Virus record (IMG/VR): IMGVR_UViG_3300009130_000028
Coordinates: 1,441-65,440 of that record
Source: a virus
Taxonomy: Duplodnaviria; Caudoviricetes
Length of the DNA stretch: 64,000 nt
Strand: one strand, 5' to 3'
The position numbers were made by a program, and so were the translations under genes. The notes under the pieces were generated by a model. It was given only the letters and a program-made list of their open reading frames with translations. It made no database searches and was not told where the DNA came from. Positions 1-64,000 of this stretch are shown piece after piece. Within the stretch, counting starts at the first letter, position 1. Every line of letters begins with the position of its first letter.

Positions 1-163
1 AAATCTTTTTCTTCGTATAGTTCTATAGATTTTCTTGGAAACGAATGACATCTGGATAAGAATTGGTTGATATAATTGTTTTCATACTCATTGTATTCTG
101 AAAGTCTGCAATGACCGCAATTACAATCCTTATCGTGACCTTCAGGTTTTTCATTTAACTTTT

Positions 164-475
164 TCATATTTCTCTAAGATTTTTTTGAATTGCTAGGTAT
201 AGCTTTTCGGATATATCTTCTGACATAACTCTATATCCTTTTTCTTTGGTAAATTTTTCGGCTTCTTCATATGTATGAAACCCAACAAAGATTCTTTCTT
301 TTGTATACTTATTGCTATTGTGATATGGTTTAATTGTATATACATTCCATTCAAAACTTTCTATTAGTGGTGCTTTAGAGTAACTTGAATTGATTTCACA
401 ATTTAATAAGTTAATAGATGCAGGAGGATTATATCGTAATTCTATCCATGCTTCGGGTTTATTAAATTTCTCCAT
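164..475 (-). CDS. hypothetical early protein
   Basis: 103-aa ORF in a tightly packed minus-strand run; no recognisable motif. Confidence 0.7.
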   Translation of the reverse strand: MEKFNKPEAWIELRYNPPASINLLNCEINSSYSKAPLIESFEWNVYTIKPYHNSNKYTKERIFVGFHTYEEAEKFTKEKGYRVMSEDISEKLYLAIQKNLREI

Positions 476-478
476 AAT

Positions 479-829
479 TTATATTATTGAGTTTGCTATT
501 CTTTTATATCCTTCTTCCTTAAGCATTTTTGTAAAGCTGTCTATATCTGAATATTCTGTAAAATACTTACATCCTCCTACCACATCACACGCTACATTAT
601 GACAGCAGCTTATGTCAAGTATTCTTCCTTCGTATTCAGGAGGAATAGATGAGAACTGTGAGTAAGGTTCAAAGACTCCTATACAAAAAGTTTTAATTTC
701 AAAATATACACTTAATGACATGCTTGTATCATCATTATAATAAAATACTTGTTGCTCTAATGGAATATTATTTTCTATACAATACTCATGTATTCTTAAT
801 CTATCTTCTACTGTTTGTAGTTGCTCCAT
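479..829 (-). CDS. hypothetical early protein
   Basis: 116-aa ORF, 3-nt gap to the next gene. Confidence 0.7.
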   Translation of the reverse strand: MEQLQTVEDRLRIHEYCIENNIPLEQQVFYYNDDTSMSLSVYFEIKTFCIGVFEPYSQFSSIPPEYEGRILDISCCHNVACDVVGGCKYFTEYSDIDSFTKMLKEEGYKRIANSII

Positions 830-840
830 AATTTATATTG

Positions 841-1224
841 TTAAGATTGCATTGGTTCTTCTAGGGAAATTATCCAGTCTTCTGTTTTTAGTGTGTCACT
901 AATATGTTTAAAGGCATCCTTTATGGTTTTAAATCTATTGCCACAGTACCAGAATAGATAATCATCTTTTTTAGATAGGTCAAAGCCTCCTTCAAATCCA
1001 TAGTAACTTCCGTTCCATAGACGAATAACATATCTAGTAGGTAGTTTATGAATGTAAGGATGTAATTTCTCTCTATATTCCTCATAATCTTCTACTTCCT
1101 TGTTGCCAATAAATAGTTTACCTTCTTTTGTTATCTCTACATCAGGAAACTTTTCATTAGTTACCTGAATACAATATGAATGTACTATAGTATCTTCATA
1201 TATTAATATGTCTTTTGTTTCCAT
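841..1224 (-). CDS. hypothetical early protein
   Basis: 127-aa ORF; start overlaps the upstream stop (TAATG). Confidence 0.7.
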   Translation of the reverse strand: METKDILIYEDTIVHSYCIQVTNEKFPDVEITKEGKLFIGNKEVEDYEEYREKLHPYIHKLPTRYVIRLWNGSYYGFEGGFDLSKKDDYLFWYCGNRFKTIKDAFKHISDTLKTEDWIISLEEPMQS

Positions 1225-1667
1225 TATAATTTTATATTGTTTTTGTATTGCTCTAAATTTCCATATCTTATGTAGTTTTCTTTTGGGTTTTTGAAATCTT
1301 TTAATACATCTTCAATAACCTCTTTGTCATCTTTATAGCAAATTATTCCTCCGTTTGTTGATGCCCAATGTACATTGTCATTTAATAATTTGCCTTGAAT
1401 TACAATGCATTCCTTGGGTGGAGTTCCTTGTTTGATATATAGATTAACTTCATAAAGATAATTATCGTGTTGCAGTGAATGAAGATTATCTCCTAGTGTA
1501 TTTATGTTTGCTAGAACTACATCATATCCAGCATCTTTTTCTGCTTTTCCATGTAAGAAATAGCTTCCAAATATGTGAACAGTTTCTGGCATTACTGTGT
1601 CATCGTTGTCGTCATCACCACTCCAATAGTTAGCATATATGTTCGCTTCATTTTTATCTATTTCCAT
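1224..1667 (-). CDS. hypothetical early protein
   Basis: 147-aa ORF; TAATG coupling on both sides. Confidence 0.7.
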   Translation of the reverse strand: MEIDKNEANIYANYWSGDDDNDDTVMPETVHIFGSYFLHGKAEKDAGYDVVLANINTLGDNLHSLQHDNYLYEVNLYIKQGTPPKECIVIQGKLLNDNVHWASTNGGIICYKDDKEVIEDVLKDFKNPKENYIRYGNLEQYKNNIKL

Positions 1668-2059
1668 TATAATTTATATTGTTCTATTTGCTCTATGGGC
1701 ATAAAGATTTGTTTCTCAAAGCCCTCTTGTTTAAAGTATAAGAATTTACCAACTGCAAGTATAACTGATACTGGTACTTTGTATGTTCCATATTCATCAG
1801 TTAGTAATACATATTCAAACTTCTTGCCTGTTGATAGTATGTGATAGTTGAAGCCATAGCTATTGTTCTTTCGAAATAGATGTTTCTTTCGTTTCTTTTC
1901 TATTTCAAGACATTTAGTCTCTGGGTTAACTTCTCCTATCTTTAGAGGTCGCTTACTCTTAGACCCTTTGAGGTCCAAGCTTATTACTATTTGATTTGGT
2001 GTGAGGGATTCAGCTATAATTACATTGCCTTGTCCATCATCCTTTTTAACTTTATACAA
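1667..2059 (-). CDS. hypothetical phage protein (basic)
   Basis: 130-aa ORF with TTG start, preceded by a TATATTTGTA promoter-like element. Confidence 0.65.
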   Translation of the reverse strand: MYKVKKDDGQGNVIIAESLTPNQIVISLDLKGSKSKRPLKIGEVNPETKCLEIEKKRKKHLFRKNNSYGFNYHILSTGKKFEYVLLTDEYGTYKVPVSVILAVGKFLYFKQEGFEKQIFMPIEQIEQYKL

Positions 2060-2261
2060 TTGTAAAATGTGTTATTACAAATATAATCAATATTCTGGAG
2101 ATAACATTCTCATAGTAGAAAGGACTTACATCTGATTTATCCTTTTCTTCTTGTTCCTTGATTATTGATTCAATTTGTTTGTTTTTTTGCTTTCGTTTTC
2201 TTATCTTTCTGATTAGTTTGTCAGCATTGATGCTGACCTTTTGGATTATGTTCTTTGACAT
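2052..2261 (-). CDS. hypothetical protein
   Basis: 69-aa ORF continuing the operon. Confidence 0.5.
   Translation of the reverse strand: MSKNIIQKVSINADKLIRKIRKRKQKNKQIESIIKEQEEKDKSDVSPFYYENVISRILIIFVITHFTIV
2076..2085 (-). promoter_or_regulatory. Bacteroidota-type -7 promoter element (TAnnTTTG)
   Basis: minus strand reads TATATTTGTA about 16 nt upstream of ORF 1667..2059. Confidence 0.45.
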
Positions 2262-2265
2262 CTTG

Positions 2266-2421
2266 TTAGAAAGTATAACAGTCGTTGCTTTTAGTTGTTT
2301 TCTTTACCTGAAAGGATTTAAAGTAGCAGTCTTCGTGACATACTGGTGTACCCTTTCTTTGATAGGTGGATGTTGAACATCCTATAAATATAAATATGAA
2401 TGGTATTATATATTTTTTCAT
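2266..2421 (-). CDS. small predicted lipoprotein (not in ORF track)
   Basis: manual translation MKKYIIPFIFIFIGCSTSTYQRK... (51 aa): basic N-terminus, hydrophobic stretch, FIG-C lipobox-like site. Confidence 0.55.
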   Translation of the reverse strand: MKKYIIPFIFIFIGCSTSTYQRKGTPVCHEDCYFKSFQVKKTTKSNDCYTF

Positions 2422-2427
2422 TTGTTT

Positions 2428-2462
2428 AAAAATAAAGGGGGATACAGTTTCCCATACCCCCC
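2428..2462 (-). terminator. rho-independent terminator
   Basis: minus strand has a G-run/C-run stem (GGGGGGTATGG...GTATCCCCC) followed by TTTATTTTT. Confidence 0.7.
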
Positions 2463-2468
2463 TGGTTG

Positions 2469-2630
2469 TTATGACAAGGACTTGGTTAAGTGTTGAGCCT
2501 TATCATCTAGATTAATTGTTAATAAATCATCATCATCGCACATTTGTACGGATTGATGTATGATTGTAATTTCACGATTACTAGCTTTCAAACTAATAGA
2601 AGTGATAGTGAACGATGAATGTAGTCTCAT
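2469..2630 (-). CDS. small hypothetical protein (not in ORF track)
   Basis: 53-aa ORF MRLHSSFTIT... filling the gap between 2632 and the terminator. Confidence 0.4.
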   Translation of the reverse strand: MRLHSSFTITSISLKASNREITIIHQSVQMCDDDDLLTINLDDKAQHLTKSLS

Positions 2631-2631
2631 T

Positions 2632-3084
2632 TTATTTACTGTTTACGTTGTTATTTAATTCGATTAGATTCAGGTTCAATGTCTTTTTGGCTAAAGACGG
2701 TAGTTCATCTTTGACCTTGACAATCACTTCCTTGAATTTCAACGCTTTGCGATTACTCTTCATATCATATACACAGATATGGTTCTTCCTTCTGGGAAGT
2801 TCCTGTATTCTGTTGTTGTATTGAAATGGCAAGTTAAGCAGGTTGCAAAACTCTAGTGCAAATCTCTTTGCTTTGTCGAGTAGTCTCCCTTGTTTGTCGA
2901 AACGTCTTGCGTTGTTTTCTACAGTGTACACGACATTATGGTCGTTCGGTTGTATCAATAATATTTGATACCCAAGCACATCACTTGTCTTGTTTGAATT
3001 AGCAAGAAAGTGGATAGGCTTTACTGTAATGAATGCTCCCTTATGTATTATTTTAAGGTAGTCTTTACGATTAATCTTTCTCAT
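2632..3084 (-). CDS. hypothetical early protein
   Basis: 150-aa basic ORF. Confidence 0.65.
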   Translation of the reverse strand: MRKINRKDYLKIIHKGAFITVKPIHFLANSNKTSDVLGYQILLIQPNDHNVVYTVENNARRFDKQGRLLDKAKRFALEFCNLLNLPFQYNNRIQELPRRKNHICVYDMKSNRKALKFKEVIVKVKDELPSLAKKTLNLNLIELNNNVNSK

Positions 3085-3156
3085 TTTAGTTTAAGATTAT
3101 GGACCGTAGTCCGTTAGTAATTAATTTAGAAAAAAAGCCAAAAGAAAAAAAGAACG

Positions 3157-3246
3157 CTATATGTTGGCTATCCATATTAGCACTGACACCATAGCATAAT
3201 ACCATAGTGTCCAGACAATGATTCGTTTTACATTTTCACTCATCAT
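3157..3246 (-). CDS. small single-TM peptide (not in ORF track)
   Basis: MMSENVKRIIVWTLWYYAMVSVLIWIANI (29 aa) with an A-rich leader. Confidence 0.4.
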   Translation of the reverse strand: MMSENVKRIIVWTLWYYAMVSVLIWIANI

Positions 3247-3272
3247 TATAGTTTTAAAGGTTAAACATTCAG

Positions 3273-3383
3273 TTAATTACCAGTTACTCCCCATACTATG
3301 AATAGGGTGAGTAGTGTTATCATTACTAGGATAAGAGACCATACTAATCCCCATAATTTACGGATAAAGTCATCATTGTTCAT
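3273..3383 (-). CDS. small single-TM peptide (not in ORF track)
   Basis: MNNDDFIRKLWGLVWSLILVMITLLTLFIVWGVTGN (36 aa); ATGA overlap with the upstream stop. Confidence 0.5.
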   Translation of the reverse strand: MNNDDFIRKLWGLVWSLILVMITLLTLFIVWGVTGN

Positions 3384-3601
3384 AGCCTTACCCTCCTTGT
3401 AATAGTAACATTGTGGTCTTTGAGATTGTACTCTTCACCTTGTGGGTGACTTTCCATCTCTTTAATAAACGCACTAATGGTGGGTGCTTCGGATTGCTTA
3501 ACAATCTTATCACCTCCAGGTATCTTAATGATATACTCCTGCATTTCACTAAAACAACTCATAGTTAATAACTGCCATAATACCGTTAGGTACACCTTCA
3601 C
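3380..3601 (-). CDS. hypothetical protein (true start probably the internal ATG of MQEYII)
   Basis: ORF track; stop coupled to the downstream ORF. Confidence 0.5.
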   Translation of the reverse strand: MKVYLTVLWQLLTMSCFSEMQEYIIKIPGGDKIVKQSEAPTISAFIKEMESHPQGEEYNLKDHNVTITRRVRL

Positions 3602-3685
3602 AGCCTCAGGTTAGTTAGGGCAACAGATAAGATTAATCTCCTATCCACTTGCCATTATAATCATAGGTGGCACAACGACTATTGC

Positions 3686-3883
3686 TTATGGATTGTATAG
3701 TTTGTGCATACAGTTAACATACGTTTCAGCTTGATTCTCAATCTCCCTAGATTTATCATAGAAGTCAACTGATATCTCTTTTAATATAAGCTTGTGTTCT
3801 TTACGCTTTTTCTTGCCATAATCATTAAGGGCATCTTTAAGCATTTCAAGCTCAGCCTCATTTAATTTAATTGTTTGCTCCAT
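3686..3883 (-). CDS. hypothetical early protein
   Basis: 65-aa ORF preceded by a repeated leader motif. Confidence 0.65.
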   Translation of the reverse strand: MEQTIKLNEAELEMLKDALNDYGKKKRKEHKLILKEISVDFYDKSREIENQAETYVNCMHKLYNP

Positions 3884-3900
3884 AATATAAATGCCTATCT

Positions 3901-4233
3901 CTAGGACTTATTAGTTAGATTCTTTTCTTTAACCTTATCCCAACAAAGTGCACAGAGAGTATAGGTATTTCCCCAATCATCCAATTTTTCGTGTGATGTA
4001 GCAAGTGGCTTTCTTTGCTTACACCAATCACACCATACATACTTACCACGCTTTGTAGCTATTTTATGATTAATTGAATGAGCTAACTCAAGCATCTCAT
4101 CAATCTCATCATCGGTATACCACTTATTCTCTGAATCATCAGACCTACCTCTCATAAACTGTAAGTCAAGACCATTACTGTTAACAAGAGAAAGTATGTG
4201 GTTAACCTCCTTATCATTTAACACTACTTCCAT
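3901..4233 (-). CDS. hypothetical protein with C-terminal Zn finger (CxxC...CxxC)
   Basis: CDWC and CALC motifs; preceded by the repeated leader motif. Confidence 0.7.
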   Translation of the reverse strand: MEVVLNDKEVNHILSLVNSNGLDLQFMRGRSDDSENKWYTDDEIDEMLELAHSINHKIATKRGKYVWCDWCKQRKPLATSHEKLDDWGNTYTLCALCWDKVKEKNLTNKS

Positions 4234-4509
4234 ACTAATAAATGCCTACTACTTTACTCATAGGACTTTGTTTAATTAATAAATTGGCTTCTAAGCCATT
4301 GAACTATCGTTTGTAGGGTAACTATCCAAATTATGAATTAAAGCCTTAAGATAGCTTTAAAATAAGTGTAAGGCTATAATTACCACTGCTATACATAACA
4401 CCATTACCCAAGGAATGGGAGTATAAGCTTGTAGGCTTTACACACAAAAGACACAAGCCAAAGGAACAGAAAGCATTACTTATGATAGTGAATTTCTTTC
4501 TTTGGTGCT

Positions 4510-4623
4510 TATATAGTACCTAGTGTATATAGTTATATATATATATATTACTTATATATAGTTATATAGTATATATAGTTATATAACCTAGGTATTTAAA
4601 ACCTAGGTAGTGTAAACCTAGGT
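4510..4623. repeat. AT-rich TATATAGT repeats plus three phased ACCTAGGT palindromes (candidate replication origin)
   Basis: TATATAGT at about 4510, 4526, 4555, 4563 and 4572; ACCTAGGT at 4586, 4601 and 4616 (15-bp period). Confidence 0.75.
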
Positions 4624-4637
4624 GGGAAATTATTTAA

Positions 4638-4692
4638 GGCAATACTCTTGATTGCCATAGCTCTCAGGGAGGATATCGCTTCCCCCCTGAGA
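4638..4692 (-). terminator. two stem-loops just downstream of ORF 4709..5677
   Basis: GGCAAT-n7-ATTGCC and TCTCAGGG..GGA-n7-TCC..CCCTGAGA inverted repeats; no clear U-tract. Confidence 0.45.
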
Positions 4693-4708
4693 TGGTTGCT
4701 AGCCTAGT

Positions 4709-5677
4709 CTAGAATGTAGCAAGTGCAAAGTCTGAGTTGTCAACCATCACAGCCTTTTCTTTCAGCTGTTCTTGTTGCTTAACCCATTCTTTCTTGCTTG
4801 CGCTACTGTATGAAAACAGTGTTGCAACTCCAGACTTACTGATGGTCACTGGCAAGGATGTATCTCTTGGTCCAGCAACTCTCAGTGCCTGCCCTAAAGC
4901 TGGGCTGTCAGGTGCACAGTGTTGTTCATTAATCAAATCAGCAACTAGGTTGGCAATTCGATTGGAATCACAACAGTATGCATCAGCAACAGCCATCACA
5001 GCTTTCTTGATGAATGCATTCTCCTTGATTTTACCATCACTATAACTAGTGATAATCTTTTCAAGGGAATCCCTTTCACTTGAAGAACAGCCTTTTTGAA
5101 TAAGCATATCAACTGTTTTTTCAAACAATTGTTCTGCATTTTCAAATGACATACCCTTGAAGTGAGCATTCTGGTCTTGAAAGCTTAGCTTTACAGCTTG
5201 ATAGGCAATGACATTGTCACCTTTCTGTGAAAGGGCAGATGCAAAGATAGCTGGACTATCGGCTTTCAAGCCCAAGGTCTCAGCATCTTTGGTCGTTGAC
5301 TTCCACAATCCAGAATCATCAAGCATAGCTTTCGCTTTCTTGACATCAAACTGACCTTTGACCTTAATGGTCGATAGCACTTTAACAAATGCAGACAATC
5401 TGCCTTTGTTGATAGCACTCAGGTCGCTTGTGGAGCTGTAAGTTCCAGTGTCAAGGTTGGTAAGGAAAAATGAATACATCATACTCCCTACAACCGAGGT
5501 GTCAAGATAAATACAGTTGGTCGCTTTCAAATCAGTATTGACAAGCGTCTCTGACCTTCCGGACAGAACTGCATTTCTTGCTGGTACAAAACGCTCCAGT
5601 ACTCTGGTGTTTTGGTCAACAGACTCACCTAGCCTAGCAATTTGGCTAGCAATAAAAGAATTTTGGACTTTCTCCAT
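4709..5677 (-). CDS. orphan 322-aa protein, first gene of the leftward transcription unit
   Basis: long ORF, Ala/Ser-rich, visibly more GC-rich than its neighbours; no motif recognised. Confidence 0.75.
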   Translation of the reverse strand: MEKVQNSFIASQIARLGESVDQNTRVLERFVPARNAVLSGRSETLVNTDLKATNCIYLDTSVVGSMMYSFFLTNLDTGTYSSTSDLSAINKGRLSAFVKVLSTIKVKGQFDVKKAKAMLDDSGLWKSTTKDAETLGLKADSPAIFASALSQKGDNVIAYQAVKLSFQDQNAHFKGMSFENAEQLFEKTVDMLIQKGCSSSERDSLEKIITSYSDGKIKENAFIKKAVMAVADAYCCDSNRIANLVADLINEQHCAPDSPALGQALRVAGPRDTSLPVTISKSGVATLFSYSSASKKEWVKQQEQLKEKAVMVDNSDFALATF

Positions 5678-5689
5678 AATTCCATTTTC

Positions 5690-5956
5690 GAGGTGGCTTA
5701 CTACCCCATTATTAAGCTGGTTTTCGGATAGCTACTGCATACTTGCAGGCTATTACCTACTCTGTAAAACCCAGCGACGACTATAAGTCGCCAGCCCTGT
5801 AATGCGAATCGCACATTACAACGACTTGTGTTTTATAGCTTTCCAAGCTGTCGCGTCTAATCACATAGACTGATGAAGGGTTGGCTGACTTAATACAGCT
5901 CATAACCCTGAAGGTCGACAGACCTTGGGTGGCTAATGGTACACAAATACCATTAC
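5690..5956. ncRNA. candidate structured non-coding element (ncRNA, 5' leader or ssDNA hairpin array)
   Basis: nested and consecutive helices covering almost the entire interval (see findings). Confidence 0.5.
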
Positions 5957-6178
5957 TGAAAGAACAAAAATTAAAAAGGAAATAAATGGTTCCATATTCT
6001 CAAATTATGATACAGGTAATTAATACCCCCTACTTTCTTTTTTTTATTTTTCTTTTTTTATATAATATAGTCCTCTCGCTCGGAGCTTATGTTCAAAAAA
6101 ATAGTATTTATTATTGGAGTGTTTTAAATAATAATTGTTATTATTGTAACAATATGGGGGTTATTTCCCGTTAATACT

Positions 6179-6436
6179 GTGTATATGGAGCGTGTTAGTG
6201 ATGGCATGTATGTGCAGAGGTACTACTCCACTGATTTTTTTACTTTGGATGAGGTAAGGGATTATGAGATGGATAGGTTATGGGGTTTAGGTGTGGAGGT
6301 ATTGGATTATGAGTTTAAGATTGGGGTTAAGCATGGGGAGTTAATTTTTTATTTACTTTTGTTATTTCAAAGTCTTGATGGCGAGGAATTGTCATCGGAC
6401 ACATTGTTTAATCATAAAAACTTAAATCATGAGTAG
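6179..6436 (+). CDS. hypothetical protein, first gene of the late block
   Basis: 85-aa ORF. Confidence 0.55.
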   Translation: MYMERVSDGMYVQRYYSTDFFTLDEVRDYEMDRLWGLGVEVLDYEFKIGVKHGELIFYLLLLFQSLDGEELSSDTLFNHKNLNHE

Positions 6437-6575
6437 CTATAAATTACCACAGGGTTATGGCAAGGGGGGTAGAAAGAATGGTACTACCATTCATCCATCT
6501 TCGCAGAAGCCAGGTAGCGGTTCGGGGAACTTGTACAAGCAGCAGTCTAAGGTTCCACCTATTATAAAGAAGTAG
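6429..6575 (+). CDS. small basic Gly/Lys-rich protein (not in ORF track)
   Basis: MSSYKLPQGYGKGGRK...PPIIKK (48 aa) exactly fills the gap. Confidence 0.5.
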   Translation: MSSYKLPQGYGKGGRKNGTTIHPSSQKPGSGSGNLYKQQSKVPPIIKK

Positions 6576-6576
6576 T

Positions 6577-7095
6577 TTGAAGCGTTTGTTTGACATAGAC
6601 GATACTGGCAAGGTAGAGTTAGATGATAACACCTACATGCTTATTCCAGAGTTGTCTGATGTTTACAAGCATAAGAAGTTAGGCTGGAAAGCCATCACAT
6701 ATATTGTTTGTGTGTGTGACTACCATAGTCCTTACAGGCAGCTACTGTTAGCCGACAGGATTGATGCTGTTTGTGAGGATATCTATGGTACAAAGAATTA
6801 TCCTCCATTGGCTTTGGACATTGTTGATAGGGCTATGGAGAAGTACAAGAGGTTGCAGTATGACCCCATCTATGAGCAGTATAATATATACACAGAGAAG
6901 TTAGCTGAGTATAATGATTATGTAAGGAAGATGCCCATAGAGAGTGACAATGCTAAGATGTTACAGGAAGTTATGTTAGGTCAGGAGAAGCTTGTTGCAG
7001 CGAGAGAAAATTTAAAAGACATCATTCTTAAGGCGGAAGATGAGAAGCTCCAGGGGGGAGGGGGCATATCTTTCCTAGAGGAATACAATTCATAA
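6577..7095 (+). CDS. putative terminase small subunit
   Basis: helical 172-aa protein upstream of terL; LIPEL...DYHSPY pattern and C-terminal coiled coil; inferred from synteny. Confidence 0.5.
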   Translation: MKRLFDIDDTGKVELDDNTYMLIPELSDVYKHKKLGWKAITYIVCVCDYHSPYRQLLLADRIDAVCEDIYGTKNYPPLALDIVDRAMEKYKRLQYDPIYEQYNIYTEKLAEYNDYVRKMPIESDNAKMLQEVMLGQEKLVAARENLKDIILKAEDEKLQGGGGISFLEEYNS

Positions 7096-7099
7096 AGTA

Positions 7100-7372
7100 A
7101 TGTCATATAAAGACGAAAAAGAAACGAAAGCTGGAAGCAAGGCTAGTAAAAGAGCAAAAAATAAGGGCTATACAAGCGAAGGCACTACAAAGACAAGGAA
7201 AACCAAACAAGGTAAGCCTACAGGACCAAGAAAGTTTTTTGGTAAGCTAGCAAATCTGTTTAGGAAAAAAAGCAAGAAGAAGAAGTATAAAATAACAGGC
7301 ACTAAAAGGACTGAGAAGCTTGGAAAAAACAAAAAGAAACCAAGCGCTAAATATTCAAAACCAATGTTTTAG
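7100..7372 (+). CDS. very basic small protein
   Basis: Lys-rich 90 aa. Confidence 0.6.
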   Translation: MSYKDEKETKAGSKASKRAKNKGYTSEGTTKTRKTKQGKPTGPRKFFGKLANLFRKKSKKKKYKITGTKRTEKLGKNKKKPSAKYSKPMF

Positions 7373-7543
7373 ATGGAAGATAACAATGAATTTGGTGGCA
7401 AAAGAAAAATATACAACTCCAAGGGTGAGTTGGTAGACCAGTCATGGGGGAGGGTACAGACACCAGACCTTAAGATGTCCTCGGCTGATAAATTGGATTA
7501 CTATTTTGAAAAGAAGAAAAAAAATAAACTTAAGAAATCATGA
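7373..7543 (+). CDS. small hypothetical protein (not in ORF track)
   Basis: MEDNNEFGGKRK...KKKKNKLKKS (56 aa); starts immediately after the upstream stop. Confidence 0.55.
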   Translation: MEDNNEFGGKRKIYNSKGELVDQSWGRVQTPDLKMSSADKLDYYFEKKKKNKLKKS

Positions 7544-7671
7544 AAAAACCTATTACAATACCTTTAGTAAAAAAGATGACAGGTGGTTATGGCGGCTATA
7601 AAGGAAGCATGAAGCGTCAGGTCACTGGATGGAACAAAGTAAAGGGAAGCGCAAAGGGGAGTGGCAAATAA
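7540..7671 (+). CDS. small basic protein (not in ORF track)
   Basis: MKKPITIPLVKKMTGGYGGYKG... (43 aa); ATGA overlap. Confidence 0.5.
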   Translation: MKKPITIPLVKKMTGGYGGYKGSMKRQVTGWNKVKGSAKGSGK

Positions 7672-7822
7672 GTGGATTCAGAAGGTTAGTAAATCTATTA
7701 AGCGTAGAGGCACTAAAGGGAAGTGCACACCTATCACTAAGAAGGGCTGCAAGGGGAAAGCTAGAACGCTAGCACTTACGTTTAAAGAGATAGCCAGGAG
7801 AAGGAAAAGGAGAAGAAAATGA
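7661..7822 (+). CDS. small basic protein (not in ORF track)
   Basis: GTG start, MANKWIQKVSKSIKRRGTKGKCTP...RRRKRRRK (53 aa); ATGA overlap with the next gene. Confidence 0.6.
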   Translation: MANKWIQKVSKSIKRRGTKGKCTPITKKGCKGKARTLALTFKEIARRRKRRRK

Positions 7823-8037
7823 ATCTACCTGTATCATTTAACGAATTTAAAAAGAACCCTATCGCAGCCATAGCATTTCTACTTGTGCTTGTAGTTTGTT
7901 ATCTCTATATGGACCTCAGTAGGTCTTGGGAGCAAAGACATGCAGAGTTAAAGGTAGAGTTGTCTACTTTAAAGAATGACTATGAGGACTTACAGGACAA
8001 GTATCTGGAGTTGATAGAAAAACTAAAGGATGAATGA
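7819..8037 (+). CDS. membrane protein, N-terminal TM plus coiled coil (holin- or i-spanin-like)
   Basis: IAAIAFLLVLVVCYLY hydrophobic helix followed by heptad repeats. Confidence 0.55.
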   Translation: MNLPVSFNEFKKNPIAAIAFLLVLVVCYLYMDLSRSWEQRHAELKVELSTLKNDYEDLQDKYLELIEKLKDE

Positions 8038-8477
8038 AAAGGTGGTTTGTTGTTGTCAAGTTATTATTTATATGGGGCTGTGGTCAGCCTGACCATTACC
8101 ATGTAGAGCAAGAGCCATATCCTTCCAAAGATAGCATACTACAGCTTGCCGATGAGGTGATGGAGTATGTGATACAAAAAGAAAACATAAAGCAATCTGC
8201 TTTAGATTCATTGTCTAGTAGCTTGTTAAATACTAAGAAGCTTAGCTCTGAGCAGATAATAGAGATGTCTAGAGAGCTTAGAAGAAGCAAAAGAGAGAAC
8301 CTTAGTTATGAAAAGGAGCTAGATGATTATAAGACCAAAAGGGTTGTAACTGTAGATTCTGTTATTTATGACATAGATACTATTAAAAAGAATCATTATA
8401 TCACAGACACATTATATGACACTGTTACCATCTATTATGTCGATACTATAAAAAGAAAGAAAAGGAAAAGAAGATAA
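8034..8477 (+). CDS. predicted lipoprotein with coiled coil (spanin-like?)
   Basis: MKRWFVVVKLLFIWG-C signal; DS/DT-rich C-terminal repeats. Confidence 0.5.
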   Translation: MKRWFVVVKLLFIWGCGQPDHYHVEQEPYPSKDSILQLADEVMEYVIQKENIKQSALDSLSSSLLNTKKLSSEQIIEMSRELRRSKRENLSYEKELDDYKTKRVVTVDSVIYDIDTIKKNHYITDTLYDTVTIYYVDTIKRKKRKRR

Positions 8478-10330
8478 TGCTTAAATATTCTCCAGTGGTA
8501 AAAGAGGGCATCCCTGCATACAAGAAGTATAGCAAGGACTGGAAGAAGTATTGGGCATTACAAAAGGATAGGTGCTTAAATGGCTATAAGCCTAGTGGTG
8601 GTGTAAGGATTAATGGTGCTTACTACTTCTATCTAAACTTCTGTAAGATTAGCGCAAGGGATGAGAAGACTAACAGGAAGAGGCTACAGAATCCTTGGTA
8701 TAGGGATTTAGACCACGAATACTTTGATTTGATATATGATGCCAAGAAGAATGGTCATGGGGTCATTGTCTTAAAGGCAAGGGATAAGGGGTTCTCATTT
8801 ATGAACTCTGCATTGCTATTATACGAATGGAGCTTCTATCCGTATAATGAGATAGGCATAGGGGCGGCATCGCCTGTCTATGTAACGTCTGTAAGGAACA
8901 AGGTACTTAATGCCTGGAATAAGCTACCACCAGAGTTTCAGCACAGAAAAGACTTGGCTGATAATGAGTATAGGATGATTGCTGGTCAGAAGGTAAAGCG
9001 TGACGGGGTATGGATGGAAGAGGGCTTTAAGTCAATCATACATTTCAGGTGTATGGATAATCCTGATGCCTTTAGGGGGGAGAGGCTCTCTATGATGATA
9101 TTCGAAGAGGCAGGGGAGTTCAAAGACCTACAAAGAGCATATATGTCTAGTGAGGCTTGCTTTAAAGATGGTGCTGTACAGTATGGAGTACCTATTATTG
9201 GTGGAACATCCAATGTAATGAATAAGTCACAAGACTATATGGAGATGTGGTATAATGCAGAGAAGTACAATCTAAAGCAGTTCTTCATACCAGCTTCTAA
9301 GGCACTATTTGGATTCTTTAATAAGAGAAAAGGAGAAAGCGACATTGAGGGGGCGAAGCAATTCTTTAAGGAAAAAAGAGAAGTTCTATTTAACTCTCCC
9401 GACAAAACAGCCTACTACCTACACATACAAGAGCATCCCCTCTCTCCCGAAGATGCTTTTGTACAGGCTTCTAACACACCATTTGACCTGGAGAAACTAA
9501 ACACCCAGATATCTAGGATACTAAACGATACAAAGCTAAAAGGTACTATTACTAGGGGAACACTAGAATGGAAGAATAGGGCAAAGCTAGAAGTGAAGTG
9601 GATACCACAGGTGGATGGTAAGTTCCAAATACTATACCATCCAAACAAAGAGATGATAAACCTAGACATAGGCGCTGTGGATAGCTACTACCAGACAGAA
9701 GCACCTAACTCACCATCGAAAGGATGTGCTATGATATTCAGAAGATGGAACGAAGGTTCTAAAGCATCTAACCTTCCTATAGCCATGTATCTAGACAGAC
9801 CATATACTAAAGATGAATGGTATGATAACAATTTGAAATTATTTGCGTATTACAATGCTAAGGCGCTGGTAGAATACACAGACGAACAATTTTTTGACTA
9901 TTTTGTAAAACAAAAGGCAACTAAATTTCTTAAAGAAAGACCTAGAAGTGCAGACTCTCCTTGGTCAAAAGTGAGTAATAAATATGGTGTTCATATGAAG
10001 GTTTACCAGAAGAATTTGATAATAGATATGATTGATGACTATGTCAAGAAGTTCTCCGAAGATATTTATTTTTTAGATTTGTTGGAGGATTTAGCTAATT
10101 TTGGGGTTAAGAATACTGATGCTGCCATGGCTTTTGGTATAGCGCTCTTGCATGATTCTGATAATAGTAACGTAAGAGTGATGCATATAGATGACGAAAA
10201 GAAGAAGGAAGAATACTTCTTACCTAGATTCTCTATGCGAGGGGATGGAAGCGTGGCAGTTATTAATAGTAAGAACTTTGGTATGGCTAAAAAAAGTAAC
10301 GACCCATTGGGATTATTTAACAGCTTATGA
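8477..10330 (+). CDS. terL: terminase large subunit
   Basis: YYFYLNF; Walker A variant LKARDKGFS; Walker B IFEEAGE; GGTS coupling motif; RNase H-like GAVDSY; directly upstream of portal. Confidence 0.95.
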   Translation: MLKYSPVVKEGIPAYKKYSKDWKKYWALQKDRCLNGYKPSGGVRINGAYYFYLNFCKISARDEKTNRKRLQNPWYRDLDHEYFDLIYDAKKNGHGVIVLKARDKGFSFMNSALLLYEWSFYPYNEIGIGAASPVYVTSVRNKVLNAWNKLPPEFQHRKDLADNEYRMIAGQKVKRDGVWMEEGFKSIIHFRCMDNPDAFRGERLSMMIFEEAGEFKDLQRAYMSSEACFKDGAVQYGVPIIGGTSNVMNKSQDYMEMWYNAEKYNLKQFFIPASKALFGFFNKRKGESDIEGAKQFFKEKREVLFNSPDKTAYYLHIQEHPLSPEDAFVQASNTPFDLEKLNTQISRILNDTKLKGTITRGTLEWKNRAKLEVKWIPQVDGKFQILYHPNKEMINLDIGAVDSYYQTEAPNSPSKGCAMIFRRWNEGSKASNLPIAMYLDRPYTKDEWYDNNLKLFAYYNAKALVEYTDEQFFDYFVKQKATKFLKERPRSADSPWSKVSNKYGVHMKVYQKNLIIDMIDDYVKKFSEDIYFLDLLEDLANFGVKNTDAAMAFGIALLHDSDNSNVRVMHIDDEKKKEEYFLPRFSMRGDGSVAVINSKNFGMAKKSNDPLGLFNSL

Positions 10331-12600
10331 GTATAACGATATTTCCAAAGCAGAATATACCTGACTCACAAAAGAATAAAAAATGGGTTAAGGACAACAT
10401 CAGTGCGATGATGAGCTATCAGGATTATACCCTCAAATATAATCGTGAAAGGAAAAAAGATTATGAAAACTATCAAATGTATAATGGGGTAATAGACGTT
10501 AAGTCATTTGAATATGTGACTAATGTTTACGGTATAACCTCTCCTGCCAGGTTGGTGAACCACCCCATTATTGCTCCTAAAATAGATTTGCTGGTAGGAG
10601 AGTTTATGAGCCAGCCATTACAGTTTAGTGTAGAGTCTATTGACAAAGACTCTATTACCAAGAAGCTAGAAAAGAAAGCTGGTCTTGTCCTAGAGAAAGT
10701 CCTTAAGCCTATAAGGATGGAGATAGAGAAGGAGCTAGGCATCACAATAGCAGAAGATGATTATGGCTTTGAGATACCTGACGATGTAGATGCTTTTATG
10801 CAGATGAACTTTAGAGAGCAGACAGAAGAGATTGTAGAGAACGGTCTTAACTATCTAATCCAAAGGTATAGCCTAAAGCATCTCTTTAAGACAGGGATGT
10901 ATGACCTGTCTATTACAGGAAAAGAGTTCTATCATGTGTCTATCAAGCAGGGAGACCCATATGTTAGAAGGGTGGACCCCAGGTCATTGATATATGACGT
11001 AGACAGCGAAACAGAGAACCTACAAGACTGCAACTGGGTTGCTGAAGAAAGATATCTTACCGTAAATGAGATACTTGACGAATACGGACCTTGGCTAAAT
11101 GTAGAGGATGTAAATCTTCTTGAAGAGCTAAGGATGGCAGGGTTTGATGATTTGAATAGATATAACAAGCCCTATCAATGGTATTTCAAAGGAACGCAAG
11201 CTTCTCCATTAAGGATTCGTGTTGTTAGCGCAGAGTGGAAATCGCTAAAGACGATGAACTTTAAAATATCAGAAAACAAGTATGACCCTGAAGTGCCTTT
11301 CAGAAAGCTTCTTCCTGACGGGTATAAAAAGAAAAAGGGAGATAACATACAAAGAAAGACAGTTACCGATATATGGCTAGGAACACAAATAGGTCATGAT
11401 ATATTGGTTAATTACAGGCGAAAGCCAAATCAAATAAGAAAAGAAAGTAGTTATTCTAACGCACCACTAAGCTATGTGGGAGTGATACAAAACAATATAG
11501 ATGGTATCACTCTATCTGTTGTTGATGCATTAAAGAACATACAGATACTTTATAACATTGTTATGTACCATATAGAGTTGTCATTAGCTAGAAGTGGTGG
11601 TAAAGCTGTAGTATATGATACATCACAAAAACCAGACGGACTCTCATTGGATGATGTCTTCTACCATGCCAAAAATAGCGGTGTCATACCAATTAATTCC
11701 AAGCAAGAAGGAAACCAAATCTCAACATTCAATCAGTTTCAACAAATCGACTTTACATTATCCAACTCAGTCCAGCAGCTATTGAATCTAAAGATGATGC
11801 TAGAGCAGACAGCGGAGTCTGTTACTGGTATCACTAGGGCAAGAGAAGGGTTTACAAAAACTGATGCTGTCGGTGTTAATGAAAGAAATGTTCTTCAATC
11901 AAGCTTAGTAACACAGCCATTGATTGCTCTTCATAGCAAAGTTATGGAGTATGTGTTTCAGCAATTAGCTGATTTGATGAAGATAGCCTGGAATGATGGA
12001 AGGAAAATATCTTATGTCCTTGGCGACTATAGGGCTAAGTTCTTTGAGGTGACCTCAGACATACGAAATAGGGATATGGGTATATTTGTTACTAACACTG
12101 GTAAGAACAAGCAAGATAAAGAAGCATTCCTTCAGTTTGCTCAATCTGCATTACAGGCAGGAGGCGTTGACTTCCTTGATGTAATAAAGGTTTATAACTC
12201 AGATACTGCAAGGGAGGCAGAGGCTGTCCTTGAAAGTGGTCTTAATGCTATGAAGCAGCAACAGTCACAGATGCAAGAGCAACAGATGGAGATGCAACAA
12301 CAGGCACAACAGGCAGAGGCACAGGCTAAGCAGGCTGAACAGCAAAGCGACGAGGCTGATAGACAAACCAAGCTTGAAGTTGCTAAGATTAATGCAGATA
12401 CCATGCTCAAGACCACTCAGATGAAGATTGATGGCGGTCAGGAAACGCAAGACTTTAGGCAGAAGCATGATATGGATATGTCTATGCTTAATGCTTCTAA
12501 TGACATGGGTAAAAAAGAATTTGACAAAGAGCTAGAAGCTAAAGATAAGTCCACTGAGCAAGTTCTTAGTGATGCTGATAAGAAAGTAAAAGATAAATAA
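10327..12600 (+). CDS. portal protein (crAss-like)
   Basis: follows terL; PIIAPKIDLLVGE and TGITRAREG motifs; Gln-rich C-terminal barrel coiled coil. Confidence 0.92.
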   Translation: MSITIFPKQNIPDSQKNKKWVKDNISAMMSYQDYTLKYNRERKKDYENYQMYNGVIDVKSFEYVTNVYGITSPARLVNHPIIAPKIDLLVGEFMSQPLQFSVESIDKDSITKKLEKKAGLVLEKVLKPIRMEIEKELGITIAEDDYGFEIPDDVDAFMQMNFREQTEEIVENGLNYLIQRYSLKHLFKTGMYDLSITGKEFYHVSIKQGDPYVRRVDPRSLIYDVDSETENLQDCNWVAEERYLTVNEILDEYGPWLNVEDVNLLEELRMAGFDDLNRYNKPYQWYFKGTQASPLRIRVVSAEWKSLKTMNFKISENKYDPEVPFRKLLPDGYKKKKGDNIQRKTVTDIWLGTQIGHDILVNYRRKPNQIRKESSYSNAPLSYVGVIQNNIDGITLSVVDALKNIQILYNIVMYHIELSLARSGGKAVVYDTSQKPDGLSLDDVFYHAKNSGVIPINSKQEGNQISTFNQFQQIDFTLSNSVQQLLNLKMMLEQTAESVTGITRAREGFTKTDAVGVNERNVLQSSLVTQPLIALHSKVMEYVFQQLADLMKIAWNDGRKISYVLGDYRAKFFEVTSDIRNRDMGIFVTNTGKNKQDKEAFLQFAQSALQAGGVDFLDVIKVYNSDTAREAEAVLESGLNAMKQQQSQMQEQQMEMQQQAQQAEAQAKQAEQQSDEADRQTKLEVAKINADTMLKTTQMKIDGGQETQDFRQKHDMDMSMLNASNDMGKKEFDKELEAKDKSTEQVLSDADKKVKDK

Positions 12601-12601
12601 T

Positions 12602-12611
12602 TATATTTGTA
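12602..12611 (+). promoter_or_regulatory. Bacteroidota-type -7 promoter element
   Basis: TATATTTGTA right after the portal stop, about 20 nt before ATG 12631. Confidence 0.5.
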
Positions 12612-12630
12612 TAACTCAAAAATTAATGTT

Positions 12631-13650
12631 ATGATTGAAGATAAAGAAAAGTCTGCTATTGCAGAAGAAGTTACAGACAGTCCTACTGAGGACACACAAT
12701 TTGAAGCCGATAGGTTTATTGGCGACAATGAAGAACCTGAAAAGGAAGAGAAAGAAGAAGAGCCACAAGAAGAGATAGAGGACAAGCAAGAAGAAGAGAC
12801 GGAGGAAGAAGTAAAAGAAGAGTCGTCTTTTACTTGGGAAGAGGAAGAGAAGGAAGAAGAACAGGAGGAACCAGAAGAGAAAGAAGAGAAGGAAGAGAAG
12901 GAAGAGAAGGAAGAGCAGGAAGAGGAAGAAGAGCAGGAAGAGGAAGAAGGCGAAGGATGGGAGTCTTTGGCTGAAGAGCTAGAGATAGATGCTGAGTCCT
13001 ATGAAGAATTTAAAGATACGCTTTTGCAGCAGAAAGAATTGGCTTCTGCAGGAGCTACAAATAAAACCATAGAGTCTCTCAAAGGCTTCACCCAAATGGA
13101 GGATGAAGAACTTATGAGGACAGAACTCAAAGCTCAAGAATATTCCGATGAGGATATTGATGATGAGATTGATATTATGGTCGAGAACGGTACTCTGAGG
13201 CAAAATGCCAGGAGGGTACGCAAAGATATTGAAAAGGCTATCAAGATTGAATCCGAAAAAGTCTTGTCAGGGGAAGAAACACTTGATGCAAAGCAACAAG
13301 AGGAAGCTGACGAGATAAGAGCCGAACTGAAGGAACATTTGTCGAAGACAGAGAAGATTTTTGGAGGTAAGGTTTCGGAAAAGCAGAGGAATGAGCATTT
13401 TGATTATATTGATTCGGGGGATTTCTTCGATGATATATCTAAAGATGCTTCGTCTATTTCGGATGCAGCTTGGTTGTGGAAGAACAAGGATAGAATATTG
13501 AAAGGCTACAAAACAAAAGGTTTTGAGCAAGGGAAAGCTTCCGTAATTAACAGCTTGGAAAATCCTGAGACCAGTAGGTCTACTAGGATTCCTGAGCCAG
13601 ATACTGGGGATTTTAACCCTAGTAGATTTATTGATAACGAAACGATGTAA
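12631..13650 (+). CDS. acidic scaffolding-like protein
   Basis: extremely Glu-rich N-terminus, between portal and MCP; start moved from TTG 12607 to ATG 12631 because the TTG lies inside the promoter-like element. Confidence 0.75.
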   Translation: MIEDKEKSAIAEEVTDSPTEDTQFEADRFIGDNEEPEKEEKEEEPQEEIEDKQEEETEEEVKEESSFTWEEEEKEEEQEEPEEKEEKEEKEEKEEQEEEEEQEEEEGEGWESLAEELEIDAESYEEFKDTLLQQKELASAGATNKTIESLKGFTQMEDEELMRTELKAQEYSDEDIDDEIDIMVENGTLRQNARRVRKDIEKAIKIESEKVLSGEETLDAKQQEEADEIRAELKEHLSKTEKIFGGKVSEKQRNEHFDYIDSGDFFDDISKDASSISDAAWLWKNKDRILKGYKTKGFEQGKASVINSLENPETSRSTRIPEPDTGDFNPSRFIDNETM

Positions 13651-13672
13651 TAACTTTTAATTTTAAAACAAA

Positions 13673-15043
13673 ATGAGATTTCATACAGGGTCTTACGGAA
13701 AGGAGACTATTGAGAACAATTCGTTAGTAACGAACCTCTTAAAGTATCCTGAAATTAGTAAAGCACTTATCCGTCAATTTCCTCAGTACTCCTTGACATA
13801 TTTCTTGGAAGGAACAGGTCGCTTTGCTAAAGAAGAATTAATTGGCGACAATGCCTTTAAATGGGCAATCTTAGGAAGGTTGAATCGACCATCTACTTGT
13901 ACTGGTACAACTGCTGGAACAGGTGTTGGTAATACAACTTTTACAGTTGAGTTTGTTGAAAACTTTTTAAATGCTAACGACGTTGTTAGATTTAAAGACG
14001 GAACACAAGCTATCGTAATCGGAGACTTGGTTGTTTCTGGTGGTGGATTTACTGCTACTTTGAAACTGCAAACCAACTCTAATACTGCTACTTTCGTTGC
14101 TGCTAACGCTGCTGCTGGAGAAACAGTTAATACGATTGGCTCTAACTTTCCTGAAGGTTCAGACAAAGGATATGAGAATCATGTATATCCTGACTGGTAT
14201 GTAAACTATCTAACTACTGCTCGTAAAGCTAAGTCTATTACAGGCTCTGCTCTTACTGACGTTACTTGGATAGAAAACAATGGTCAGCGATTGTGGTTCT
14301 TTACAGACCAAAATATCGTTATGGAAGAATACCTATATCAGCTTGAGTTAAGCCGATGGTATGGTAGAAGCACGATGGATATCAACGGTAATGGTCTTGT
14401 AACCGATGCTGATGGAAAAACTTTAGTTGCTGGTGATGGGTTATTATCACAAATTGATGCAGCTAACGTAGACACTTATACTGGAGGTCTTTCTGAAGAT
14501 ATCATCTTAGATTTTATTGCTAACCTTTCTCTTAATACAGGAAAGAAGAATAGCTCTTGGATGGTTTTCACAGGAACTGCTGGTAGAGTGGCATTCCACA
14601 GAGCAATGCGTGATTTGATATTCCAAGGCGATGCAATGATTTATGACATTGACGCTGGAAGGGATATTCAAATTGGTGTGAACTATAATGTATACTATGC
14701 TTTAGGGCATAAAATCACATTGGTTCATAACCCATTGTTTGATGACCAAAACCTTCACACTGACATTGACCCAACTTCAGGATATCCAAAAGAGTCCTTT
14801 AGAATGGTGTTTATGGACATGGGGGTAACTAATGGTGTATCTAACGTAGAAGTCAAGGTTAAAGGTGCTGGTGGTGTTGACCGAGGAATGATTGTAAAAT
14901 ACATTCCAGGTATGGTTAATCCATTCGACCAAAAATCTATGGTTTCTTCCAATGCTAAGGATGGCTTCACTTGTGAAGTTCTTTCCGAGTCAGGATTGGT
15001 AGTTAGAAATCCATTGTCTTGTGGTCAGTTGTTAAAGGCGTAA
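13673..15043 (+). CDS. major capsid protein (crAss-like)
   Basis: 456 aa; position; motifs EGS..., GDGLLSQI, VFTGTAG, GHKITLVHNPLFD, YIPGM. Confidence 0.9.
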   Translation: MRFHTGSYGKETIENNSLVTNLLKYPEISKALIRQFPQYSLTYFLEGTGRFAKEELIGDNAFKWAILGRLNRPSTCTGTTAGTGVGNTTFTVEFVENFLNANDVVRFKDGTQAIVIGDLVVSGGGFTATLKLQTNSNTATFVAANAAAGETVNTIGSNFPEGSDKGYENHVYPDWYVNYLTTARKAKSITGSALTDVTWIENNGQRLWFFTDQNIVMEEYLYQLELSRWYGRSTMDINGNGLVTDADGKTLVAGDGLLSQIDAANVDTYTGGLSEDIILDFIANLSLNTGKKNSSWMVFTGTAGRVAFHRAMRDLIFQGDAMIYDIDAGRDIQIGVNYNVYYALGHKITLVHNPLFDDQNLHTDIDPTSGYPKESFRMVFMDMGVTNGVSNVEVKVKGAGGVDRGMIVKYIPGMVNPFDQKSMVSSNAKDGFTCEVLSESGLVVRNPLSCGQLLKA

Positions 15044-15067
15044 TTAACTAATAAAGCTTAAGAAAAT

Positions 15068-15784
15068 ATGGAAAGTAATGTTACAGGCTACTATGCTAAA
15101 GTGATTGATAATAAACTTATTGACAAATATAAGGGTGCAACTGTCGAAGTTAGGATGGTTAATCCTAAAAGAACGGGTACAGTGTTTTTAAGAGAGTATA
15201 ATGATTCTGCCACTGGAGAGCTAAGGGATTTCGTAGATTCCTTTGGCAAGACCAGGGTGAAGAAATATACTAAGGCACTCACTGTTTTAAATCTTGATAA
15301 TGTAGATGACTTAATTGAATATCTTCATATTAAAGACCACCCTATATATGTCAAGAGTGCTCATCCCATAATGAAGGTTATTGATATAACTGAAGAGGCA
15401 GAAAGTAGTATTGACAAAAGAGAATCCGCATTAGATGCGATGCTTATAGCCAAAGATTTGCGTGGCGAAAAGCTTGCTGACTTTGCAAGAGTTCTTGGTA
15501 TCAATACCACTGGTGTCTTGGAATCTGTTATTAAGTCTCAGGTTTATGACAATGCTGAGAGAACTCCGAAAGAGTTTCTACAGTCTTGGAATGACCCCGA
15601 CAGGACTTTCAAGCAGATATTGTTTAAAGGGAAAAATACGAAAGTATTCACCCATATCAATAGTGTGTGGAAGTATAGAGATGTCACTATGGGAGTCAAA
15701 ATAGAAGAGGCAATATCGTGGCTAAAGGAGAATGAGGACTTAACCCCTTCCATTAGGAAGGAAATTAATAGTCATAAAGTATGA
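15068..15784 (+). CDS. conserved crAss-like structural protein downstream of MCP
   Basis: synteny; helical 238 aa ending MG...EAISWL. Confidence 0.7.
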   Translation: MESNVTGYYAKVIDNKLIDKYKGATVEVRMVNPKRTGTVFLREYNDSATGELRDFVDSFGKTRVKKYTKALTVLNLDNVDDLIEYLHIKDHPIYVKSAHPIMKVIDITEEAESSIDKRESALDAMLIAKDLRGEKLADFARVLGINTTGVLESVIKSQVYDNAERTPKEFLQSWNDPDRTFKQILFKGKNTKVFTHINSVWKYRDVTMGVKIEEAISWLKENEDLTPSIRKEINSHKV

Positions 15785-16401
15785 CGTTTGCTGAGATGCA
15801 AGAGAGATTAGATGTTCTGCTTGATAAAAGCGACCTATCGTGGTTCGTTTCTCAAGAGAAGGATATCTTTTTGAACTTCGCTGTAAATGAATTCGTCAAA
15901 AAAAGGTACTCAGAGTTTGAGACAAATGAAAAAAGAAGGGAGGACATTAGAACGCTAATAACATCCCTCACAGATGGTACAGGCACTTCTGTTGTCACCC
16001 TCCCTTCGGATTTCATGTTTGCTTTGAGTTTAAAGGGTGTTTTTCCAGTCACTGAATGCGGAACGGTTGAAAATAAAGAAAACTTTATACGACCAATTCA
16101 GCATGATGATATCAATAAGATATTGGAAGACCCCTTTAACAAGCCTTTGAATTCAAATCCAGTGTACATCTCAACATCGTCTACCTTTGCGATACAGAGT
16201 GAAACTGCTCCAATTTCTTGGGAATTAGTTTATATAAAAACGCCAGTAGTTGTGGATGCTACTAACTTTCCTAATAACACATTAGACCTTCCTTCTTACA
16301 CGCATGAAGAGATAGTAAATCTTGCTGTAAGGAAGATGCTATATGATATAGGAAGTCCACAATATCAAGTTCAATTAAATGAAATTCAAAATCAAGAATA
16401 A
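15781..16401 (+). CDS. tail ring / head-tail adaptor protein
   Basis: EKDIFLN...FETNEKRREDIRTL; YIKTP; LP...HEEIVNLAV pattern of crAss ring proteins. Confidence 0.8.
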   Translation: MTFAEMQERLDVLLDKSDLSWFVSQEKDIFLNFAVNEFVKKRYSEFETNEKRREDIRTLITSLTDGTGTSVVTLPSDFMFALSLKGVFPVTECGTVENKENFIRPIQHDDINKILEDPFNKPLNSNPVYISTSSTFAIQSETAPISWELVYIKTPVVVDATNFPNNTLDLPSYTHEEIVNLAVRKMLYDIGSPQYQVQLNEIQNQE

Positions 16402-16403
16402 TT

Positions 16404-16604
16404 ATGAATTATAGTGATATGTTAAAGTCGGAGCTTATTGAAGAATGCAAACGCAGAGGTTTGTCCTATAAAGGTACAAAAGCTGTAATTATTAAGGTGT
16501 TAGAGTCTGATGATAAGTCTGCAAAGAAAGATGCTCCTAAAGAGAAAAAGCCTGCTCCAGTGAGGGTTTTTAACCCAATGCTGCATAGGTACGAATATAA
16601 ATAA
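16404..16604 (+). CDS. small SAP/HeH-domain protein
   Basis: YSDMLKSELIEECKRRGLSYKGTKAVIIKVL matches the SAP consensus. Confidence 0.7.
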   Translation: MNYSDMLKSELIEECKRRGLSYKGTKAVIIKVLESDDKSAKKDAPKEKKPAPVRVFNPMLHRYEYK

Positions 16605-16631
16605 ATGTTAAATTGTTAAAAATCAAATAAA

Positions 16632-17384
16632 ATGAAAATTTCTAAATATAAAGTTTATGACTCTGGAACAGGAATTGGTGCTATAGGAGCACAATTTGCT
16701 GGTGGAGAGTTTGTTGGAGGTGGTACTGCTGATGCTTCTGTTAACTGGTCAGGTGTTCCTGTTCCAAGTATCGTAGAAGTAAGCAAGGCTGCTGCTGTAA
16801 CTGCTGATGTAGCATGGACAGAAACATATACTCCTGCTGTTTTTGCAGCTGGCAATGAATGGATTCTTACTCTTGAATATGCTGATTCCCGTCAAAAAGG
16901 AAGAAAAGTATTCAAGGAGTCTTATGTTGCTGGAGATACTGCTACAACAGTATGTGACAGATTCAGAGCGCAAGTGGCTGCTTCTAGCCTTCCCTTAACA
17001 GGAAGCGGAACAACTACCTTGATTCTTACTGCTGTTGCTGGAGCTGGTGTAAACTATGTTTCAACAGTAGGTGCAGTAGGAACTGCAACATTTGCTGCTA
17101 GTGCATTAACACTGGATGCTCAAGCTGATACGTCTGCTAGACTATCTGCTAAGTATGATGGTGTAAGCGCTTCTGACTTTGGTTCTACAACAGACCAGTA
17201 TGATACTTACATTGTTAAGTATTTAGACCATGTAGCCTCTTCTGATGGACAGATTGGCTCTTTGGCTTCTGCTGCTTTGTTTATTGACCAGGCAACAGCT
17301 ACTACTGCTCTTGATGATGCTATTAATGGCAACTACACTGCTGTTACTGAGCAAGATGGAGCTATTGCAGTTGGTTCTGTGTAA
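16632..17384 (+). CDS. auxiliary capsid/decoration protein
   Basis: Ala/Thr/Gly-rich beta-type protein followed by a strong terminator. Confidence 0.6.
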   Translation: MKISKYKVYDSGTGIGAIGAQFAGGEFVGGGTADASVNWSGVPVPSIVEVSKAAAVTADVAWTETYTPAVFAAGNEWILTLEYADSRQKGRKVFKESYVAGDTATTVCDRFRAQVAASSLPLTGSGTTTLILTAVAGAGVNYVSTVGAVGTATFAASALTLDAQADTSARLSAKYDGVSASDFGSTTDQYDTYIVKYLDHVASSDGQIGSLASAALFIDQATATTALDDAINGNYTAVTEQDGAIAVGSV

Positions 17385-17392
17385 TTATAATT

Positions 17393-17419
17393 AAAGGGGA
17401 GGGGGAACTCTCCCCTTTT
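17393..17419 (+). terminator. rho-independent terminator
   Basis: AAAGGGGAGGG-GGAA-CTCTCCCCTTTT hairpin with T tract. Confidence 0.85.
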
Positions 17420-17429
17420 ATAAAACTTA

Positions 17430-18125
17430 TTGATGGCTACTTTAAATGAACTTGCATATAATGTTCTGAATATCGCTAGGGGTGGGTTGTCTAGTGATGA
17501 TGATAGGCTTAATGTTCGCCAAATTAAATTTTGGATAGGATACTATAGAGCCAAATTAACTTTCGAATATTTCAATGCTGGCAAGGGTATAGACCCACAG
17601 CTTATGCAAGACATGGGAGTGTTAAAGCTAAAAGAAGTAGATTCTGCAGATTCTCAATTAGCATATTGGGGATGTCCTATTAAATATGCTACCATACCTA
17701 AGTTGATAGACCTACCAAACCAGGCTGGTCTTGTCTTCGTTGGTCTTGTAGATAAGAGGACACCAATAGTCATATCACCGCCTAATGTTGTTCAGTATAG
17801 AAGCCATGCAAGGTTTACTGGAGATATGAGAAAGGCATATATGGTTGGTAATAGGCTATATGTGACAGACCCCTTTAATGAGGATTTGTGTTATATTAAT
17901 GTTAGGGGGATATTTGATGACCCCACTGCAGTAGAATGGGTGGATGAGAATGGTGTCACCCATTGTATTAAAGATGATGAAGAGTATCCAATGCCAGAAC
18001 ATTATGTGTCAGACATTGTTGCTAGAATCATGCAGTTTGAATTAAATATGCTTATAAGAACGTCTAATGATGAGGTAAATGACAGCGTTGAAACAGAGCA
18101 AGTTCCTGTCGCCCAACAACAGTAA
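17430..18125 (+). CDS. tail ring protein
   Basis: TLNELAY...SSDD..L..RQIKFWI..YRA and INVRGIFDDP...EYPMP patterns. Confidence 0.8.
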   Translation: MMATLNELAYNVLNIARGGLSSDDDRLNVRQIKFWIGYYRAKLTFEYFNAGKGIDPQLMQDMGVLKLKEVDSADSQLAYWGCPIKYATIPKLIDLPNQAGLVFVGLVDKRTPIVISPPNVVQYRSHARFTGDMRKAYMVGNRLYVTDPFNEDLCYINVRGIFDDPTAVEWVDENGVTHCIKDDEEYPMPEHYVSDIVARIMQFELNMLIRTSNDEVNDSVETEQVPVAQQQ

Positions 18126-18588
18126 GAAGTATGTTACTTTATATGGGATATATTTACACGCTCTTCCTTTTATGGAAAGAGAATCAGAAAGACTTGGCAT
18201 AAGAGTTCCCAAATACAATAAGTTTTCGTTTATAGTAAGGAAGTACTTGGATGAGGTATTCAAGTTAGCTATCTTTAAGCACAAGGCAATACAATTGCCT
18301 CAAAAGCTTGGAAAGATATTTTGTTCTAAGGTGCTTTGCACAAGATATACCCCTCACTATAAATATTTTACGGGAGGGGAAGATAGTAAGGCTCTTGACA
18401 GAAGATTTGATGTAGATAGGTTTGATGGGTACTTTTTTGTTCTTTACCTAGCGTTGTGTAAAAAGTTTAGTAGGAGGTATAAGTTTGATGCTGCAAAAAG
18501 ATGGAAAAGAGCATTGTTTGGAAATGTTCTTGATGGGAGTGATTACCCAGTAATAGGCTCTATGCTTCCATCACAGGAAACGTCATGA
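18079..18588 (+). CDS. IHF/HU-like protein
   Basis: IQLPQKLGKIF motif; lies between ring and tail-tube genes as in crAss-like phages; start uncertain. Confidence 0.55.
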   Translation: MTALKQSKFLSPNNSKKYVTLYGIYLHALPFMERESERLGIRVPKYNKFSFIVRKYLDEVFKLAIFKHKAIQLPQKLGKIFCSKVLCTRYTPHYKYFTGGEDSKALDRRFDVDRFDGYFFVLYLALCKKFSRRYKFDAAKRWKRALFGNVLDGSDYPVIGSMLPSQETS

Positions 18589-18752
18589 GCTTATTTATAT
18601 CGGAAGAGAAGAGAGAAAAGAGATTGGAAGTTTGTAGAAGATGTGTCGAATATAATGCCACTCTTTATCAATGCAGGGAATGTGGATGCTTTTTAAAGAT
18701 TAAGTCATTATTAAAAAACCAGAAATGTCCTAAAGGTAAATGGAATGAGTAA
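18585..18752 (+). CDS. small Cys-rich Zn-binding protein (not in ORF track)
   Basis: RLEVCRRC...QCRECGCFL..K......CPKGKW (55 aa); ATGA overlap. Confidence 0.7.
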   Translation: MSLFISEEKREKRLEVCRRCVEYNATLYQCRECGCFLKIKSLLKNQKCPKGKWNE

Positions 18753-19476
18753 AAATAAAAACGGCAGACTTTCAGTAAAAACTATTATTGCTAATGTAAT
18801 AAGAGATTTACAGCTAAGAGATGCAGCACAGATTTATGATTATATGATTGAATGGGCATATGAAGCTGAGATATTAATTGGCTCATATGACACATTTATT
18901 AGAAAAGAATGTGAGATATCATTTAAGAACAACCGTTCTCCGTTACCAAAAGACTTCTATAAGTTCATATCATTAAAGGTTGGTGGTAGCTTTCCAGAAA
19001 TAACAAACAGAGATTTTAGATTATTTTCTAGCGATAGCCCTAATTTGGCTGTCAAAGGAAACTATAACGTACCTAATGAAGTGGGTAGCCCAGGCTTTCC
19101 TTTTGACCAGGGAGAAGAAAATAGGCTTGTTACTAAGTTTAACATAGATAATGGGTATGTTAATATCTCTAGTGTAAGTGATGGGTTAAAAGGCGGTCTT
19201 GCTTATTTAGCATTTGATTTAGACGAAGAGGGGTTTCCTTTAATTAAAGATGGTCATCAAATGGCTGTAACTGCATATATTATGTGGAAGTATAAGAATG
19301 CAGAGTATGTGCAAGGGAAGGTTACGCACCATGTTTATAAAGAACTTGAGAACAGATGGTACTGGCTTTGTGGAAAGGCAAGGGGAGATGATGAGATGCC
19401 TGACCCAAAACAATTAGAATATATTGCTGCTATGTATTATCAGCTATTGCCAACACCAAGCAAAAACTATTTTTAG
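18745..19476 (+). CDS. tail tubular/ring protein (P22 gp4-like)
   Basis: EWAYEA, LPKDF and YLA..LDEEGFPLI motifs; precedes the tail stabiliser. Confidence 0.8.
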   Translation: MSKNKNGRLSVKTIIANVIRDLQLRDAAQIYDYMIEWAYEAEILIGSYDTFIRKECEISFKNNRSPLPKDFYKFISLKVGGSFPEITNRDFRLFSSDSPNLAVKGNYNVPNEVGSPGFPFDQGEENRLVTKFNIDNGYVNISSVSDGLKGGLAYLAFDLDEEGFPLIKDGHQMAVTAYIMWKYKNAEYVQGKVTHHVYKELENRWYWLCGKARGDDEMPDPKQLEYIAAMYYQLLPTPSKNYF

Positions 19477-19479
19477 TAG

Positions 19480-22400
19480 ATGTCAGAAAGGATTACAAAT
19501 AGCTTCAATGGAGGCATGAACAGAGACCTTGACAAGAAGTTAAGGAAGAATGATACCTACTCTAGAAGCGTAAATGGAAGATTAGTATTTAACGAAGAAG
19601 GAACATATTCTTGGGAAAATGCTGTTGGAAACATCAACTCTATATCTAGTCTTCCTGTAAACTCTACTATTATAGGAAATGCTCAGTTTACAAATCTTCT
19701 TGTAGTATTTCTAATAGTAAGCACTTCTAGTGGAGATGAATATCAAATAGGTATAATAAAAACTGATATAGATGGATTTGGCGAGTATTATCCATTAATA
19801 GATAGCCTAGGCACTCCAGATGCTCCACTACTAAACTTTAATACCAAGTATCCATTACAATGTAGCTCATTCCACGAAAGCGATAGTTTGCTAAGAGTGT
19901 ACTTTACGGATGACTATAATGAGCCAAGAGCATTTACGTTTAAGGTTGATGATGGTGCTTCTTCGGGATATTCTGCTGTAACATCTTCTGTAAAGCAGAT
20001 GGGAATAACGGTTAATTGGGAGATGTCTCCATTAATCGTAACAGAACAAGCTCTTGATAACGGAACACTATTGTCTGGAATGTATCAATATACTTACAGG
20101 CTTACAAATGAGGATGGTTACGAGACACCCTGGTTTCCTCTTTCCAGACATATAGTTGTCTTTGCAGGAACAGATGACGAAGGATATGATTGTAATCTAG
20201 ACTATTTAAATACAGCGACATCAAAAGCAAACAAAATTGTAATAAACAATATAGATGTTGACTATAAGACTATTGAGGTAGCTTATGTCTTTTCTGTCAC
20301 TTCTAGCGCACCTTTGGAGGCTGCTATATTTTATTCAGAAGAAATAGATAAGGGAAATCCCAATCTTGAAGTTGTTCATTATTCTAATGAAGGTCAAGCG
20401 ATAACCTTAGAATCCATTGTTGATAAGGTTCAGTTTATAAGAAAAGCAAAGACTATAGCCGTTAAAGACAACAGACTGTGGTTAGGAAATATAGAGTCAA
20501 CAGAACTTATTGATATCCCAGATGCTGTATTTGACGACCTTAATATAGAGTTAAATGTCAAAGCAATCCTAGACGACCATTCAGATGGTGGTGTTCATAA
20601 AGACTTAGGAGGCGATGCGTTTTATGATGGTGGTAGCTATTCAAAGGTAAGAAGGTCGGGAGTGTTAAACCAGCAAGTAAAGACAAATAAATATAATACT
20701 ACAGGAGGAACAACAGAGTATGTATCCAGAAAGGCTCGTTGGTCGGACTATACTGACCCTATTATAGAGCATGCACATACAGGATACTTCAGGGGCGAGA
20801 CATATCGGTTTGGTTGCACCTTTTTCGATAAAAAGGGTAATGATATGTTTACCGTTCATTTGGCAGATATTTCTATGCCAAGGCAAAAGTCAAGCACTAC
20901 TTCTGCTCCAGACGATACATCTGTTTTAAGCTGGACAAGAATAAAGTCAGATGGGGTTTTACAAAATGGAAGCAATACATATGATTGCCAACATCTTAGC
21001 TCTACCTGTGGGATGCTTTCATCTATGATAAACAAGCAGGCTGGTTATGGGGCAGTTTCAGATATCACAGCAGGAGATATGGGGGAAAATGATAATTATA
21101 AATATACTGACTTTCAAAGAATAGAGACCTTAAATAGTAACCCTAATGACTTAGATGAGGATAAAATATATAATACTGGCGATGGATTGAATCTAGATAC
21201 AGACTCTTGTCTTCATTCGTGGATAAAAATATTAGGATTAAGATTTAGTGGAATTAATTTAGATGTTCCTGTAAATGGCACTCCTTTGCATGAGCTTGTT
21301 GGCGGATTCAAGATTGTAAGAGTAGCAAAGCAGGATAAGGATAGAAGAATAATAAGACAGGGATTATGGTTCCAGGCTATCACTGACAGTTATAATGACC
21401 CTACAACAAGACCAAATCCACATCCTGCTAATTGGAGCCCTACCTCTAATGTTTTAACTAATGTAGAATCATGGAACCAAAGATACAATAATGGTAACGG
21501 AACTGGCACTTCTGCTATATATGAAAAGTTTGTAGGAGAGTTTTTTAGCCCAGATATTGCCTTTGAAGCCACCACTCCTATTAAATATGAGAATGAAAAG
21601 CTGATGACAGTAAGCTCTGTGTGGACTACATCTTTAAATGAAAGCAAGTCCACAGCAGGGATTAGCGGATGTTGGTGGGGTAGCTTTATAGGGTCAGGTA
21701 CTCCTTTTGCAAGTAATGGGGCAAATGGTGTTATAGATAAAATAGCAAATGATTATACAGGAGCACTTGGCGGATATGATGAACAGCATTCTATCAAGGG
21801 AATACCTTTTGGTGGAAACAGAAATGATAATAATGATTATAGTAATGACAGAAGGCATCATCATTATTTGCATAAACTGTATAATTCAAGAAGTAGTAGA
21901 GATTTTAATTCAGACCAGAGATATGTTTCAGCAGGCAAAGAGCTTGGATGGCGAGGCGACTTTACTGTATTTGGCATAACTAATGGCTCTAGCCTTCCTA
22001 GTGGAGAAATAACAATGCCAGATGGAAAGATTTTTTCTCCTGCTGCATTTATGTCATATTATGGTTCATTTAAAGAACAAACAGTTGGCACAGGCTCTAG
22101 TAGTAACTGGATAGATGATAAGTTTAAGGGAGACAAAGAAGATGAATGGCTTAGGGCATCTTTGAACACTAAAAGCATTATACTTCAGGTGCAGCCAGAG
22201 GTACAACTTGGATTCTATGGCGGCAATGGTGGGTTTGCATATAATGGCACACCTGTTTGTTATTGGGTGCTAAACTGGGAAAGAGATATTGAGGATGAAG
22301 GAATGTATGGTGGTCAAACAGAGAATGCGTTACAACAAAACATATTTGAGACAACAGGTCATTTTCAAGAAGTTAATGATTCAGTTATTAGCAGTAATGG

Positions 22401-24027
22401 AGGTGTTTTTGACAATATAGATGTATGGGGAGGCGATTGTTATTTGCAATACTTTTCGTGGGGAAGGCTTTATCCAAAAATAACATTGGATGATGGCGAG
22501 ATACAAAATCAAGATAGTTTTTGGAAGAATAGGTTTAATGATTATAGCCAAGGATTTGTATTTCCTGTAGAGTCAAAATACAATTTTAAACTACGTAGGT
22601 CTAGGCTTGACTATACTAATTCAACCTATGACCAAGTAGGATTTACACGACAAGGATGGCTTTCTGGAGAGGGGCAGCCAACATCAACTGTTGCAACAAA
22701 TGTTAAGAATGGACTATTTGTTTCAGGAACATCTTCAACACAAAAAATAGAGAAGTTTACTATTAACGAGCTGGTGTTGGATAATGAAGGATTGAGATTC
22801 TATTTCCCTAAGCCAGCAGATTTTGTGGATAGGTATGATTATCCTACTAGGTGGACATGGAGTGAAGAGAAGAAGCCTTATTCAGAGAACGTAGATAGAT
22901 TCAGGAGGTTTGGAGAGATTAGCAACTTCGACCTTAATGCTACTCTTGGAGAGGTAATAGGAAACGGTGTCTTGTTTGATAATATATATTCTGTTCAAGA
23001 AAAAGGATTTGGAAGGCTGAGGATAGCCGATAGAGCAATGCTACAATCCACACAAGGAGCAGATATTGTTCTTGGTGAAGGAAGCACTATGGCTGGTATA
23101 GACTACATATCAAAAACATTTGGCACTCAACACAGAGATAGCGTTTATAGTTCTGATAAGAATATCTATTGGATAGATGCTAGGATGGCTAAGATAATGA
23201 GGTTTGGTCAAGACGGCATGACGGCTATAAGCGATACAAGCGGATTAAATCAGTATATGAAATCCTATCTTAAAGGTATGGAGACCATAGACGATAGATA
23301 TAATATTGGTGGAATACATACAGGGTATGATTATGAGAACAACGATGTTTTGTTCTCTGTTGTTCATAATGCCTGTAAGAACAAGGATGAATTCTTACAA
23401 GAGAACGAAACATATCCAAGCCCAGGCAGTGAAAGCCAAAGAAGGTCAGGGGAGGCGTTTTCTTATGATAAATTTGATAAAAATTGCTTAACTATTTCGT
23501 ATAATGAAAATATAGGTTCTTTTGTAAGCGAGTATTCCTATCATCCAAAAATGTATATGAATATAGGAAAGTTTATGTATACACACAAAACACCAGGAAA
23601 AATACACCTTCATAATAAGGGAAAGATTGGAGAATTTTATTCAAATACTTATTATTCATACTTAGAGTTTTCAGTAAACAAGTATCCAAGTGTTAGCAAA
23701 CAGTTTGATAATATGGTTTTGAACATAAATGAAGATGGTGTAAAAAGATTATTTACCGCAGATTTTCTTTCAGACATAGATATCTCTGCTAATGTAAATA
23801 TTAGAAGTGAAAATATTCTTGTAAATGGATATGGTGTAAATAGAAGAGCTAGATATAGAGGCGGTCTTTTGCGATTTCCTATGAGAGATTTAGACAAATT
23901 ATTGCCTAGTGGGAAAAGACTTACAGGAAAATCTGTTGATGTTAAATTAAAATTTGAGAACTTTGAAGAAGAAAGGGCTACTATTACTAGCGCTGATGTT
24001 CTTGCAAGGGTTAATCATAGAGTATAA
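19480..24027 (+). CDS. tail stabilisation (muzzle) protein
   Basis: NSFNGGMNRDLD N-terminus; YFTDDYNEPR; KDNRLWLGNI; YFRGETYRFG; GGDCY. Confidence 0.9.
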   Translation: MSERITNSFNGGMNRDLDKKLRKNDTYSRSVNGRLVFNEEGTYSWENAVGNINSISSLPVNSTIIGNAQFTNLLVVFLIVSTSSGDEYQIGIIKTDIDGFGEYYPLIDSLGTPDAPLLNFNTKYPLQCSSFHESDSLLRVYFTDDYNEPRAFTFKVDDGASSGYSAVTSSVKQMGITVNWEMSPLIVTEQALDNGTLLSGMYQYTYRLTNEDGYETPWFPLSRHIVVFAGTDDEGYDCNLDYLNTATSKANKIVINNIDVDYKTIEVAYVFSVTSSAPLEAAIFYSEEIDKGNPNLEVVHYSNEGQAITLESIVDKVQFIRKAKTIAVKDNRLWLGNIESTELIDIPDAVFDDLNIELNVKAILDDHSDGGVHKDLGGDAFYDGGSYSKVRRSGVLNQQVKTNKYNTTGGTTEYVSRKARWSDYTDPIIEHAHTGYFRGETYRFGCTFFDKKGNDMFTVHLADISMPRQKSSTTSAPDDTSVLSWTRIKSDGVLQNGSNTYDCQHLSSTCGMLSSMINKQAGYGAVSDITAGDMGENDNYKYTDFQRIETLNSNPNDLDEDKIYNTGDGLNLDTDSCLHSWIKILGLRFSGINLDVPVNGTPLHELVGGFKIVRVAKQDKDRRIIRQGLWFQAITDSYNDPTTRPNPHPANWSPTSNVLTNVESWNQRYNNGNGTGTSAIYEKFVGEFFSPDIAFEATTPIKYENEKLMTVSSVWTTSLNESKSTAGISGCWWGSFIGSGTPFASNGANGVIDKIANDYTGALGGYDEQHSIKGIPFGGNRNDNNDYSNDRRHHHYLHKLYNSRSSRDFNSDQRYVSAGKELGWRGDFTVFGITNGSSLPSGEITMPDGKIFSPAAFMSYYGSFKEQTVGTGSSSNWIDDKFKGDKEDEWLRASLNTKSIILQVQPEVQLGFYGGNGGFAYNGTPVCYWVLNWERDIEDEGMYGGQTENALQQNIFETTGHFQEVNDSVISSNGGVFDNIDVWGGDCYLQYFSWGRLYPKITLDDGEIQNQDSFWKNRFNDYSQGFVFPVESKYNFKLRRSRLDYTNSTYDQVGFTRQGWLSGEGQPTSTVATNVKNGLFVSGTSSTQKIEKFTINELVLDNEGLRFYFPKPADFVDRYDYPTRWTWSEEKKPYSENVDRFRRFGEISNFDLNATLGEVIGNGVLFDNIYSVQEKGFGRLRIADRAMLQSTQGADIVLGEGSTMAGIDYISKTFGTQHRDSVYSSDKNIYWIDARMAKIMRFGQDGMTAISDTSGLNQYMKSYLKGMETIDDRYNIGGIHTGYDYENNDVLFSVVHNACKNKDEFLQENETYPSPGSESQRRSGEAFSYDKFDKNCLTISYNENIGSFVSEYSYHPKMYMNIGKFMYTHKTPGKIHLHNKGKIGEFYSNTYYSYLEFSVNKYPSVSKQFDNMVLNINEDGVKRLFTADFLSDIDISANVNIRSENILVNGYGVNRRARYRGGLLRFPMRDLDKLLPSGKRLTGKSVDVKLKFENFEEERATITSADVLARVNHRV

Positions 24028-24029
24028 TT

Positions 24030-25157
24030 ATGGCAGTAACTAGATTTGGACAGCAGGAAAGTATGTATGACTATGTTGGAAGTCATTATAGTCATAAAAG
24101 AAATGTAAAGAAAGCTACAGGCTTTAAGACAAGGTTTGGTCTTATGCTTTCTGGAAGAAACAGATATGGTCAAAAGACTGTTGGTGCTCAAATTGGCAAA
24201 ACATTATTATGGACTGGTGTTGGTATAGGCGCTGGTGTTGCTGGTGCAGCTACTGGTGGTGTTGCTGGTGCAGCAATAGTCGGTGGTGCAATTGCTCTTT
24301 CTTCTGGTACAACGGTAGCTGCTGAAAGGCAGACAGAAAGAACATTTAGAGGCACTGATGTCCATAAGGAGATTGCTGAGACTAATGTAGGTATGAAGGC
24401 TGCTGGGGCTGGTCTTACCACCGCTTTGGCTGCTGCTGGAGGATGGGCAGCTCAAGCAGGAAAGGGAGCATCTGCAGCAGGAACTACAGCTGAAGGTGTA
24501 AAGACAGCAGATGCTACAGGAAAAATTGCATTAAATGCTAATAAATTTCAGAATGTAGAATTGGCAAGAACACCAATGAATATATCGGGAACTACACCTA
24601 TGCAGTTTGGGGATAAGGTAGCGCCATTAAGTAATATTAAAACTGGTGCAAGTATTCCATCATCACTAACTACTGCGCAATCTACACCATATTCTCATAT
24701 GGCATATGAATCAGCTAAGACAGCACCAAAAGGATTGTCTAAGGCTATTTCTACAACTAAAGAATTTGCAGATAAGCCAGTTTCTACTATATTAGATAAA
24801 ATAAAAGCAGGAGAGAAAGTTCCTAAAGAAATGGTCAAACAATTAGATAAGTTTGGTAAGCAAGTGATAAAAAAGGGATATACAAAAGTTGGTCAAAAAG
24901 CAGTTGATGCTATTACTTCAGATAATAAGAAATCTATGAAAGAGGCAGAGACCAAAGCAAAGGAAATAGATAATACTATTGCAGAAGGTGGATACGATAT
25001 AAAAAGACAGGAGATTTCGGATAATCTTTCTGAAAAACCAACAGGTGTTAGAAATGCTAGTTATTATGCTAATTTGCAAAGACAGCAATTAAGTATGAGT
25101 GTAGCCGACAGAGAAGATTGGCGAAGAAATTTTTTAAATTCAATAGAAACAGTTTAA
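24030..25157 (+). CDS. ejection/cargo protein with Gly/Ala-rich membrane segments
   Basis: GVGIGAGVAGAATGGVAGAAIVGG; position after the muzzle gene. Confidence 0.65.
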   Translation: MAVTRFGQQESMYDYVGSHYSHKRNVKKATGFKTRFGLMLSGRNRYGQKTVGAQIGKTLLWTGVGIGAGVAGAATGGVAGAAIVGGAIALSSGTTVAAERQTERTFRGTDVHKEIAETNVGMKAAGAGLTTALAAAGGWAAQAGKGASAAGTTAEGVKTADATGKIALNANKFQNVELARTPMNISGTTPMQFGDKVAPLSNIKTGASIPSSLTTAQSTPYSHMAYESAKTAPKGLSKAISTTKEFADKPVSTILDKIKAGEKVPKEMVKQLDKFGKQVIKKGYTKVGQKAVDAITSDNKKSMKEAETKAKEIDNTIAEGGYDIKRQEISDNLSEKPTGVRNASYYANLQRQQLSMSVADREDWRRNFLNSIETV

Positions 25158-25166
25158 TATAATATT

Positions 25167-28100
25167 ATGGCAGCAAATCCAATAGATTCTGAGCTTTTAG
25201 AAGAAGAACTTATAGAGGTAATGAAGGAGGAAGTTACTAATGGTGATTGGGATGCAAATATGTTTAAAAAATACGCTCCCTATCTTGCTGATAAAAAGGT
25301 AATGACGTTTATGAAGGCTTTAGCAGAAGCCGAGTCAGGTACATTCGAACTAGACCAAAAACAAATACCATACTGTCAAGGAGACAGAAGCCTAGACAAG
25401 GATAGAGATGCATGTGTCTTAAAGTTTGGAGAGGGTGGTGATAATGGATGGGTCGAATCTTCTGCTCAAGGATTGTTTCAATTTATAGATGGTACTGCTA
25501 AAAATGTACAAAAGAAAACAGGATTTGACCCACGCTCTACGGGCAAAAAATATAGTGCATTAGAACAGACATTAGCCGCAATATATTTGATTGATACTAA
25601 AACAGGGGCATTAGAAGCAGTATCTTCTGGTAATTATGATTTAGCATCTCGTAAATTAAGAGGAATATGGGAAGCCCTTCCTAGCAACTACGGTGGAAAA
25701 ATAGTTGGAAGAAAGGCTATGGGATTACCTAATGAAAAATGGCAAGAACTATTTAAAAAACATGGAGGTACAGTAATTAAATATCAAAAGCTTACTGACG
25801 AAGAGATGGAGGGTGCTCTTCACGAATATATAAAGAAAAATGACCCTGAAAAATTAGCAGAATACGAAAGATATCAAGAATTTAAAAACAACATTAACCC
25901 TAAAATACAAAAATTTAAAGCAAGTGTAGATAGTATTATATCTGGAGATAACTATACTGTATGGTGGGAGAAGAATAAACATAATGGGAAGAGTCTAAAG
26001 CAGTGGCAGGATAATGTAAATTATTCAGATTCTCAATTAAAAGAATTAGAAAGATGGAAAAATGGAAGGGATTTGTATGATAAAGGAGATAGAAGCGCTA
26101 ATGCTATTCCTCCTTCTGTTGGATTTTCTCTTTATAACAAATCTTTTGGAGAAGGTGGAGAAAGCACTGATTATGAAGAGGTTAAAAGTCGTGCTGAAAA
26201 ATTAAAGAGAGAATCACAGGATATATTAATCAAAAACTTTGAGTCTAGAAAAAACTTTTTGAAGGGGGAGACTATGATAATGTCGGATGAGATACGAAAT
26301 TATGTATTAGGCGATGATGTTTCTGAACTTCTGGGTTCTGAAGGTGTAACTAAAATTCTTAACACTACAAGGGATATTCAAAATAATATAAATAGCCTTG
26401 GAGACAATATAGGTGATTATGATTCTTGGTATGAAAGAAATAGTGAGATTATTTCCAAGTTAGAAGCTCAGAAAAAAAAGATAGATGCCCGACCAGAAGA
26501 TTATGTACCCCCTAAATCGCATACTAGCGTTAAGGGAGGAACAAGTAGTTTGGGCATAGGAAGCAGTACAACTAAAGATTATACTGCAGCAGAAATTGCT
26601 GCTCAAGACTCTAAAATGATAGGAGACTTGATAGGAAGATTAAAGGAGGGTCCAGGTAGCCTAGAGGATATGGAAATGTCTTTTTCTCTTTTGGAAAAGA
26701 CAGGTGAAACAGGATGGGGTGGTTTAGAGAGGGGCGAGGTAGATAAAGAAATACTAAAAAAATACAATATAGATGAGAGCTTATTAGGTTCTGAGATAGA
26801 TAAGGTATTTACTGATTATTTTAATGACTACAAAGGAGATAAAGAGGAAGCAATAAAAAACCTTAAAAATTTAGACCCCACGATACTAGGACTTCCCGAA
26901 GGATACAAAACAGTAGAGGCATATGATTTATACTTAAAAGGTATAAGGGAGCAAATAGACAAAGAAAATAAAGAGTTATTTGACGAGGAATATGGAGAAA
27001 GTTCCTCTGGTAGTAGCGTCTTTGGAGAAAGCAGCAATATAGCAGACGCAGCTAATACGCCTCCCACTATGACGGAGGATGAGTTTAAGGAATATCTGGA
27101 GAAAGTTTCGGGTCAAAGAGAAGAAGCTGGTATTAGCAAGATATATAAGCACATAGGAGATGGAAGCCTTGATACTGCTCTGCAATTTGCTGGTATGTTA
27201 GGCGCTTATAAGTCTGCCACTGCTCCGCTTCCAAAGCAACAGAAAAGCGAAGATTGGAAAAACCATATGAGAGAGTTAAGTGATAGACGGCATTTGGGAT
27301 TAGATGCTGCTACACTTACTTATTATCAAAGAAATGCAGAAAGGGTATATTCTCACGATGTAGACAATATAGCAAGATTTGGTACTTCAGGTCAGGCTGT
27401 GTTAGCATCGTTAGGTAGAGCAGCTAGAGATAAGTACGATGCTCAGCTGAAGATAGCAGCTTTAGATGAAGAGGCTAAGCAAAAACATTTTACTGCATAC
27501 GGACAAGGGTTGGCTCAAGATGAGGCTATGACCCAATCATATTGGAAAACAAATGTTTATGACCAGGCAGATAGAAAGAGAGAATTGAAGGCTGCAATTA
27601 TAGGTCAGCTAACTAACAATTTAAGGGAAGACCAGTTATATGCTAGGCAATACGGAGAAGGTTCATATTATGCAAACCTAATGGATGCTAGATATAAAGA
27701 TACTAGAGAAAGCACTATTACTAAAAGAGCCAGTGAGCTAAAGCTTAGGGGAGGCACTCTTCCTGATGGAACTGAGGTAAGCTATACTGATGCTCAGGCA
27801 TTAAAGATTGCAGAATCAGAAAACCCATATACTCCAGCAAAGCATCCCAAAAGCCTAACGCAGCAAGTTGGTAGTGCTGTTTTGGGTGGTGCTAAAGGAG
27901 TGTCTGCTCTTATAGATAGTGCGGATAGGTATGGCTCAACTCTTGCTAGTGGAATATCTCAGGGTGTTGCAAATCTTATGGAAAAGATAAATGCCCCAGT
28001 TGACAAGGATGATTACTCTTCTTATGACGAAAGCGTAAATAAGTTTAGAAAGAAGCGAAAAATAAAAGGCTCTGGAGTTGCTTATGATGGTGGAGAAGAT

Positions 28101-28184
28101 GTTGCGTCAATGGGCGGAGATAGAGCTTGGAGCAGCCTTACTTGGAAAGAAAAAAGAGCAAGGAAAAGAGAACATAAAATTTAG
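25167..28184 (+). CDS. ejection/cargo protein with N-terminal lambda-R-like (GH104) lytic transglycosylase
   Basis: FMKALAEAESG, SSAQGLFQFIDGT and EQTLAAIYLI...GALEAVSSGNYDLA..KLRGIWEALP motifs. Confidence 0.75.
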   Translation: MAANPIDSELLEEELIEVMKEEVTNGDWDANMFKKYAPYLADKKVMTFMKALAEAESGTFELDQKQIPYCQGDRSLDKDRDACVLKFGEGGDNGWVESSAQGLFQFIDGTAKNVQKKTGFDPRSTGKKYSALEQTLAAIYLIDTKTGALEAVSSGNYDLASRKLRGIWEALPSNYGGKIVGRKAMGLPNEKWQELFKKHGGTVIKYQKLTDEEMEGALHEYIKKNDPEKLAEYERYQEFKNNINPKIQKFKASVDSIISGDNYTVWWEKNKHNGKSLKQWQDNVNYSDSQLKELERWKNGRDLYDKGDRSANAIPPSVGFSLYNKSFGEGGESTDYEEVKSRAEKLKRESQDILIKNFESRKNFLKGETMIMSDEIRNYVLGDDVSELLGSEGVTKILNTTRDIQNNINSLGDNIGDYDSWYERNSEIISKLEAQKKKIDARPEDYVPPKSHTSVKGGTSSLGIGSSTTKDYTAAEIAAQDSKMIGDLIGRLKEGPGSLEDMEMSFSLLEKTGETGWGGLERGEVDKEILKKYNIDESLLGSEIDKVFTDYFNDYKGDKEEAIKNLKNLDPTILGLPEGYKTVEAYDLYLKGIREQIDKENKELFDEEYGESSSGSSVFGESSNIADAANTPPTMTEDEFKEYLEKVSGQREEAGISKIYKHIGDGSLDTALQFAGMLGAYKSATAPLPKQQKSEDWKNHMRELSDRRHLGLDAATLTYYQRNAERVYSHDVDNIARFGTSGQAVLASLGRAARDKYDAQLKIAALDEEAKQKHFTAYGQGLAQDEAMTQSYWKTNVYDQADRKRELKAAIIGQLTNNLREDQLYARQYGEGSYYANLMDARYKDTRESTITKRASELKLRGGTLPDGTEVSYTDAQALKIAESENPYTPAKHPKSLTQQVGSAVLGGAKGVSALIDSADRYGSTLASGISQGVANLMEKINAPVDKDDYSSYDESVNKFRKKRKIKGSGVAYDGGEDVASMGGDRAWSSLTWKEKRARKREHKI

Positions 28185-28201
28185 ATAATAAAAGCATAGT
28201 T

Positions 28202-30094
28202 ATGCCATTAGATTATACACTTTGGAATGTAATAAAGCAGGGAAGCCTTTATGACAAGAAAGCACAGGCTGCTAAAGACAACATGCTTTATCAGGAGAGG
28301 TTGTTTGAGCGTGCTGCAAAGCAAGAGGCTGACCAACTTAAGATGCAAGAAGCATCAGAACTCTTTATGGATGAGGTTCAAAAAGGAATTGGTCAATTTC
28401 TTCCTCAAGATGTTGATAGGGTTAAAGGGATAGAAAAGAATGCGAGAATGAGTGTTTATGATGCTGTAAAAGAATCTGGTGGTGATTTCAAGAGATTTTT
28501 TATGATGGGTGGTCATAGGGTATTAAGAGAATATAAAAACTCCATATTACAATCTAAAGAGGTTTCTAGTGCCGTTAAGAATAAGGGAGTGTATGACCAA
28601 ATGACAAAGGATATGTCAGAAGGGAAATACTTAAAAAAAGTTGTTGTTGGTAGCGGAAAGTCAAGACAAGCGATGGATGCAGAAGAGATGCTTCAATTAT
28701 TTAATGCTGGTAAGATAAAAAACTTATCATATAATGGCTCTGAGAAGCCCGTAGAAATAGACTTTACAAAGTTTCAGAAGAACTATAAAGGAAGTAGCCC
28801 TTATCAGTCTACCCCTGTTACATATCAAGACCTTGTTTATGCTATGCAGCTTATGGGTCAATCACCAGAGGTTGCTCAGAAGGTAGCAAAGAATTATGTT
28901 ATAGGACAAAATGAAAATGGTGAGCCTATTACCACTGGATGGTGGGGTATTAAAGATATGGATTATGGAAATCTATCTAAATTATGGGGATTAAAGAATG
29001 GGTATTACAATGGCAAAGGAGGTTCAGGCAAGTTTATCAAGACAGCACAGGCTGTAGCTCCTATATTGCAATCAATCCCTGGCTTGATAAAAGACCAGCA
29101 GGAGTGGATGAAGAGTGCAGACTGGGTTAGAGCAGATGGAACTATTGAAAATAAAGCTATTGCTAATTATGATGGAGATGCCCAAACATTTGGAGCCATA
29201 CTAAATGGGATGGGAATAGCTGTTGATGCAGATGGAAGAATAAATTCAGATAAATTTGAATGGGAAAATTTTGTGAATTTAGCAAATGGTCATCAGTTTA
29301 GTCTCAAGCCTCATATGTATGATTTTTCTAGTATTACCCCAGGAAGATTGCAGGTTGTTGTAGACAAAAAAGACCCAAGCAAGACAAACATGTATCTTGA
29401 GGCATATGTTAATGTCGAAGAAGAAATATTGGAAGACGTTCTTGACTGGGAAGATTTATGGTTTAACGCAGTAGGAAAGGCAGAGACCAAGGGTCAGGAA
29501 GGGCAGAGTATGTATACTAATGAAAATTGGAAGAGGAAGGGAAGCAATTATAAAGACCTTTCTTGGGAAGAAGAAGAAAGGCTGGGATATAGTTCGGATA
29601 TGAGGCAACTTCGCATAGGAATACCATTGCCCACCGATGAGCTATCTATAGCTAGGATTAATGAAGCAATAGGATATACCCAAGGTAATGTTATGGGTGG
29701 TCCTAGATGGGAAGATTGGGTAAGTCAGCAGATGCAAAGACCTACTGGTACTACCGCTCCAGAAAACATACAGGGTAATGTGGGTTATGGTAATGTTCCT
29801 CAAGGGGTGTTTGCACAAACAGCATGGAATCAAAGACAAGGTGGTGGCGGTGCAGATTTTAGTGGATTTATGAATATGCCACCTAGTGAACAGCAAAAAA
29901 TAGCTGAAGATTTGATGTCAGTAAAGGTTAATCAGCCAAATCAAGAGCAGTCATTAGGTCAGGCTGCTACTACGAGCATGATGTCAGGAGGTCCAAACTT
30001 ACCAGCTATCTTTCAGCAAGCAAACAATGCTGGATTGACTCCTGAGCAATATATTAAAATATTAAATATGATGGCTGCAGGACAGGCTAAATAA
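28202..30094 (+). CDS. ejection/cargo protein
   Basis: 630 aa; helical N-terminus, Gln-rich tail; directly upstream of the virion RNAP. Confidence 0.65.
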   Translation: MPLDYTLWNVIKQGSLYDKKAQAAKDNMLYQERLFERAAKQEADQLKMQEASELFMDEVQKGIGQFLPQDVDRVKGIEKNARMSVYDAVKESGGDFKRFFMMGGHRVLREYKNSILQSKEVSSAVKNKGVYDQMTKDMSEGKYLKKVVVGSGKSRQAMDAEEMLQLFNAGKIKNLSYNGSEKPVEIDFTKFQKNYKGSSPYQSTPVTYQDLVYAMQLMGQSPEVAQKVAKNYVIGQNENGEPITTGWWGIKDMDYGNLSKLWGLKNGYYNGKGGSGKFIKTAQAVAPILQSIPGLIKDQQEWMKSADWVRADGTIENKAIANYDGDAQTFGAILNGMGIAVDADGRINSDKFEWENFVNLANGHQFSLKPHMYDFSSITPGRLQVVVDKKDPSKTNMYLEAYVNVEEEILEDVLDWEDLWFNAVGKAETKGQEGQSMYTNENWKRKGSNYKDLSWEEEERLGYSSDMRQLRIGIPLPTDELSIARINEAIGYTQGNVMGGPRWEDWVSQQMQRPTGTTAPENIQGNVGYGNVPQGVFAQTAWNQRQGGGGADFSGFMNMPPSEQQKIAEDLMSVKVNQPNQEQSLGQAATTSMMSGGPNLPAIFQQANNAGLTPEQYIKILNMMAAGQAK

Positions 30095-30099
30095 ATGTT

Positions 30100-33000
30100 A
30101 TGGCAGAAGAGGATGTTAAAAACATAAGGTCTATTTATGACGAGAACGTCGGAAGCTCTCCTAGTATTGCATCTGAAGGCTCTGGTGTAACTCCCGACCT
30201 TGTGTCTGGTGGAGACACTGAGTTTAGCCAAGCCGATATAGATGCTGCAAAAAAAATATTAGCAGATAACAATACATCAGCAGAGTCAGTTCTAAATACT
30301 ATGGGTCAACAATCTTTTAGGATTGGAGAGGCTCCATTAGGTGTTACTATGGCTATAGAACAGCCAGAGCTTACTAGACCATACTTTTCATATAAGGGTA
30401 GCGTTGGAGAGGATTTGGCTGCTTCTATTTGGAATGGAGGCGTGGTAAGGACTACTGCTGGGATTAAAATGTTTGTTCCTTCTGTGGCAAAAGCCTTTGG
30501 CGCTGGAGAGTGGGCTGATGACTGGATAAATGAGGCGGTAGAATGGAATAGGCATAGCCAGGCATCAATATCTGATGCTGGTAAGGAAGATTTCTTTGAT
30601 ACGTTTACTGCTAATGCTTTTGCAGCAGGATTTGGTCAGGGGCTAGGTTCTGTCTTGCCTATTTTTGCAGCAGCAGGGCTTACAGCAGCTACAGGTGGTG
30701 TTGCAGGGGTTGTTGGGGGTTTTGGTTATAGTTCAGCAGCAGCAGCAACAGGAGCAACGGCATGGGGAATGGGTTCTGCGGCAGCAACAGCAGCGGCAGG
30801 AACTACAGCTACAGTTACAGCAGCCTCTTTAAATATGCTTCCAGGTCTTATGGAAGAAGGATTGCAAAATGGCTTAACACATCAAGAAGCGTCTAGGGTG
30901 GCTTTAACTATAGCTCCTATTGTTGGGGCTATGGAAAAAGTAGGTCTTGATTATGTTGTGAAGGCAGGAACAAAATCTCTTAGTGGCTCTATAGCTAGAG
31001 AAGCATACAAGAAATCATTAAACAAGATTGGTAAAGAAGGTCTTACTGGAAATCAGTTTGGAAGATTTGCTACTAATATGTTTCAAGAGATAAGTGAAGC
31101 ATATGCCAAAAAAGGAGGTGGCTTTAAGGCTGCATCCCAAGTGATGAAGGAAGAACTTAAGATGTATGGTAAAGCTGTAGGCTTTTCTGCATTAGAAGGT
31201 TCTGGAATAGAATTCTTACAGGAAACATCTCAGTCTTTGGTAGAGACTGTAGGCAAGCAGATGTATGATATGGCTTTTGCTGATGCAGAGGCTACTAAAG
31301 GAAAAGGAAAGTTTGGTGCTGATATTAAATCAAAGGAAACTTGGACTAGAGCATTAAAAGAAGGATTTTATGGCGGTCTTGTTGGTGCATCTATTGCTGG
31401 TGCAGGAAGAGCAGGAACGGGATGGCAAAGACAAACTATACTAGATGCTTTAGATAGCGCAAAGAGAGAAGGTAGAGGGAGCTTTGATAGAGTTCTTAAA
31501 AACATACATAGGTCTGTTGCTGAGTCAGATAATGATACTGCTGTCAAGAATAGTCTTAATGACATGGTTGATGAGATGGCAGAGATGGTTGGTAATGCTG
31601 AATTACAAACTGTTACTGACAATAAAGCCAGAATGCAGATACTTCAATTTGGATTATTGTCTAAAAACCTTTCAGAAAAGATAGATGATATAGCCATAAA
31701 GAATGTTGTTCCTGAAGCCATATCTGATATTAATAAGCTAAAAGTCACCCGACTTGCTGAAAGGCAAGAAGGAATCAAAAAGGCAGTAGCAGAAACATAT
31801 GAGACAGGGATACCATATGATGAAAAGCAAGATAAGTATAATATTTTTGGAGACCAAGAAGCTAGGGATGTGGCAGCGGCAGAAAAAATTATTGCCGATT
31901 CCGATTTAACGGAAGATGAAGATAAAAGAATACTAGAGTTCCAAGAGAGAACGGGTATTACTCCAGAATACCTGGATGAATATATTGATGTTCCAAAGCC
32001 TGTAGAGACAACTATCGCTAGAGTTGAGAATGGTATTCCTACAGATATTAATGCAGTGCAAAATGCATCTAATTATTTATATGGTGCAGTTAAAAGAATT
32101 CAGGCTGCAAGGAAGAGTGATACTAGAACCTTGACAACTGAGCAATTAGACTCAATGGAAGAACAGTTGGGTGAACAAATAACTAAACTTGAAAATTATG
32201 TCACAGAATTCAAAACAGGAGAACAAAAGGTATCTAAGCCTAAGGAACAGGCTGAGATTAGCAAGCCTCCCCAAAAAGGAAAGGGAAGAGCTGACCAACG
32301 AACTGCAACAGAACTGGGCGAACAAGACCAAGCCCCAAACTGGAAATCTTTAATTGAGGAATCAGTATCAGAGAAAGAGCTTAATGCGGTACAAGACCAA
32401 ATAGCAAAAGCAAGAGAGCAGGGAGACATTTCTCTTGATGATGATATAGAGTATACGGATGCCATTGCTATTAAAAGAAAATCTTTTCCTCCTTCTCCAG
32501 AAGCTCAACCAGAAGCCGAACCAGAGATAGAGCAAGAAGAAGTATTAGATAAGGGAATTAGAAAAGCTTTTAAGGATGTTGGCAAGGATGCAGATGAAAG
32601 CTTAATTGGCAAAATAAAGAACTTTATTAAGGGTAAGCTTGTTGGAAAAAAAGCCAAGATAAACACAGATAAGGATGGTGAAGCAGAAATAGTAAAAGAT
32701 AAAGGAGATAAGGTATTGTTAGCTGATGGTAGAACGGTTAACAAAACTAGCTTAGAACCAGCAGGAAGAAAGAAAGGTAGACCTTATGAGCCTACTAAAG
32801 AAGATGTGGAGGAAATAGATAAACCAAAACAACCAACAGCTCCTGCAAAGGAAGTTACTGATACTGACTTAGATGAATTTTTTGCTGAAAAGGCTAAAGA
32901 TTACAAAGATGCTACTTCTATATTAAGAGACGTAAAAGAGCATTTCAAGAAAGAAGAAATTACTGATGCTGACCTAGATAAGTTCTTTAAAGAAAAAGCT

Positions 33001-36000
33001 AAAGACTATAAAGATGCTACTTCTGTATTAAAGAATGTAAAAGAACATTTGAAAAAAGAAAAAGAAGTTACTGATGCTGATTTAGATAAGTTCTTTGATG
33101 AGAAAGCCAAGGATTACAAAGATGCTTCCTCTATACTAAAAGATGTAAAAGAACACTTCAGGAAAGAAAAAGAGATTACTGATGCTGATTTAGATGAATT
33201 TTTTGCGGAGAAAGCCAAGGATTATAAAGATGCTACTTCTGCAATAAAAGATGTAAAAGAGCATTTTAGGAAAGAAAAAGAAAAACAGGAAGAGAAAGGA
33301 ACTGTATCTGAAACTCAAGATATATTTGATGAATTATCTAAAGAATATGACAAAACTATAGATGAGGTTAACAAAAGGTCAGATAAAAATGGAGATGGTC
33401 AATTAGAGATAAAATTTGATTCAAGAACTGGATATTCAGAATCAATATCCTCTAATCCTGAGTTTTATCATAAGATGGTATCACACCTAAATAAGCTATT
33501 TCCAAAGCTTACAATTAGTCATTTTTCTAAAATTATAGGTGAGAGAGGGGTAGAAATACTAGGCGATATCAAAGGCTTTGATGTTAGGATAAGTGAAAAT
33601 AAAGCCACACAAGACACAGTAGTTCATGAGATAGGACATAAATATGTTCCATTCATAGCTGGTGAAAAACTATATCACGAAGGTCTTAACTTAATAAAAG
33701 ATACGGATTACTATAAGGATGCACAAGAGTTATATCCAGATAAGACATCTGCAGAGCAAGCGGAAGAGGCTCTTATGAATATGGTTGCTACTACAACTGT
33801 AGAGGAATTAAAAGTTAAACTTGGAGAAGGCAAGGTTAATCTTTTGCGAAAGGCTCTTCAATGGTTAAAAAGATATTGGAATAAGATTAGAAATACTTTT
33901 TCTAAAACCAGGAATATAGATACAATTGTTAAGGAAATATCTTTAGATATTGCTCTTAGAGACACTCCTGTTGATGTCGATGGAGTTTTAATAAAAAACA
34001 ATAGAGAATCTAGGCTTAAAGGTGTAGAAGAAGAAGCAGGAAAAAAGCTTGGTGCTTTAAGGTCGGGATACATGAATGCTGCAATTTCTTTAATTGGGTC
34101 AAATAAGAAACTTACAAGAGAGCAGATTAAAAGAGAACTTATACTAAACATGCTGTCTTCTTGGGTTAATGGTTATCGAGCTAATGTTAAATCCAAAACT
34201 CAAGAGCAGAAGTTTACGGAAGCCAAAAATTTTATTACAAAGAACAATTCGATTTTAGAAAAATATACTGATAATCTGTATTCAAAAATAGGAATGAATA
34301 TATCTCCAGATGATTTGATTGCCCATTTAAGAGATATGGATACTGCTTCTCAGAATAGTTCACTAGATTATGACAATACTCTTGAGGACACTCAGTACTT
34401 TTTAAGTGAAAGCTCAGAGATAGACCCTAAGCTGGCTTCTGTTTTAAGTCTGTTTACGGATAAGGATGGAAATACAATACCTCCCCATAGAACATATAAT
34501 ATTGCCATATATAATAATATGAAGTCTAAGTCTCCTTCTGATTGGATGAGTAATCTTAGAAAGTTCATAAAGAAAGAAGGTTCTTTTGACAAGGGGAGTG
34601 ACCATGCCTATGCTACAAACATATTCTCCATATTAAACTCTATGAGCAATACAAGGAGAACGGAGATTATAAGGGGTCTTTTTTCATTAAGGTCTAACCC
34701 ATCAATTTGGATTGAACAGTCATTCAATCCATCTGAGGGCAGTATTGCTTTGCATGATAGAAGTACAAGAAATCCTGTAAATAAGACAAGGATAAAAAAA
34801 GCTATAGTTAGGCGCTCTAGACAAAAGGTAAGAGATGCAATAATATCCGCCATGTCAACCACATCGAAGACGTCAAGTGATATTATCAAGGAAAGAATAA
34901 AAAAGATATCAGAGATAGAATCATTGTCAAGGGAACTTAAGGCAAAAAATCTTTCTAGTGTAAAAAGATTTGAGATGCTAAATAAGCTGCAATCTTTAAC
35001 AAAAATACTTTCTGGATATAATATAAGATATGAGTGGTTTAGCGGTTCAATAGATTCCGCTACTGCTGCACTTCTTGAGAAGCCCCTTTACTTAAAAGGC
35101 AATAAAAAATATTTGAATTTTGTTGATGCTCTTGCTAATCAGGAAAGGACATTTTGGAGACTATATGATGCAAAACAAAAAAATGAAGTCATAGATTTAA
35201 ACAAGATATTAGATAATTATGCTTCAGATACAGACAGACTTTCACAAGCTCTTTTTGGTCCTAACCCTAGCCAATCTGAAATAAAATTATATAGTGATAT
35301 CGATAAGGCTTCTAAAAGATTAGACGCTTCGATACATGAAGCATCTGGAAATATAGCATCTTCCTCTTCTTCCAGTACAACAGGACCAGATGCAATGGGA
35401 AGACAAAATCCAAACCATAGAGTAGGTGGGTTCCTTCATGATATAGCAAGGAAAGTAAATATATCTACGAAATATAATTCTGGACTTAAAAATAATCCAG
35501 TATTTAATTTGGATACAAATATCCTTAAGGAAAATGCTGTAAAAGCAGGAAATAAATTATTAAGTCAAGATTCGCCAGCAAGAGCACTTAATAAAACTTT
35601 TTCTTCCATAAGGGAAGACATTGTTTCGCTATGGAAAAGCAATGAAGGGCTTGTAAATACCGTTGCTATAGACAATGCTTTTGTGTCAAGACAAGGAACC
35701 AAAGATTATTCTATTCAAGAGCAAAAAGATTATGATAGCTTTACTACTGCATTATCAGGGTTCTATCAGTTTATAAGCAATCCTTCAAGTAAAAATTATT
35801 ATCAGTCTGCAGGAATTCTGTCCTCTAGAGAGCATAACTTCTTAATTAAGATGCCAAAAATAGAGAATAAGGATTATAGAACAGAAGCAGGGAAAAAGTT
35901 TACAAGGCATCAAGTTATTTTAGCTGGTATAGAACTAAGCTTAACTCCAGAGCAGAGGAAAAATCTTAATGAAGTTGTTCCAACTATAAAGAAAGCTGAA

Positions 36001-39000
36001 AGCGATATTAGGTGGTTTATGAACAAGTATTATAAATATACAAAAGACAACAACATTAAAAGTATTAAAGGGATAAAGGATGCCGATATTGAAAATAGTA
36101 TTAGGGAATATGTTTATAATGATGCTATTAACAGATGGGTTATTTCTAATCTTATTGTCGGAGACCTAACTAAGTTTTCAGAATCTGGAAAAGGTGTTGC
36201 GGAAATACTTAAAAGACAAGGAGGAACCGTCTCTCCTAGAGAAGAGGTAGGTCTTGGAAAACCTCTTAATGTTGTTGTTCTTGAAGACTTCTACTTAACT
36301 AAGGATGGAGAGATATATCAGGGAGAACAAAGGTCTAAAGATGATACAAATGTATCTGATTCTCAGACATATGAAAATGATTACATTTCTTCAAAAATAA
36401 GAGAGACAGCACTAAAAGATATGGGATACACCCATAAGGTTATCTACAATAATGTTACTGGGGAGGGAGAGTTTACTTATATCAAACAATCATCCAGGTC
36501 TTTTGAAAATCTAGATTCTGATGCTGTGAGAAATATAAATGATTCTGTTTCTGCAAAGATTGCTAAGTTTCTTAAAAAGAAAAATAAATTTGGCGAACCT
36601 ATATTTGGAAATAAGCCAGTACAAGTTGTTTTTAAAAGCGCCTTAAAATCTCCGCTAAAAAAAGGATTGAAAACCTATATGGTAGATGAGCTTTCTGAGA
36701 AAAGCGATATATCAGAGGGAGACTTGGTTCTTGAGGATTCTGGATTTGGGGTTCAGCTTAACTTAAGTAAGGATGCTACTTCCCCAGACGCTACAATAGC
36801 ATTATCAACACAAATGTCTAAAGGGCTTACTGCTTATCATCCCGAATCTAAAGAGATGAACAGAAAATGGGAGTCTCTGGTAGCTAAGAGGATGAAGGAG
36901 CAAATGAAGGATAGCTTATCCAAGGGAGACCGTATTGCTAATCCAAAAGATGCTCTTAATAAAATTCAAGATTCCACTGGGGCTAATTTTGGAACATTAG
37001 GTTCTAGAATAGCATCGTATCTGAAAGAAAAGTTTAACAATGGACTGTTTACTAATGAATCAAGGCTAGGTCATTATGATTTATCTGAAAAGATGGAGAA
37101 TTTTATGGCTTCACTTTATAATAATAATGTTCTTAAGATAAGAGTTAGGGGTGCAGAACTTGTTCAGGAAGCTGATTTGTCAGGAGAGCTAAAAGACCAG
37201 TTTGACGAGGTATCTGTTGAAGAGATTAATAAGTTTGGTTTAAAGAAAGAGCATTATTATGAGGATAATGGAAAGAATATCTTAAAGGTATCGTTAGCAA
37301 GAGTTCCCCAGGGATTTGCCAGAAAAGGAGATAGGCTTGTTGGATGGAGGATTCCTGATTCTGGACCTGTCACAGAAAGTGCAGCTATAGTTGTTGGGTA
37401 TACACCTAAAGATAGCAGTTCTGTTCAGTTAGGTGCAAAATGGATAAGAAGGTCTGATTCAGATTTTGATGGAGACCAGTTTTTTGCATGGAAGGATACT
37501 AAGCAGAAGAAAAGGGCAACAGAGTCAGAGATGTTTAATTTTGCTTTTGACATGTTCTCCCATCCAAATAGAAGGGGCGCTGTCGAGAAAGATTTAGATG
37601 TAGCGAGTATAGGCAAAAAGGGAGGAACATTAGACGGTATCTACAAAAAGCTAGGTAAAAAAAGAGAAGGCATTGGAGATGTGTCTACCTTAAAGGGGTT
37701 TAGTGAAATGAAGTCTAGGATAAAGGATGCTACACATATGATTGACTATTTTGCTGTAACTACTAAAATGCTTAATGTATTTGAGTTAAATGATATGTCT
37801 TTAGCTAAGCCTATCTCTATTTTTGGGAAAAATAAGTCTAAACTTACTAATGAAAATCTTAATGATGCAGCAAGGGCTTTGCAGTTAATGATAGATAATC
37901 CAAATCATCTTATTGCCCATGAGACAGGGATAACAAGCAAGAATGCAAATGTGGCTTCTGTTTTCTTGATGTCTGGATTCACTTTAGACGAGATGATGCA
38001 TTTTATGCTAACTGACCCCGTAATAGAACTGACTAAGAGGTTAGGTGATGTGAATTATTCCGATAAATCTTCTAGCACAATAATTGCCGAGATGAAAGAA
38101 GAGTTTAAAGACGAGATGACAAAGGTAAATATTATGGATGGAACACAGAAATCGTGGGAATCTATATTAAACGAATATAGCAATGCTTTAAATGTTTCTT
38201 ACAATCTTAAGAATGCAAGGACTATTGTTCAGATGGACAAGAATATGCCCAAAAACAGAACTGAAGTAGATAATATGGTGAAATCTTTTGAGGGTATTAA
38301 AAATGATAGAATTGTCAAACATGGTAATCTTCAGGATAGTCCTCTTGTTAAGGAGTATAAAACCCTATTAGGTATGTATATGAACGACCTTAATAGCACT
38401 TTTTCCTCCCTATCTGAACCAAAAGTTATGGTAGCTGATGGTCCTTCTAGGTTAAGTCTGGACTCTAGCTTAAAGGCAGGAACAGATAAGATATCAAAAA
38501 AGGCAGACATATCTAAGATTATAGATAGAAACAAAACTATTGCATTGGCTAGAAAAATATTTTTGAATAAAAAATATGAATCTGCAGAAGATGTTAAAAA
38601 TGATTTAAAGAATGCTGTTGAACAAATTTCATTAGCGAAAAGCGTGAATTCTGATAATAGGATATATAACTATCTTGATATAGACACTGATAGCATGACA
38701 ATATCTCCATCTGTTAATCAAAGCATTAAAGATATTGATATGGACCAAGAAGAGACTCTTGATGCTTCTAAGATAGACGAGCTATTTTCTGAGCTTAGTA
38801 CACAAGAGCAAGAGAATTTAATTAAATATTCTGTTTTAAAAGAAGGATTTGTTAGTCGTAGAAATGGGATTACTTCATTTTTAGGTGATTCTGTATTTGA
38901 TAAATACTTTTCTAAGTTAGCAGACAAGGATTATTTAAGTTCAGAAGCAGATGGTGTTTATGATGATATTGCTGTTATGATGAATTCCAATCTATATGAG

Positions 39001-42000
39001 CTTCCTTCAGATACAAGGGGATTATATGGAAGAGATAAAGAAGGCATTGTTGTTGGAGATATTCTAAAGATAGATATAGCTAGCGAGTCTGATACCCCTC
39101 CTATGAAGTATTTTAAAATGAGGGCAAACAATGGAGATGTTTATGTTTACAAAGCAGTTGAGGGAAGAGTAAAGTCTTTTAAGGGAAAGAAGAACATTCC
39201 ATCATATACACTATATCCTATAGCCAATATATCAAATCAGAGCATAAATATTATGCCTGGAACTAGTCTAGATTATTACTCAGCAAATATATCAGATGCT
39301 AAAAATATAGGAATTACTGTTCCAGAATTATCTGTAAAAGAATCTATAGATGAGCTAATACCTGAAAGTGTTGCGGTTAGTGAAAATATGAATGAGAAAA
39401 GAAAGATATTATATCTTCTTAACAATGTAAGCAAAAAAGACACTACAAGCAAGGACAAGCCAGAAGAGGGAGGAACTCCTATAGATGCTAGTTCAGGTTT
39501 TGAATTTCAAAAAACCGACGAATCGTCTACTGTATCTCATAGAAAGATACGCTCAACTATGCATAGGTTAGCTTCTAAGCATGGCATTCAATATGAAATA
39601 ATTAACGACCCTTCTCTTAAGGGGGTTGCAGGATTTTATAATAGAGCAACAGGAACTGCAACAATTAATCTTGCCTACGTAAAAGAAGATACTCCATTTC
39701 ACGAAATATCTCATCCATTTATTAGTGCTATAAAAGAAAGCAATCCTAAGCTATACAAGTCACTAGCAAGTGAAATTAAGAACACTCCCACTGGAAAAGC
39801 CACTTTAGACAGAGTCCTTAAAAATAATCCCGAATTAAGCAAGGATGAAGACAGAGCCACCGAAGAAGCTATTGTAGAGCTTCTAGGGAGGCTTTCTACA
39901 ATTTCCGACACTGGACTACTAAATCAGCTTAGAAGGCTCTTAAAATCAATCGCAAGGGCTATCAAGGCATTATTCACTGGAAAGATGTCAGCCAAACTTC
40001 CTGGGGAGATTAATCCAAATATGACTATAGCAGCTTTATCGGAAGCTATTGTTGATGGAGATATAACTCTTGATAAGGAGATGGATGTCAAATCTAAAAA
40101 CTTCATAAGAAAAAGAATTGATGCAGTAAACAGGATACTTACTAATAATTATCAGATGTATCAGATAACACAAATACTGAATCCTGTTCAGAAAGAAGTG
40201 AGAAAGAATATAAGCGATATTGGGTTTATGACCAATGAAGAGTTTGCTGTTGTTTCAGAAAATCATTTAATGGATGGGTCTTATATCAATAAGTTTAGGA
40301 TTCCAAAAGAGATGGAAGATAAATGGTTGGATAAGGTAAAAGAAAAATATCCTAATGCAGAAGTGTCTCAAAAAGAGATATCTGAATATCCAGGCTATAA
40401 GAAGTATCTTGTAGAACTTAATAATGGAGAGTTTATATCTGTTTATAAGCTTTCTAATGACTCTGCAATAAATGAAGATATAACGAATACATCTAATTTG
40501 TATTTTTCTAAAGATGGTGGAACGCCTACTGGTCCAGAAATGATAATAGATGAAAATGTTTTTGCTGGAGTTCCTCTTGATAAAAATTCAGTAACAACAA
40601 AAGATAGGGCTACTCTAAAGCCAGCAATTCCTATTCTTCAGGAATTTTTTAATGCAATTAAAGATGCTCCGTTTTTGAATGAGATAAGAAATCAAAACCT
40701 ATCTCTTGAAGCTAAGTCTACTGCCTTTTTAAATAAGATTGTTGGAACTAAGCAGGGAGAGAAGGAGGGGAAAAACGCATTTGATATGTTTGTTAAGAAC
40801 TTAACTGATAGATATCAAAAAGCAACAAAATCTAATCTTCCAGATGAGATTAATGTAATCTCTGTTGGAAAGTATTCGCAAATACATGGAATACCTGATG
40901 TGCATAAGAGGATTATAATGGAACTTATGTTAACCAAAGGTGAATTAGATGGAGTTAGCGTGAGAGACAAGAGAGACATGTTTGTTAGTATGTTTAAAGG
41001 TAAGATTCCAAACTTAACTACGGAACAGGCTAATGAGGCAATTGATATTTACGAATCACTGTATGATGCCGCTATTGTTTTGGAATATCTTAATAATACC
41101 TCTGTTAGAGAAGATGTTAATGCTGATGGAGTGCCTGGCATTAAGCAAGGGTATTTTATATCTAGCGATGAGGGAAAACCTTCATATTATAGGGTAGACA
41201 ACATATTGAGGGAGGACACATCTAATAAGATTGGAAAAACGAAAAGAACTAGGGATGCATATCTTTCTAAAAGTAAATGGATGAGGTTCTTTAAGACCCT
41301 TATAGATATCCCTTCTAAGACATTTGATATCCATGGCAAAAAAGTATCTCTTAACTATAAGTACAATATGCTTACTCCGCAAACATTTGCTAAGGTTATA
41401 TTTGGATTAGACAAAGGCATATTCAATTCGGTTCTCTATGATTCTCCAAATAAAGCAGAAGAGAATACCATTTTGTTTAATGAGGGGATGGTTAGGGCTA
41501 TGAAAAAGTCTTTATCTGATGATGTCAAGATACAGGAAAAAAAGTATAGCGAACTTGATAAGTTCTTTTCTGAAGACTCAGATAAAAAGGATGCAGACAA
41601 AAAAAGATATAATTTAAAAGATATAGGTATTACGGGAGACATAGGAGAAAGCTCTTTGACTATTAACCAAATTCTTACAATATATAAGTATTTTAAGCAG
41701 CCAGATGTTATGGAGAGGGCTTTTTATGGAGACAGAAATACTCAAAAAATATATTTTGGAGACACTGATTCTTCTGCAGATGTAAGAGGCGGTAAAGTGA
41801 TAAACAAAAAAACAGGCAAGATTATCTCTAGGTCTCAGTTTGATATAACTCAGCAACAAGCTATTGACTTGGTGGAAAGCATAGATAACTATCAAAATCT
41901 TACAACTCTTAAAAAGGAGCTTCAAAACGTATATGAAATGTCAGATGCTATGGATGCAGCGTATAGTCATGCTCATCCTATGCTTAGCAAAACACACGAA

Positions 42001-43539
42001 AGAAGATTTGGAATTCCTTTGAAAAAATTAGATTACTATTTTCCATTAAGTTTTGGTAGCAATGACCAGATATCAGGTATTATGGCAGATAATAAATCTT
42101 CTTTTGTAACTGACTTTAGGTCTTCTAAAAATAGGTCGGTTAGCGCAATGGTAGCTGGTCTTCGTCTTGATGATGCGTCTACTATATTCCAGAGGTCTAA
42201 AAACCAATCTGCAGCATATTATGCATATGCAAACGATATAGACAATTTAGAAAAGCTTATGACTCTTTTGAAGGTTACGGATATCGAAGGATATAACAAA
42301 GAAGAAAAAGCTAATATAATTGGATATATTAAAGAGTATAAAGACTATTTGAATAACTATAGGGCTACAGAGGGTCTTACTGGAGACTTTACGAATAGAG
42401 CGGTTCAGGCTGGTCTTAATAACTTTCAGTTAGCTGTTTTGGGTGCAAACCCATTTGTTGCATTAAAACAAATTTCTTCATCTTTAGTTACTGCACATAA
42501 ATTTGGAATGGGAAATGCAACTCTTTATGCTCAGGGAGGAAAATATCCTAGAGCTGCTATGGGTATATTGACATCCAGTTATGGTAAAGCAAAGTTTAAT
42601 TGGAATGACCCAAAGCTTGGAGAATTAAACATGGAGCATCCTATTGTAAAAGAAGCAATGGATTTGTCTCCTATGATTAGACAAAGGCTTGAAGGATACA
42701 TAAACAGAGACCTTGGAGAATATATTTCCTCTAAAAAGAAGGGGCTTGGGTTAAAACCAAAGAAAACAGATTTAGGACCATTTGGGAAATGGGATTTTAC
42801 AAAATCTATGGAGTGGATTAAAATAAACGACACCTTTACTGTCATGTCTATTTTCTTGCAAGTAAAAGACGAGGTTGCTGAATCCCATCCAAATCTTACT
42901 GGAGCAGAAAGAAATGCTGTTATAAAGAAAAGGTTTGAAGAGGTGGTTAATGATACACAACCTACATTTGGTCAGGTAAATAGAACTAATTTCGGAAGAA
43001 CTCAAAATCCCTGGATACGTATATTTACAATGTTTACCTCTCAAAGAGCCAAAAATGCAAATATGATGGTTGATACTATGAACGAGATGGCATTAGACCC
43101 AAATAGCGATTCTAAGGCTAAGTTAATGGCTACCCTTGTTTCTGTTGGTTTGATGAATGCATTGGCTATAACAAGCATAGATGTTTTAAGAAATGTTCTT
43201 TACGGCAACTATGGAGAAGATGATGAAGATGCGGTAATGAAAGATATACTTGGTCTTTCACTTAGCTCTTTTGTTACTAATTTTTATTTTGGAAGCTTAA
43301 CGACTCCTACGTTTAATTATCTTATGGAAAAGCCTTATGGTCAAGAACTTACTCATCCTTTATTTCAAACAGGCAGTCAGGCACTTAGGGGGCTTGGTCA
43401 GGTTGCAGGCGGAAAGCCAGCTGATGGTTTATATAATATGACCTCCGCTGCATCTAAATTTATTGGCGCTCCACAAACACCATTAACTATTTTAAATAAA
43501 ATGCGTAAGGGGGTAGTAGCCAAAATGGAGGAAGATTAA
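30100..43539 (+). CDS. giant virion-packaged two-barrel RNA polymerase / polyvalent ejection protein
   Basis: WRIPDSG followed by catalytic SDFDGD (DFDGD at 37462-37476); N-terminal Gly/Ala TM region; two HExxH zincin motifs; C-terminal helical domain. Confidence 0.9.
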   Translation: MAEEDVKNIRSIYDENVGSSPSIASEGSGVTPDLVSGGDTEFSQADIDAAKKILADNNTSAESVLNTMGQQSFRIGEAPLGVTMAIEQPELTRPYFSYKGSVGEDLAASIWNGGVVRTTAGIKMFVPSVAKAFGAGEWADDWINEAVEWNRHSQASISDAGKEDFFDTFTANAFAAGFGQGLGSVLPIFAAAGLTAATGGVAGVVGGFGYSSAAAATGATAWGMGSAAATAAAGTTATVTAASLNMLPGLMEEGLQNGLTHQEASRVALTIAPIVGAMEKVGLDYVVKAGTKSLSGSIAREAYKKSLNKIGKEGLTGNQFGRFATNMFQEISEAYAKKGGGFKAASQVMKEELKMYGKAVGFSALEGSGIEFLQETSQSLVETVGKQMYDMAFADAEATKGKGKFGADIKSKETWTRALKEGFYGGLVGASIAGAGRAGTGWQRQTILDALDSAKREGRGSFDRVLKNIHRSVAESDNDTAVKNSLNDMVDEMAEMVGNAELQTVTDNKARMQILQFGLLSKNLSEKIDDIAIKNVVPEAISDINKLKVTRLAERQEGIKKAVAETYETGIPYDEKQDKYNIFGDQEARDVAAAEKIIADSDLTEDEDKRILEFQERTGITPEYLDEYIDVPKPVETTIARVENGIPTDINAVQNASNYLYGAVKRIQAARKSDTRTLTTEQLDSMEEQLGEQITKLENYVTEFKTGEQKVSKPKEQAEISKPPQKGKGRADQRTATELGEQDQAPNWKSLIEESVSEKELNAVQDQIAKAREQGDISLDDDIEYTDAIAIKRKSFPPSPEAQPEAEPEIEQEEVLDKGIRKAFKDVGKDADESLIGKIKNFIKGKLVGKKAKINTDKDGEAEIVKDKGDKVLLADGRTVNKTSLEPAGRKKGRPYEPTKEDVEEIDKPKQPTAPAKEVTDTDLDEFFAEKAKDYKDATSILRDVKEHFKKEEITDADLDKFFKEKAKDYKDATSVLKNVKEHLKKEKEVTDADLDKFFDEKAKDYKDASSILKDVKEHFRKEKEITDADLDEFFAEKAKDYKDATSAIKDVKEHFRKEKEKQEEKGTVSETQDIFDELSKEYDKTIDEVNKRSDKNGDGQLEIKFDSRTGYSESISSNPEFYHKMVSHLNKLFPKLTISHFSKIIGERGVEILGDIKGFDVRISENKATQDTVVHEIGHKYVPFIAGEKLYHEGLNLIKDTDYYKDAQELYPDKTSAEQAEEALMNMVATTTVEELKVKLGEGKVNLLRKALQWLKRYWNKIRNTFSKTRNIDTIVKEISLDIALRDTPVDVDGVLIKNNRESRLKGVEEEAGKKLGALRSGYMNAAISLIGSNKKLTREQIKRELILNMLSSWVNGYRANVKSKTQEQKFTEAKNFITKNNSILEKYTDNLYSKIGMNISPDDLIAHLRDMDTASQNSSLDYDNTLEDTQYFLSESSEIDPKLASVLSLFTDKDGNTIPPHRTYNIAIYNNMKSKSPSDWMSNLRKFIKKEGSFDKGSDHAYATNIFSILNSMSNTRRTEIIRGLFSLRSNPSIWIEQSFNPSEGSIALHDRSTRNPVNKTRIKKAIVRRSRQKVRDAIISAMSTTSKTSSDIIKERIKKISEIESLSRELKAKNLSSVKRFEMLNKLQSLTKILSGYNIRYEWFSGSIDSATAALLEKPLYLKGNKKYLNFVDALANQERTFWRLYDAKQKNEVIDLNKILDNYASDTDRLSQALFGPNPSQSEIKLYSDIDKASKRLDASIHEASGNIASSSSSSTTGPDAMGRQNPNHRVGGFLHDIARKVNISTKYNSGLKNNPVFNLDTNILKENAVKAGNKLLSQDSPARALNKTFSSIREDIVSLWKSNEGLVNTVAIDNAFVSRQGTKDYSIQEQKDYDSFTTALSGFYQFISNPSSKNYYQSAGILSSREHNFLIKMPKIENKDYRTEAGKKFTRHQVILAGIELSLTPEQRKNLNEVVPTIKKAESDIRWFMNKYYKYTKDNNIKSIKGIKDADIENSIREYVYNDAINRWVISNLIVGDLTKFSESGKGVAEILKRQGGTVSPREEVGLGKPLNVVVLEDFYLTKDGEIYQGEQRSKDDTNVSDSQTYENDYISSKIRETALKDMGYTHKVIYNNVTGEGEFTYIKQSSRSFENLDSDAVRNINDSVSAKIAKFLKKKNKFGEPIFGNKPVQVVFKSALKSPLKKGLKTYMVDELSEKSDISEGDLVLEDSGFGVQLNLSKDATSPDATIALSTQMSKGLTAYHPESKEMNRKWESLVAKRMKEQMKDSLSKGDRIANPKDALNKIQDSTGANFGTLGSRIASYLKEKFNNGLFTNESRLGHYDLSEKMENFMASLYNNNVLKIRVRGAELVQEADLSGELKDQFDEVSVEEINKFGLKKEHYYEDNGKNILKVSLARVPQGFARKGDRLVGWRIPDSGPVTESAAIVVGYTPKDSSSVQLGAKWIRRSDSDFDGDQFFAWKDTKQKKRATESEMFNFAFDMFSHPNRRGAVEKDLDVASIGKKGGTLDGIYKKLGKKREGIGDVSTLKGFSEMKSRIKDATHMIDYFAVTTKMLNVFELNDMSLAKPISIFGKNKSKLTNENLNDAARALQLMIDNPNHLIAHETGITSKNANVASVFLMSGFTLDEMMHFMLTDPVIELTKRLGDVNYSDKSSSTIIAEMKEEFKDEMTKVNIMDGTQKSWESILNEYSNALNVSYNLKNARTIVQMDKNMPKNRTEVDNMVKSFEGIKNDRIVKHGNLQDSPLVKEYKTLLGMYMNDLNSTFSSLSEPKVMVADGPSRLSLDSSLKAGTDKISKKADISKIIDRNKTIALARKIFLNKKYESAEDVKNDLKNAVEQISLAKSVNSDNRIYNYLDIDTDSMTISPSVNQSIKDIDMDQEETLDASKIDELFSELSTQEQENLIKYSVLKEGFVSRRNGITSFLGDSVFDKYFSKLADKDYLSSEADGVYDDIAVMMNSNLYELPSDTRGLYGRDKEGIVVGDILKIDIASESDTPPMKYFKMRANNGDVYVYKAVEGRVKSFKGKKNIPSYTLYPIANISNQSINIMPGTSLDYYSANISDAKNIGITVPELSVKESIDELIPESVAVSENMNEKRKILYLLNNVSKKDTTSKDKPEEGGTPIDASSGFEFQKTDESSTVSHRKIRSTMHRLASKHGIQYEIINDPSLKGVAGFYNRATGTATINLAYVKEDTPFHEISHPFISAIKESNPKLYKSLASEIKNTPTGKATLDRVLKNNPELSKDEDRATEEAIVELLGRLSTISDTGLLNQLRRLLKSIARAIKALFTGKMSAKLPGEINPNMTIAALSEAIVDGDITLDKEMDVKSKNFIRKRIDAVNRILTNNYQMYQITQILNPVQKEVRKNISDIGFMTNEEFAVVSENHLMDGSYINKFRIPKEMEDKWLDKVKEKYPNAEVSQKEISEYPGYKKYLVELNNGEFISVYKLSNDSAINEDITNTSNLYFSKDGGTPTGPEMIIDENVFAGVPLDKNSVTTKDRATLKPAIPILQEFFNAIKDAPFLNEIRNQNLSLEAKSTAFLNKIVGTKQGEKEGKNAFDMFVKNLTDRYQKATKSNLPDEINVISVGKYSQIHGIPDVHKRIIMELMLTKGELDGVSVRDKRDMFVSMFKGKIPNLTTEQANEAIDIYESLYDAAIVLEYLNNTSVREDVNADGVPGIKQGYFISSDEGKPSYYRVDNILREDTSNKIGKTKRTRDAYLSKSKWMRFFKTLIDIPSKTFDIHGKKVSLNYKYNMLTPQTFAKVIFGLDKGIFNSVLYDSPNKAEENTILFNEGMVRAMKKSLSDDVKIQEKKYSELDKFFSEDSDKKDADKKRYNLKDIGITGDIGESSLTINQILTIYKYFKQPDVMERAFYGDRNTQKIYFGDTDSSADVRGGKVINKKTGKIISRSQFDITQQQAIDLVESIDNYQNLTTLKKELQNVYEMSDAMDAAYSHAHPMLSKTHERRFGIPLKKLDYYFPLSFGSNDQISGIMADNKSSFVTDFRSSKNRSVSAMVAGLRLDDASTIFQRSKNQSAAYYAYANDIDNLEKLMTLLKVTDIEGYNKEEKANIIGYIKEYKDYLNNYRATEGLTGDFTNRAVQAGLNNFQLAVLGANPFVALKQISSSLVTAHKFGMGNATLYAQGGKYPRAAMGILTSSYGKAKFNWNDPKLGELNMEHPIVKEAMDLSPMIRQRLEGYINRDLGEYISSKKKGLGLKPKKTDLGPFGKWDFTKSMEWIKINDTFTVMSIFLQVKDEVAESHPNLTGAERNAVIKKRFEEVVNDTQPTFGQVNRTNFGRTQNPWIRIFTMFTSQRAKNANMMVDTMNEMALDPNSDSKAKLMATLVSVGLMNALAITSIDVLRNVLYGNYGEDDEDAVMKDILGLSLSSFVTNFYFGSLTTPTFNYLMEKPYGQELTHPLFQTGSQALRGLGQVAGGKPADGLYNMTSAASKFIGAPQTPLTILNKMRKGVVAKMEED
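32851..33279 (+). repeat. four tandem 35-36-aa coding repeats inside the vRNAP gene
   Basis: E(V/I)TD(A/T)DLD(E/K)FFxEKAKDYKDA(T/S)SxLxxVKEH(F/L)xKE(K) x4. Confidence 0.95.
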
Positions 43540-43550
43540 CAAAGAAAAAC

Positions 43551-43560
43551 TATATTTGTA
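43551..43560 (+). promoter_or_regulatory. Bacteroidota-type -7 promoter element
   Basis: intergenic TATATTTGTA, 19 nt before ATG 43580. Confidence 0.5.
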
Positions 43561-43579
43561 ATAATGAAAAAACAAGAAA

Positions 43580-44293
43580 ATGGCTTTAACATTAGATTTT
43601 AGTATTACTCAAAGTACAGATTGCGGTACTCTTACATTTACTGAGACAACAGGCGATGGCACAGGAGGATATGGAGATGGAGGAAATCCTGTTTATACAG
43701 ATGTAAAGAATACGATTCTTCGAATTGAGTTACCCGATACAACAGTTCTTAATGTCCATAAAGATTATTTGCCTACACAAGCTGCTAATCCAAATGGAAC
43801 TCAAGATTATCTTCCTGCTGATGTAGGATATAATAAATTTCCTAATGGGGTATGGGATACAACCTTTAAGGTTTATACTACAGACACTGCATCTGGTGCA
43901 ATTGTTAATGGAACTGAATATATTGTTACTGGAGCAGGAGGCTCTATAACTTATGATGGAACCACATATACTCAAAACCAGACATTTACGGGAACGTCAG
44001 AAACCACATATACAGAGAATGTTGCATGTGAAGTTAATGTTTTTGAAGCTTCTAAGCAGTGTAATTTCTTGATATATTGTGGATTAAGAGATTGTTTAAA
44101 AACTTTATTATTGAGTAGGTGCAAGAAGCCTTGTGACTGCAGAGATGATTTTCATGCTGCAATGAATGAGCTTGTGATAGATTTTAACGCTGCACAACTT
44201 GCTTTTACTGCTCAGAATTATAAATGTGCAAATGATACTATATTGAGATTAGAAAAGCAGTGTAGTGGAATTTGTGATGATTGCGATTGCTAA
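43580..44293 (+). CDS. tail hub-like protein with Cys-rich C-terminus
   Basis: LTFTETTG...GGYG N-terminus; C-terminal helical region with many Cys (CKKPCDC, CDDCDC). Confidence 0.65.
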   Translation: MALTLDFSITQSTDCGTLTFTETTGDGTGGYGDGGNPVYTDVKNTILRIELPDTTVLNVHKDYLPTQAANPNGTQDYLPADVGYNKFPNGVWDTTFKVYTTDTASGAIVNGTEYIVTGAGGSITYDGTTYTQNQTFTGTSETTYTENVACEVNVFEASKQCNFLIYCGLRDCLKTLLLSRCKKPCDCRDDFHAAMNELVIDFNAAQLAFTAQNYKCANDTILRLEKQCSGICDDCDC

Positions 44294-44916
44294 TGGGGTC
44301 AATAACAGGAACAGCTTTACAACAACTTATCGAGGATAGCATGGCATCTGAGATATGTGAGAAGAACTCTAATTTGTGCTTAGGGAAAAAGACAGAAAAG
44401 ATATCATATAATCTTATGGTTCTTTACAATTATTGGGTATTGTGTGATATGTGTGATTTGACAAGTGAAGAAATAAACTGCATTGTAAATGATATCAATA
44501 AAACTTGTACCTTTACAAAACCTGTTAAGTTAAGTAAAGTTTACGTAGATAATGCAGAGGAACTAGCAGAGCAATCAAATACTGCTTTGTCTTGCTACGT
44601 TGAACAGACAAGCCATATATGTTCTGCAAGAACCCCTTCTGGTCAAGCATCTCATAAGGTAACTGCTACAGGTGGAACTTCTCCTTACACCTATTTGTGG
44701 ACCTGTCAAGCAGCTACTGGATATCCTTCTACCAGAATAGGGGATTGTTCTGCAATAACATTGTTAAATACAACAACATCTGTTATGACGGCTACATCAA
44801 TACCTTATTCTAAAGTTTTTACATTTAAGGTTGTTGTTACAGATGCATTAGGGAATACTTGCACTAAAGTAATTAATTATGATGACCTCTTGTGTCAGAC
44901 AGGAGCATACGGATAA
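44281..44916 (+). CDS. tail hub-like protein with Ig-like domain
   Basis: Cys-rich N-terminus; TATGGTSPYTYLW...VVVTDALG Ig/SprB-like repeat. Confidence 0.6.
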   Translation: MRLLMGSITGTALQQLIEDSMASEICEKNSNLCLGKKTEKISYNLMVLYNYWVLCDMCDLTSEEINCIVNDINKTCTFTKPVKLSKVYVDNAEELAEQSNTALSCYVEQTSHICSARTPSGQASHKVTATGGTSPYTYLWTCQAATGYPSTRIGDCSAITLLNTTTSVMTATSIPYSKVFTFKVVVTDALGNTCTKVINYDDLLCQTGAYG

Positions 44917-44926
44917 AAAATAGAAC

Positions 44927-47452
44927 ATGAGTGATTTTATAGTAAACCCCCCAGCCACTAGTTGCCCAGCGCCAACACCTAATGCTGGTGCTTCTAATAC
45001 TAGCCAGGTAACTTACGATGGTGCTACATTAGCCTGTTTTGGAAGTATTCCATCAGGAACCAATTTAAATACGCTTCTTACCTCTTTAAATTCATGGGCT
45101 TGTAATGTAAATACTTCAATAGAGTTTTGGGAGGGTCAGATTCAGGGTATGCAAACAAGCATATCTAACTTGCAGTCTTCTCTTGGCAACATAACCTCTG
45201 GAGAAATACAAGATGAGCATCTTACTGGTGCAGTTACTGCATATGCCTATCTTAATACTCCCACATTCCCAATAACGGGAACTACTACTACAGATACACT
45301 TACGGGTATTGATGGTGCTATAGGAACTATATGGACAGCCGTTACTGGAATAACTGGCGGTGGAACATTGGTTGGAGAAACAGAATGGCAAAATAGTATT
45401 GGAAATATAGGTATATCCAAATCAATATATAAGTCTAATGTTGCTCAGGGTGGAACAAGATTTGGAAAAGTTTCAGATGTAGGCTTGGTTGTAACCTTAG
45501 AGGATGGAACTGCCCAGGTATATGGAAGTGTTGCCAGTAGACAACAAGACTCTAAAACCCTTGATGCTACATCTGATAACTATCTTTATATTGATGTTTC
45601 TGATAAATCTCTTACAGGTGGGTATGTGCTAAAGTCTGTTGCTGTAGGCGCTCCAGCCCCTACCACTGGAGACGAAGAGGTTCCATTGTGGAAGTTTACT
45701 ACAGATGCTACATCTGTTACTGCTGAGTCAGATATAAGGGAGCTAAAGCAACTAGATGCTTCAGATATCACTGGAACGCTAGATGTAGCAACGCTTATTG
45801 GTGCAGGAACTATTACTCCTGCTATGCTAAACTTGAATGCTAAGATAGATTATGTCGCAGACTATTCGGGTAGTTATACCAATAGGTCTTTGGTAGACAA
45901 GCAATATGTAGATACCGCTGTATCTGGAGCTAGTGGATATTGGACACAATCGGGGTCTAATTTAGAATATACTTCAGGAAGAATACAGATAGGTGCAGGA
46001 GTTATAGATGCTACGGCTGTTTTAACCCTAAATGGGCAGATAAGAATTATTGATGGAACAGAGGGTGCTGGAAAGACTTTGGTTTCTGATGCTAATGGAA
46101 TAGGCACATGGACATCCTATCAGCCTTTTGTAACCATAAATGATGAAGGCTCTTTGGTTGAGGCATCTACTGCATCAATAGATTTTGTTGGTAGTGGAGT
46201 TACAGCAACCACTGATGGCTCTGGAAATGTGACTGTAACTATTACTGGGGCTGTTGCTGCATTGAATGATTTATCAGATGTGTCTGCTGCTGCTCCTTCG
46301 GATGGGGATATGCTTTCATATGACTCTGGAAGCACATCATGGATATCTAGTAGCACAATATATAGCTCTGGTGGTAATGTTAGAATAGGTGATGTTCCTG
46401 CTGGACCTCCTACTGAAAAACTGTTAATATACGATTCTGCTGGTGACGACTTACTCTCCTTAACTGGAACGGGAGGAACATATCTAAGCGTTGATACTGC
46501 TGGGCTAACCACTCAATCCACTCAATATAAGTATACGTTTACTGATGGCGGTGCTTCTCCATTAGGTGCTGGGAAGGTATTAACTAGCGATGCTAGTGGA
46601 AATGCTACATGGGAAAGTGTTACAAGCAATACCTTTTTATCCTTAACAGACACTCCAGCAAACTATACTGGAGATGCCTTAAAGGTTGTTAGAGTAAATG
46701 CTGGTGAGACAGCATTAGAATTTGCATCAATATCTGCTTCACCTGGAGGGTCTTCTGGCGATATTCAATGGAATAATGCTGGTGCATTTGCAGGAGGAAG
46801 CCCTATAGTCACTGATGGTACAACTATAGGAATTGGAAATGTACAACAAGGAGTACATTTAGTAAGAATAGATGGAGATTCTGGTTCTGCTTCCAGAATG
46901 TTACATATAGAACATGATGAAACTACTACAGCTTCATACGCTATAGAAACTAATCTTAGCGGTGTTTCTGTAGCAGAAAAGTATTTTGCTAATGTAAGAG
47001 TTGATGGAGGTACAGAAAATCAAGGTTTGATAATTGCTTTAGAAGCAGGAGGTTATAATTCAACAATACCAGACCCCGCTGATATAGGATTAGGAATAGA
47101 ATTAAAACATACCACAAGAGCTAACTATGGTGTGTATGTAGATGCAACTTCTTCTAATTCGCAAACTAATTATGGTTTATATGCCAAGGTTTCTAATGCT
47201 GGAGCAGGAGCAGGATATGGACTTGTTGTAGAGAGTGGAGCTTCTATAATAGGAGGCACAGCACCAGATGCATCTGCTATGTTACAGGTAGATTCTACAA
47301 CACAAGGGTTTTTACCTCCACGAATGACTACAGTACAAAGGGCAGCTATAGCTCTACCTGCAACGGGATTAATAGTTTATAATACAACAACAAACCAATG
47401 GGAAGGCAATAGCGGTACTCCTGCCTCTCCATCTTGGGTAATACTTGGATAA
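44927..47452 (+). CDS. tail fibre protein
   Basis: Thr/Gly/Ser-rich mosaic with fibre motifs ALNDLSDV, FLSLTDTP, PGGSSGDIQWNN, DASAMLQVDSTTQGFLPPRMT. Confidence 0.85.
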   Translation: MSDFIVNPPATSCPAPTPNAGASNTSQVTYDGATLACFGSIPSGTNLNTLLTSLNSWACNVNTSIEFWEGQIQGMQTSISNLQSSLGNITSGEIQDEHLTGAVTAYAYLNTPTFPITGTTTTDTLTGIDGAIGTIWTAVTGITGGGTLVGETEWQNSIGNIGISKSIYKSNVAQGGTRFGKVSDVGLVVTLEDGTAQVYGSVASRQQDSKTLDATSDNYLYIDVSDKSLTGGYVLKSVAVGAPAPTTGDEEVPLWKFTTDATSVTAESDIRELKQLDASDITGTLDVATLIGAGTITPAMLNLNAKIDYVADYSGSYTNRSLVDKQYVDTAVSGASGYWTQSGSNLEYTSGRIQIGAGVIDATAVLTLNGQIRIIDGTEGAGKTLVSDANGIGTWTSYQPFVTINDEGSLVEASTASIDFVGSGVTATTDGSGNVTVTITGAVAALNDLSDVSAAAPSDGDMLSYDSGSTSWISSSTIYSSGGNVRIGDVPAGPPTEKLLIYDSAGDDLLSLTGTGGTYLSVDTAGLTTQSTQYKYTFTDGGASPLGAGKVLTSDASGNATWESVTSNTFLSLTDTPANYTGDALKVVRVNAGETALEFASISASPGGSSGDIQWNNAGAFAGGSPIVTDGTTIGIGNVQQGVHLVRIDGDSGSASRMLHIEHDETTTASYAIETNLSGVSVAEKYFANVRVDGGTENQGLIIALEAGGYNSTIPDPADIGLGIELKHTTRANYGVYVDATSSNSQTNYGLYAKVSNAGAGAGYGLVVESGASIIGGTAPDASAMLQVDSTTQGFLPPRMTTVQRAAIALPATGLIVYNTTTNQWEGNSGTPASPSWVILG

Positions 47453-47898
47453 TTATGGGAACATTATATGAAGTCGATGCAGCTACAGGTGCACTTACGA
47501 TAGAAAGCGATAAGACAGGAGCAAGTTATTTTAAGGCAGAGGTACTAATAACAAGTGGTAGTGTTAGTGGAAGTGCAAGTGATGTAGCAGTTCCAAGTTT
47601 GACATATACTATACCCGCAGGAAAAGGTGGGGATTATATTGTTTACGCAATGATAAGTGTAGATATTGATAATTCTGATATGAAGCCAATGAGCTTAATG
47701 GTATTTAAGAATGGTGTAAAAGAGGACTATTCAGAAACTATGGATTATGCCAAGAAAAATGAAAACCAGAGTTTGCAGTTAACTTATGCAATGGATGGAT
47801 TAGTAGCCACCGATGTTATTGCTATTTATGTAAATAACGACAGTACCGATATTACAACTATACTTCATGGTAGGTTATTAATGCAGTCATGGGCATAG
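47434..47898 (+). CDS. small beta-sandwich fibre/receptor-binding protein (C1q-like?)
   Basis: YTIPAGKGGDY...LVATDVIAIYV pattern; in the fibre module. Confidence 0.5.
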   Translation: MGNTWIIMGTLYEVDAATGALTIESDKTGASYFKAEVLITSGSVSGSASDVAVPSLTYTIPAGKGGDYIVYAMISVDIDNSDMKPMSLMVFKNGVKEDYSETMDYAKKNENQSLQLTYAMDGLVATDVIAIYVNNDSTDITTILHGRLLMQSWA

Positions 47899-48236
47899 AT
47901 TGTTTGAAGTGTATAAATAGTGCCTGTTGTAAAGAGCCAATAGCACAGGTTGACAGAAAAGAATATGAAAGATTGGTAGATTTGGGATATGAAAGCAATA
48001 TGGAAACTTATACAGATAGATTTATTGAGAGAAATCCAAGATATAAAGATAAAAAGGATATTTTTGATAATATGCACAAAGACATATTCGCATATTTAAA
48101 AAAAGGAGATGATGGATATTGTGAATTATTGGACAGAGAAACAATGCTTTGTACTATCTATAAGGACAGACCAAAAGTATGCGTAGAGTACAAAACGGAA
48201 AAGTGTAGTAAAATTAGAAAATTAATTAATGTTTAA
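47889..48236 (+). CDS. YkgJ-family CxxCxxxCC cysteine-cluster protein
   Basis: CLKCINSACC ... C.LLD....CTIY.DRP.VC. Confidence 0.85.
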   Translation: MGIDCLKCINSACCKEPIAQVDRKEYERLVDLGYESNMETYTDRFIERNPRYKDKKDIFDNMHKDIFAYLKKGDDGYCELLDRETMLCTIYKDRPKVCVEYKTEKCSKIRKLINV

Positions 48237-48247
48237 AGTTTAAGAAA

Positions 48248-48640
48248 ATGAAAATTACAAATTTACAGTTATTGCAAATAAATGATGCTTTGACATATTT
48301 GTCAGACTCAAATACAGAAGCTTGGTATCAGATTGGAAAGAATCTCAGGAAGATTAAAACTCCTATAGTGGAGTTTAGGGCTTCTCACCAAGATATTGTA
48401 GACAACTATGCTAAGAAAGACAAAGACGGCAATATAGAGTTTATTGATGAGCATAAGACTCAAATTAATTTTGGTAAAAATGGAGAAAAGGCAACAGAGC
48501 TTTGGAATAATTTAATGAATGAGGAAGTGGATATTGATTTTCACAAGATTAATTACAAAAAGGTTGGTAGTGCTTCTTTAGATGCTCTTAGGATAGAGCC
48601 TCTTTTAGATATAATAATAACAGAAAATGGGGAGAAATAG
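48248..48640 (+). CDS. conserved phage helical protein (possible fibre assembly chaperone)
   Basis: Y.IGKN..KI ... YAKKDKDG ... L.NEEVDI pattern typical of genes following fibres. Confidence 0.55.
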   Translation: MKITNLQLLQINDALTYLSDSNTEAWYQIGKNLRKIKTPIVEFRASHQDIVDNYAKKDKDGNIEFIDEHKTQINFGKNGEKATELWNNLMNEEVDIDFHKINYKKVGSASLDALRIEPLLDIIITENGEK

Positions 48641-48902
48641 CCTTGCTGGAACTAAAAAGGGTAAGAGTAGGACTGCTAGATTTTATCAGAAGAATAAAAA
48701 GGCTAGGGATAAGAAGAAGAGGTATGACAAGAAATATCATAGCACAGCTTTTAGAAGAGCATATAGGGCTATGTTGAATTTATGGAATAGGAAGAATAAA
48801 TCTAAGAAGGGTGATGGGAAGGATGCATCACATAAGAAAAACGGAAGGATAGCTAAAGAAGGTCAAAGTAAAAATAGAGCTAGAAATAGAGGTAAAAAAT
48901 AA
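48627..48902 (+). CDS. basic protein with degenerate HNH-like tail
   Basis: KGDGKDASHKKNG...SKNRARN. Confidence 0.6.
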   Translation: MGRNSLAGTKKGKSRTARFYQKNKKARDKKKRYDKKYHSTAFRRAYRAMLNLWNRKNKSKKGDGKDASHKKNGRIAKEGQSKNRARNRGKK

Positions 48903-48919
48903 CTTTTAATACAAGAAAC

Positions 48920-49450
48920 ATGAACATAAATGATTTATATAGGGAATTTGTTAATACTTTTCGAAGAGGTGCGGCTACTGTCGGAAAAACAAAGGTAGTT
49001 AAGCTGTCAGGCGCAGACATAGGTGCTGGAGCATCTGCTTATGCTGCTGGGGATGCCATAGGCTCTGTAATAACTTTGTCAGATGTATTTTTAAATGCAT
49101 CAGGTCAGTCAACATTAATGAGTGTAGCAATAGGGGATGGTAATAGCCAGGCACAAGACTTAGAGATTCTTGTTTTTGATTCCAATCCCACTGGAAGCAC
49201 AATTACAGATAATGCGGCAGTAAGCATTTCTTCTGATGAGCTTAGCTTATCTTGTGGCTCTGTTCTTGTGTCGTCAGCGGATTATAAGGCATATGCGACC
49301 AATTCTGTTGCCACTGTTAGAAATATAGGAATGCCAGTGTGGAATAATAATGGAACTGCTAATCTATATTTGGTTGTTGTTTCAAGAGGAACTCCAACTT
49401 ATAATGCAAATGGACTATCTATGTCTTTAACATTTTATCAGGATGCCTAA
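48920..49450 (+). CDS. putative structural beta-sandwich protein
   Basis: AYAAGDAIG...LYLVVVSRGTPTY; upstream of the LamG protein. Confidence 0.6.
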   Translation: MNINDLYREFVNTFRRGAATVGKTKVVKLSGADIGAGASAYAAGDAIGSVITLSDVFLNASGQSTLMSVAIGDGNSQAQDLEILVFDSNPTGSTITDNAAVSISSDELSLSCGSVLVSSADYKAYATNSVATVRNIGMPVWNNNGTANLYLVVVSRGTPTYNANGLSMSLTFYQDA

Positions 49451-51533
49451 TCATAAGCAAATATGGTCATTGTTGCTTGGTGGCGATATGGGGGTAATTC
49501 CTTCTCCCCCTGCCTTCCCCAACACCTACTCTCTGGATTTTGATGGAGTGGATGAAAGTTTGAACTGTGGGAATAAGTTTTCATTTACAGATAAAATTAC
49601 TGTATCTGCTTGGATTAAAGTGGGTACTTGGATTAATTATGAAACTTTTGTCAGTCAGATTAATACTGCTGGTAGTTTTTTATTGAATCAGAATACCTCA
49701 ACTACTTTAGGCTCACTGTATTTTGCTATATATCAAAGCGATGGAACGTTTAAACAAACAATAGGTACAGGCGTGGCACCCACATCAGATTGGTTTCATT
49801 ATGTTGGAGTGGCTGATGGTAGCTTTGTGAGGATGTATGTGGATGGGAGCCCTGTTGGCACTCCTACGGCTTATGATGGTACTATTAGAACCAGCACAGA
49901 TGATTTAGTTATAGGTGGCAGGGCAAATGGTAGCTATATGTCTGATTGCCTAATTGATGAAGTAGCTATTTGGAACGGAACAGGACTATCAGCATCACAA
50001 GTAAGTGACCTATATAATAATGGTTTGCCTACTAATTTGAATAGCTTTGAAGTTACCCCTGAAGTGTGGTATCGTGATGGGGATAGCACCAAAGCACTCT
50101 TTTTCAACTCAATATGGCAGATTCCTAATGAGATGAAGGTGGATAACTTTAGTCGGTATTCAATGTATTTTGATGGAGTAGGAGATAGTGTTGGGTTAGG
50201 TTCATCTGTTGATTTGGGAACTACATCAACTATATCTTTTTGGTGCAAAACAACTTCAGTGCCAGATGGAAAAACTATAATAGGAGAAGATTCTTACTCT
50301 TATGATTATGTAATTCAATTCAAACCATCTACAACCACGACTTTTGTGAGAATAGGTAGTGTTGTTAAGCCATTCACTACTACAGAACTAAATGATGGTA
50401 ATTGGAATCATTGGTGTATAGTTAGAAACGGAGATAGTGTAGAACTGTTTATTAATGCTGTATCAAAGGGAACACAGACAGGTTACGGTACGGGAACAAA
50501 TACTTTGTTTGATACTATTGGCTCTGAAAGTGGAGCAAGTGGAACTATTACAGGGAGTATTGCAGATGTATCTGCTTTTAATCAGGTTGTATCAGCAAGT
50601 ACATTATACAATTCAGGCACTCCCACAGACCTATCAGAAGAGAGTGGATTAGTGGGCTATTGGAGAATGGGGGAGGGTGCTAATTGGAATAATACTAATT
50701 GGCAACTGCCTGATTATTCTAAGAAAGCATTATTTTCTCAAAAGAGTTTTGAGCTTGATGGAGTGGATGATTATGTAGATTTAGGTACTTCAAGTGATTT
50801 AAAACCATCCAATGTTTCTTTTTCAGCTTGGTACTATCCAGAAGCAGTAGGAACAAAGGGAGCTATTATATCAAGTGGGAATAAAACAGGAGGGTGGAGT
50901 CCTTATTCTATAAATCATTGGACTACGGATAAGCTATGTCTACTTATGAGTACAGACACAAATAATCAAGTATTTTCAACAGCAACATTATCATATAACC
51001 AATGGTATCATATAGCTGTGACTTATGATGGCTCAAGTGCTAAAATTTACATAGATGGTTCTTTAGACTCAACGCATTCATTTTCTGGAAATATAGATTA
51101 CAGTTCAATGGCAGATGATGAATTTTTTATTGGTAGAAGACCCGGATATTCTCAGTATCTATCTGGTAAAATTGACGATGTATCCATTTTTAATATCGGA
51201 CTATCAGCAGTACAGATAGCAGCCATATACAATTCAGGAGTACCCAAAGATGAAAGCACAAATGAAAATCTGATAGGTTATTGGACATTTGATGATGCTA
51301 CTTATGGAGCAGCAGGATGGAATGTGCCCGATAATTCAAGTAACTCAAATAATGGAACCTCATCAGGAATGATAGAAACAGATTTATTATTAGAATCTCC
51401 GACCAATTCCAGTAGTGGAACATCATCCTCAATGGCAATAGATGACCGGGTAACAGATGCCCCTGATAATGAAAATCAAGCTAATTCAGTAAATATGGAG
51501 GAAGGGGATAGAAGCACCGATGTACCAACTTAA
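49443..51533 (+). CDS. triple LamG/concanavalin-A-like domain adhesin
   Basis: three S(L/M/F)x(F/L)DGV starts, three W.H...(V/T) motifs, three IDEV/IADV/IDDV...LYN.G.P ends. Confidence 0.9.
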   Translation: MPNHKQIWSLLLGGDMGVIPSPPAFPNTYSLDFDGVDESLNCGNKFSFTDKITVSAWIKVGTWINYETFVSQINTAGSFLLNQNTSTTLGSLYFAIYQSDGTFKQTIGTGVAPTSDWFHYVGVADGSFVRMYVDGSPVGTPTAYDGTIRTSTDDLVIGGRANGSYMSDCLIDEVAIWNGTGLSASQVSDLYNNGLPTNLNSFEVTPEVWYRDGDSTKALFFNSIWQIPNEMKVDNFSRYSMYFDGVGDSVGLGSSVDLGTTSTISFWCKTTSVPDGKTIIGEDSYSYDYVIQFKPSTTTTFVRIGSVVKPFTTTELNDGNWNHWCIVRNGDSVELFINAVSKGTQTGYGTGTNTLFDTIGSESGASGTITGSIADVSAFNQVVSASTLYNSGTPTDLSEESGLVGYWRMGEGANWNNTNWQLPDYSKKALFSQKSFELDGVDDYVDLGTSSDLKPSNVSFSAWYYPEAVGTKGAIISSGNKTGGWSPYSINHWTTDKLCLLMSTDTNNQVFSTATLSYNQWYHIAVTYDGSSAKIYIDGSLDSTHSFSGNIDYSSMADDEFFIGRRPGYSQYLSGKIDDVSIFNIGLSAVQIAAIYNSGVPKDESTNENLIGYWTFDDATYGAAGWNVPDNSSNSNNGTSSGMIETDLLLESPTNSSSGTSSSMAIDDRVTDAPDNENQANSVNMEEGDRSTDVPT

Positions 51534-51544
51534 AACTAAAACAA

Positions 51545-51808
51545 ATGAATGAGAAATTATACATAACAATAGCCACCTCACAGAAGGACAACGTAAACTG
51601 GGGAGCAGAGAATATCATAGAAAGAAAAAACCGATTAACGTATTCTCTGGATGGAACAGAGTTTATCATAAAATGGTCAGCAGGGGTAAACACCCCTCCA
51701 TCTGTGGAGCAGATTCCTTCAGATGATAAGAGCAATGTAATGACACACGCAGAAGCACTTGCTCTAATGCAAACTCCTGAATGGACAGACCCTAATCCTC
51801 CTGCATAA
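51545..51808 (+). CDS. small partner protein of the LamG adhesin
   Basis: YSLDGTEFIIKW...THAEALALM..PEW. Confidence 0.6.
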   Translation: MNEKLYITIATSQKDNVNWGAENIIERKNRLTYSLDGTEFIIKWSAGVNTPPSVEQIPSDDKSNVMTHAEALALMQTPEWTDPNPPA

Positions 51809-52068
51809 TGGAAAAGAACAACAAGATGGAGAATAAAATAGACCAGTTATATACTATGGTACAAAACCTTAGCACTGATATGAAGGATGTAAAAAGGGTT
51901 TTAAGGGGTGATGACTATGGTGGGAAAGGATTAGTAGAAAGCCATAAGGCTTTGAAAAAAGAATGTCTTGAGGTCAAAGAGGATATTAAAAAAGCTAAGA
52001 CGGCTGGAACAGTTATAGCTGCTATACTTACATTCTTTGGAGGGATTATAGCTTTATTTAAGGATTAA
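51808..52068 (+). CDS. coiled-coil protein with C-terminal TM (holin-like)
   Basis: C-terminal VIAAILTFFGGIIALF; in the lysis cluster. Confidence 0.55.
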   Translation: MEKNNKMENKIDQLYTMVQNLSTDMKDVKRVLRGDDYGGKGLVESHKALKKECLEVKEDIKKAKTAGTVIAAILTFFGGIIALFKD

Positions 52069-52271
52069 TGAGGATATTAGTATTATTATTACTTACTTAT
52101 TCGTGTGCTTCTAATAAGTATGAAGTAATACAGGAGATTCATCCAGGCATGTATCATACTGAGGGGATTAAGAAAAAAGACATTATCCTTTATAAAACGG
52201 ATGTAGAACATAATTTAGGGGATATTATAATTATACCTAACAAAATAAAGAAGAAAAATGCTAACAACTAA
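52068..52271 (+). CDS. small lipoprotein
   Basis: MRILVLLLLTYS-C lipobox. Confidence 0.55.
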   Translation: MRILVLLLLTYSCASNKYEVIQEIHPGMYHTEGIKKKDIILYKTDVEHNLGDIIIIPNKIKKKNANN

Positions 52272-52683
52272 TTTTAGGTTAGAAGAGTTTATAGACCCAG
52301 ATACTTTTAAAAAATATGGAGAGCAAAGTATTTGGTTTATTGACCCAAGAATAGTGAATTTGGCTCAATTCATTAGAGAACGTCTTGGGAAGCCCTGTAC
52401 GATAAATAATTGGTATTCTGGGGGTCAGTATCAATATAGTGGTTTTAGACCGCCTGCGTGTACTATAGGGGCATCTTTGTCGCAACATAGGTTTGGAAGA
52501 GCTATTGATTTGAAAGTTAGTGGAATGTCTGCAGACGAGGTAAGAGATGATATCATAAATAATTATGATGTCTACAGAAAGGTAGGATTAACTACCATTG
52601 AGGATGGAGCGTATGCTCCTACTTGGTGTCATATAGATATTAGAGACACTAAATTAGACACTTTAAAAATTGTAAAACCTTGA
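52258..52683 (+). CDS. endolysin, peptidase M15 family
   Basis: NF...EF; SGFR; SQHRFGRAID; WCHID zinc-binding motifs. Confidence 0.9.
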   Translation: MLTTNFRLEEFIDPDTFKKYGEQSIWFIDPRIVNLAQFIRERLGKPCTINNWYSGGQYQYSGFRPPACTIGASLSQHRFGRAIDLKVSGMSADEVRDDIINNYDVYRKVGLTTIEDGAYAPTWCHIDIRDTKLDTLKIVKP

Positions 52684-52766
52684 CAGAGAATAACAAACAG
52701 CACTTTTATGTTCTTATGGTAGCAATGGTTATTATGGGAATATGCGTATATTGTGCAATATATTAA
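52680..52766 (+). CDS. tiny TM peptide (not in ORF track)
   Basis: TTG start overlapping the endolysin stop; MTENNKQHFYVLMVAMVIMGICVYCAIY. Confidence 0.35.
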   Translation: MTENNKQHFYVLMVAMVIMGICVYCAIY

Positions 52767-52769
52767 CCA

Positions 52770-53036
52770 ATGAATCCATTAATTATGAAAGCGTTTGCTA
52801 AATTAGTCTTAGGTAAGAATCTAAAAAAAGCAGGAAGCATTGCATTGAAAGTATTAGATAACGCAGCTTTAGGAGGTGCTGTTACTAAGACAATGCAAGA
52901 AACAGGAGAAAGCGCAAAGGGTAATATTCCTTATCTTGAGGTAATATCTTCCCTGGTTCCTGTTGTTCTTTTAATATCTGTTCTGGCTGGTTGGATTGAT
53001 GTTGCCCAGCTTAAAGAACTTTTAAAATTGTTTTGA
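52770..53036 (+). CDS. holin-like membrane protein
   Basis: C-terminal hydrophobic helix; follows the endolysin. Confidence 0.55.
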   Translation: MNPLIMKAFAKLVLGKNLKKAGSIALKVLDNAALGGAVTKTMQETGESAKGNIPYLEVISSLVPVVLLISVLAGWIDVAQLKELLKLF

Positions 53037-53272
53037 TGTATTTTGTGGAAGTACCCGTTGCCCAAAGGGAAGGAAAGTCTGAGTCTTATACCATTAATGT
53101 TTCTAACATAAATTATATTAGAAAGTGGGTGGGGCATAAAGGAGAGTTACAATCGGTGATATACTTCCAAGGTAATGATGCTAAATACATAGTAGTAGCA
53201 AAGCCATTAAATGAGCTTTTAAGTTTACTAGGTATTAATAGCATCAATACAGAGAAAGTAGTTGCAGAGTAA
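53033..53272 (+). CDS. hypothetical protein (INVSNINYI motif), last late gene
   Basis: 79-aa ORF converging on the minus block. Confidence 0.55.
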   Translation: MMYFVEVPVAQREGKSESYTINVSNINYIRKWVGHKGELQSVIYFQGNDAKYIVVAKPLNELLSLLGINSINTEKVVAE

Positions 53273-53284
53273 TGATAGTGAACA

Positions 53285-53452
53285 TCACTTATTCGCTATT
53301 TGTGTTAAACGAGCTTTTAGGACTATAGTAAAGTTACAGTTATCACAGCATCTACCGTCGTTTATTGGTTGAGCGTTGTGACCTCTATCCCATATTATTT
53401 CGTCTTGCCACATTTGTTTTTCTATTTCGCCTTGGCATATTGAACATTTCAT
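53285..53452 (-). CDS. small Zn-finger protein (not in ORF track)
   Basis: MKCSIC...GHNAQPINDGRCCDNCN (55 aa); ATGA overlap with the HNH gene stop. Confidence 0.65.
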   Translation of the reverse strand: MKCSICQGEIEKQMWQDEIIWDRGHNAQPINDGRCCDNCNFTIVLKARLTQIANK

Positions 53453-53700
53453 TTCTTAATTAGAATTAAATGTTTTGCTTTTACTTGTTTGTTAAACTCT
53501 TTTGATTTCTCTGCCTTGTTATGACAGTTCCTACATAGTCCTACTAGGTTTTCTATGTAGTCCTTTGTTTTGCTTCCTCCCATACCTCTTGGTTCTATAT
53601 GATGCACATCTACAGCAGGAGAGCCACACATCTCACAAAGTGGTGTGTCTTGCTCTCCTATGCCGAAGAATTGTGTATATATTTTGGTATGCTTTTTCAA
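53449..53700 (-). CDS. HNH endonuclease
   Basis: CEMCG...DVHHI.PRGMGG...NLVGLCRNCH. Confidence 0.9.
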   Translation of the reverse strand: MKKHTKIYTQFFGIGEQDTPLCEMCGSPAVDVHHIEPRGMGGSKTKDYIENLVGLCRNCHNKAEKSKEFNKQVKAKHLILIKK

Positions 53701-53999
53701 TCAAATGGAGTTGTGATTTTGGTATATGCCTCTATTCCAAAATTCCAGGTCTCACCTATTTCAGATACTATCGCACCGTCTTCTCCCACTGCTAGTAGGC
53801 ATCTATCCTTCTCATCATTGTATATGAATTTTTCAAATTCAACAACGTCATCATAACTGTGATACCATTTCCAATGATGTGCTTGCATATAAAAATATCC
53901 ATTTAGCTCTGTGGTATCATCCCAGTCATCTATTATTTTTAATGCTTTTTCTTTATCTTTAATTGGTACTGCTGCTATTACTTCGCTTCTATATCCCAT
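53697..53999 (-). CDS. hypothetical phage protein
   Basis: MGYRSEV...WKWY...VGED pattern. Confidence 0.7.
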   Translation of the reverse strand: MGYRSEVIAAVPIKDKEKALKIIDDWDDTTELNGYFYMQAHHWKWYHSYDDVVEFEKFIYNDEKDRCLLAVGEDGAIVSEIGETWNFGIEAYTKITTPFD

Positions 54000-54151
54000 T
54001 ATCGTTTAGTTAATTTAGCTATAGCTTTTATTATTTCAGCTTCTAGCTTTAGTTGCTCAATATCTTTATTGGTTACTATTCTATAAAAATATTCGGTTGA
54101 ATCTAGTTCAGTTTGTTTTTCTATTAACTCTACTAGTACTTTAATTGCCAT
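53999..54151 (-). CDS. small hypothetical protein (not in ORF track)
   Basis: 50-aa ORF with TAATG coupling at both ends. Confidence 0.55.
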   Translation of the reverse strand: MAIKVLVELIEKQTELDSTEYFYRIVTNKDIEQLKLEAEIIKAIAKLTKR

Positions 54152-54351
54152 TATGGATTTATTGTTTTGTAGAAGGCAGAGTCTAATGCCTCTATTTGCT
54201 TATGGTAGTAATGTATCTTTTTCTTGTATTTGTTATGGTCTTCTTTTGTTGAGTCTGTACCTATTGCTGCTGTGGCGGCTGCCATTAGTTTTAAGTACCT
54301 GTCTATCTTCTTTCTAATGACCATGTCTTTTTCGTATTTGGTTTCGCACAT
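54151..54351 (-). CDS. hypothetical protein
   Basis: 66-aa ORF, translationally coupled. Confidence 0.65.
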   Translation of the reverse strand: MCETKYEKDMVIRKKIDRYLKLMAAATAAIGTDSTKEDHNKYKKKIHYYHKQIEALDSAFYKTINP

Positions 54352-54572
54352 TATATTATTGTTTTAATGTAGTTGCTTTCCAGTTCCTTTACGACTTGGT
54401 GTGGCTTTAATTTCATCTCTCTTGCTATTATAGACAGATAAGAAATCGGCAAATCCCCTTTCTTTATATGGTGATTGAAGAGTTGCCTACTTATACCTAT
54501 CTTGTTGGCATAGTGAGATTTGTTTAATCCTCTGTCTTTAAAGTATTTATCCAGGTCATATTTTAGTATCAT
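54351..54572 (-). CDS. XRE/Cro-like HTH protein
   Basis: GLNKSHYANKIGISRQLFNHHIK. Confidence 0.75.
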   Translation of the reverse strand: MILKYDLDKYFKDRGLNKSHYANKIGISRQLFNHHIKKGDLPISYLSIIAREMKLKPHQVVKELESNYIKTII

Positions 54573-55405
54573 AATGTTCCAGTCATTACATGGTTATTTG
54601 CTTTGTCTTCAAATGGGTCGTCAGTGAAGTACTCTTTGTATAAATTGATTAGAAGCTTCACTTCTTTCCATCCTTGGTTTAGTTTCTCTTTAGACACTTC
54701 GTATACACCAACATGGTATGGTCTTGTTTTTTGTACAACAATAAACTTAAACTTCTTCTTACCAAACATATGACAATACATAGCTGCTTGTCTATAGTAT
54801 CCATATTTTTCACAGCTTTCCTTAAAGGCTTCGATTTCTGAATCCTTTGTTGTCTTTAGGTCTTTCACATAGTCACTGCTTCTGCATACAACATCTCCTT
54901 TGCTTTTACAGGGAACCCCGTTTATCTTTCTTAGAGCCATAAGCTCATAGTCAGAATCTGCGAATTCTAAATATGCATCAGGTTTGTTGTATATGCTGTC
55001 AATCATTTCACAAGCTGTTTGGTATGCACCTTCACTTAGTAAAAGCTTTCCTTCGTTTGCGTGTTTAAACTTATTAAACCAGTCTCTGTTTTCCTTTGTA
55101 CGAATTGTTTTGTCTGGCTTTGGGAAATCCCTTTCGCTCCAAACAACTATTTGCTTGAACTTGTCAGGCTCTAATATCCCCCTATGAACTGCTTCTCCTA
55201 AAGAGAAGGCATCTGATTCTTGCTTCTTCCCCATTAGATACTCCTTTAGATGCATAGGGCTTTTGTTTAGAAGGCTAAGCATACTATTGGTAATGTAACT
55301 ATTGTCATCATAATAGGATGGCTCTGATATTACAGGGCATTCCTCCAGGCTAACCTCCGTATCGAGATTTGTTATTATCCAGTTTTTTTGATACTTGTAT
55401 ATCAT
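54569..55405 (-). CDS. RecE/DUF3799-like PD-(D/E)XK exonuclease
   Basis: NSML....SP; GEAVH..ILEP; KSKGD...DLKTT; YGYYRQAAMY. Confidence 0.88.
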   Translation of the reverse strand: MIYKYQKNWIITNLDTEVSLEECPVISEPSYYDDNSYITNSMLSLLNKSPMHLKEYLMGKKQESDAFSLGEAVHRGILEPDKFKQIVVWSERDFPKPDKTIRTKENRDWFNKFKHANEGKLLLSEGAYQTACEMIDSIYNKPDAYLEFADSDYELMALRKINGVPCKSKGDVVCRSSDYVKDLKTTKDSEIEAFKESCEKYGYYRQAAMYCHMFGKKKFKFIVVQKTRPYHVGVYEVSKEKLNQGWKEVKLLINLYKEYFTDDPFEDKANNHVMTGTL

Positions 55406-55764
55406 TAAATTGTTTTTATAGAGTCGCTTGGTATTCGGATTAAACTACCGCTTACCTTTCCTTTTTTGTCTTTCTTTTTAACTATGTCGCCACCAAACTT
55501 CTTGCACTTTATAACACCTATTGTACCGCATTTCCAGCTGCATATGCATATTGTTTCTGACAATACGCTTATATTGTACATATCAATATATAAGCTAGTA
55601 TCAAAATAGGTGTATTCAGTTTCATCTTTTTTGGAGTCGAACTCTTTAATTGTTGCTACACATTGTCCTTTGTCATCCTTGAAAAGTATATACCAGCCCT
55701 TCATGTTTGGAAGCTCTTGGTATTTCCAGTCAAACTTTTCTGAGAATTCTTTAATAACCTTCAT
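55405..55764 (-). CDS. hypothetical protein
   Basis: 119-aa ORF in the operon. Confidence 0.65.
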   Translation of the reverse strand: MKVIKEFSEKFDWKYQELPNMKGWYILFKDDKGQCVATIKEFDSKKDETEYTYFDTSLYIDMYNISVLSETICICSWKCGTIGVIKCKKFGGDIVKKKDKKGKVSGSLIRIPSDSIKTI

Positions 55765-56152
55765 TCTTAATCATTATTAATACGCCTGGATGTTCCTTGT
55801 CGTATTCATATTGAGCAAAGGAAGGTATTAGATACTCAGCGTTATCGTCTTCTATCCATCCATATTTAACCATTAGGTCTTGGACAGTTTGTGCTGGGTT
55901 AATATAATCGAACTTCCTTTTACTACTTCTATAGAATGTGAATTCAACTTTTAATGGAAAGGGAATGTTTTTTGTTTCCTCCTTAAATATCTTAGCATAC
56001 ATTTCATAATATCCTTTTGAATCCTTGATATATGTTCTTGTTGTTTTGCTATGTACTATAAGGGGTTTTCTTTTTCCATTCACCTCTCTCCAGACTATTT
56101 GCTTACTATTCTTTGAAGATGGAACATTATGTGGTATAAAGAAATGTATCAT
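55751..56152 (-). CDS. RusA-like Holliday junction resolvase
   Basis: VPSSKN; FYR..KRKFDYIN....QDLM...GWIEDDN. Confidence 0.85.
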   Translation of the reverse strand: MIHFFIPHNVPSSKNSKQIVWREVNGKRKPLIVHSKTTRTYIKDSKGYYEMYAKIFKEETKNIPFPLKVEFTFYRSSKRKFDYINPAQTVQDLMVKYGWIEDDNAEYLIPSFAQYEYDKEHPGVLIMIKNEGY

Positions 56153-56652
56153 AAGAAATCAGTTTGATTAGGGTCTGGCACAACACATCCTTTCTCTGCC
56201 CAGTATCTTTGTACTTCATCCTTGAATGTGTTGAACTCAGTGGTATTCATTTCACTTGGTCTTTTTTGCACATACCCTACAGTTTGCTTTCCCATTACAA
56301 CCACTAATTCTACTTTGGGTTTTATTACATGGTTCAGGTGATATAGATGTACTTCCGTCTTACTTAAATCCTCACCCCACATCTCTTTTAAGAATGTGAT
56401 AATAACAGGTATACATACACCCCAGTACCAGTTGTTCTGCTTTAGGGTTCTTTTGGGCTTCTGTTTACTTATTGTTATTATAGAGTTCTCTTCATTCCAG
56501 TCTTTTGTTCTGTACTTAACATAGTCTGGGTCATTGAAGATAACCTTTCCTTCTTTTACCTTGCCGTAGAATGTTAGTTCGTTTTCCATAGGAATAACTT
56601 TTGGGAGAGCTAGTGTCTCCCTGTTATTAGAATGGCAATCCGTCGTCGTCAT
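56149..56652 (-). CDS. NinB/Orf-like recombination protein (true start probably at MENEL)
   Basis: KRTLKQNNWYWG...SEMNT.EF..F...V...A.....VPDP. Confidence 0.7.
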   Translation of the reverse strand: MTTTDCHSNNRETLALPKVIPMENELTFYGKVKEGKVIFNDPDYVKYRTKDWNEENSIITISKQKPKRTLKQNNWYWGVCIPVIITFLKEMWGEDLSKTEVHLYHLNHVIKPKVELVVVMGKQTVGYVQKRPSEMNTTEFNTFKDEVQRYWAEKGCVVPDPNQTDFL

Positions 56653-57205
56653 CCTTGTTGGTGCTTGCCTTGCTTTCCTTTATTGGAGCCACATAATCTA
56701 TGTCTTCCTTTTCTGGAGCATTGTTTTCTTCCTTCCACTTCTTTAGTTCTTCTTCGTATTTGTTCCTTTCCCAATCAGTTAGTTCTGCGTGGAGCTTAGA
56801 ATGATTTGGTTCTGTCATCTTCTCTGTTGGGTTGCTATAGTAGTATTCCAGGTTTTTAACTATGATAGGCTTTCCGTCTTTCTTTCCATATATCATTTTG
56901 TCTTTTTCCCTGAATACAACCTTTGCTTCCCTTCCTACTGCATCGTCAAGGAGTTCTAGTCCTTTTAAATCCATGTCGCACTTTAGGTTAGTGAGAAAAT
57001 CTCTTAGTATTTTCTTCTTTACTTCAGTTGCTTTGTCGCTGTCTTTCTCTCTTGGCATCCAAAACATACAGTGTGCTATTCCTTTTGTATTGGTGTCTTC
57101 TACATAGAATAATACATAGGTTATTTTCCCATCGTTTTCGCCATGCTTGTATTTGTTTACTTTAATTTGGTAGGCTCCTGCCTTTCTTAAATAATCTTTA
57201 CTCAT
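56627..57205 (-). CDS. single-stranded DNA-binding protein (putative)
   Basis: acidic C-terminal tail DDDDGLPF; sits in the recombination cluster. Confidence 0.65.
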   Translation of the reverse strand: MSKDYLRKAGAYQIKVNKYKHGENDGKITYVLFYVEDTNTKGIAHCMFWMPREKDSDKATEVKKKILRDFLTNLKCDMDLKGLELLDDAVGREAKVVFREKDKMIYGKKDGKPIIVKNLEYYYSNPTEKMTEPNHSKLHAELTDWERNKYEEELKKWKEENNAPEKEDIDYVAPIKESKASTNKDDDDGLPF

Positions 57206-57467
57206 TTGTTTGTGTTTTTAAGTGTCCGAAATATAATAATTGCTTGTAGTTATTTAATTCCTCTGTCGGGAATTCTTTCATTGTACATTCTAGACACATT
57301 ACATTGCTGTTTATCATCACTACCTCTTCAACCAGGCAAAGAAAACATGTGTCTTTTGAAATTAACTCTATTAGAGAATTGTCAGGAAGCTTAATGTGTT
57401 CACAGGTAATTGTTAGCTTCCCGTCGCTTCTCTTATAGATGTTATGTATTGCGTATTTATTTGGCAT
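57198..57467 (-). CDS. hypothetical protein
   Basis: 89-aa ORF, coupled. Confidence 0.55.
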   Translation of the reverse strand: MPNKYAIHNIYKRSDGKLTITCEHIKLPDNSLIELISKDTCFLCLVEEVVMINSNVMCLECTMKEFPTEELNNYKQLLYFGHLKTQTNE

Positions 57468-57865
57468 TAATTGTTGCTTTTCTTAAAGTCGTCTGCTTCA
57501 TCTTCCCCAAACACACCGAAGCTATATGCCTTGGTTAGCTTTAATACTATTCTAGATAATGCTCTCTTCTCAGCCATCTCTAGATAATAGTTATTATGGG
57601 AATTCTCTGCACTGGCAGAGCCAAATGTCTCTTGCCTTTCGATTGTGCTTTCGTCTTTATTCATTGTTCCAGTTGCTTTTACAGCAGCAAAGGATGAATT
57701 ACAGTCTATAACTTCAAAGTTTACTATGATTCCTTTTGCGTACTGTATTTTTTCTATGCCACTTCTTGTTATAATAACATAGTGTTTGTGTTTGTGTACA
57801 TCTTCTTTTGATAGATTGCACTCAGTGTAGAGCCGCCTTAGCAGTTCAGTTTTTGTTTCACTCAT
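57467..57865 (-). CDS. putative ssDNA-annealing protein (Sak/Rad52-like)
   Basis: ITRSGIEKI...ETFGSA...EMAEKRALSR...FGEDEADDF; neighbours SSB and RecE. Confidence 0.5.
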   Translation of the reverse strand: MSETKTELLRRLYTECNLSKEDVHKHKHYVIITRSGIEKIQYAKGIIVNFEVIDCNSSFAAVKATGTMNKDESTIERQETFGSASAENSHNNYYLEMAEKRALSRIVLKLTKAYSFGVFGEDEADDFKKSNN

Positions 57866-57892
57866 TTTTAATTGTTTGATTATTGCTAGAGT

Positions 57893-58090
57893 TTAGTTAA
57901 GGTTGCAGTTGAATATAAATCCCTGTGGATTTAGTACAACATAACCTGTTTTAACTCTTTTAGTGTGTAGATTTATTACACTGTTATGTGGATACCCGTC
58001 TATTTTTTCTAGTATCCATATGGTTGCTTGTGTTACCGAAGCAGTTTCGCTTTCGTTTACGGCTAATGTTTCTATAGCTATCTTCTCCAT
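57893..58090 (-). CDS. hypothetical protein
   Basis: 65-aa ORF. Confidence 0.5.
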   Translation of the reverse strand: MEKIAIETLAVNESETASVTQATIWILEKIDGYPHNSVINLHTKRVKTGYVVLNPQGFIFNCNLN

Positions 58091-58092
58091 TA

Positions 58093-58102
58093 TACAAATG
58101 TA
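58093..58102 (-). promoter_or_regulatory. Bacteroidota-type -7 promoter element
   Basis: intergenic TACATTTGTA on the minus strand, immediately before ATG 58090. Confidence 0.4.
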
Positions 58103-58112
58103 TAAAATGGTT

Positions 58113-58346
58113 TTACTCCTTACTAGTTTTCTTTTTGTTTTTTATTAACATCTTCTTGTACCAGTAAGGCTTTAATCTTAACCTGAAATACCCATGTATC
58201 CATATCCAGCTATTCTTCTTCATAAAGTATGACAAGGATGTAAAGAATGCTCTTATAACCATCCATACCTGGGCTTTGTTTTGGTAAGGAAGCTTAGATA
58301 TCTTGTCTATGATATCCCTGCTATTCTTACTTTCTTCAGGATTCAA
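58113..58346 (-). CDS. HU/IHF-like DNA-binding protein
   Basis: IIDKIS...QV..VI.AFF..L...M.....I.I.GYF helix-helix-strand pattern. Confidence 0.6.
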   Translation of the reverse strand: MNPEESKNSRDIIDKISKLPYQNKAQVWMVIRAFFTSLSYFMKKNSWIWIHGYFRLRLKPYWYKKMLIKNKKKTSKE

Positions 58347-59664
58347 TTAATTCGGGGTCTACAGTGTCAGGAATATCTCCTTCGCTTATGTACTTGGTTA
58401 GCTCTGGCTTGAACTTTATTTTAGCCACTCCTGTTCCTACGTTCCTACCTTTTGCTACTATAAGCTCTGCCTCTTGTGTGTCGGTGTTGCTTACGTTTAG
58501 GTAGTACTCTTCTCTGTAGCAGAATATAACAGTGTCGGCTGCTTGTTCAATCTCTCCTGATTCTCTTAGGTCGCTTAGCGTTGGTCTTTTATCTTCTCTC
58601 ATTGCCAATGCTCTGTTTAGTTGTGATAACGCTACTATGGTTATCCCTAGCTTCTTAGCTGTGTTCTTTAGTGTTCTTGCTATAGTTGCTACCTCTTGCT
58701 CTCTATTGCCCTTTATAGAGCATTGTACTAGCTGTAAGTAATCTATTATAGCTACATCTAATCCATCTCTTATCTTCCACTTACGCAGCTTATTTACTAT
58801 TTGCGTGAGACTTGAGGTCGTGCTGTCCATAAAGAACTTTGTTTTACCCAGCTTGTTTAATGTTCCTTTTATTTTAACCTTTTCTATTTCGTCATACTCC
58901 TTATATCTAATTCTCCTAAATGGAACATCAGTCTCATTGCTTATTATCCTAGCCATTAGTTGGTTGTCATTCATCTCCATATTAATCATTCCTACAGTCT
59001 TCTTATTGTTAAGGAAGTTTATGGCTAGCTTTATAGCTAATGATGTCTTACCCATAGAGGCTGCTCCTGCTACTATTATTAAGTCAGAAGGTTCAAATCC
59101 ACCTATTATCTTATCTAGTTCAGATATCTTGGTTTTGATTACTACCTCTTCTATGCTTTTCTTTTGGTCTTCTTCAAAGAGCTTTATGCACTTAACTATA
59201 TCTAGTTCTCCTTCTTCTTTGTCTCCTAGGGATACTAGTTGTTCTGTTAAGTTCTCTATTATTTTGCTGCTCTCTATCTCTCCGTCTCCTTCCATCTTTT
59301 CTTTTATCTCATAGATGACTCTATATATCTTTCTTTTTCTATAGAGTTCGTCTAGTATAGAGATGTAATCTTCTAACGCATAGTTTGAATTAGCTTTTCC
59401 TGCTACCTCTGTTAGATAGTCAGTGATGCTACACTCCTTGTACAATGGTGGTATGGAGTTTATATTATCCAAACATGTCTGGGTTACGGTGACAATATCT
59501 ATTGCCTTATCTCTTGCTGTCTTTTGTATTTGTTCAAATACCCATTGATTTAAATTATCAAAGAATAGTTCTTTATGTAAATCTTCTGAGTATTTATAAT
59601 AGGAGTCCTTGTAAGACAGTAATACTCCTATTGTGTGTTCCTCTACATTCGTATTATTTAGCAT
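58336..59664 (-). CDS. dnaB: replicative DNA helicase
   Basis: LIIVAGAASMGKTS; NMEM; IDYLQL; ALSQLNR; SDLRESGEIEQAAD; KGRNVG. Confidence 0.97.
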   Translation of the reverse strand: MLNNTNVEEHTIGVLLSYKDSYYKYSEDLHKELFFDNLNQWVFEQIQKTARDKAIDIVTVTQTCLDNINSIPPLYKECSITDYLTEVAGKANSNYALEDYISILDELYRKRKIYRVIYEIKEKMEGDGEIESSKIIENLTEQLVSLGDKEEGELDIVKCIKLFEEDQKKSIEEVVIKTKISELDKIIGGFEPSDLIIVAGAASMGKTSLAIKLAINFLNNKKTVGMINMEMNDNQLMARIISNETDVPFRRIRYKEYDEIEKVKIKGTLNKLGKTKFFMDSTTSSLTQIVNKLRKWKIRDGLDVAIIDYLQLVQCSIKGNREQEVATIARTLKNTAKKLGITIVALSQLNRALAMREDKRPTLSDLRESGEIEQAADTVIFCYREEYYLNVSNTDTQEAELIVAKGRNVGTGVAKIKFKPELTKYISEGDIPDTVDPELIES

Positions 59665-59666
59665 AA

Positions 59667-60587
59667 TTAATCATATTGATAGTATTCTTTTAGTTCGTTT
59701 ATTGATGACTCTCCTAGTTTAAACTCTTCGCATACCTTTCTGTTCTCCCAGTCATTCTCATTAGTCCATGGCAGCTTTATCATATCTGATGCCATTTCTT
59801 CTCTGCACCCTAAACATACATAGCAACACCATGATTCTATGTATTCTGGTTGTTCATCTAGCCAACCAGGGTCGCCACAGTAGTCACAGCACTTGCTTTC
59901 TTCTACAAGTTTAAGTTGGTTGCTGTCTGCGTCTATGTCGTTATGCTCTCTTTCTTCACTCCAAACATTCCTGTTGAAGTATGAGCCAAATCCAATTGAG
60001 CTTTGTGTTCTTTTTGGATAAAGTGTTTTCGACATAGTATAGCCTCTTGATTCTACCCAATTTCCTAGTGTTAATAAACCTAGTCTGTGGTGTAGTAATA
60101 CTAGCCTGCTGTCATCTACGAATTTAAGAATTAATTTCTGTAATATCTTGTTTTCATAGATTTCTTTTTGGGATAATTTAGATAAATACCAGGTAGCAAA
60201 TCGTTGGGTATCACTTACGTCTTTCCTGTCGTTTAAATCACTTATAACTCCATTGTGCATTAACAAGGTTTTCTTTGTGTTTAACCCTTCTATTCTCTTC
60301 CTTATCCTTTTATTCTTTGTTATCTCAAAAGGATGTGTGGTAAATGAATCTTTCTTTCCTGATGTTGCCCATCTGAAATGCATTATCACTGTATCCTTTT
60401 TTCCAAACCTATGATTATTTATGCGGTCAATAAACTTATCTTTTTCCATAAACCCTTTTTCATAGTTTACTGTTTTGTTTCTTATCCACATAAATCCTGC
60501 ACCATGGGGGTTGTCATCCCATGCATCGTCTATTATTTCTCTTGAAGGCATAGACTCACCTTCTTTCTTTATTATAATTATACACAT
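59667..60587 (-). CDS. class II (Ntn) glutamine amidotransferase with C-terminal Zn finger
   Basis: N-terminal MC; NPHGAG; HFRWATSG; HPF; HNGVI; SDT. Confidence 0.9.
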   Translation of the reverse strand: MCIIIIKKEGESMPSREIIDDAWDDNPHGAGFMWIRNKTVNYEKGFMEKDKFIDRINNHRFGKKDTVIMHFRWATSGKKDSFTTHPFEITKNKRIRKRIEGLNTKKTLLMHNGVISDLNDRKDVSDTQRFATWYLSKLSQKEIYENKILQKLILKFVDDSRLVLLHHRLGLLTLGNWVESRGYTMSKTLYPKRTQSSIGFGSYFNRNVWSEEREHNDIDADSNQLKLVEESKCCDYCGDPGWLDEQPEYIESWCCYVCLGCREEMASDMIKLPWTNENDWENRKVCEEFKLGESSINELKEYYQYD

Positions 60588-60588
60588 A

Positions 60589-61881
60589 TTAGTATGTTAA
60601 TTTTGGCTTATTTGTTATTAAGCCTTTGCTTTTTAGAAAATCTAGCAGTGTCTTATGATATCCAGTTCTTATGACATATGTTACGTATGTGTTCCATAGT
60701 GTCATTTCAGTAGAAGATTTTACGAATTTATATGATACCTTTTCCATAAAATGTACTAATGAATTTACAAACTCTACGCTTGCCCAGAATCTATCGAATC
60801 CTAATGTGCCTCTGAATATTCTAAACTCTATAGTGCTGCTTCTTCTGCAGTTTATTGCTGCATATCTTTCCATGTTATACGGACCTCCGCTTGACCAGTC
60901 TTGTCCTTTTAACACTATAGCAGAGTCATTCCAATGTCGATACTCTTCTGGTTGAAATATCTTACACCATCTACTCATTTCTGTACCAGTTCTTTGTGAT
61001 ATTTTAATAACTTGAGATTGACATTTTGCAAAGAACATTATCATCTTCCAAACATTAAATGCATTGATTTCATTCTTTGAAACATGTATATGAAGTCCAC
61101 AATTGCCAGCAGAATATGCTTTAGCTCCAAGATTAGAAAGAGTTTCTAGTTTACTTCTAAAGTTTTCCTTTTTTAATTTCTCAAATGTCATTGGATGTGT
61201 TACAATCTCAAATCCATTTATTGAGCCATCTTCTTTGAAGTAGTATTTATCTGGGTCTAAAGTATCTTCTATGTTGTCAAGAACATAATCAGTATCACAG
61301 TCTAGCTCTATTTCCAGCCCAAAGAATAATTCTCTTTCTTTGTTAAGGGTGTAATAGTTGAAATCTGGAACATAATTATATGCTCTTAATCTTCTGCAAT
61401 TGGTTGATTCACATGATTCACAATACCATTCATCTTCAGAGTCTACAAAGTTCATATTATCTATATGACCTGTCCAATCACATGCGTAACATGTTCTGTA
61501 ATTATCGCTATTACAGTCTGGGCATACTCTGTGGTCTTGAGAATCTATGTAGTATGAATCATCAACATCTGCTGTTTCTCCGCAATCACTGCATGGAAAA
61601 TATGCTTCATCATAACAGCTTAGGCAATAAGATTCGCCATCTAATCCAACATTTCTTTCGTTTACTAGAATACATTCATCGCAACCAACGCATTCTACCG
61701 TATGTTCATCCTTTTGTCCTATTGTTACGTATCCACCTAATACATCGCAGCTTATTCTTTCCTGCCTGGGATACCATTTTAGGTCATAGTCTGATTGGAA
61801 ATAATGGAAATCTCTACATTCTAGGCATACTTCAATCTCTAGGTTAACATCACTAGTTGTTTGACATATATTGCATTTCAT
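60589..61881 (-). CDS. amidoligase (COOH-NH2 ligase type 2) with N-terminal CxxC repeats
   Basis: FGLEIE; EDGSI..FEIVTHP; CGLHIHVS; RYAAIN; TIEFRIFRG. Confidence 0.88.
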   Translation of the reverse strand: MKCNICQTTSDVNLEIEVCLECRDFHYFQSDYDLKWYPRQERISCDVLGGYVTIGQKDEHTVECVGCDECILVNERNVGLDGESYCLSCYDEAYFPCSDCGETADVDDSYYIDSQDHRVCPDCNSDNYRTCYACDWTGHIDNMNFVDSEDEWYCESCESTNCRRLRAYNYVPDFNYYTLNKERELFFGLEIELDCDTDYVLDNIEDTLDPDKYYFKEDGSINGFEIVTHPMTFEKLKKENFRSKLETLSNLGAKAYSAGNCGLHIHVSKNEINAFNVWKMIMFFAKCQSQVIKISQRTGTEMSRWCKIFQPEEYRHWNDSAIVLKGQDWSSGGPYNMERYAAINCRRSSTIEFRIFRGTLGFDRFWASVEFVNSLVHFMEKVSYKFVKSSTEMTLWNTYVTYVIRTGYHKTLLDFLKSKGLITNKPKLTY

Positions 61882-62784
61882 TTACGCTATAGATAACTTT
61901 TGCATCATTTGCTCTCCAAACTTCTCTAGTGTTTCGTGTATTATAACCATATCAGTGTTGTCTGGTTTTATGTTTTGTGTTCCTGCTTGAAACATATCCC
62001 ATCCTGTTAGGTCGTCAGAGCCATCCTTTTCTTCTCTTTTAGTCATTACTTCCCTGGTCATAGCTACACTTTGTGTTATGTTCAGTATTGTTGCTTTTCT
62101 GTTATTGTTGTTTTTGATTGAATGTTCTAGAAAATCAGAGCATAGTAGCTTCTGTTCTGATTTGGCTAATGAAAACTCAGAAAGTTTTTGAATTAGTTTA
62201 ATATCTTCTTCAAACTTTTCTTTTGTTTTAAGAATCTTTTCTTTAACCAGGTCTTTAAGGTTTTCAAAAGACATCTTCCTTGGTCCATATGTGGAATATG
62301 AAGTTCCACCTAGTACACACATATTAGAACATACAAATACATTAGTTCCTATGGCTATTGATATACCTTTGTCATTATAAGATATACCAATTGTAGGTTC
62401 TATTTTTGTTTTGTCTATTCTACCATTAATCCATTCGCCAAGCTCTAGCTCCTTTTCCATCTTTGGTGCTGACAGCTGTACGACTGCTCTTTCAACAAGT
62501 ATGTTAGATACAGGACATGCATCCTTTGCTGTGCCTTTAAAGTTGATTCTCTTTGCATGTCTTGCACTTACATATATTGGTGACATCTGTACTGCTCCAA
62601 CTGTGTCTTCGTATAACTGTGAAATGTAAGTAATTAGTTCATGATGCATTACTGGTCTGTTACTGGGCATTCCGCCTCTAGCCAGCTGCTCATTTGCTGA
62701 ATTCCTTAGCATTGTTAGGTTGAATTTCTCAACAGGGTTATTGAATAACACTTCTTGTTTAGTATCTACGATTTCTGTTTTCAT
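61882..62784 (-). CDS. DUF932-like protein
   Basis: IGISY......IAIG..VFVCSN; W..FQA.T..IK. Confidence 0.6.
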   Translation of the reverse strand: MKTEIVDTKQEVLFNNPVEKFNLTMLRNSANEQLARGGMPSNRPVMHHELITYISQLYEDTVGAVQMSPIYVSARHAKRINFKGTAKDACPVSNILVERAVVQLSAPKMEKELELGEWINGRIDKTKIEPTIGISYNDKGISIAIGTNVFVCSNMCVLGGTSYSTYGPRKMSFENLKDLVKEKILKTKEKFEEDIKLIQKLSEFSLAKSEQKLLCSDFLEHSIKNNNNRKATILNITQSVAMTREVMTKREEKDGSDDLTGWDMFQAGTQNIKPDNTDMVIIHETLEKFGEQMMQKLSIA

Positions 62785-62786
62785 TT

Positions 62787-63161
62787 TTACTTATCTTTTA
62801 TTGTTTGCGTTGTTTCTGGTAGCTCTAAGTATTTTTGTTTGATTTCGTTATACTTAGATTCTATTTCTTTATCTACTTCTATTAAATTGCTTATGTTTCT
62901 TACTCCATAGAGTATTGTTGCGTGGTCTTTGTTAAAATAACTTCCTATTTTAGCAAATTCCTTTTGGTCTTCTTCTCTGAGGATTTTAAACATTATTTGC
63001 CTTGCTTCTACTACCCTTCTTTCTCTGGTTTTTGATGTTATTTGTTCCTTCTTAACACCCGTTACTGATGAAGTGATGTAGACAAGTCTTGTAGTGTCTC
63101 TTTTACCTCTTATTATTGCTGGTATTGAAAAGTAATTCATTTTTCTTTTCATTAGTTTCAT
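62787..63161 (-). CDS. stand-alone DnaA C-terminal (domain IV) HTH protein
   Basis: SKTRERRVVEARQI...IGSYFNKDHATILYG. Confidence 0.88.
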   Translation of the reverse strand: MKLMKRKMNYFSIPAIIRGKRDTTRLVYITSSVTGVKKEQITSKTRERRVVEARQIMFKILREEDQKEFAKIGSYFNKDHATILYGVRNISNLIEVDKEIESKYNEIKQKYLELPETTQTIKDK

Positions 63162-63162
63162 G

Positions 63163-63678
63163 TTAATACAATTTTCTAAAATCTTTAGGAGCTTTTATGT
63201 ATTTAGTATTCCAATACGTTCCATTTATAAAATAAGTCCATACTGATTCTGTCTTTTCATTTATTATGACCTCAGTAAGTTCTCTTTTATAAAGGGTGGG
63301 ATGCCCTTCAAGAAAGTCTAATGAATATAGTGTTTCTGGAGAATCTATTTCAAATATTTCTCCATATACTCCACCATTATTATCTTCTTCCTTGTGCATA
63401 AATGGAATTCCTGCTCCTGAAAATTTATGTTGCTTTTTGGTTATTGCTTTTCCAATAAACTTTGATTTGTATAAAAGTCTATTGTTTGCATAACCATTCA
63501 TTAATGTTCCATAGACGAATATTCTTTTGTTTATATCCAGAGCTTTTATTTCATCTGAATATAAGTCATATTGATAATAGTGATATTCGTCATCTAGATT
63601 AATAGCATCTTGCATTTCTTGCCAGCTGCCATGTTCTTCATTGGCTTTTTCTATAGCCAAGTCTTTCATTTTACCCAT
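63163..63678 (-). CDS. gamma-glutamylcyclotransferase (AIG2/YtfP-like)
   Basis: IFVYGTLM.G; V.GEIFEI; LDFLEG.P..Y.R; W.Y. Confidence 0.9.
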   Translation of the reverse strand: MGKMKDLAIEKANEEHGSWQEMQDAINLDDEYHYYQYDLYSDEIKALDINKRIFVYGTLMNGYANNRLLYKSKFIGKAITKKQHKFSGAGIPFMHKEEDNNGGVYGEIFEIDSPETLYSLDFLEGHPTLYKRELTEVIINEKTESVWTYFINGTYWNTKYIKAPKDFRKLY

Positions 63679-63730
63679 GTATTATTATTTTAAGGGTTGC
63701 TAAAAAAAACACCAGAAGAAAAAGAGAAAG

Positions 63731-63991
63731 TTAGTTAAATCTTTCCCTACCATTCTTCCATCTCTTGATTGTTTTATTAAGTGCTTCTTTTAAGTTGTAA
63801 AACTCACCATGTGGTATTTTATGGGATATGTGGTACATAACCTTATTATTGTATATAACCTCCACTGCATCGAACTTATGCTCTAAGAATAGCTTACAAG
63901 CATTATACGACGCAATTTCTATTGAGGTATATTCATTAAATATTGTTGATGGAGATTCCTCATCATCCCAGTATTTACATATGTATTTCAT
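63731..63991 (-). CDS. hypothetical protein
   Basis: 86-aa ORF. Confidence 0.6.
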   Translation of the reverse strand: MKYICKYWDDEESPSTIFNEYTSIEIASYNACKLFLEHKFDAVEVIYNNKVMYHISHKIPHGEFYNLKEALNKTIKRWKNGRERFN

Positions 63992-64000
63992 AGTAGTGAT

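Follow-up and report, generated by a model that had tools for sequence, protein, structure and literature searches.

A hyper-structured unit with a proposed leader, an orphan gene and a repeat-rich tail at the conserved edge of a hypervariable region of a marine crAss-like phage

The T7-like virion RNA polymerase of phage N4 uses hairpin promoters that share conserved stem and loop sequence, and pervasive base-pairing of coding RNA is a feature of the genomes of single-stranded RNA phages and of Obelisks. To our knowledge, no early promoters have been described for the virion RNA polymerase of crAss-like phages. For phi14:2, the available text of the pertinent study reports no common motif upstream of the early transcripts, and describes highly transcribed early long non-coding RNAs the function of which is unknown (bioRxiv 10.1101/2020.03.07.982082). 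A search of the literature found no other report of non-coding RNAs in Crassvirales transcriptomes beyond phi14:2, which is not proof of their absence. In T4-like phages, promoter/terminator cassettes denoted PeSL have been described, according to the accessible portion of the source (PMC4122927). Here we analyze a locus in a marine crAss-like phage that is a hyper-structured unit of leader, gene and tail, located at the conserved boundary of a hypervariable region; the role of leader is proposed for the part that lies upstream of the gene.

The window, that is, the entire 64,000-nt stretch of DNA that was analyzed, represents most of a 65,440-base IMG/VR virus record (estimated to be 58% complete). 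A search of sequencing runs listed 20 DNA runs from 10 studies with marine, cold-seep and sediment labels and no RNA run; runs of several studies contain 0.24-0.69 of the words that were sampled, which suggests that diverged copies exist. The gene content identifies the window as part of the genome of a marine crAss-like phage (Crassvirales). The landmark genes are as follows.

8477-10330, large terminase
10327-12600, portal
13673-15043, major head protein
19480-24027, Crassvirus muzzle protein (Pfam PF25731 crAss_MUZ, E 8.2e-103)
30100-43539, giant ORF of 4479 residues, with a DFDGD motif at residue 2455

The preliminary description of the locus had considered an N4-type promoter array, an assignment that presupposes a phage type other than that indicated by the muzzle protein; moreover, the 4479-aa ORF matches no Pfam or PHROG family, those of the N4-type polymerases included. 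The DFDGD sequence at residue 2455 is a motif of the two-barrel polymerase kind and, on the strength of this single motif, the giant ORF is a candidate virion RNA polymerase, although the part around the motif had no match in the PDB or in the phage collection. A motif of the DFDGD kind is the feature by which the crAss-type virion RNA polymerase is recognized in the available text of the phi14:2 study (bioRxiv 10.1101/2020.03.07.982082).

According to the ORF map, the rightward genes extend from approximately 6.0 to 53.3 kb, and the leftward genes occupy 1-5.7 kb and 53.3-64 kb. The right-hand leftward block (53.3-64 kb) carries replication and recombination genes, namely those for a DnaB-like helicase, an exonuclease and a NinB-like protein. 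The locus had been described as an early/late divergence point: two gene arms indeed diverge here, and the cumulative G-C skew turns at the array, whereas the labels "early" and "late" are deduced from the gene content. Provided that the two leftward blocks are connected through the missing part of the genome, the array would lie right at the start of a single long leftward arm.

The features of the locus are listed below in window coordinates.

5986..6075, no strand assigned, conserved block that forms the right boundary of the unit, with GGTTCCATATT (5988-5998) and ATAATATAGTCCTC (6062-6075)
5678..5985, putatively minus strand, untranslated stretch from the start codon of the orphan gene to the conserved block, the proposed 5' leader
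5690..5956, no strand assigned, hairpin array composed of two multi-branch domains and two trailing hairpins
4709..5677, minus strand, orphan gene P0001 (322 aa), the coding sequence of which is exceptionally base-paired over its full length
4493..4708, minus strand, 3' tail (windows over 4234-4708 average -1.71 sd)
4662-4692, G+C-rich hairpin of the tail
4585-4623, tandem repeats of the tail with a 15-nt unit
4526-4585, tandem repeats of the tail with a 17-nt A+T unit
4483..4492, plus strand, first copy of the 10-mer TGATAGTGAA, which forms the left boundary of the unit
2603-2612 and 53273-53282, the other copies of TGATAGTGAA

The array consists of eight or nine hairpins nested in multi-branch domains; it starts 13 nt upstream of the start codon and reaches to the conserved block. 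In domain 1, GCTGG-TTTT-CGG (5716-5727) pairs with 5762-5775 and encloses ATAGC/GCTAT and CTGCA/TGCAG; in domain 2, AGTCGCCAGCCCT (5786-5798) pairs with 5877-5890, with three hairpins inside; the trailing hairpins are formed by AAGGTC/GACCTT (5911-5926) and TAATGGTA/TACCATTA (5934-5955). All the helices that had been named in the preliminary description are present in the sequence at the positions given there, and those with exact arms also appear in the inverted-repeat list, where the arms with 100% complementarity are TGTAATG/CATTACA, GGTTTT/AAAACC, AGGGTT/AACCCT, AAGGTC/GACCTT and TAATGGTA/TACCATTA. The proposed layout was reproduced by the minimum-free-energy fold of the plus strand, which contains both domains and the trailing hairpins. 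The array is also richer in G+C than its flank, as had been noted (0.435-0.445 over 5600-5899 vs 0.27-0.315 over 5900-6199), and does adjoin the start of the orphan gene, a minus-strand ORF (4709-5677) with the start codon at 5677.

The array folds well beyond chance expectation. Compared with 200 dinucleotide shuffles per fold, the RNA of the plus strand over 5690-5956 folds at -88.3 kcal/mol (shuffles, -63.89 +/- 4.58; z -5.33), that of the minus strand at -88.8 kcal/mol (shuffles, -69.21 +/- 4.09; z -4.79) and, with DNA parameters, the same segment folds at -45.6 kcal/mol (shuffles, -26.07 +/- 3.51; z -5.56), and in each of these three comparisons none of the 200 shuffles was as good (0/200). 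The whole untranslated stretch 5678-5985 scores z -6.45 on the plus and z -4.43 on the minus strand (60 shuffles), and its 150-nt windows deviate from the energy expected for their G+C by a mean of -1.66 sd. The ambiguity of the strand noted from the outset persists: there are 6 G-U pairs in the plus-strand fold and 10 in the minus-strand fold, at near-equal energies, and when the fold is moved onto the opposite strand, each loses about 28-33 kcal/mol. Within the leader, the plus strand scores slightly better (z -5.33 vs -4.79 for the array, and -6.45 vs -4.43 for the entire stretch).

The signal is real and strong but the boundaries originally drawn around it were too narrow, and the phage was assigned to the wrong type. 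Instead of being a self-contained element of about 270 nt, the array is the front part of a unit of approximately 1.5 kb (4493-5985) that consists of the array, the orphan gene and the repeat-rich tail; the excess of folding runs on past 5690, and the gene and the 3' tail are equally over-folded. The 64 kb were scanned in 150-nt windows, with the folding energy regressed on G+C; of the 1278 minus-strand windows, the 25 with the strongest over-folding include 18 within 4451-5950. The mean residuals are -1.66 sd for the leader, -1.74 sd for the orphan coding sequence and -1.71 sd for the tail, compared with +0.27 sd for the other leftward genes and -0.01 sd for the rightward arm. Among the 39 ORFs, the orphan ORF 4709-5677 ranks first on sense-strand folding (-1.74 sd; the next ORF, -1.00), and other orphans of the leftward arm, 2632-3084 and 1224-1667, show no excess of folding (+0.13 and +0.47 sd, respectively). 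The fold of the whole unit comprises local domains closed by a low-complexity long-range helix; a rod-like or viroid-like fold was considered and rejected given the rod-like fraction of 0.09.

Compared with dinucleotide shuffles, the sense strand of the P0001 coding sequence folds at -334.4 vs -261.7 kcal/mol (z -7.50) and the antisense at -296.2 vs -250.5 kcal/mol (z -5.22). Among the controls treated in the same way, the gene at 59667-60587 gave -187 vs -169.2 kcal/mol (z -2.29), and the first 968 nt of the capsid gene gave z -5.14, with an excess of only 27 kcal/mol. A more stringent comparison involved shuffling synonymous codons such that the protein and the codon usage are kept (n=25 for P0001). 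The native sequence is 75 kcal/mol better than these shuffles (-334.4 vs -259.1 +/- 7.5 kcal/mol; z -10.0) and the antisense strand is 54 kcal/mol better (z -12.3), whereas two control genes showed excesses of 16 and 33 kcal/mol (z -2.7/-2.6 and -5.1/-3.3). Thus, the arrangement of synonymous sites in the gene encodes much base-pairing, and the base-pairing of the unit is far above what its composition or the encoded protein requires. The sense strand gains more than the antisense over dinucleotide shuffles in all three cassettes compared, about twofold (P0001, 73 vs 46 kcal/mol; L003, 38 vs 19; L010, 22 vs 11; the L numbers here and below denote related phage contigs collected by terminase-based and neighbour-gene-based scans), which modestly argues for selection at the level of RNA.

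The protein encoded by P0001 belongs to no Pfam or PHROG family. Its relatives are a cluster with 99% identity, a C-terminal fragment with 81% identity and a protein with 27% identity (E 4.3e-4); a weak relative is the gene in the same position of L003 (BLASTP E 0.051, and also retrieved by profile search), and the P0001 profile scored only E 0.18 and 0.64 against the orphans of L008 and L015, respectively. The AlphaFold2 model built from 6 sequences was unusable (mean pLDDT 37.5), and a search of the ESM Atlas yielded no usable match. Given the frame of 322 codons at about 42% G+C and the existence of distant protein relatives, P0001 appears to be a real, fast-evolving gene.

The unit is sandwiched between a conserved block of approximately 90 nt and a strictly conserved 10-mer. 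The block consists of GGTTCCATATT, about 65 nt, and then (T)ATAATATAGTC(C/T)TC (window positions 5988 and 6062), and is present, whole or in part, in L003, L005, L009, L010, L011, L012, L015, L138, L143 and L148. An alignment of 8 sequences shows, between the two boxes, a hairpin the sequence of which differs from phage to phage, and an A/T-rich run in the window. The block itself displays no excess of folding (z +0.90 and -0.91). Six leftward genes lie between the block and the conserved rightward genes in L015 and its kin, so that the block travels with the variable region; this arrangement rules out the block as a simple promoter of the structural operon. A 15-mer from the block matched 106 viral stretches, with the neighbouring genes found in only two of these, L062 and L089, which are contigs of L010 and L009, respectively.

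The 10-mer TGATAGTGAA occurs in the window in 3 copies vs 0.23 expected, a count reached in 0 of 100 shuffles, and the array itself contains no copy. Each of the 19 sites inspected in the window and the relatives (19/19) is intergenic, has the motif in the same orientation and adjoins orphan minus-strand ORFs; the non-coding copies in the relatives likewise keep this orientation, beside variable minus-strand ORFs, and at 7 of the 19 sites the motif lies 0-43 nt after a stop codon. Conservation is confined to its 10 bases, and a position-weight scan revealed no near-matches. In L008, a terminator-like hairpin directly precedes TGATAGTGAA, but no conserved stem-loop accompanies the motif generally.

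The region to the right of the site is conserved among the relatives and encodes a protein of 82-88 aa, a protein of 172-175 aa and the terminase, whereas to the left of the divergence point only orphans were found in every relative examined. The terminase of the closest relative collected is 71% identical to that of the window, with the exception of a 4.9 kb contig that carries an identical terminase but ends before the site, and nucleotide similarity to L003 begins only at window position 6185. The orphans at the corresponding place differ in their folding compared with synonymous-codon shuffles: z -9.9 sense/-8.5 antisense in L008, -4.8/-3.2 in L003, -4.5/-3.3 in L015 and -2.9/-2.4 in L010, with conserved control genes at -4.2/-2.1 in L003 and -1.6/-0.4 in L010. 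Among the non-coding stretches that adjoin the orphans, L003 824-983 (z -4.2/-3.2) and L010 609-986 (z -4.5/-3.9) are strongly folded, L010 519-598 (z -1.05/-2.2) and L015 1730-1833 are weakly folded, and the leader of L008 shows no excess (z -0.4/-0.5). Over-folding is, accordingly, in part a property of this place in other phages. The spacer between the last 10-mer and the block is not over-folded (|z| <1) in four of the six relatives tested (L003, L010, L143 and L138) and moderately over-folded only in L015 and L148; because of the four spacers with no excess of folding, the idea that the array is a version of a conserved structured spacer was dropped.

Searches for a known class or for homologues of the array were uniformly negative. 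Rfam 15 yielded no matches at gathering scores over the whole window and none in five related loci; over 5300-6400, with E up to 10, the only hits were snoJ33 (16.9 bits vs 45 required; E 2.4) and DUF2815 RNA (16.7 vs 41.2; E 5.5). The earlier label "switch-like" finds no support other than the alternative helices, which are usual in any helix-rich 270-mer, and no riboswitch or leader family of Rfam is matched. ARAGORN predicted no tRNA or tmRNA gene in the window or in 11 related loci. No homologue of the array emerged from either the nucleotide or the protein-pattern searches: blastn of 4700-7100 against 50,697 phage records produced no match, and that of 4240-6180 against all related loci produced words of 15-16 nt only; a 19-mer of the array was absent from the viral contigs; and protein-pattern scans gave 13 pattern matches in viral and 162 in metagenome contigs, none of which were relatives. 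Scans for promoters were equally unproductive, with 5 sites of the sigma-70 type vs 7.0 expected, and no enrichment of the Bacteroidota-type promoter motif TAnnTTTG (79 vs 78.4 expected), which does not occur in 5678-6100. No terminator was detected that would part the array from the gene, and a weak site on the minus strand (5793-5775) was all that resembled one.

Of the possibilities that had been suggested from the outset, those of an unclassified phage non-coding RNA and of a leader have a common part that holds, in that this is a real, unclassified and strongly folded non-coding sequence, and a structured leader is the form that we prefer. Specifically, we assign a probability of about 0.42 to the array being the 5' leader of a single hyper-structured early message that is transcribed leftwards and includes the orphan gene. 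The unit would be the first of the leftward arm, and its RNA would begin within or close to the conserved block and continue through the orphan gene; the dense pairing along the whole transcript would be a generic trait, independent of sequence and under selection, and the stacked hairpins would serve neither as a ligand switch nor as a specific promoter. The benefit might be that the first early message is shielded from nucleases, or that the nascent RNA quickly folds on itself and leaves the template, which would matter if the virion polymerase uses single-stranded DNA, as gp66 of phi14:2 does in vitro according to the available text of that study (bioRxiv 10.1101/2020.03.07.982082). This tentative assignment is favoured by the unbroken excess of folding through leader, gene and tail, by the excess of the coding sequence over synonymous-codon shuffles, by the larger gain of the sense strand, by the over-folded orphans at the corresponding place in relatives, by the position of the array upstream of the start codon and by the lack of a tRNA, tmRNA or Rfam explanation. 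It has to contend with the slightly better score of the plus strand in the leader and the over-folded antisense of the gene, with over-folding that is not universal in the relatives, along with a conserved control gene in L003 at z -4.2, and with the failure of the sigma-70-type and TAnnTTTG scans to detect a candidate promoter for the transcript.

A further difficulty is the stretch L010 609-986, which is split from the next ORF by a 10-mer and would fit an independent non-coding unit. Under the corresponding alternative, which we regard as rather unlikely, the array is an independent, fast-evolving small non-coding RNA encoded on either strand and made first at the head of the leftward arm. 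The folding z-scores match those of many real RNAs, the plus strand of the leader does score slightly better, the strongly folded non-coding stretch of 378 nt in L010 is flanked by the 10-mer on both sides in a cassette-like manner, and phi14:2 makes abundant early long non-coding RNAs from intergenic regions, as described in the accessible text (bioRxiv 10.1101/2020.03.07.982082). Nevertheless, the array is parted from the gene neither by a terminator (the weak site at 5793-5775 is the sole terminator-like one) nor by a 10-mer, the excess of folding enters the gene without a break, there is no Rfam family and no homologues were found, and the phi14:2 intergenic region 2905-3589 is not itself over-folded. 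That the antisense strand of the gene is over-folded as well (z -12.3) leaves room for a cause at the level of DNA, where the hairpins might serve in the entry or the start of the virion polymerase on single-stranded or supercoiled DNA, in the single-strand priming of a replication origin, or as cruciforms that affect DNA entry. Over-folding of both strands, in leader and gene alike, the z -5.56 obtained with DNA parameters, the iteron-like tandem repeats in the tail of the unit and the turn of the cumulative G-C skew at the locus are all in line with such a role, as are the reports that single-stranded and denatured DNA serve in vitro as templates for the virion polymerase of phi14:2 and that the early promoters of that phage have no common motif (bioRxiv 10.1101/2020.03.07.982082, as far as the available text goes). 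A role of the hairpins as DNA nevertheless seems doubtful: the hairpins have no recognition sequence in common, a promoter or an origin needs no over-folded coding sequence of about 1 kb, in each of the three cassettes compared the gain is larger for the sense strand than for the antisense, the skew turn follows equally from the switch of the coding strand, and the case for the giant ORF as a polymerase consists of one DFDGD motif, with no match in Pfam, PHROGs, the PDB or the phage collection.

The hairpins could also be functionless, a by-product of hypervariable evolution, for example, through the perfecting of quasi-palindromes by template switching, or of the recent acquisition of DNA of foreign composition. 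The region left of the divergence point, which consists of orphans in every relative examined, the somewhat higher G+C content of the unit compared with its surroundings, the folding of both strands and the absence of sequence conserved with the relatives would all be expected in that case. It is, however, hard to see how the excess of 75 kcal/mol over synonymous shuffles (z -10) could arise without selection in an intact frame of 322 codons; the other orphans of the leftward arm are not over-folded (+0.13 and +0.47 sd), and the property recurs at this place in unrelated or barely related genes of other phages. We therefore consider a by-product quite improbable. A broader scenario, which goes beyond the proposed leader and is correspondingly unlikely, is that the first leftward genes of this clade of marine Crassvirales reside on messages or DNA selected for extreme self-pairing over leader, coding sequence and tail, as an adaptation to the start of infection, with the 10-mer as punctuation. 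In such a case, an injected virion polymerase might work on a single-stranded template from which the fast-folding RNA frees itself, or self-pairing might protect against nucleases, be they of the host or the phage, or against RNA-guided defence, and the 10-mer could be a sequence-specific start, stop or processing site of the phage transcription machinery.

The locus presents, at the start of what is presumed to be the early arm, a unit with apparent selection on nucleic-acid structure that extends even to the coding sequence, together with an adjoining conserved block of approximately 90 nt and a strict 10-mer between variable cassettes. Should the phage transcription machinery read the structure or the 10-mer, this would provide a first handle on how gene expression starts in a very abundant order of phages; otherwise, the way in which base-pairing shapes synonymous sites is still unusually plain in this locus.

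With respect to the known systems outlined above, the likeness to N4 consists in short DNA hairpins close to the genes expressed first by a phage with an RNA polymerase in its virion (here, a putative polymerase recognized by its motif). In contrast to the N4 promoters, the hairpins of the array have no common stem or loop, with only four direct repeats of 6-7 nt in 5678-5985, so that the shared hairpin sequence implied by the original comparison is missing; furthermore, they are nested in multi-branch domains, and the folding continues through a whole gene. Like the riboswitches and leaders represented in Rfam, the array is a non-coding, multi-helix sequence immediately ahead of a start codon, with alternative helices, but it has no family match, conserved core or recognizable expression platform. 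The resemblance to PeSL, as far as these are described in the accessible part of the source (PMC4122927), lies in a short conserved sequence found repeatedly, within a hyperplastic region, between variable genes that are mostly orphans, with the gene content differing among relatives at exactly the sites of the 10-mer; the difference is that the strict 10-mer has no conserved stem-loop of its own and the array has no 10-mer.

Compared with phi14:2, the array shows no sequence similarity; the region 2905-3589 of that phage lacks over-folding (z -0.32), and the other region contains a tmRNA gene (4031-4500) according to ARAGORN, although not according to Rfam. Given that both phages belong to the same order and that, in the available material on phi14:2 (bioRxiv 10.1101/2020.03.07.982082), non-coding stretches are located near the start of the deposited early gene region, the early long non-coding RNAs of this phage nonetheless provide the nearest biological precedent. 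In terms of architecture, the unit resembles the genomes of single-stranded RNA phages and Obelisks, where an ORF is embedded in sequence that is base-paired throughout; in the case described here, however, the ORF is a gene of a double-stranded DNA phage, and the pairing is organized in local domains instead of a rod.

The sequence TGATAGTGAA is a strictly conserved 10-mer that occurs in three copies in the window (2603-2612, 4483-4492 and 53273-53282; 0.23 expected) and is also found in a series of loci of related phages (L003, L006, L008, L010, L015, L136, L138, L139, L143, L148 and L152). In the window and in these loci, it appears in a single orientation, between leftward orphan ORFs, and the phages that have it in common share only 65-71% terminase identity. 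Promoter, stop, processing site and recombination site are all candidate roles for this element. The copy at 53273-53282 lies exactly at the convergence point of the leftward and rightward arms because ORFs of both strands end beside it: the last rightward ORF (53033-53272) terminates with TAA, and a Cys-rich ORF of 55 aa on the opposite strand (53285-53452) has its stop 2 nt short of the 10-mer. Read in frame, the stop codon of the rightward ORF and the 10-mer (53270-53282) spell TAA TGA TAG TGA. In locus L015, a look-alike of a tRNA T-arm, GAGGGTTCGATTCCCTC (minus strand, ~425-450), immediately adjoins a 10-mer copy; ARAGORN predicts no tRNA at this site.

The conserved block at 5986-6075, which forms the right boundary of the unit comprising the hairpin array and the orphan gene P0001, has counterparts in related loci (L003, L009, L010, L015, L138, L143 and L148). 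It consists of two boxes separated by a hairpin, the sequence of which varies from phage to phage, and therefore the structure is retained while the sequence changes; in the window, an A/T-rich run occupies the position of the hairpin. A mini-ORF (M/V/L-V-P-Y...), between 4 and 62 codons long, begins with the first box; in the window (5986-6174, preceded by AAGGAAATAA), it is predicted to encode a hydrophobic peptide of 62 aa.

Over-folding is also detected in other genes. Two windows within 6651-6850, a stretch of the conserved gene at 6577-7095 (172 aa), lie -4.2 and -3.3 sd from the G+C regression and rank among the most over-folded of the entire 64 kb on the sense strand; the L003 homologue of this gene has a codon-shuffle z of -4.2. 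In L008, an A+T-rich orphan gene (2829-3521, minus strand) that is flanked on each side by a 10-mer copy shows codon-shuffle z values of -9.9 (sense) and -8.5 (antisense), equaling the over-folding of P0001, with no detectable protein similarity between the two (E 0.18).

Two further features of the window are the following:
4526-4623, in the tail of P0001 (minus strand): iteron-like tandem repeats
30100-43539: giant ORF of 4479 residues

The repeats, which could represent an origin or a binding array, are of two types: an A+T unit of 17 nt is present 3.9 times, and AACCTAGGTAGTGAA, a unit of 15 nt, 2.6 times. The giant ORF belongs to no Pfam or PHROG family and contains a DFDGD motif at residue 2455; searches of the PDB and of the phage collection with the segment around this residue gave no match. 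Presumably, this ORF encodes a fused cargo and virion-polymerase protein that has diverged past recognition.

In the crAss-like phage phi14:2 (NC_021806), ARAGORN predicts a tmRNA gene at 4031-4500 (tag GSSVQKLAMVA), which is not called by Rfam at the gathering score. This segment falls within one of several intergenic regions that, according to the phi14:2 study, give rise to long non-coding RNAs at high levels (bioRxiv 10.1101/2020.03.07.982082).
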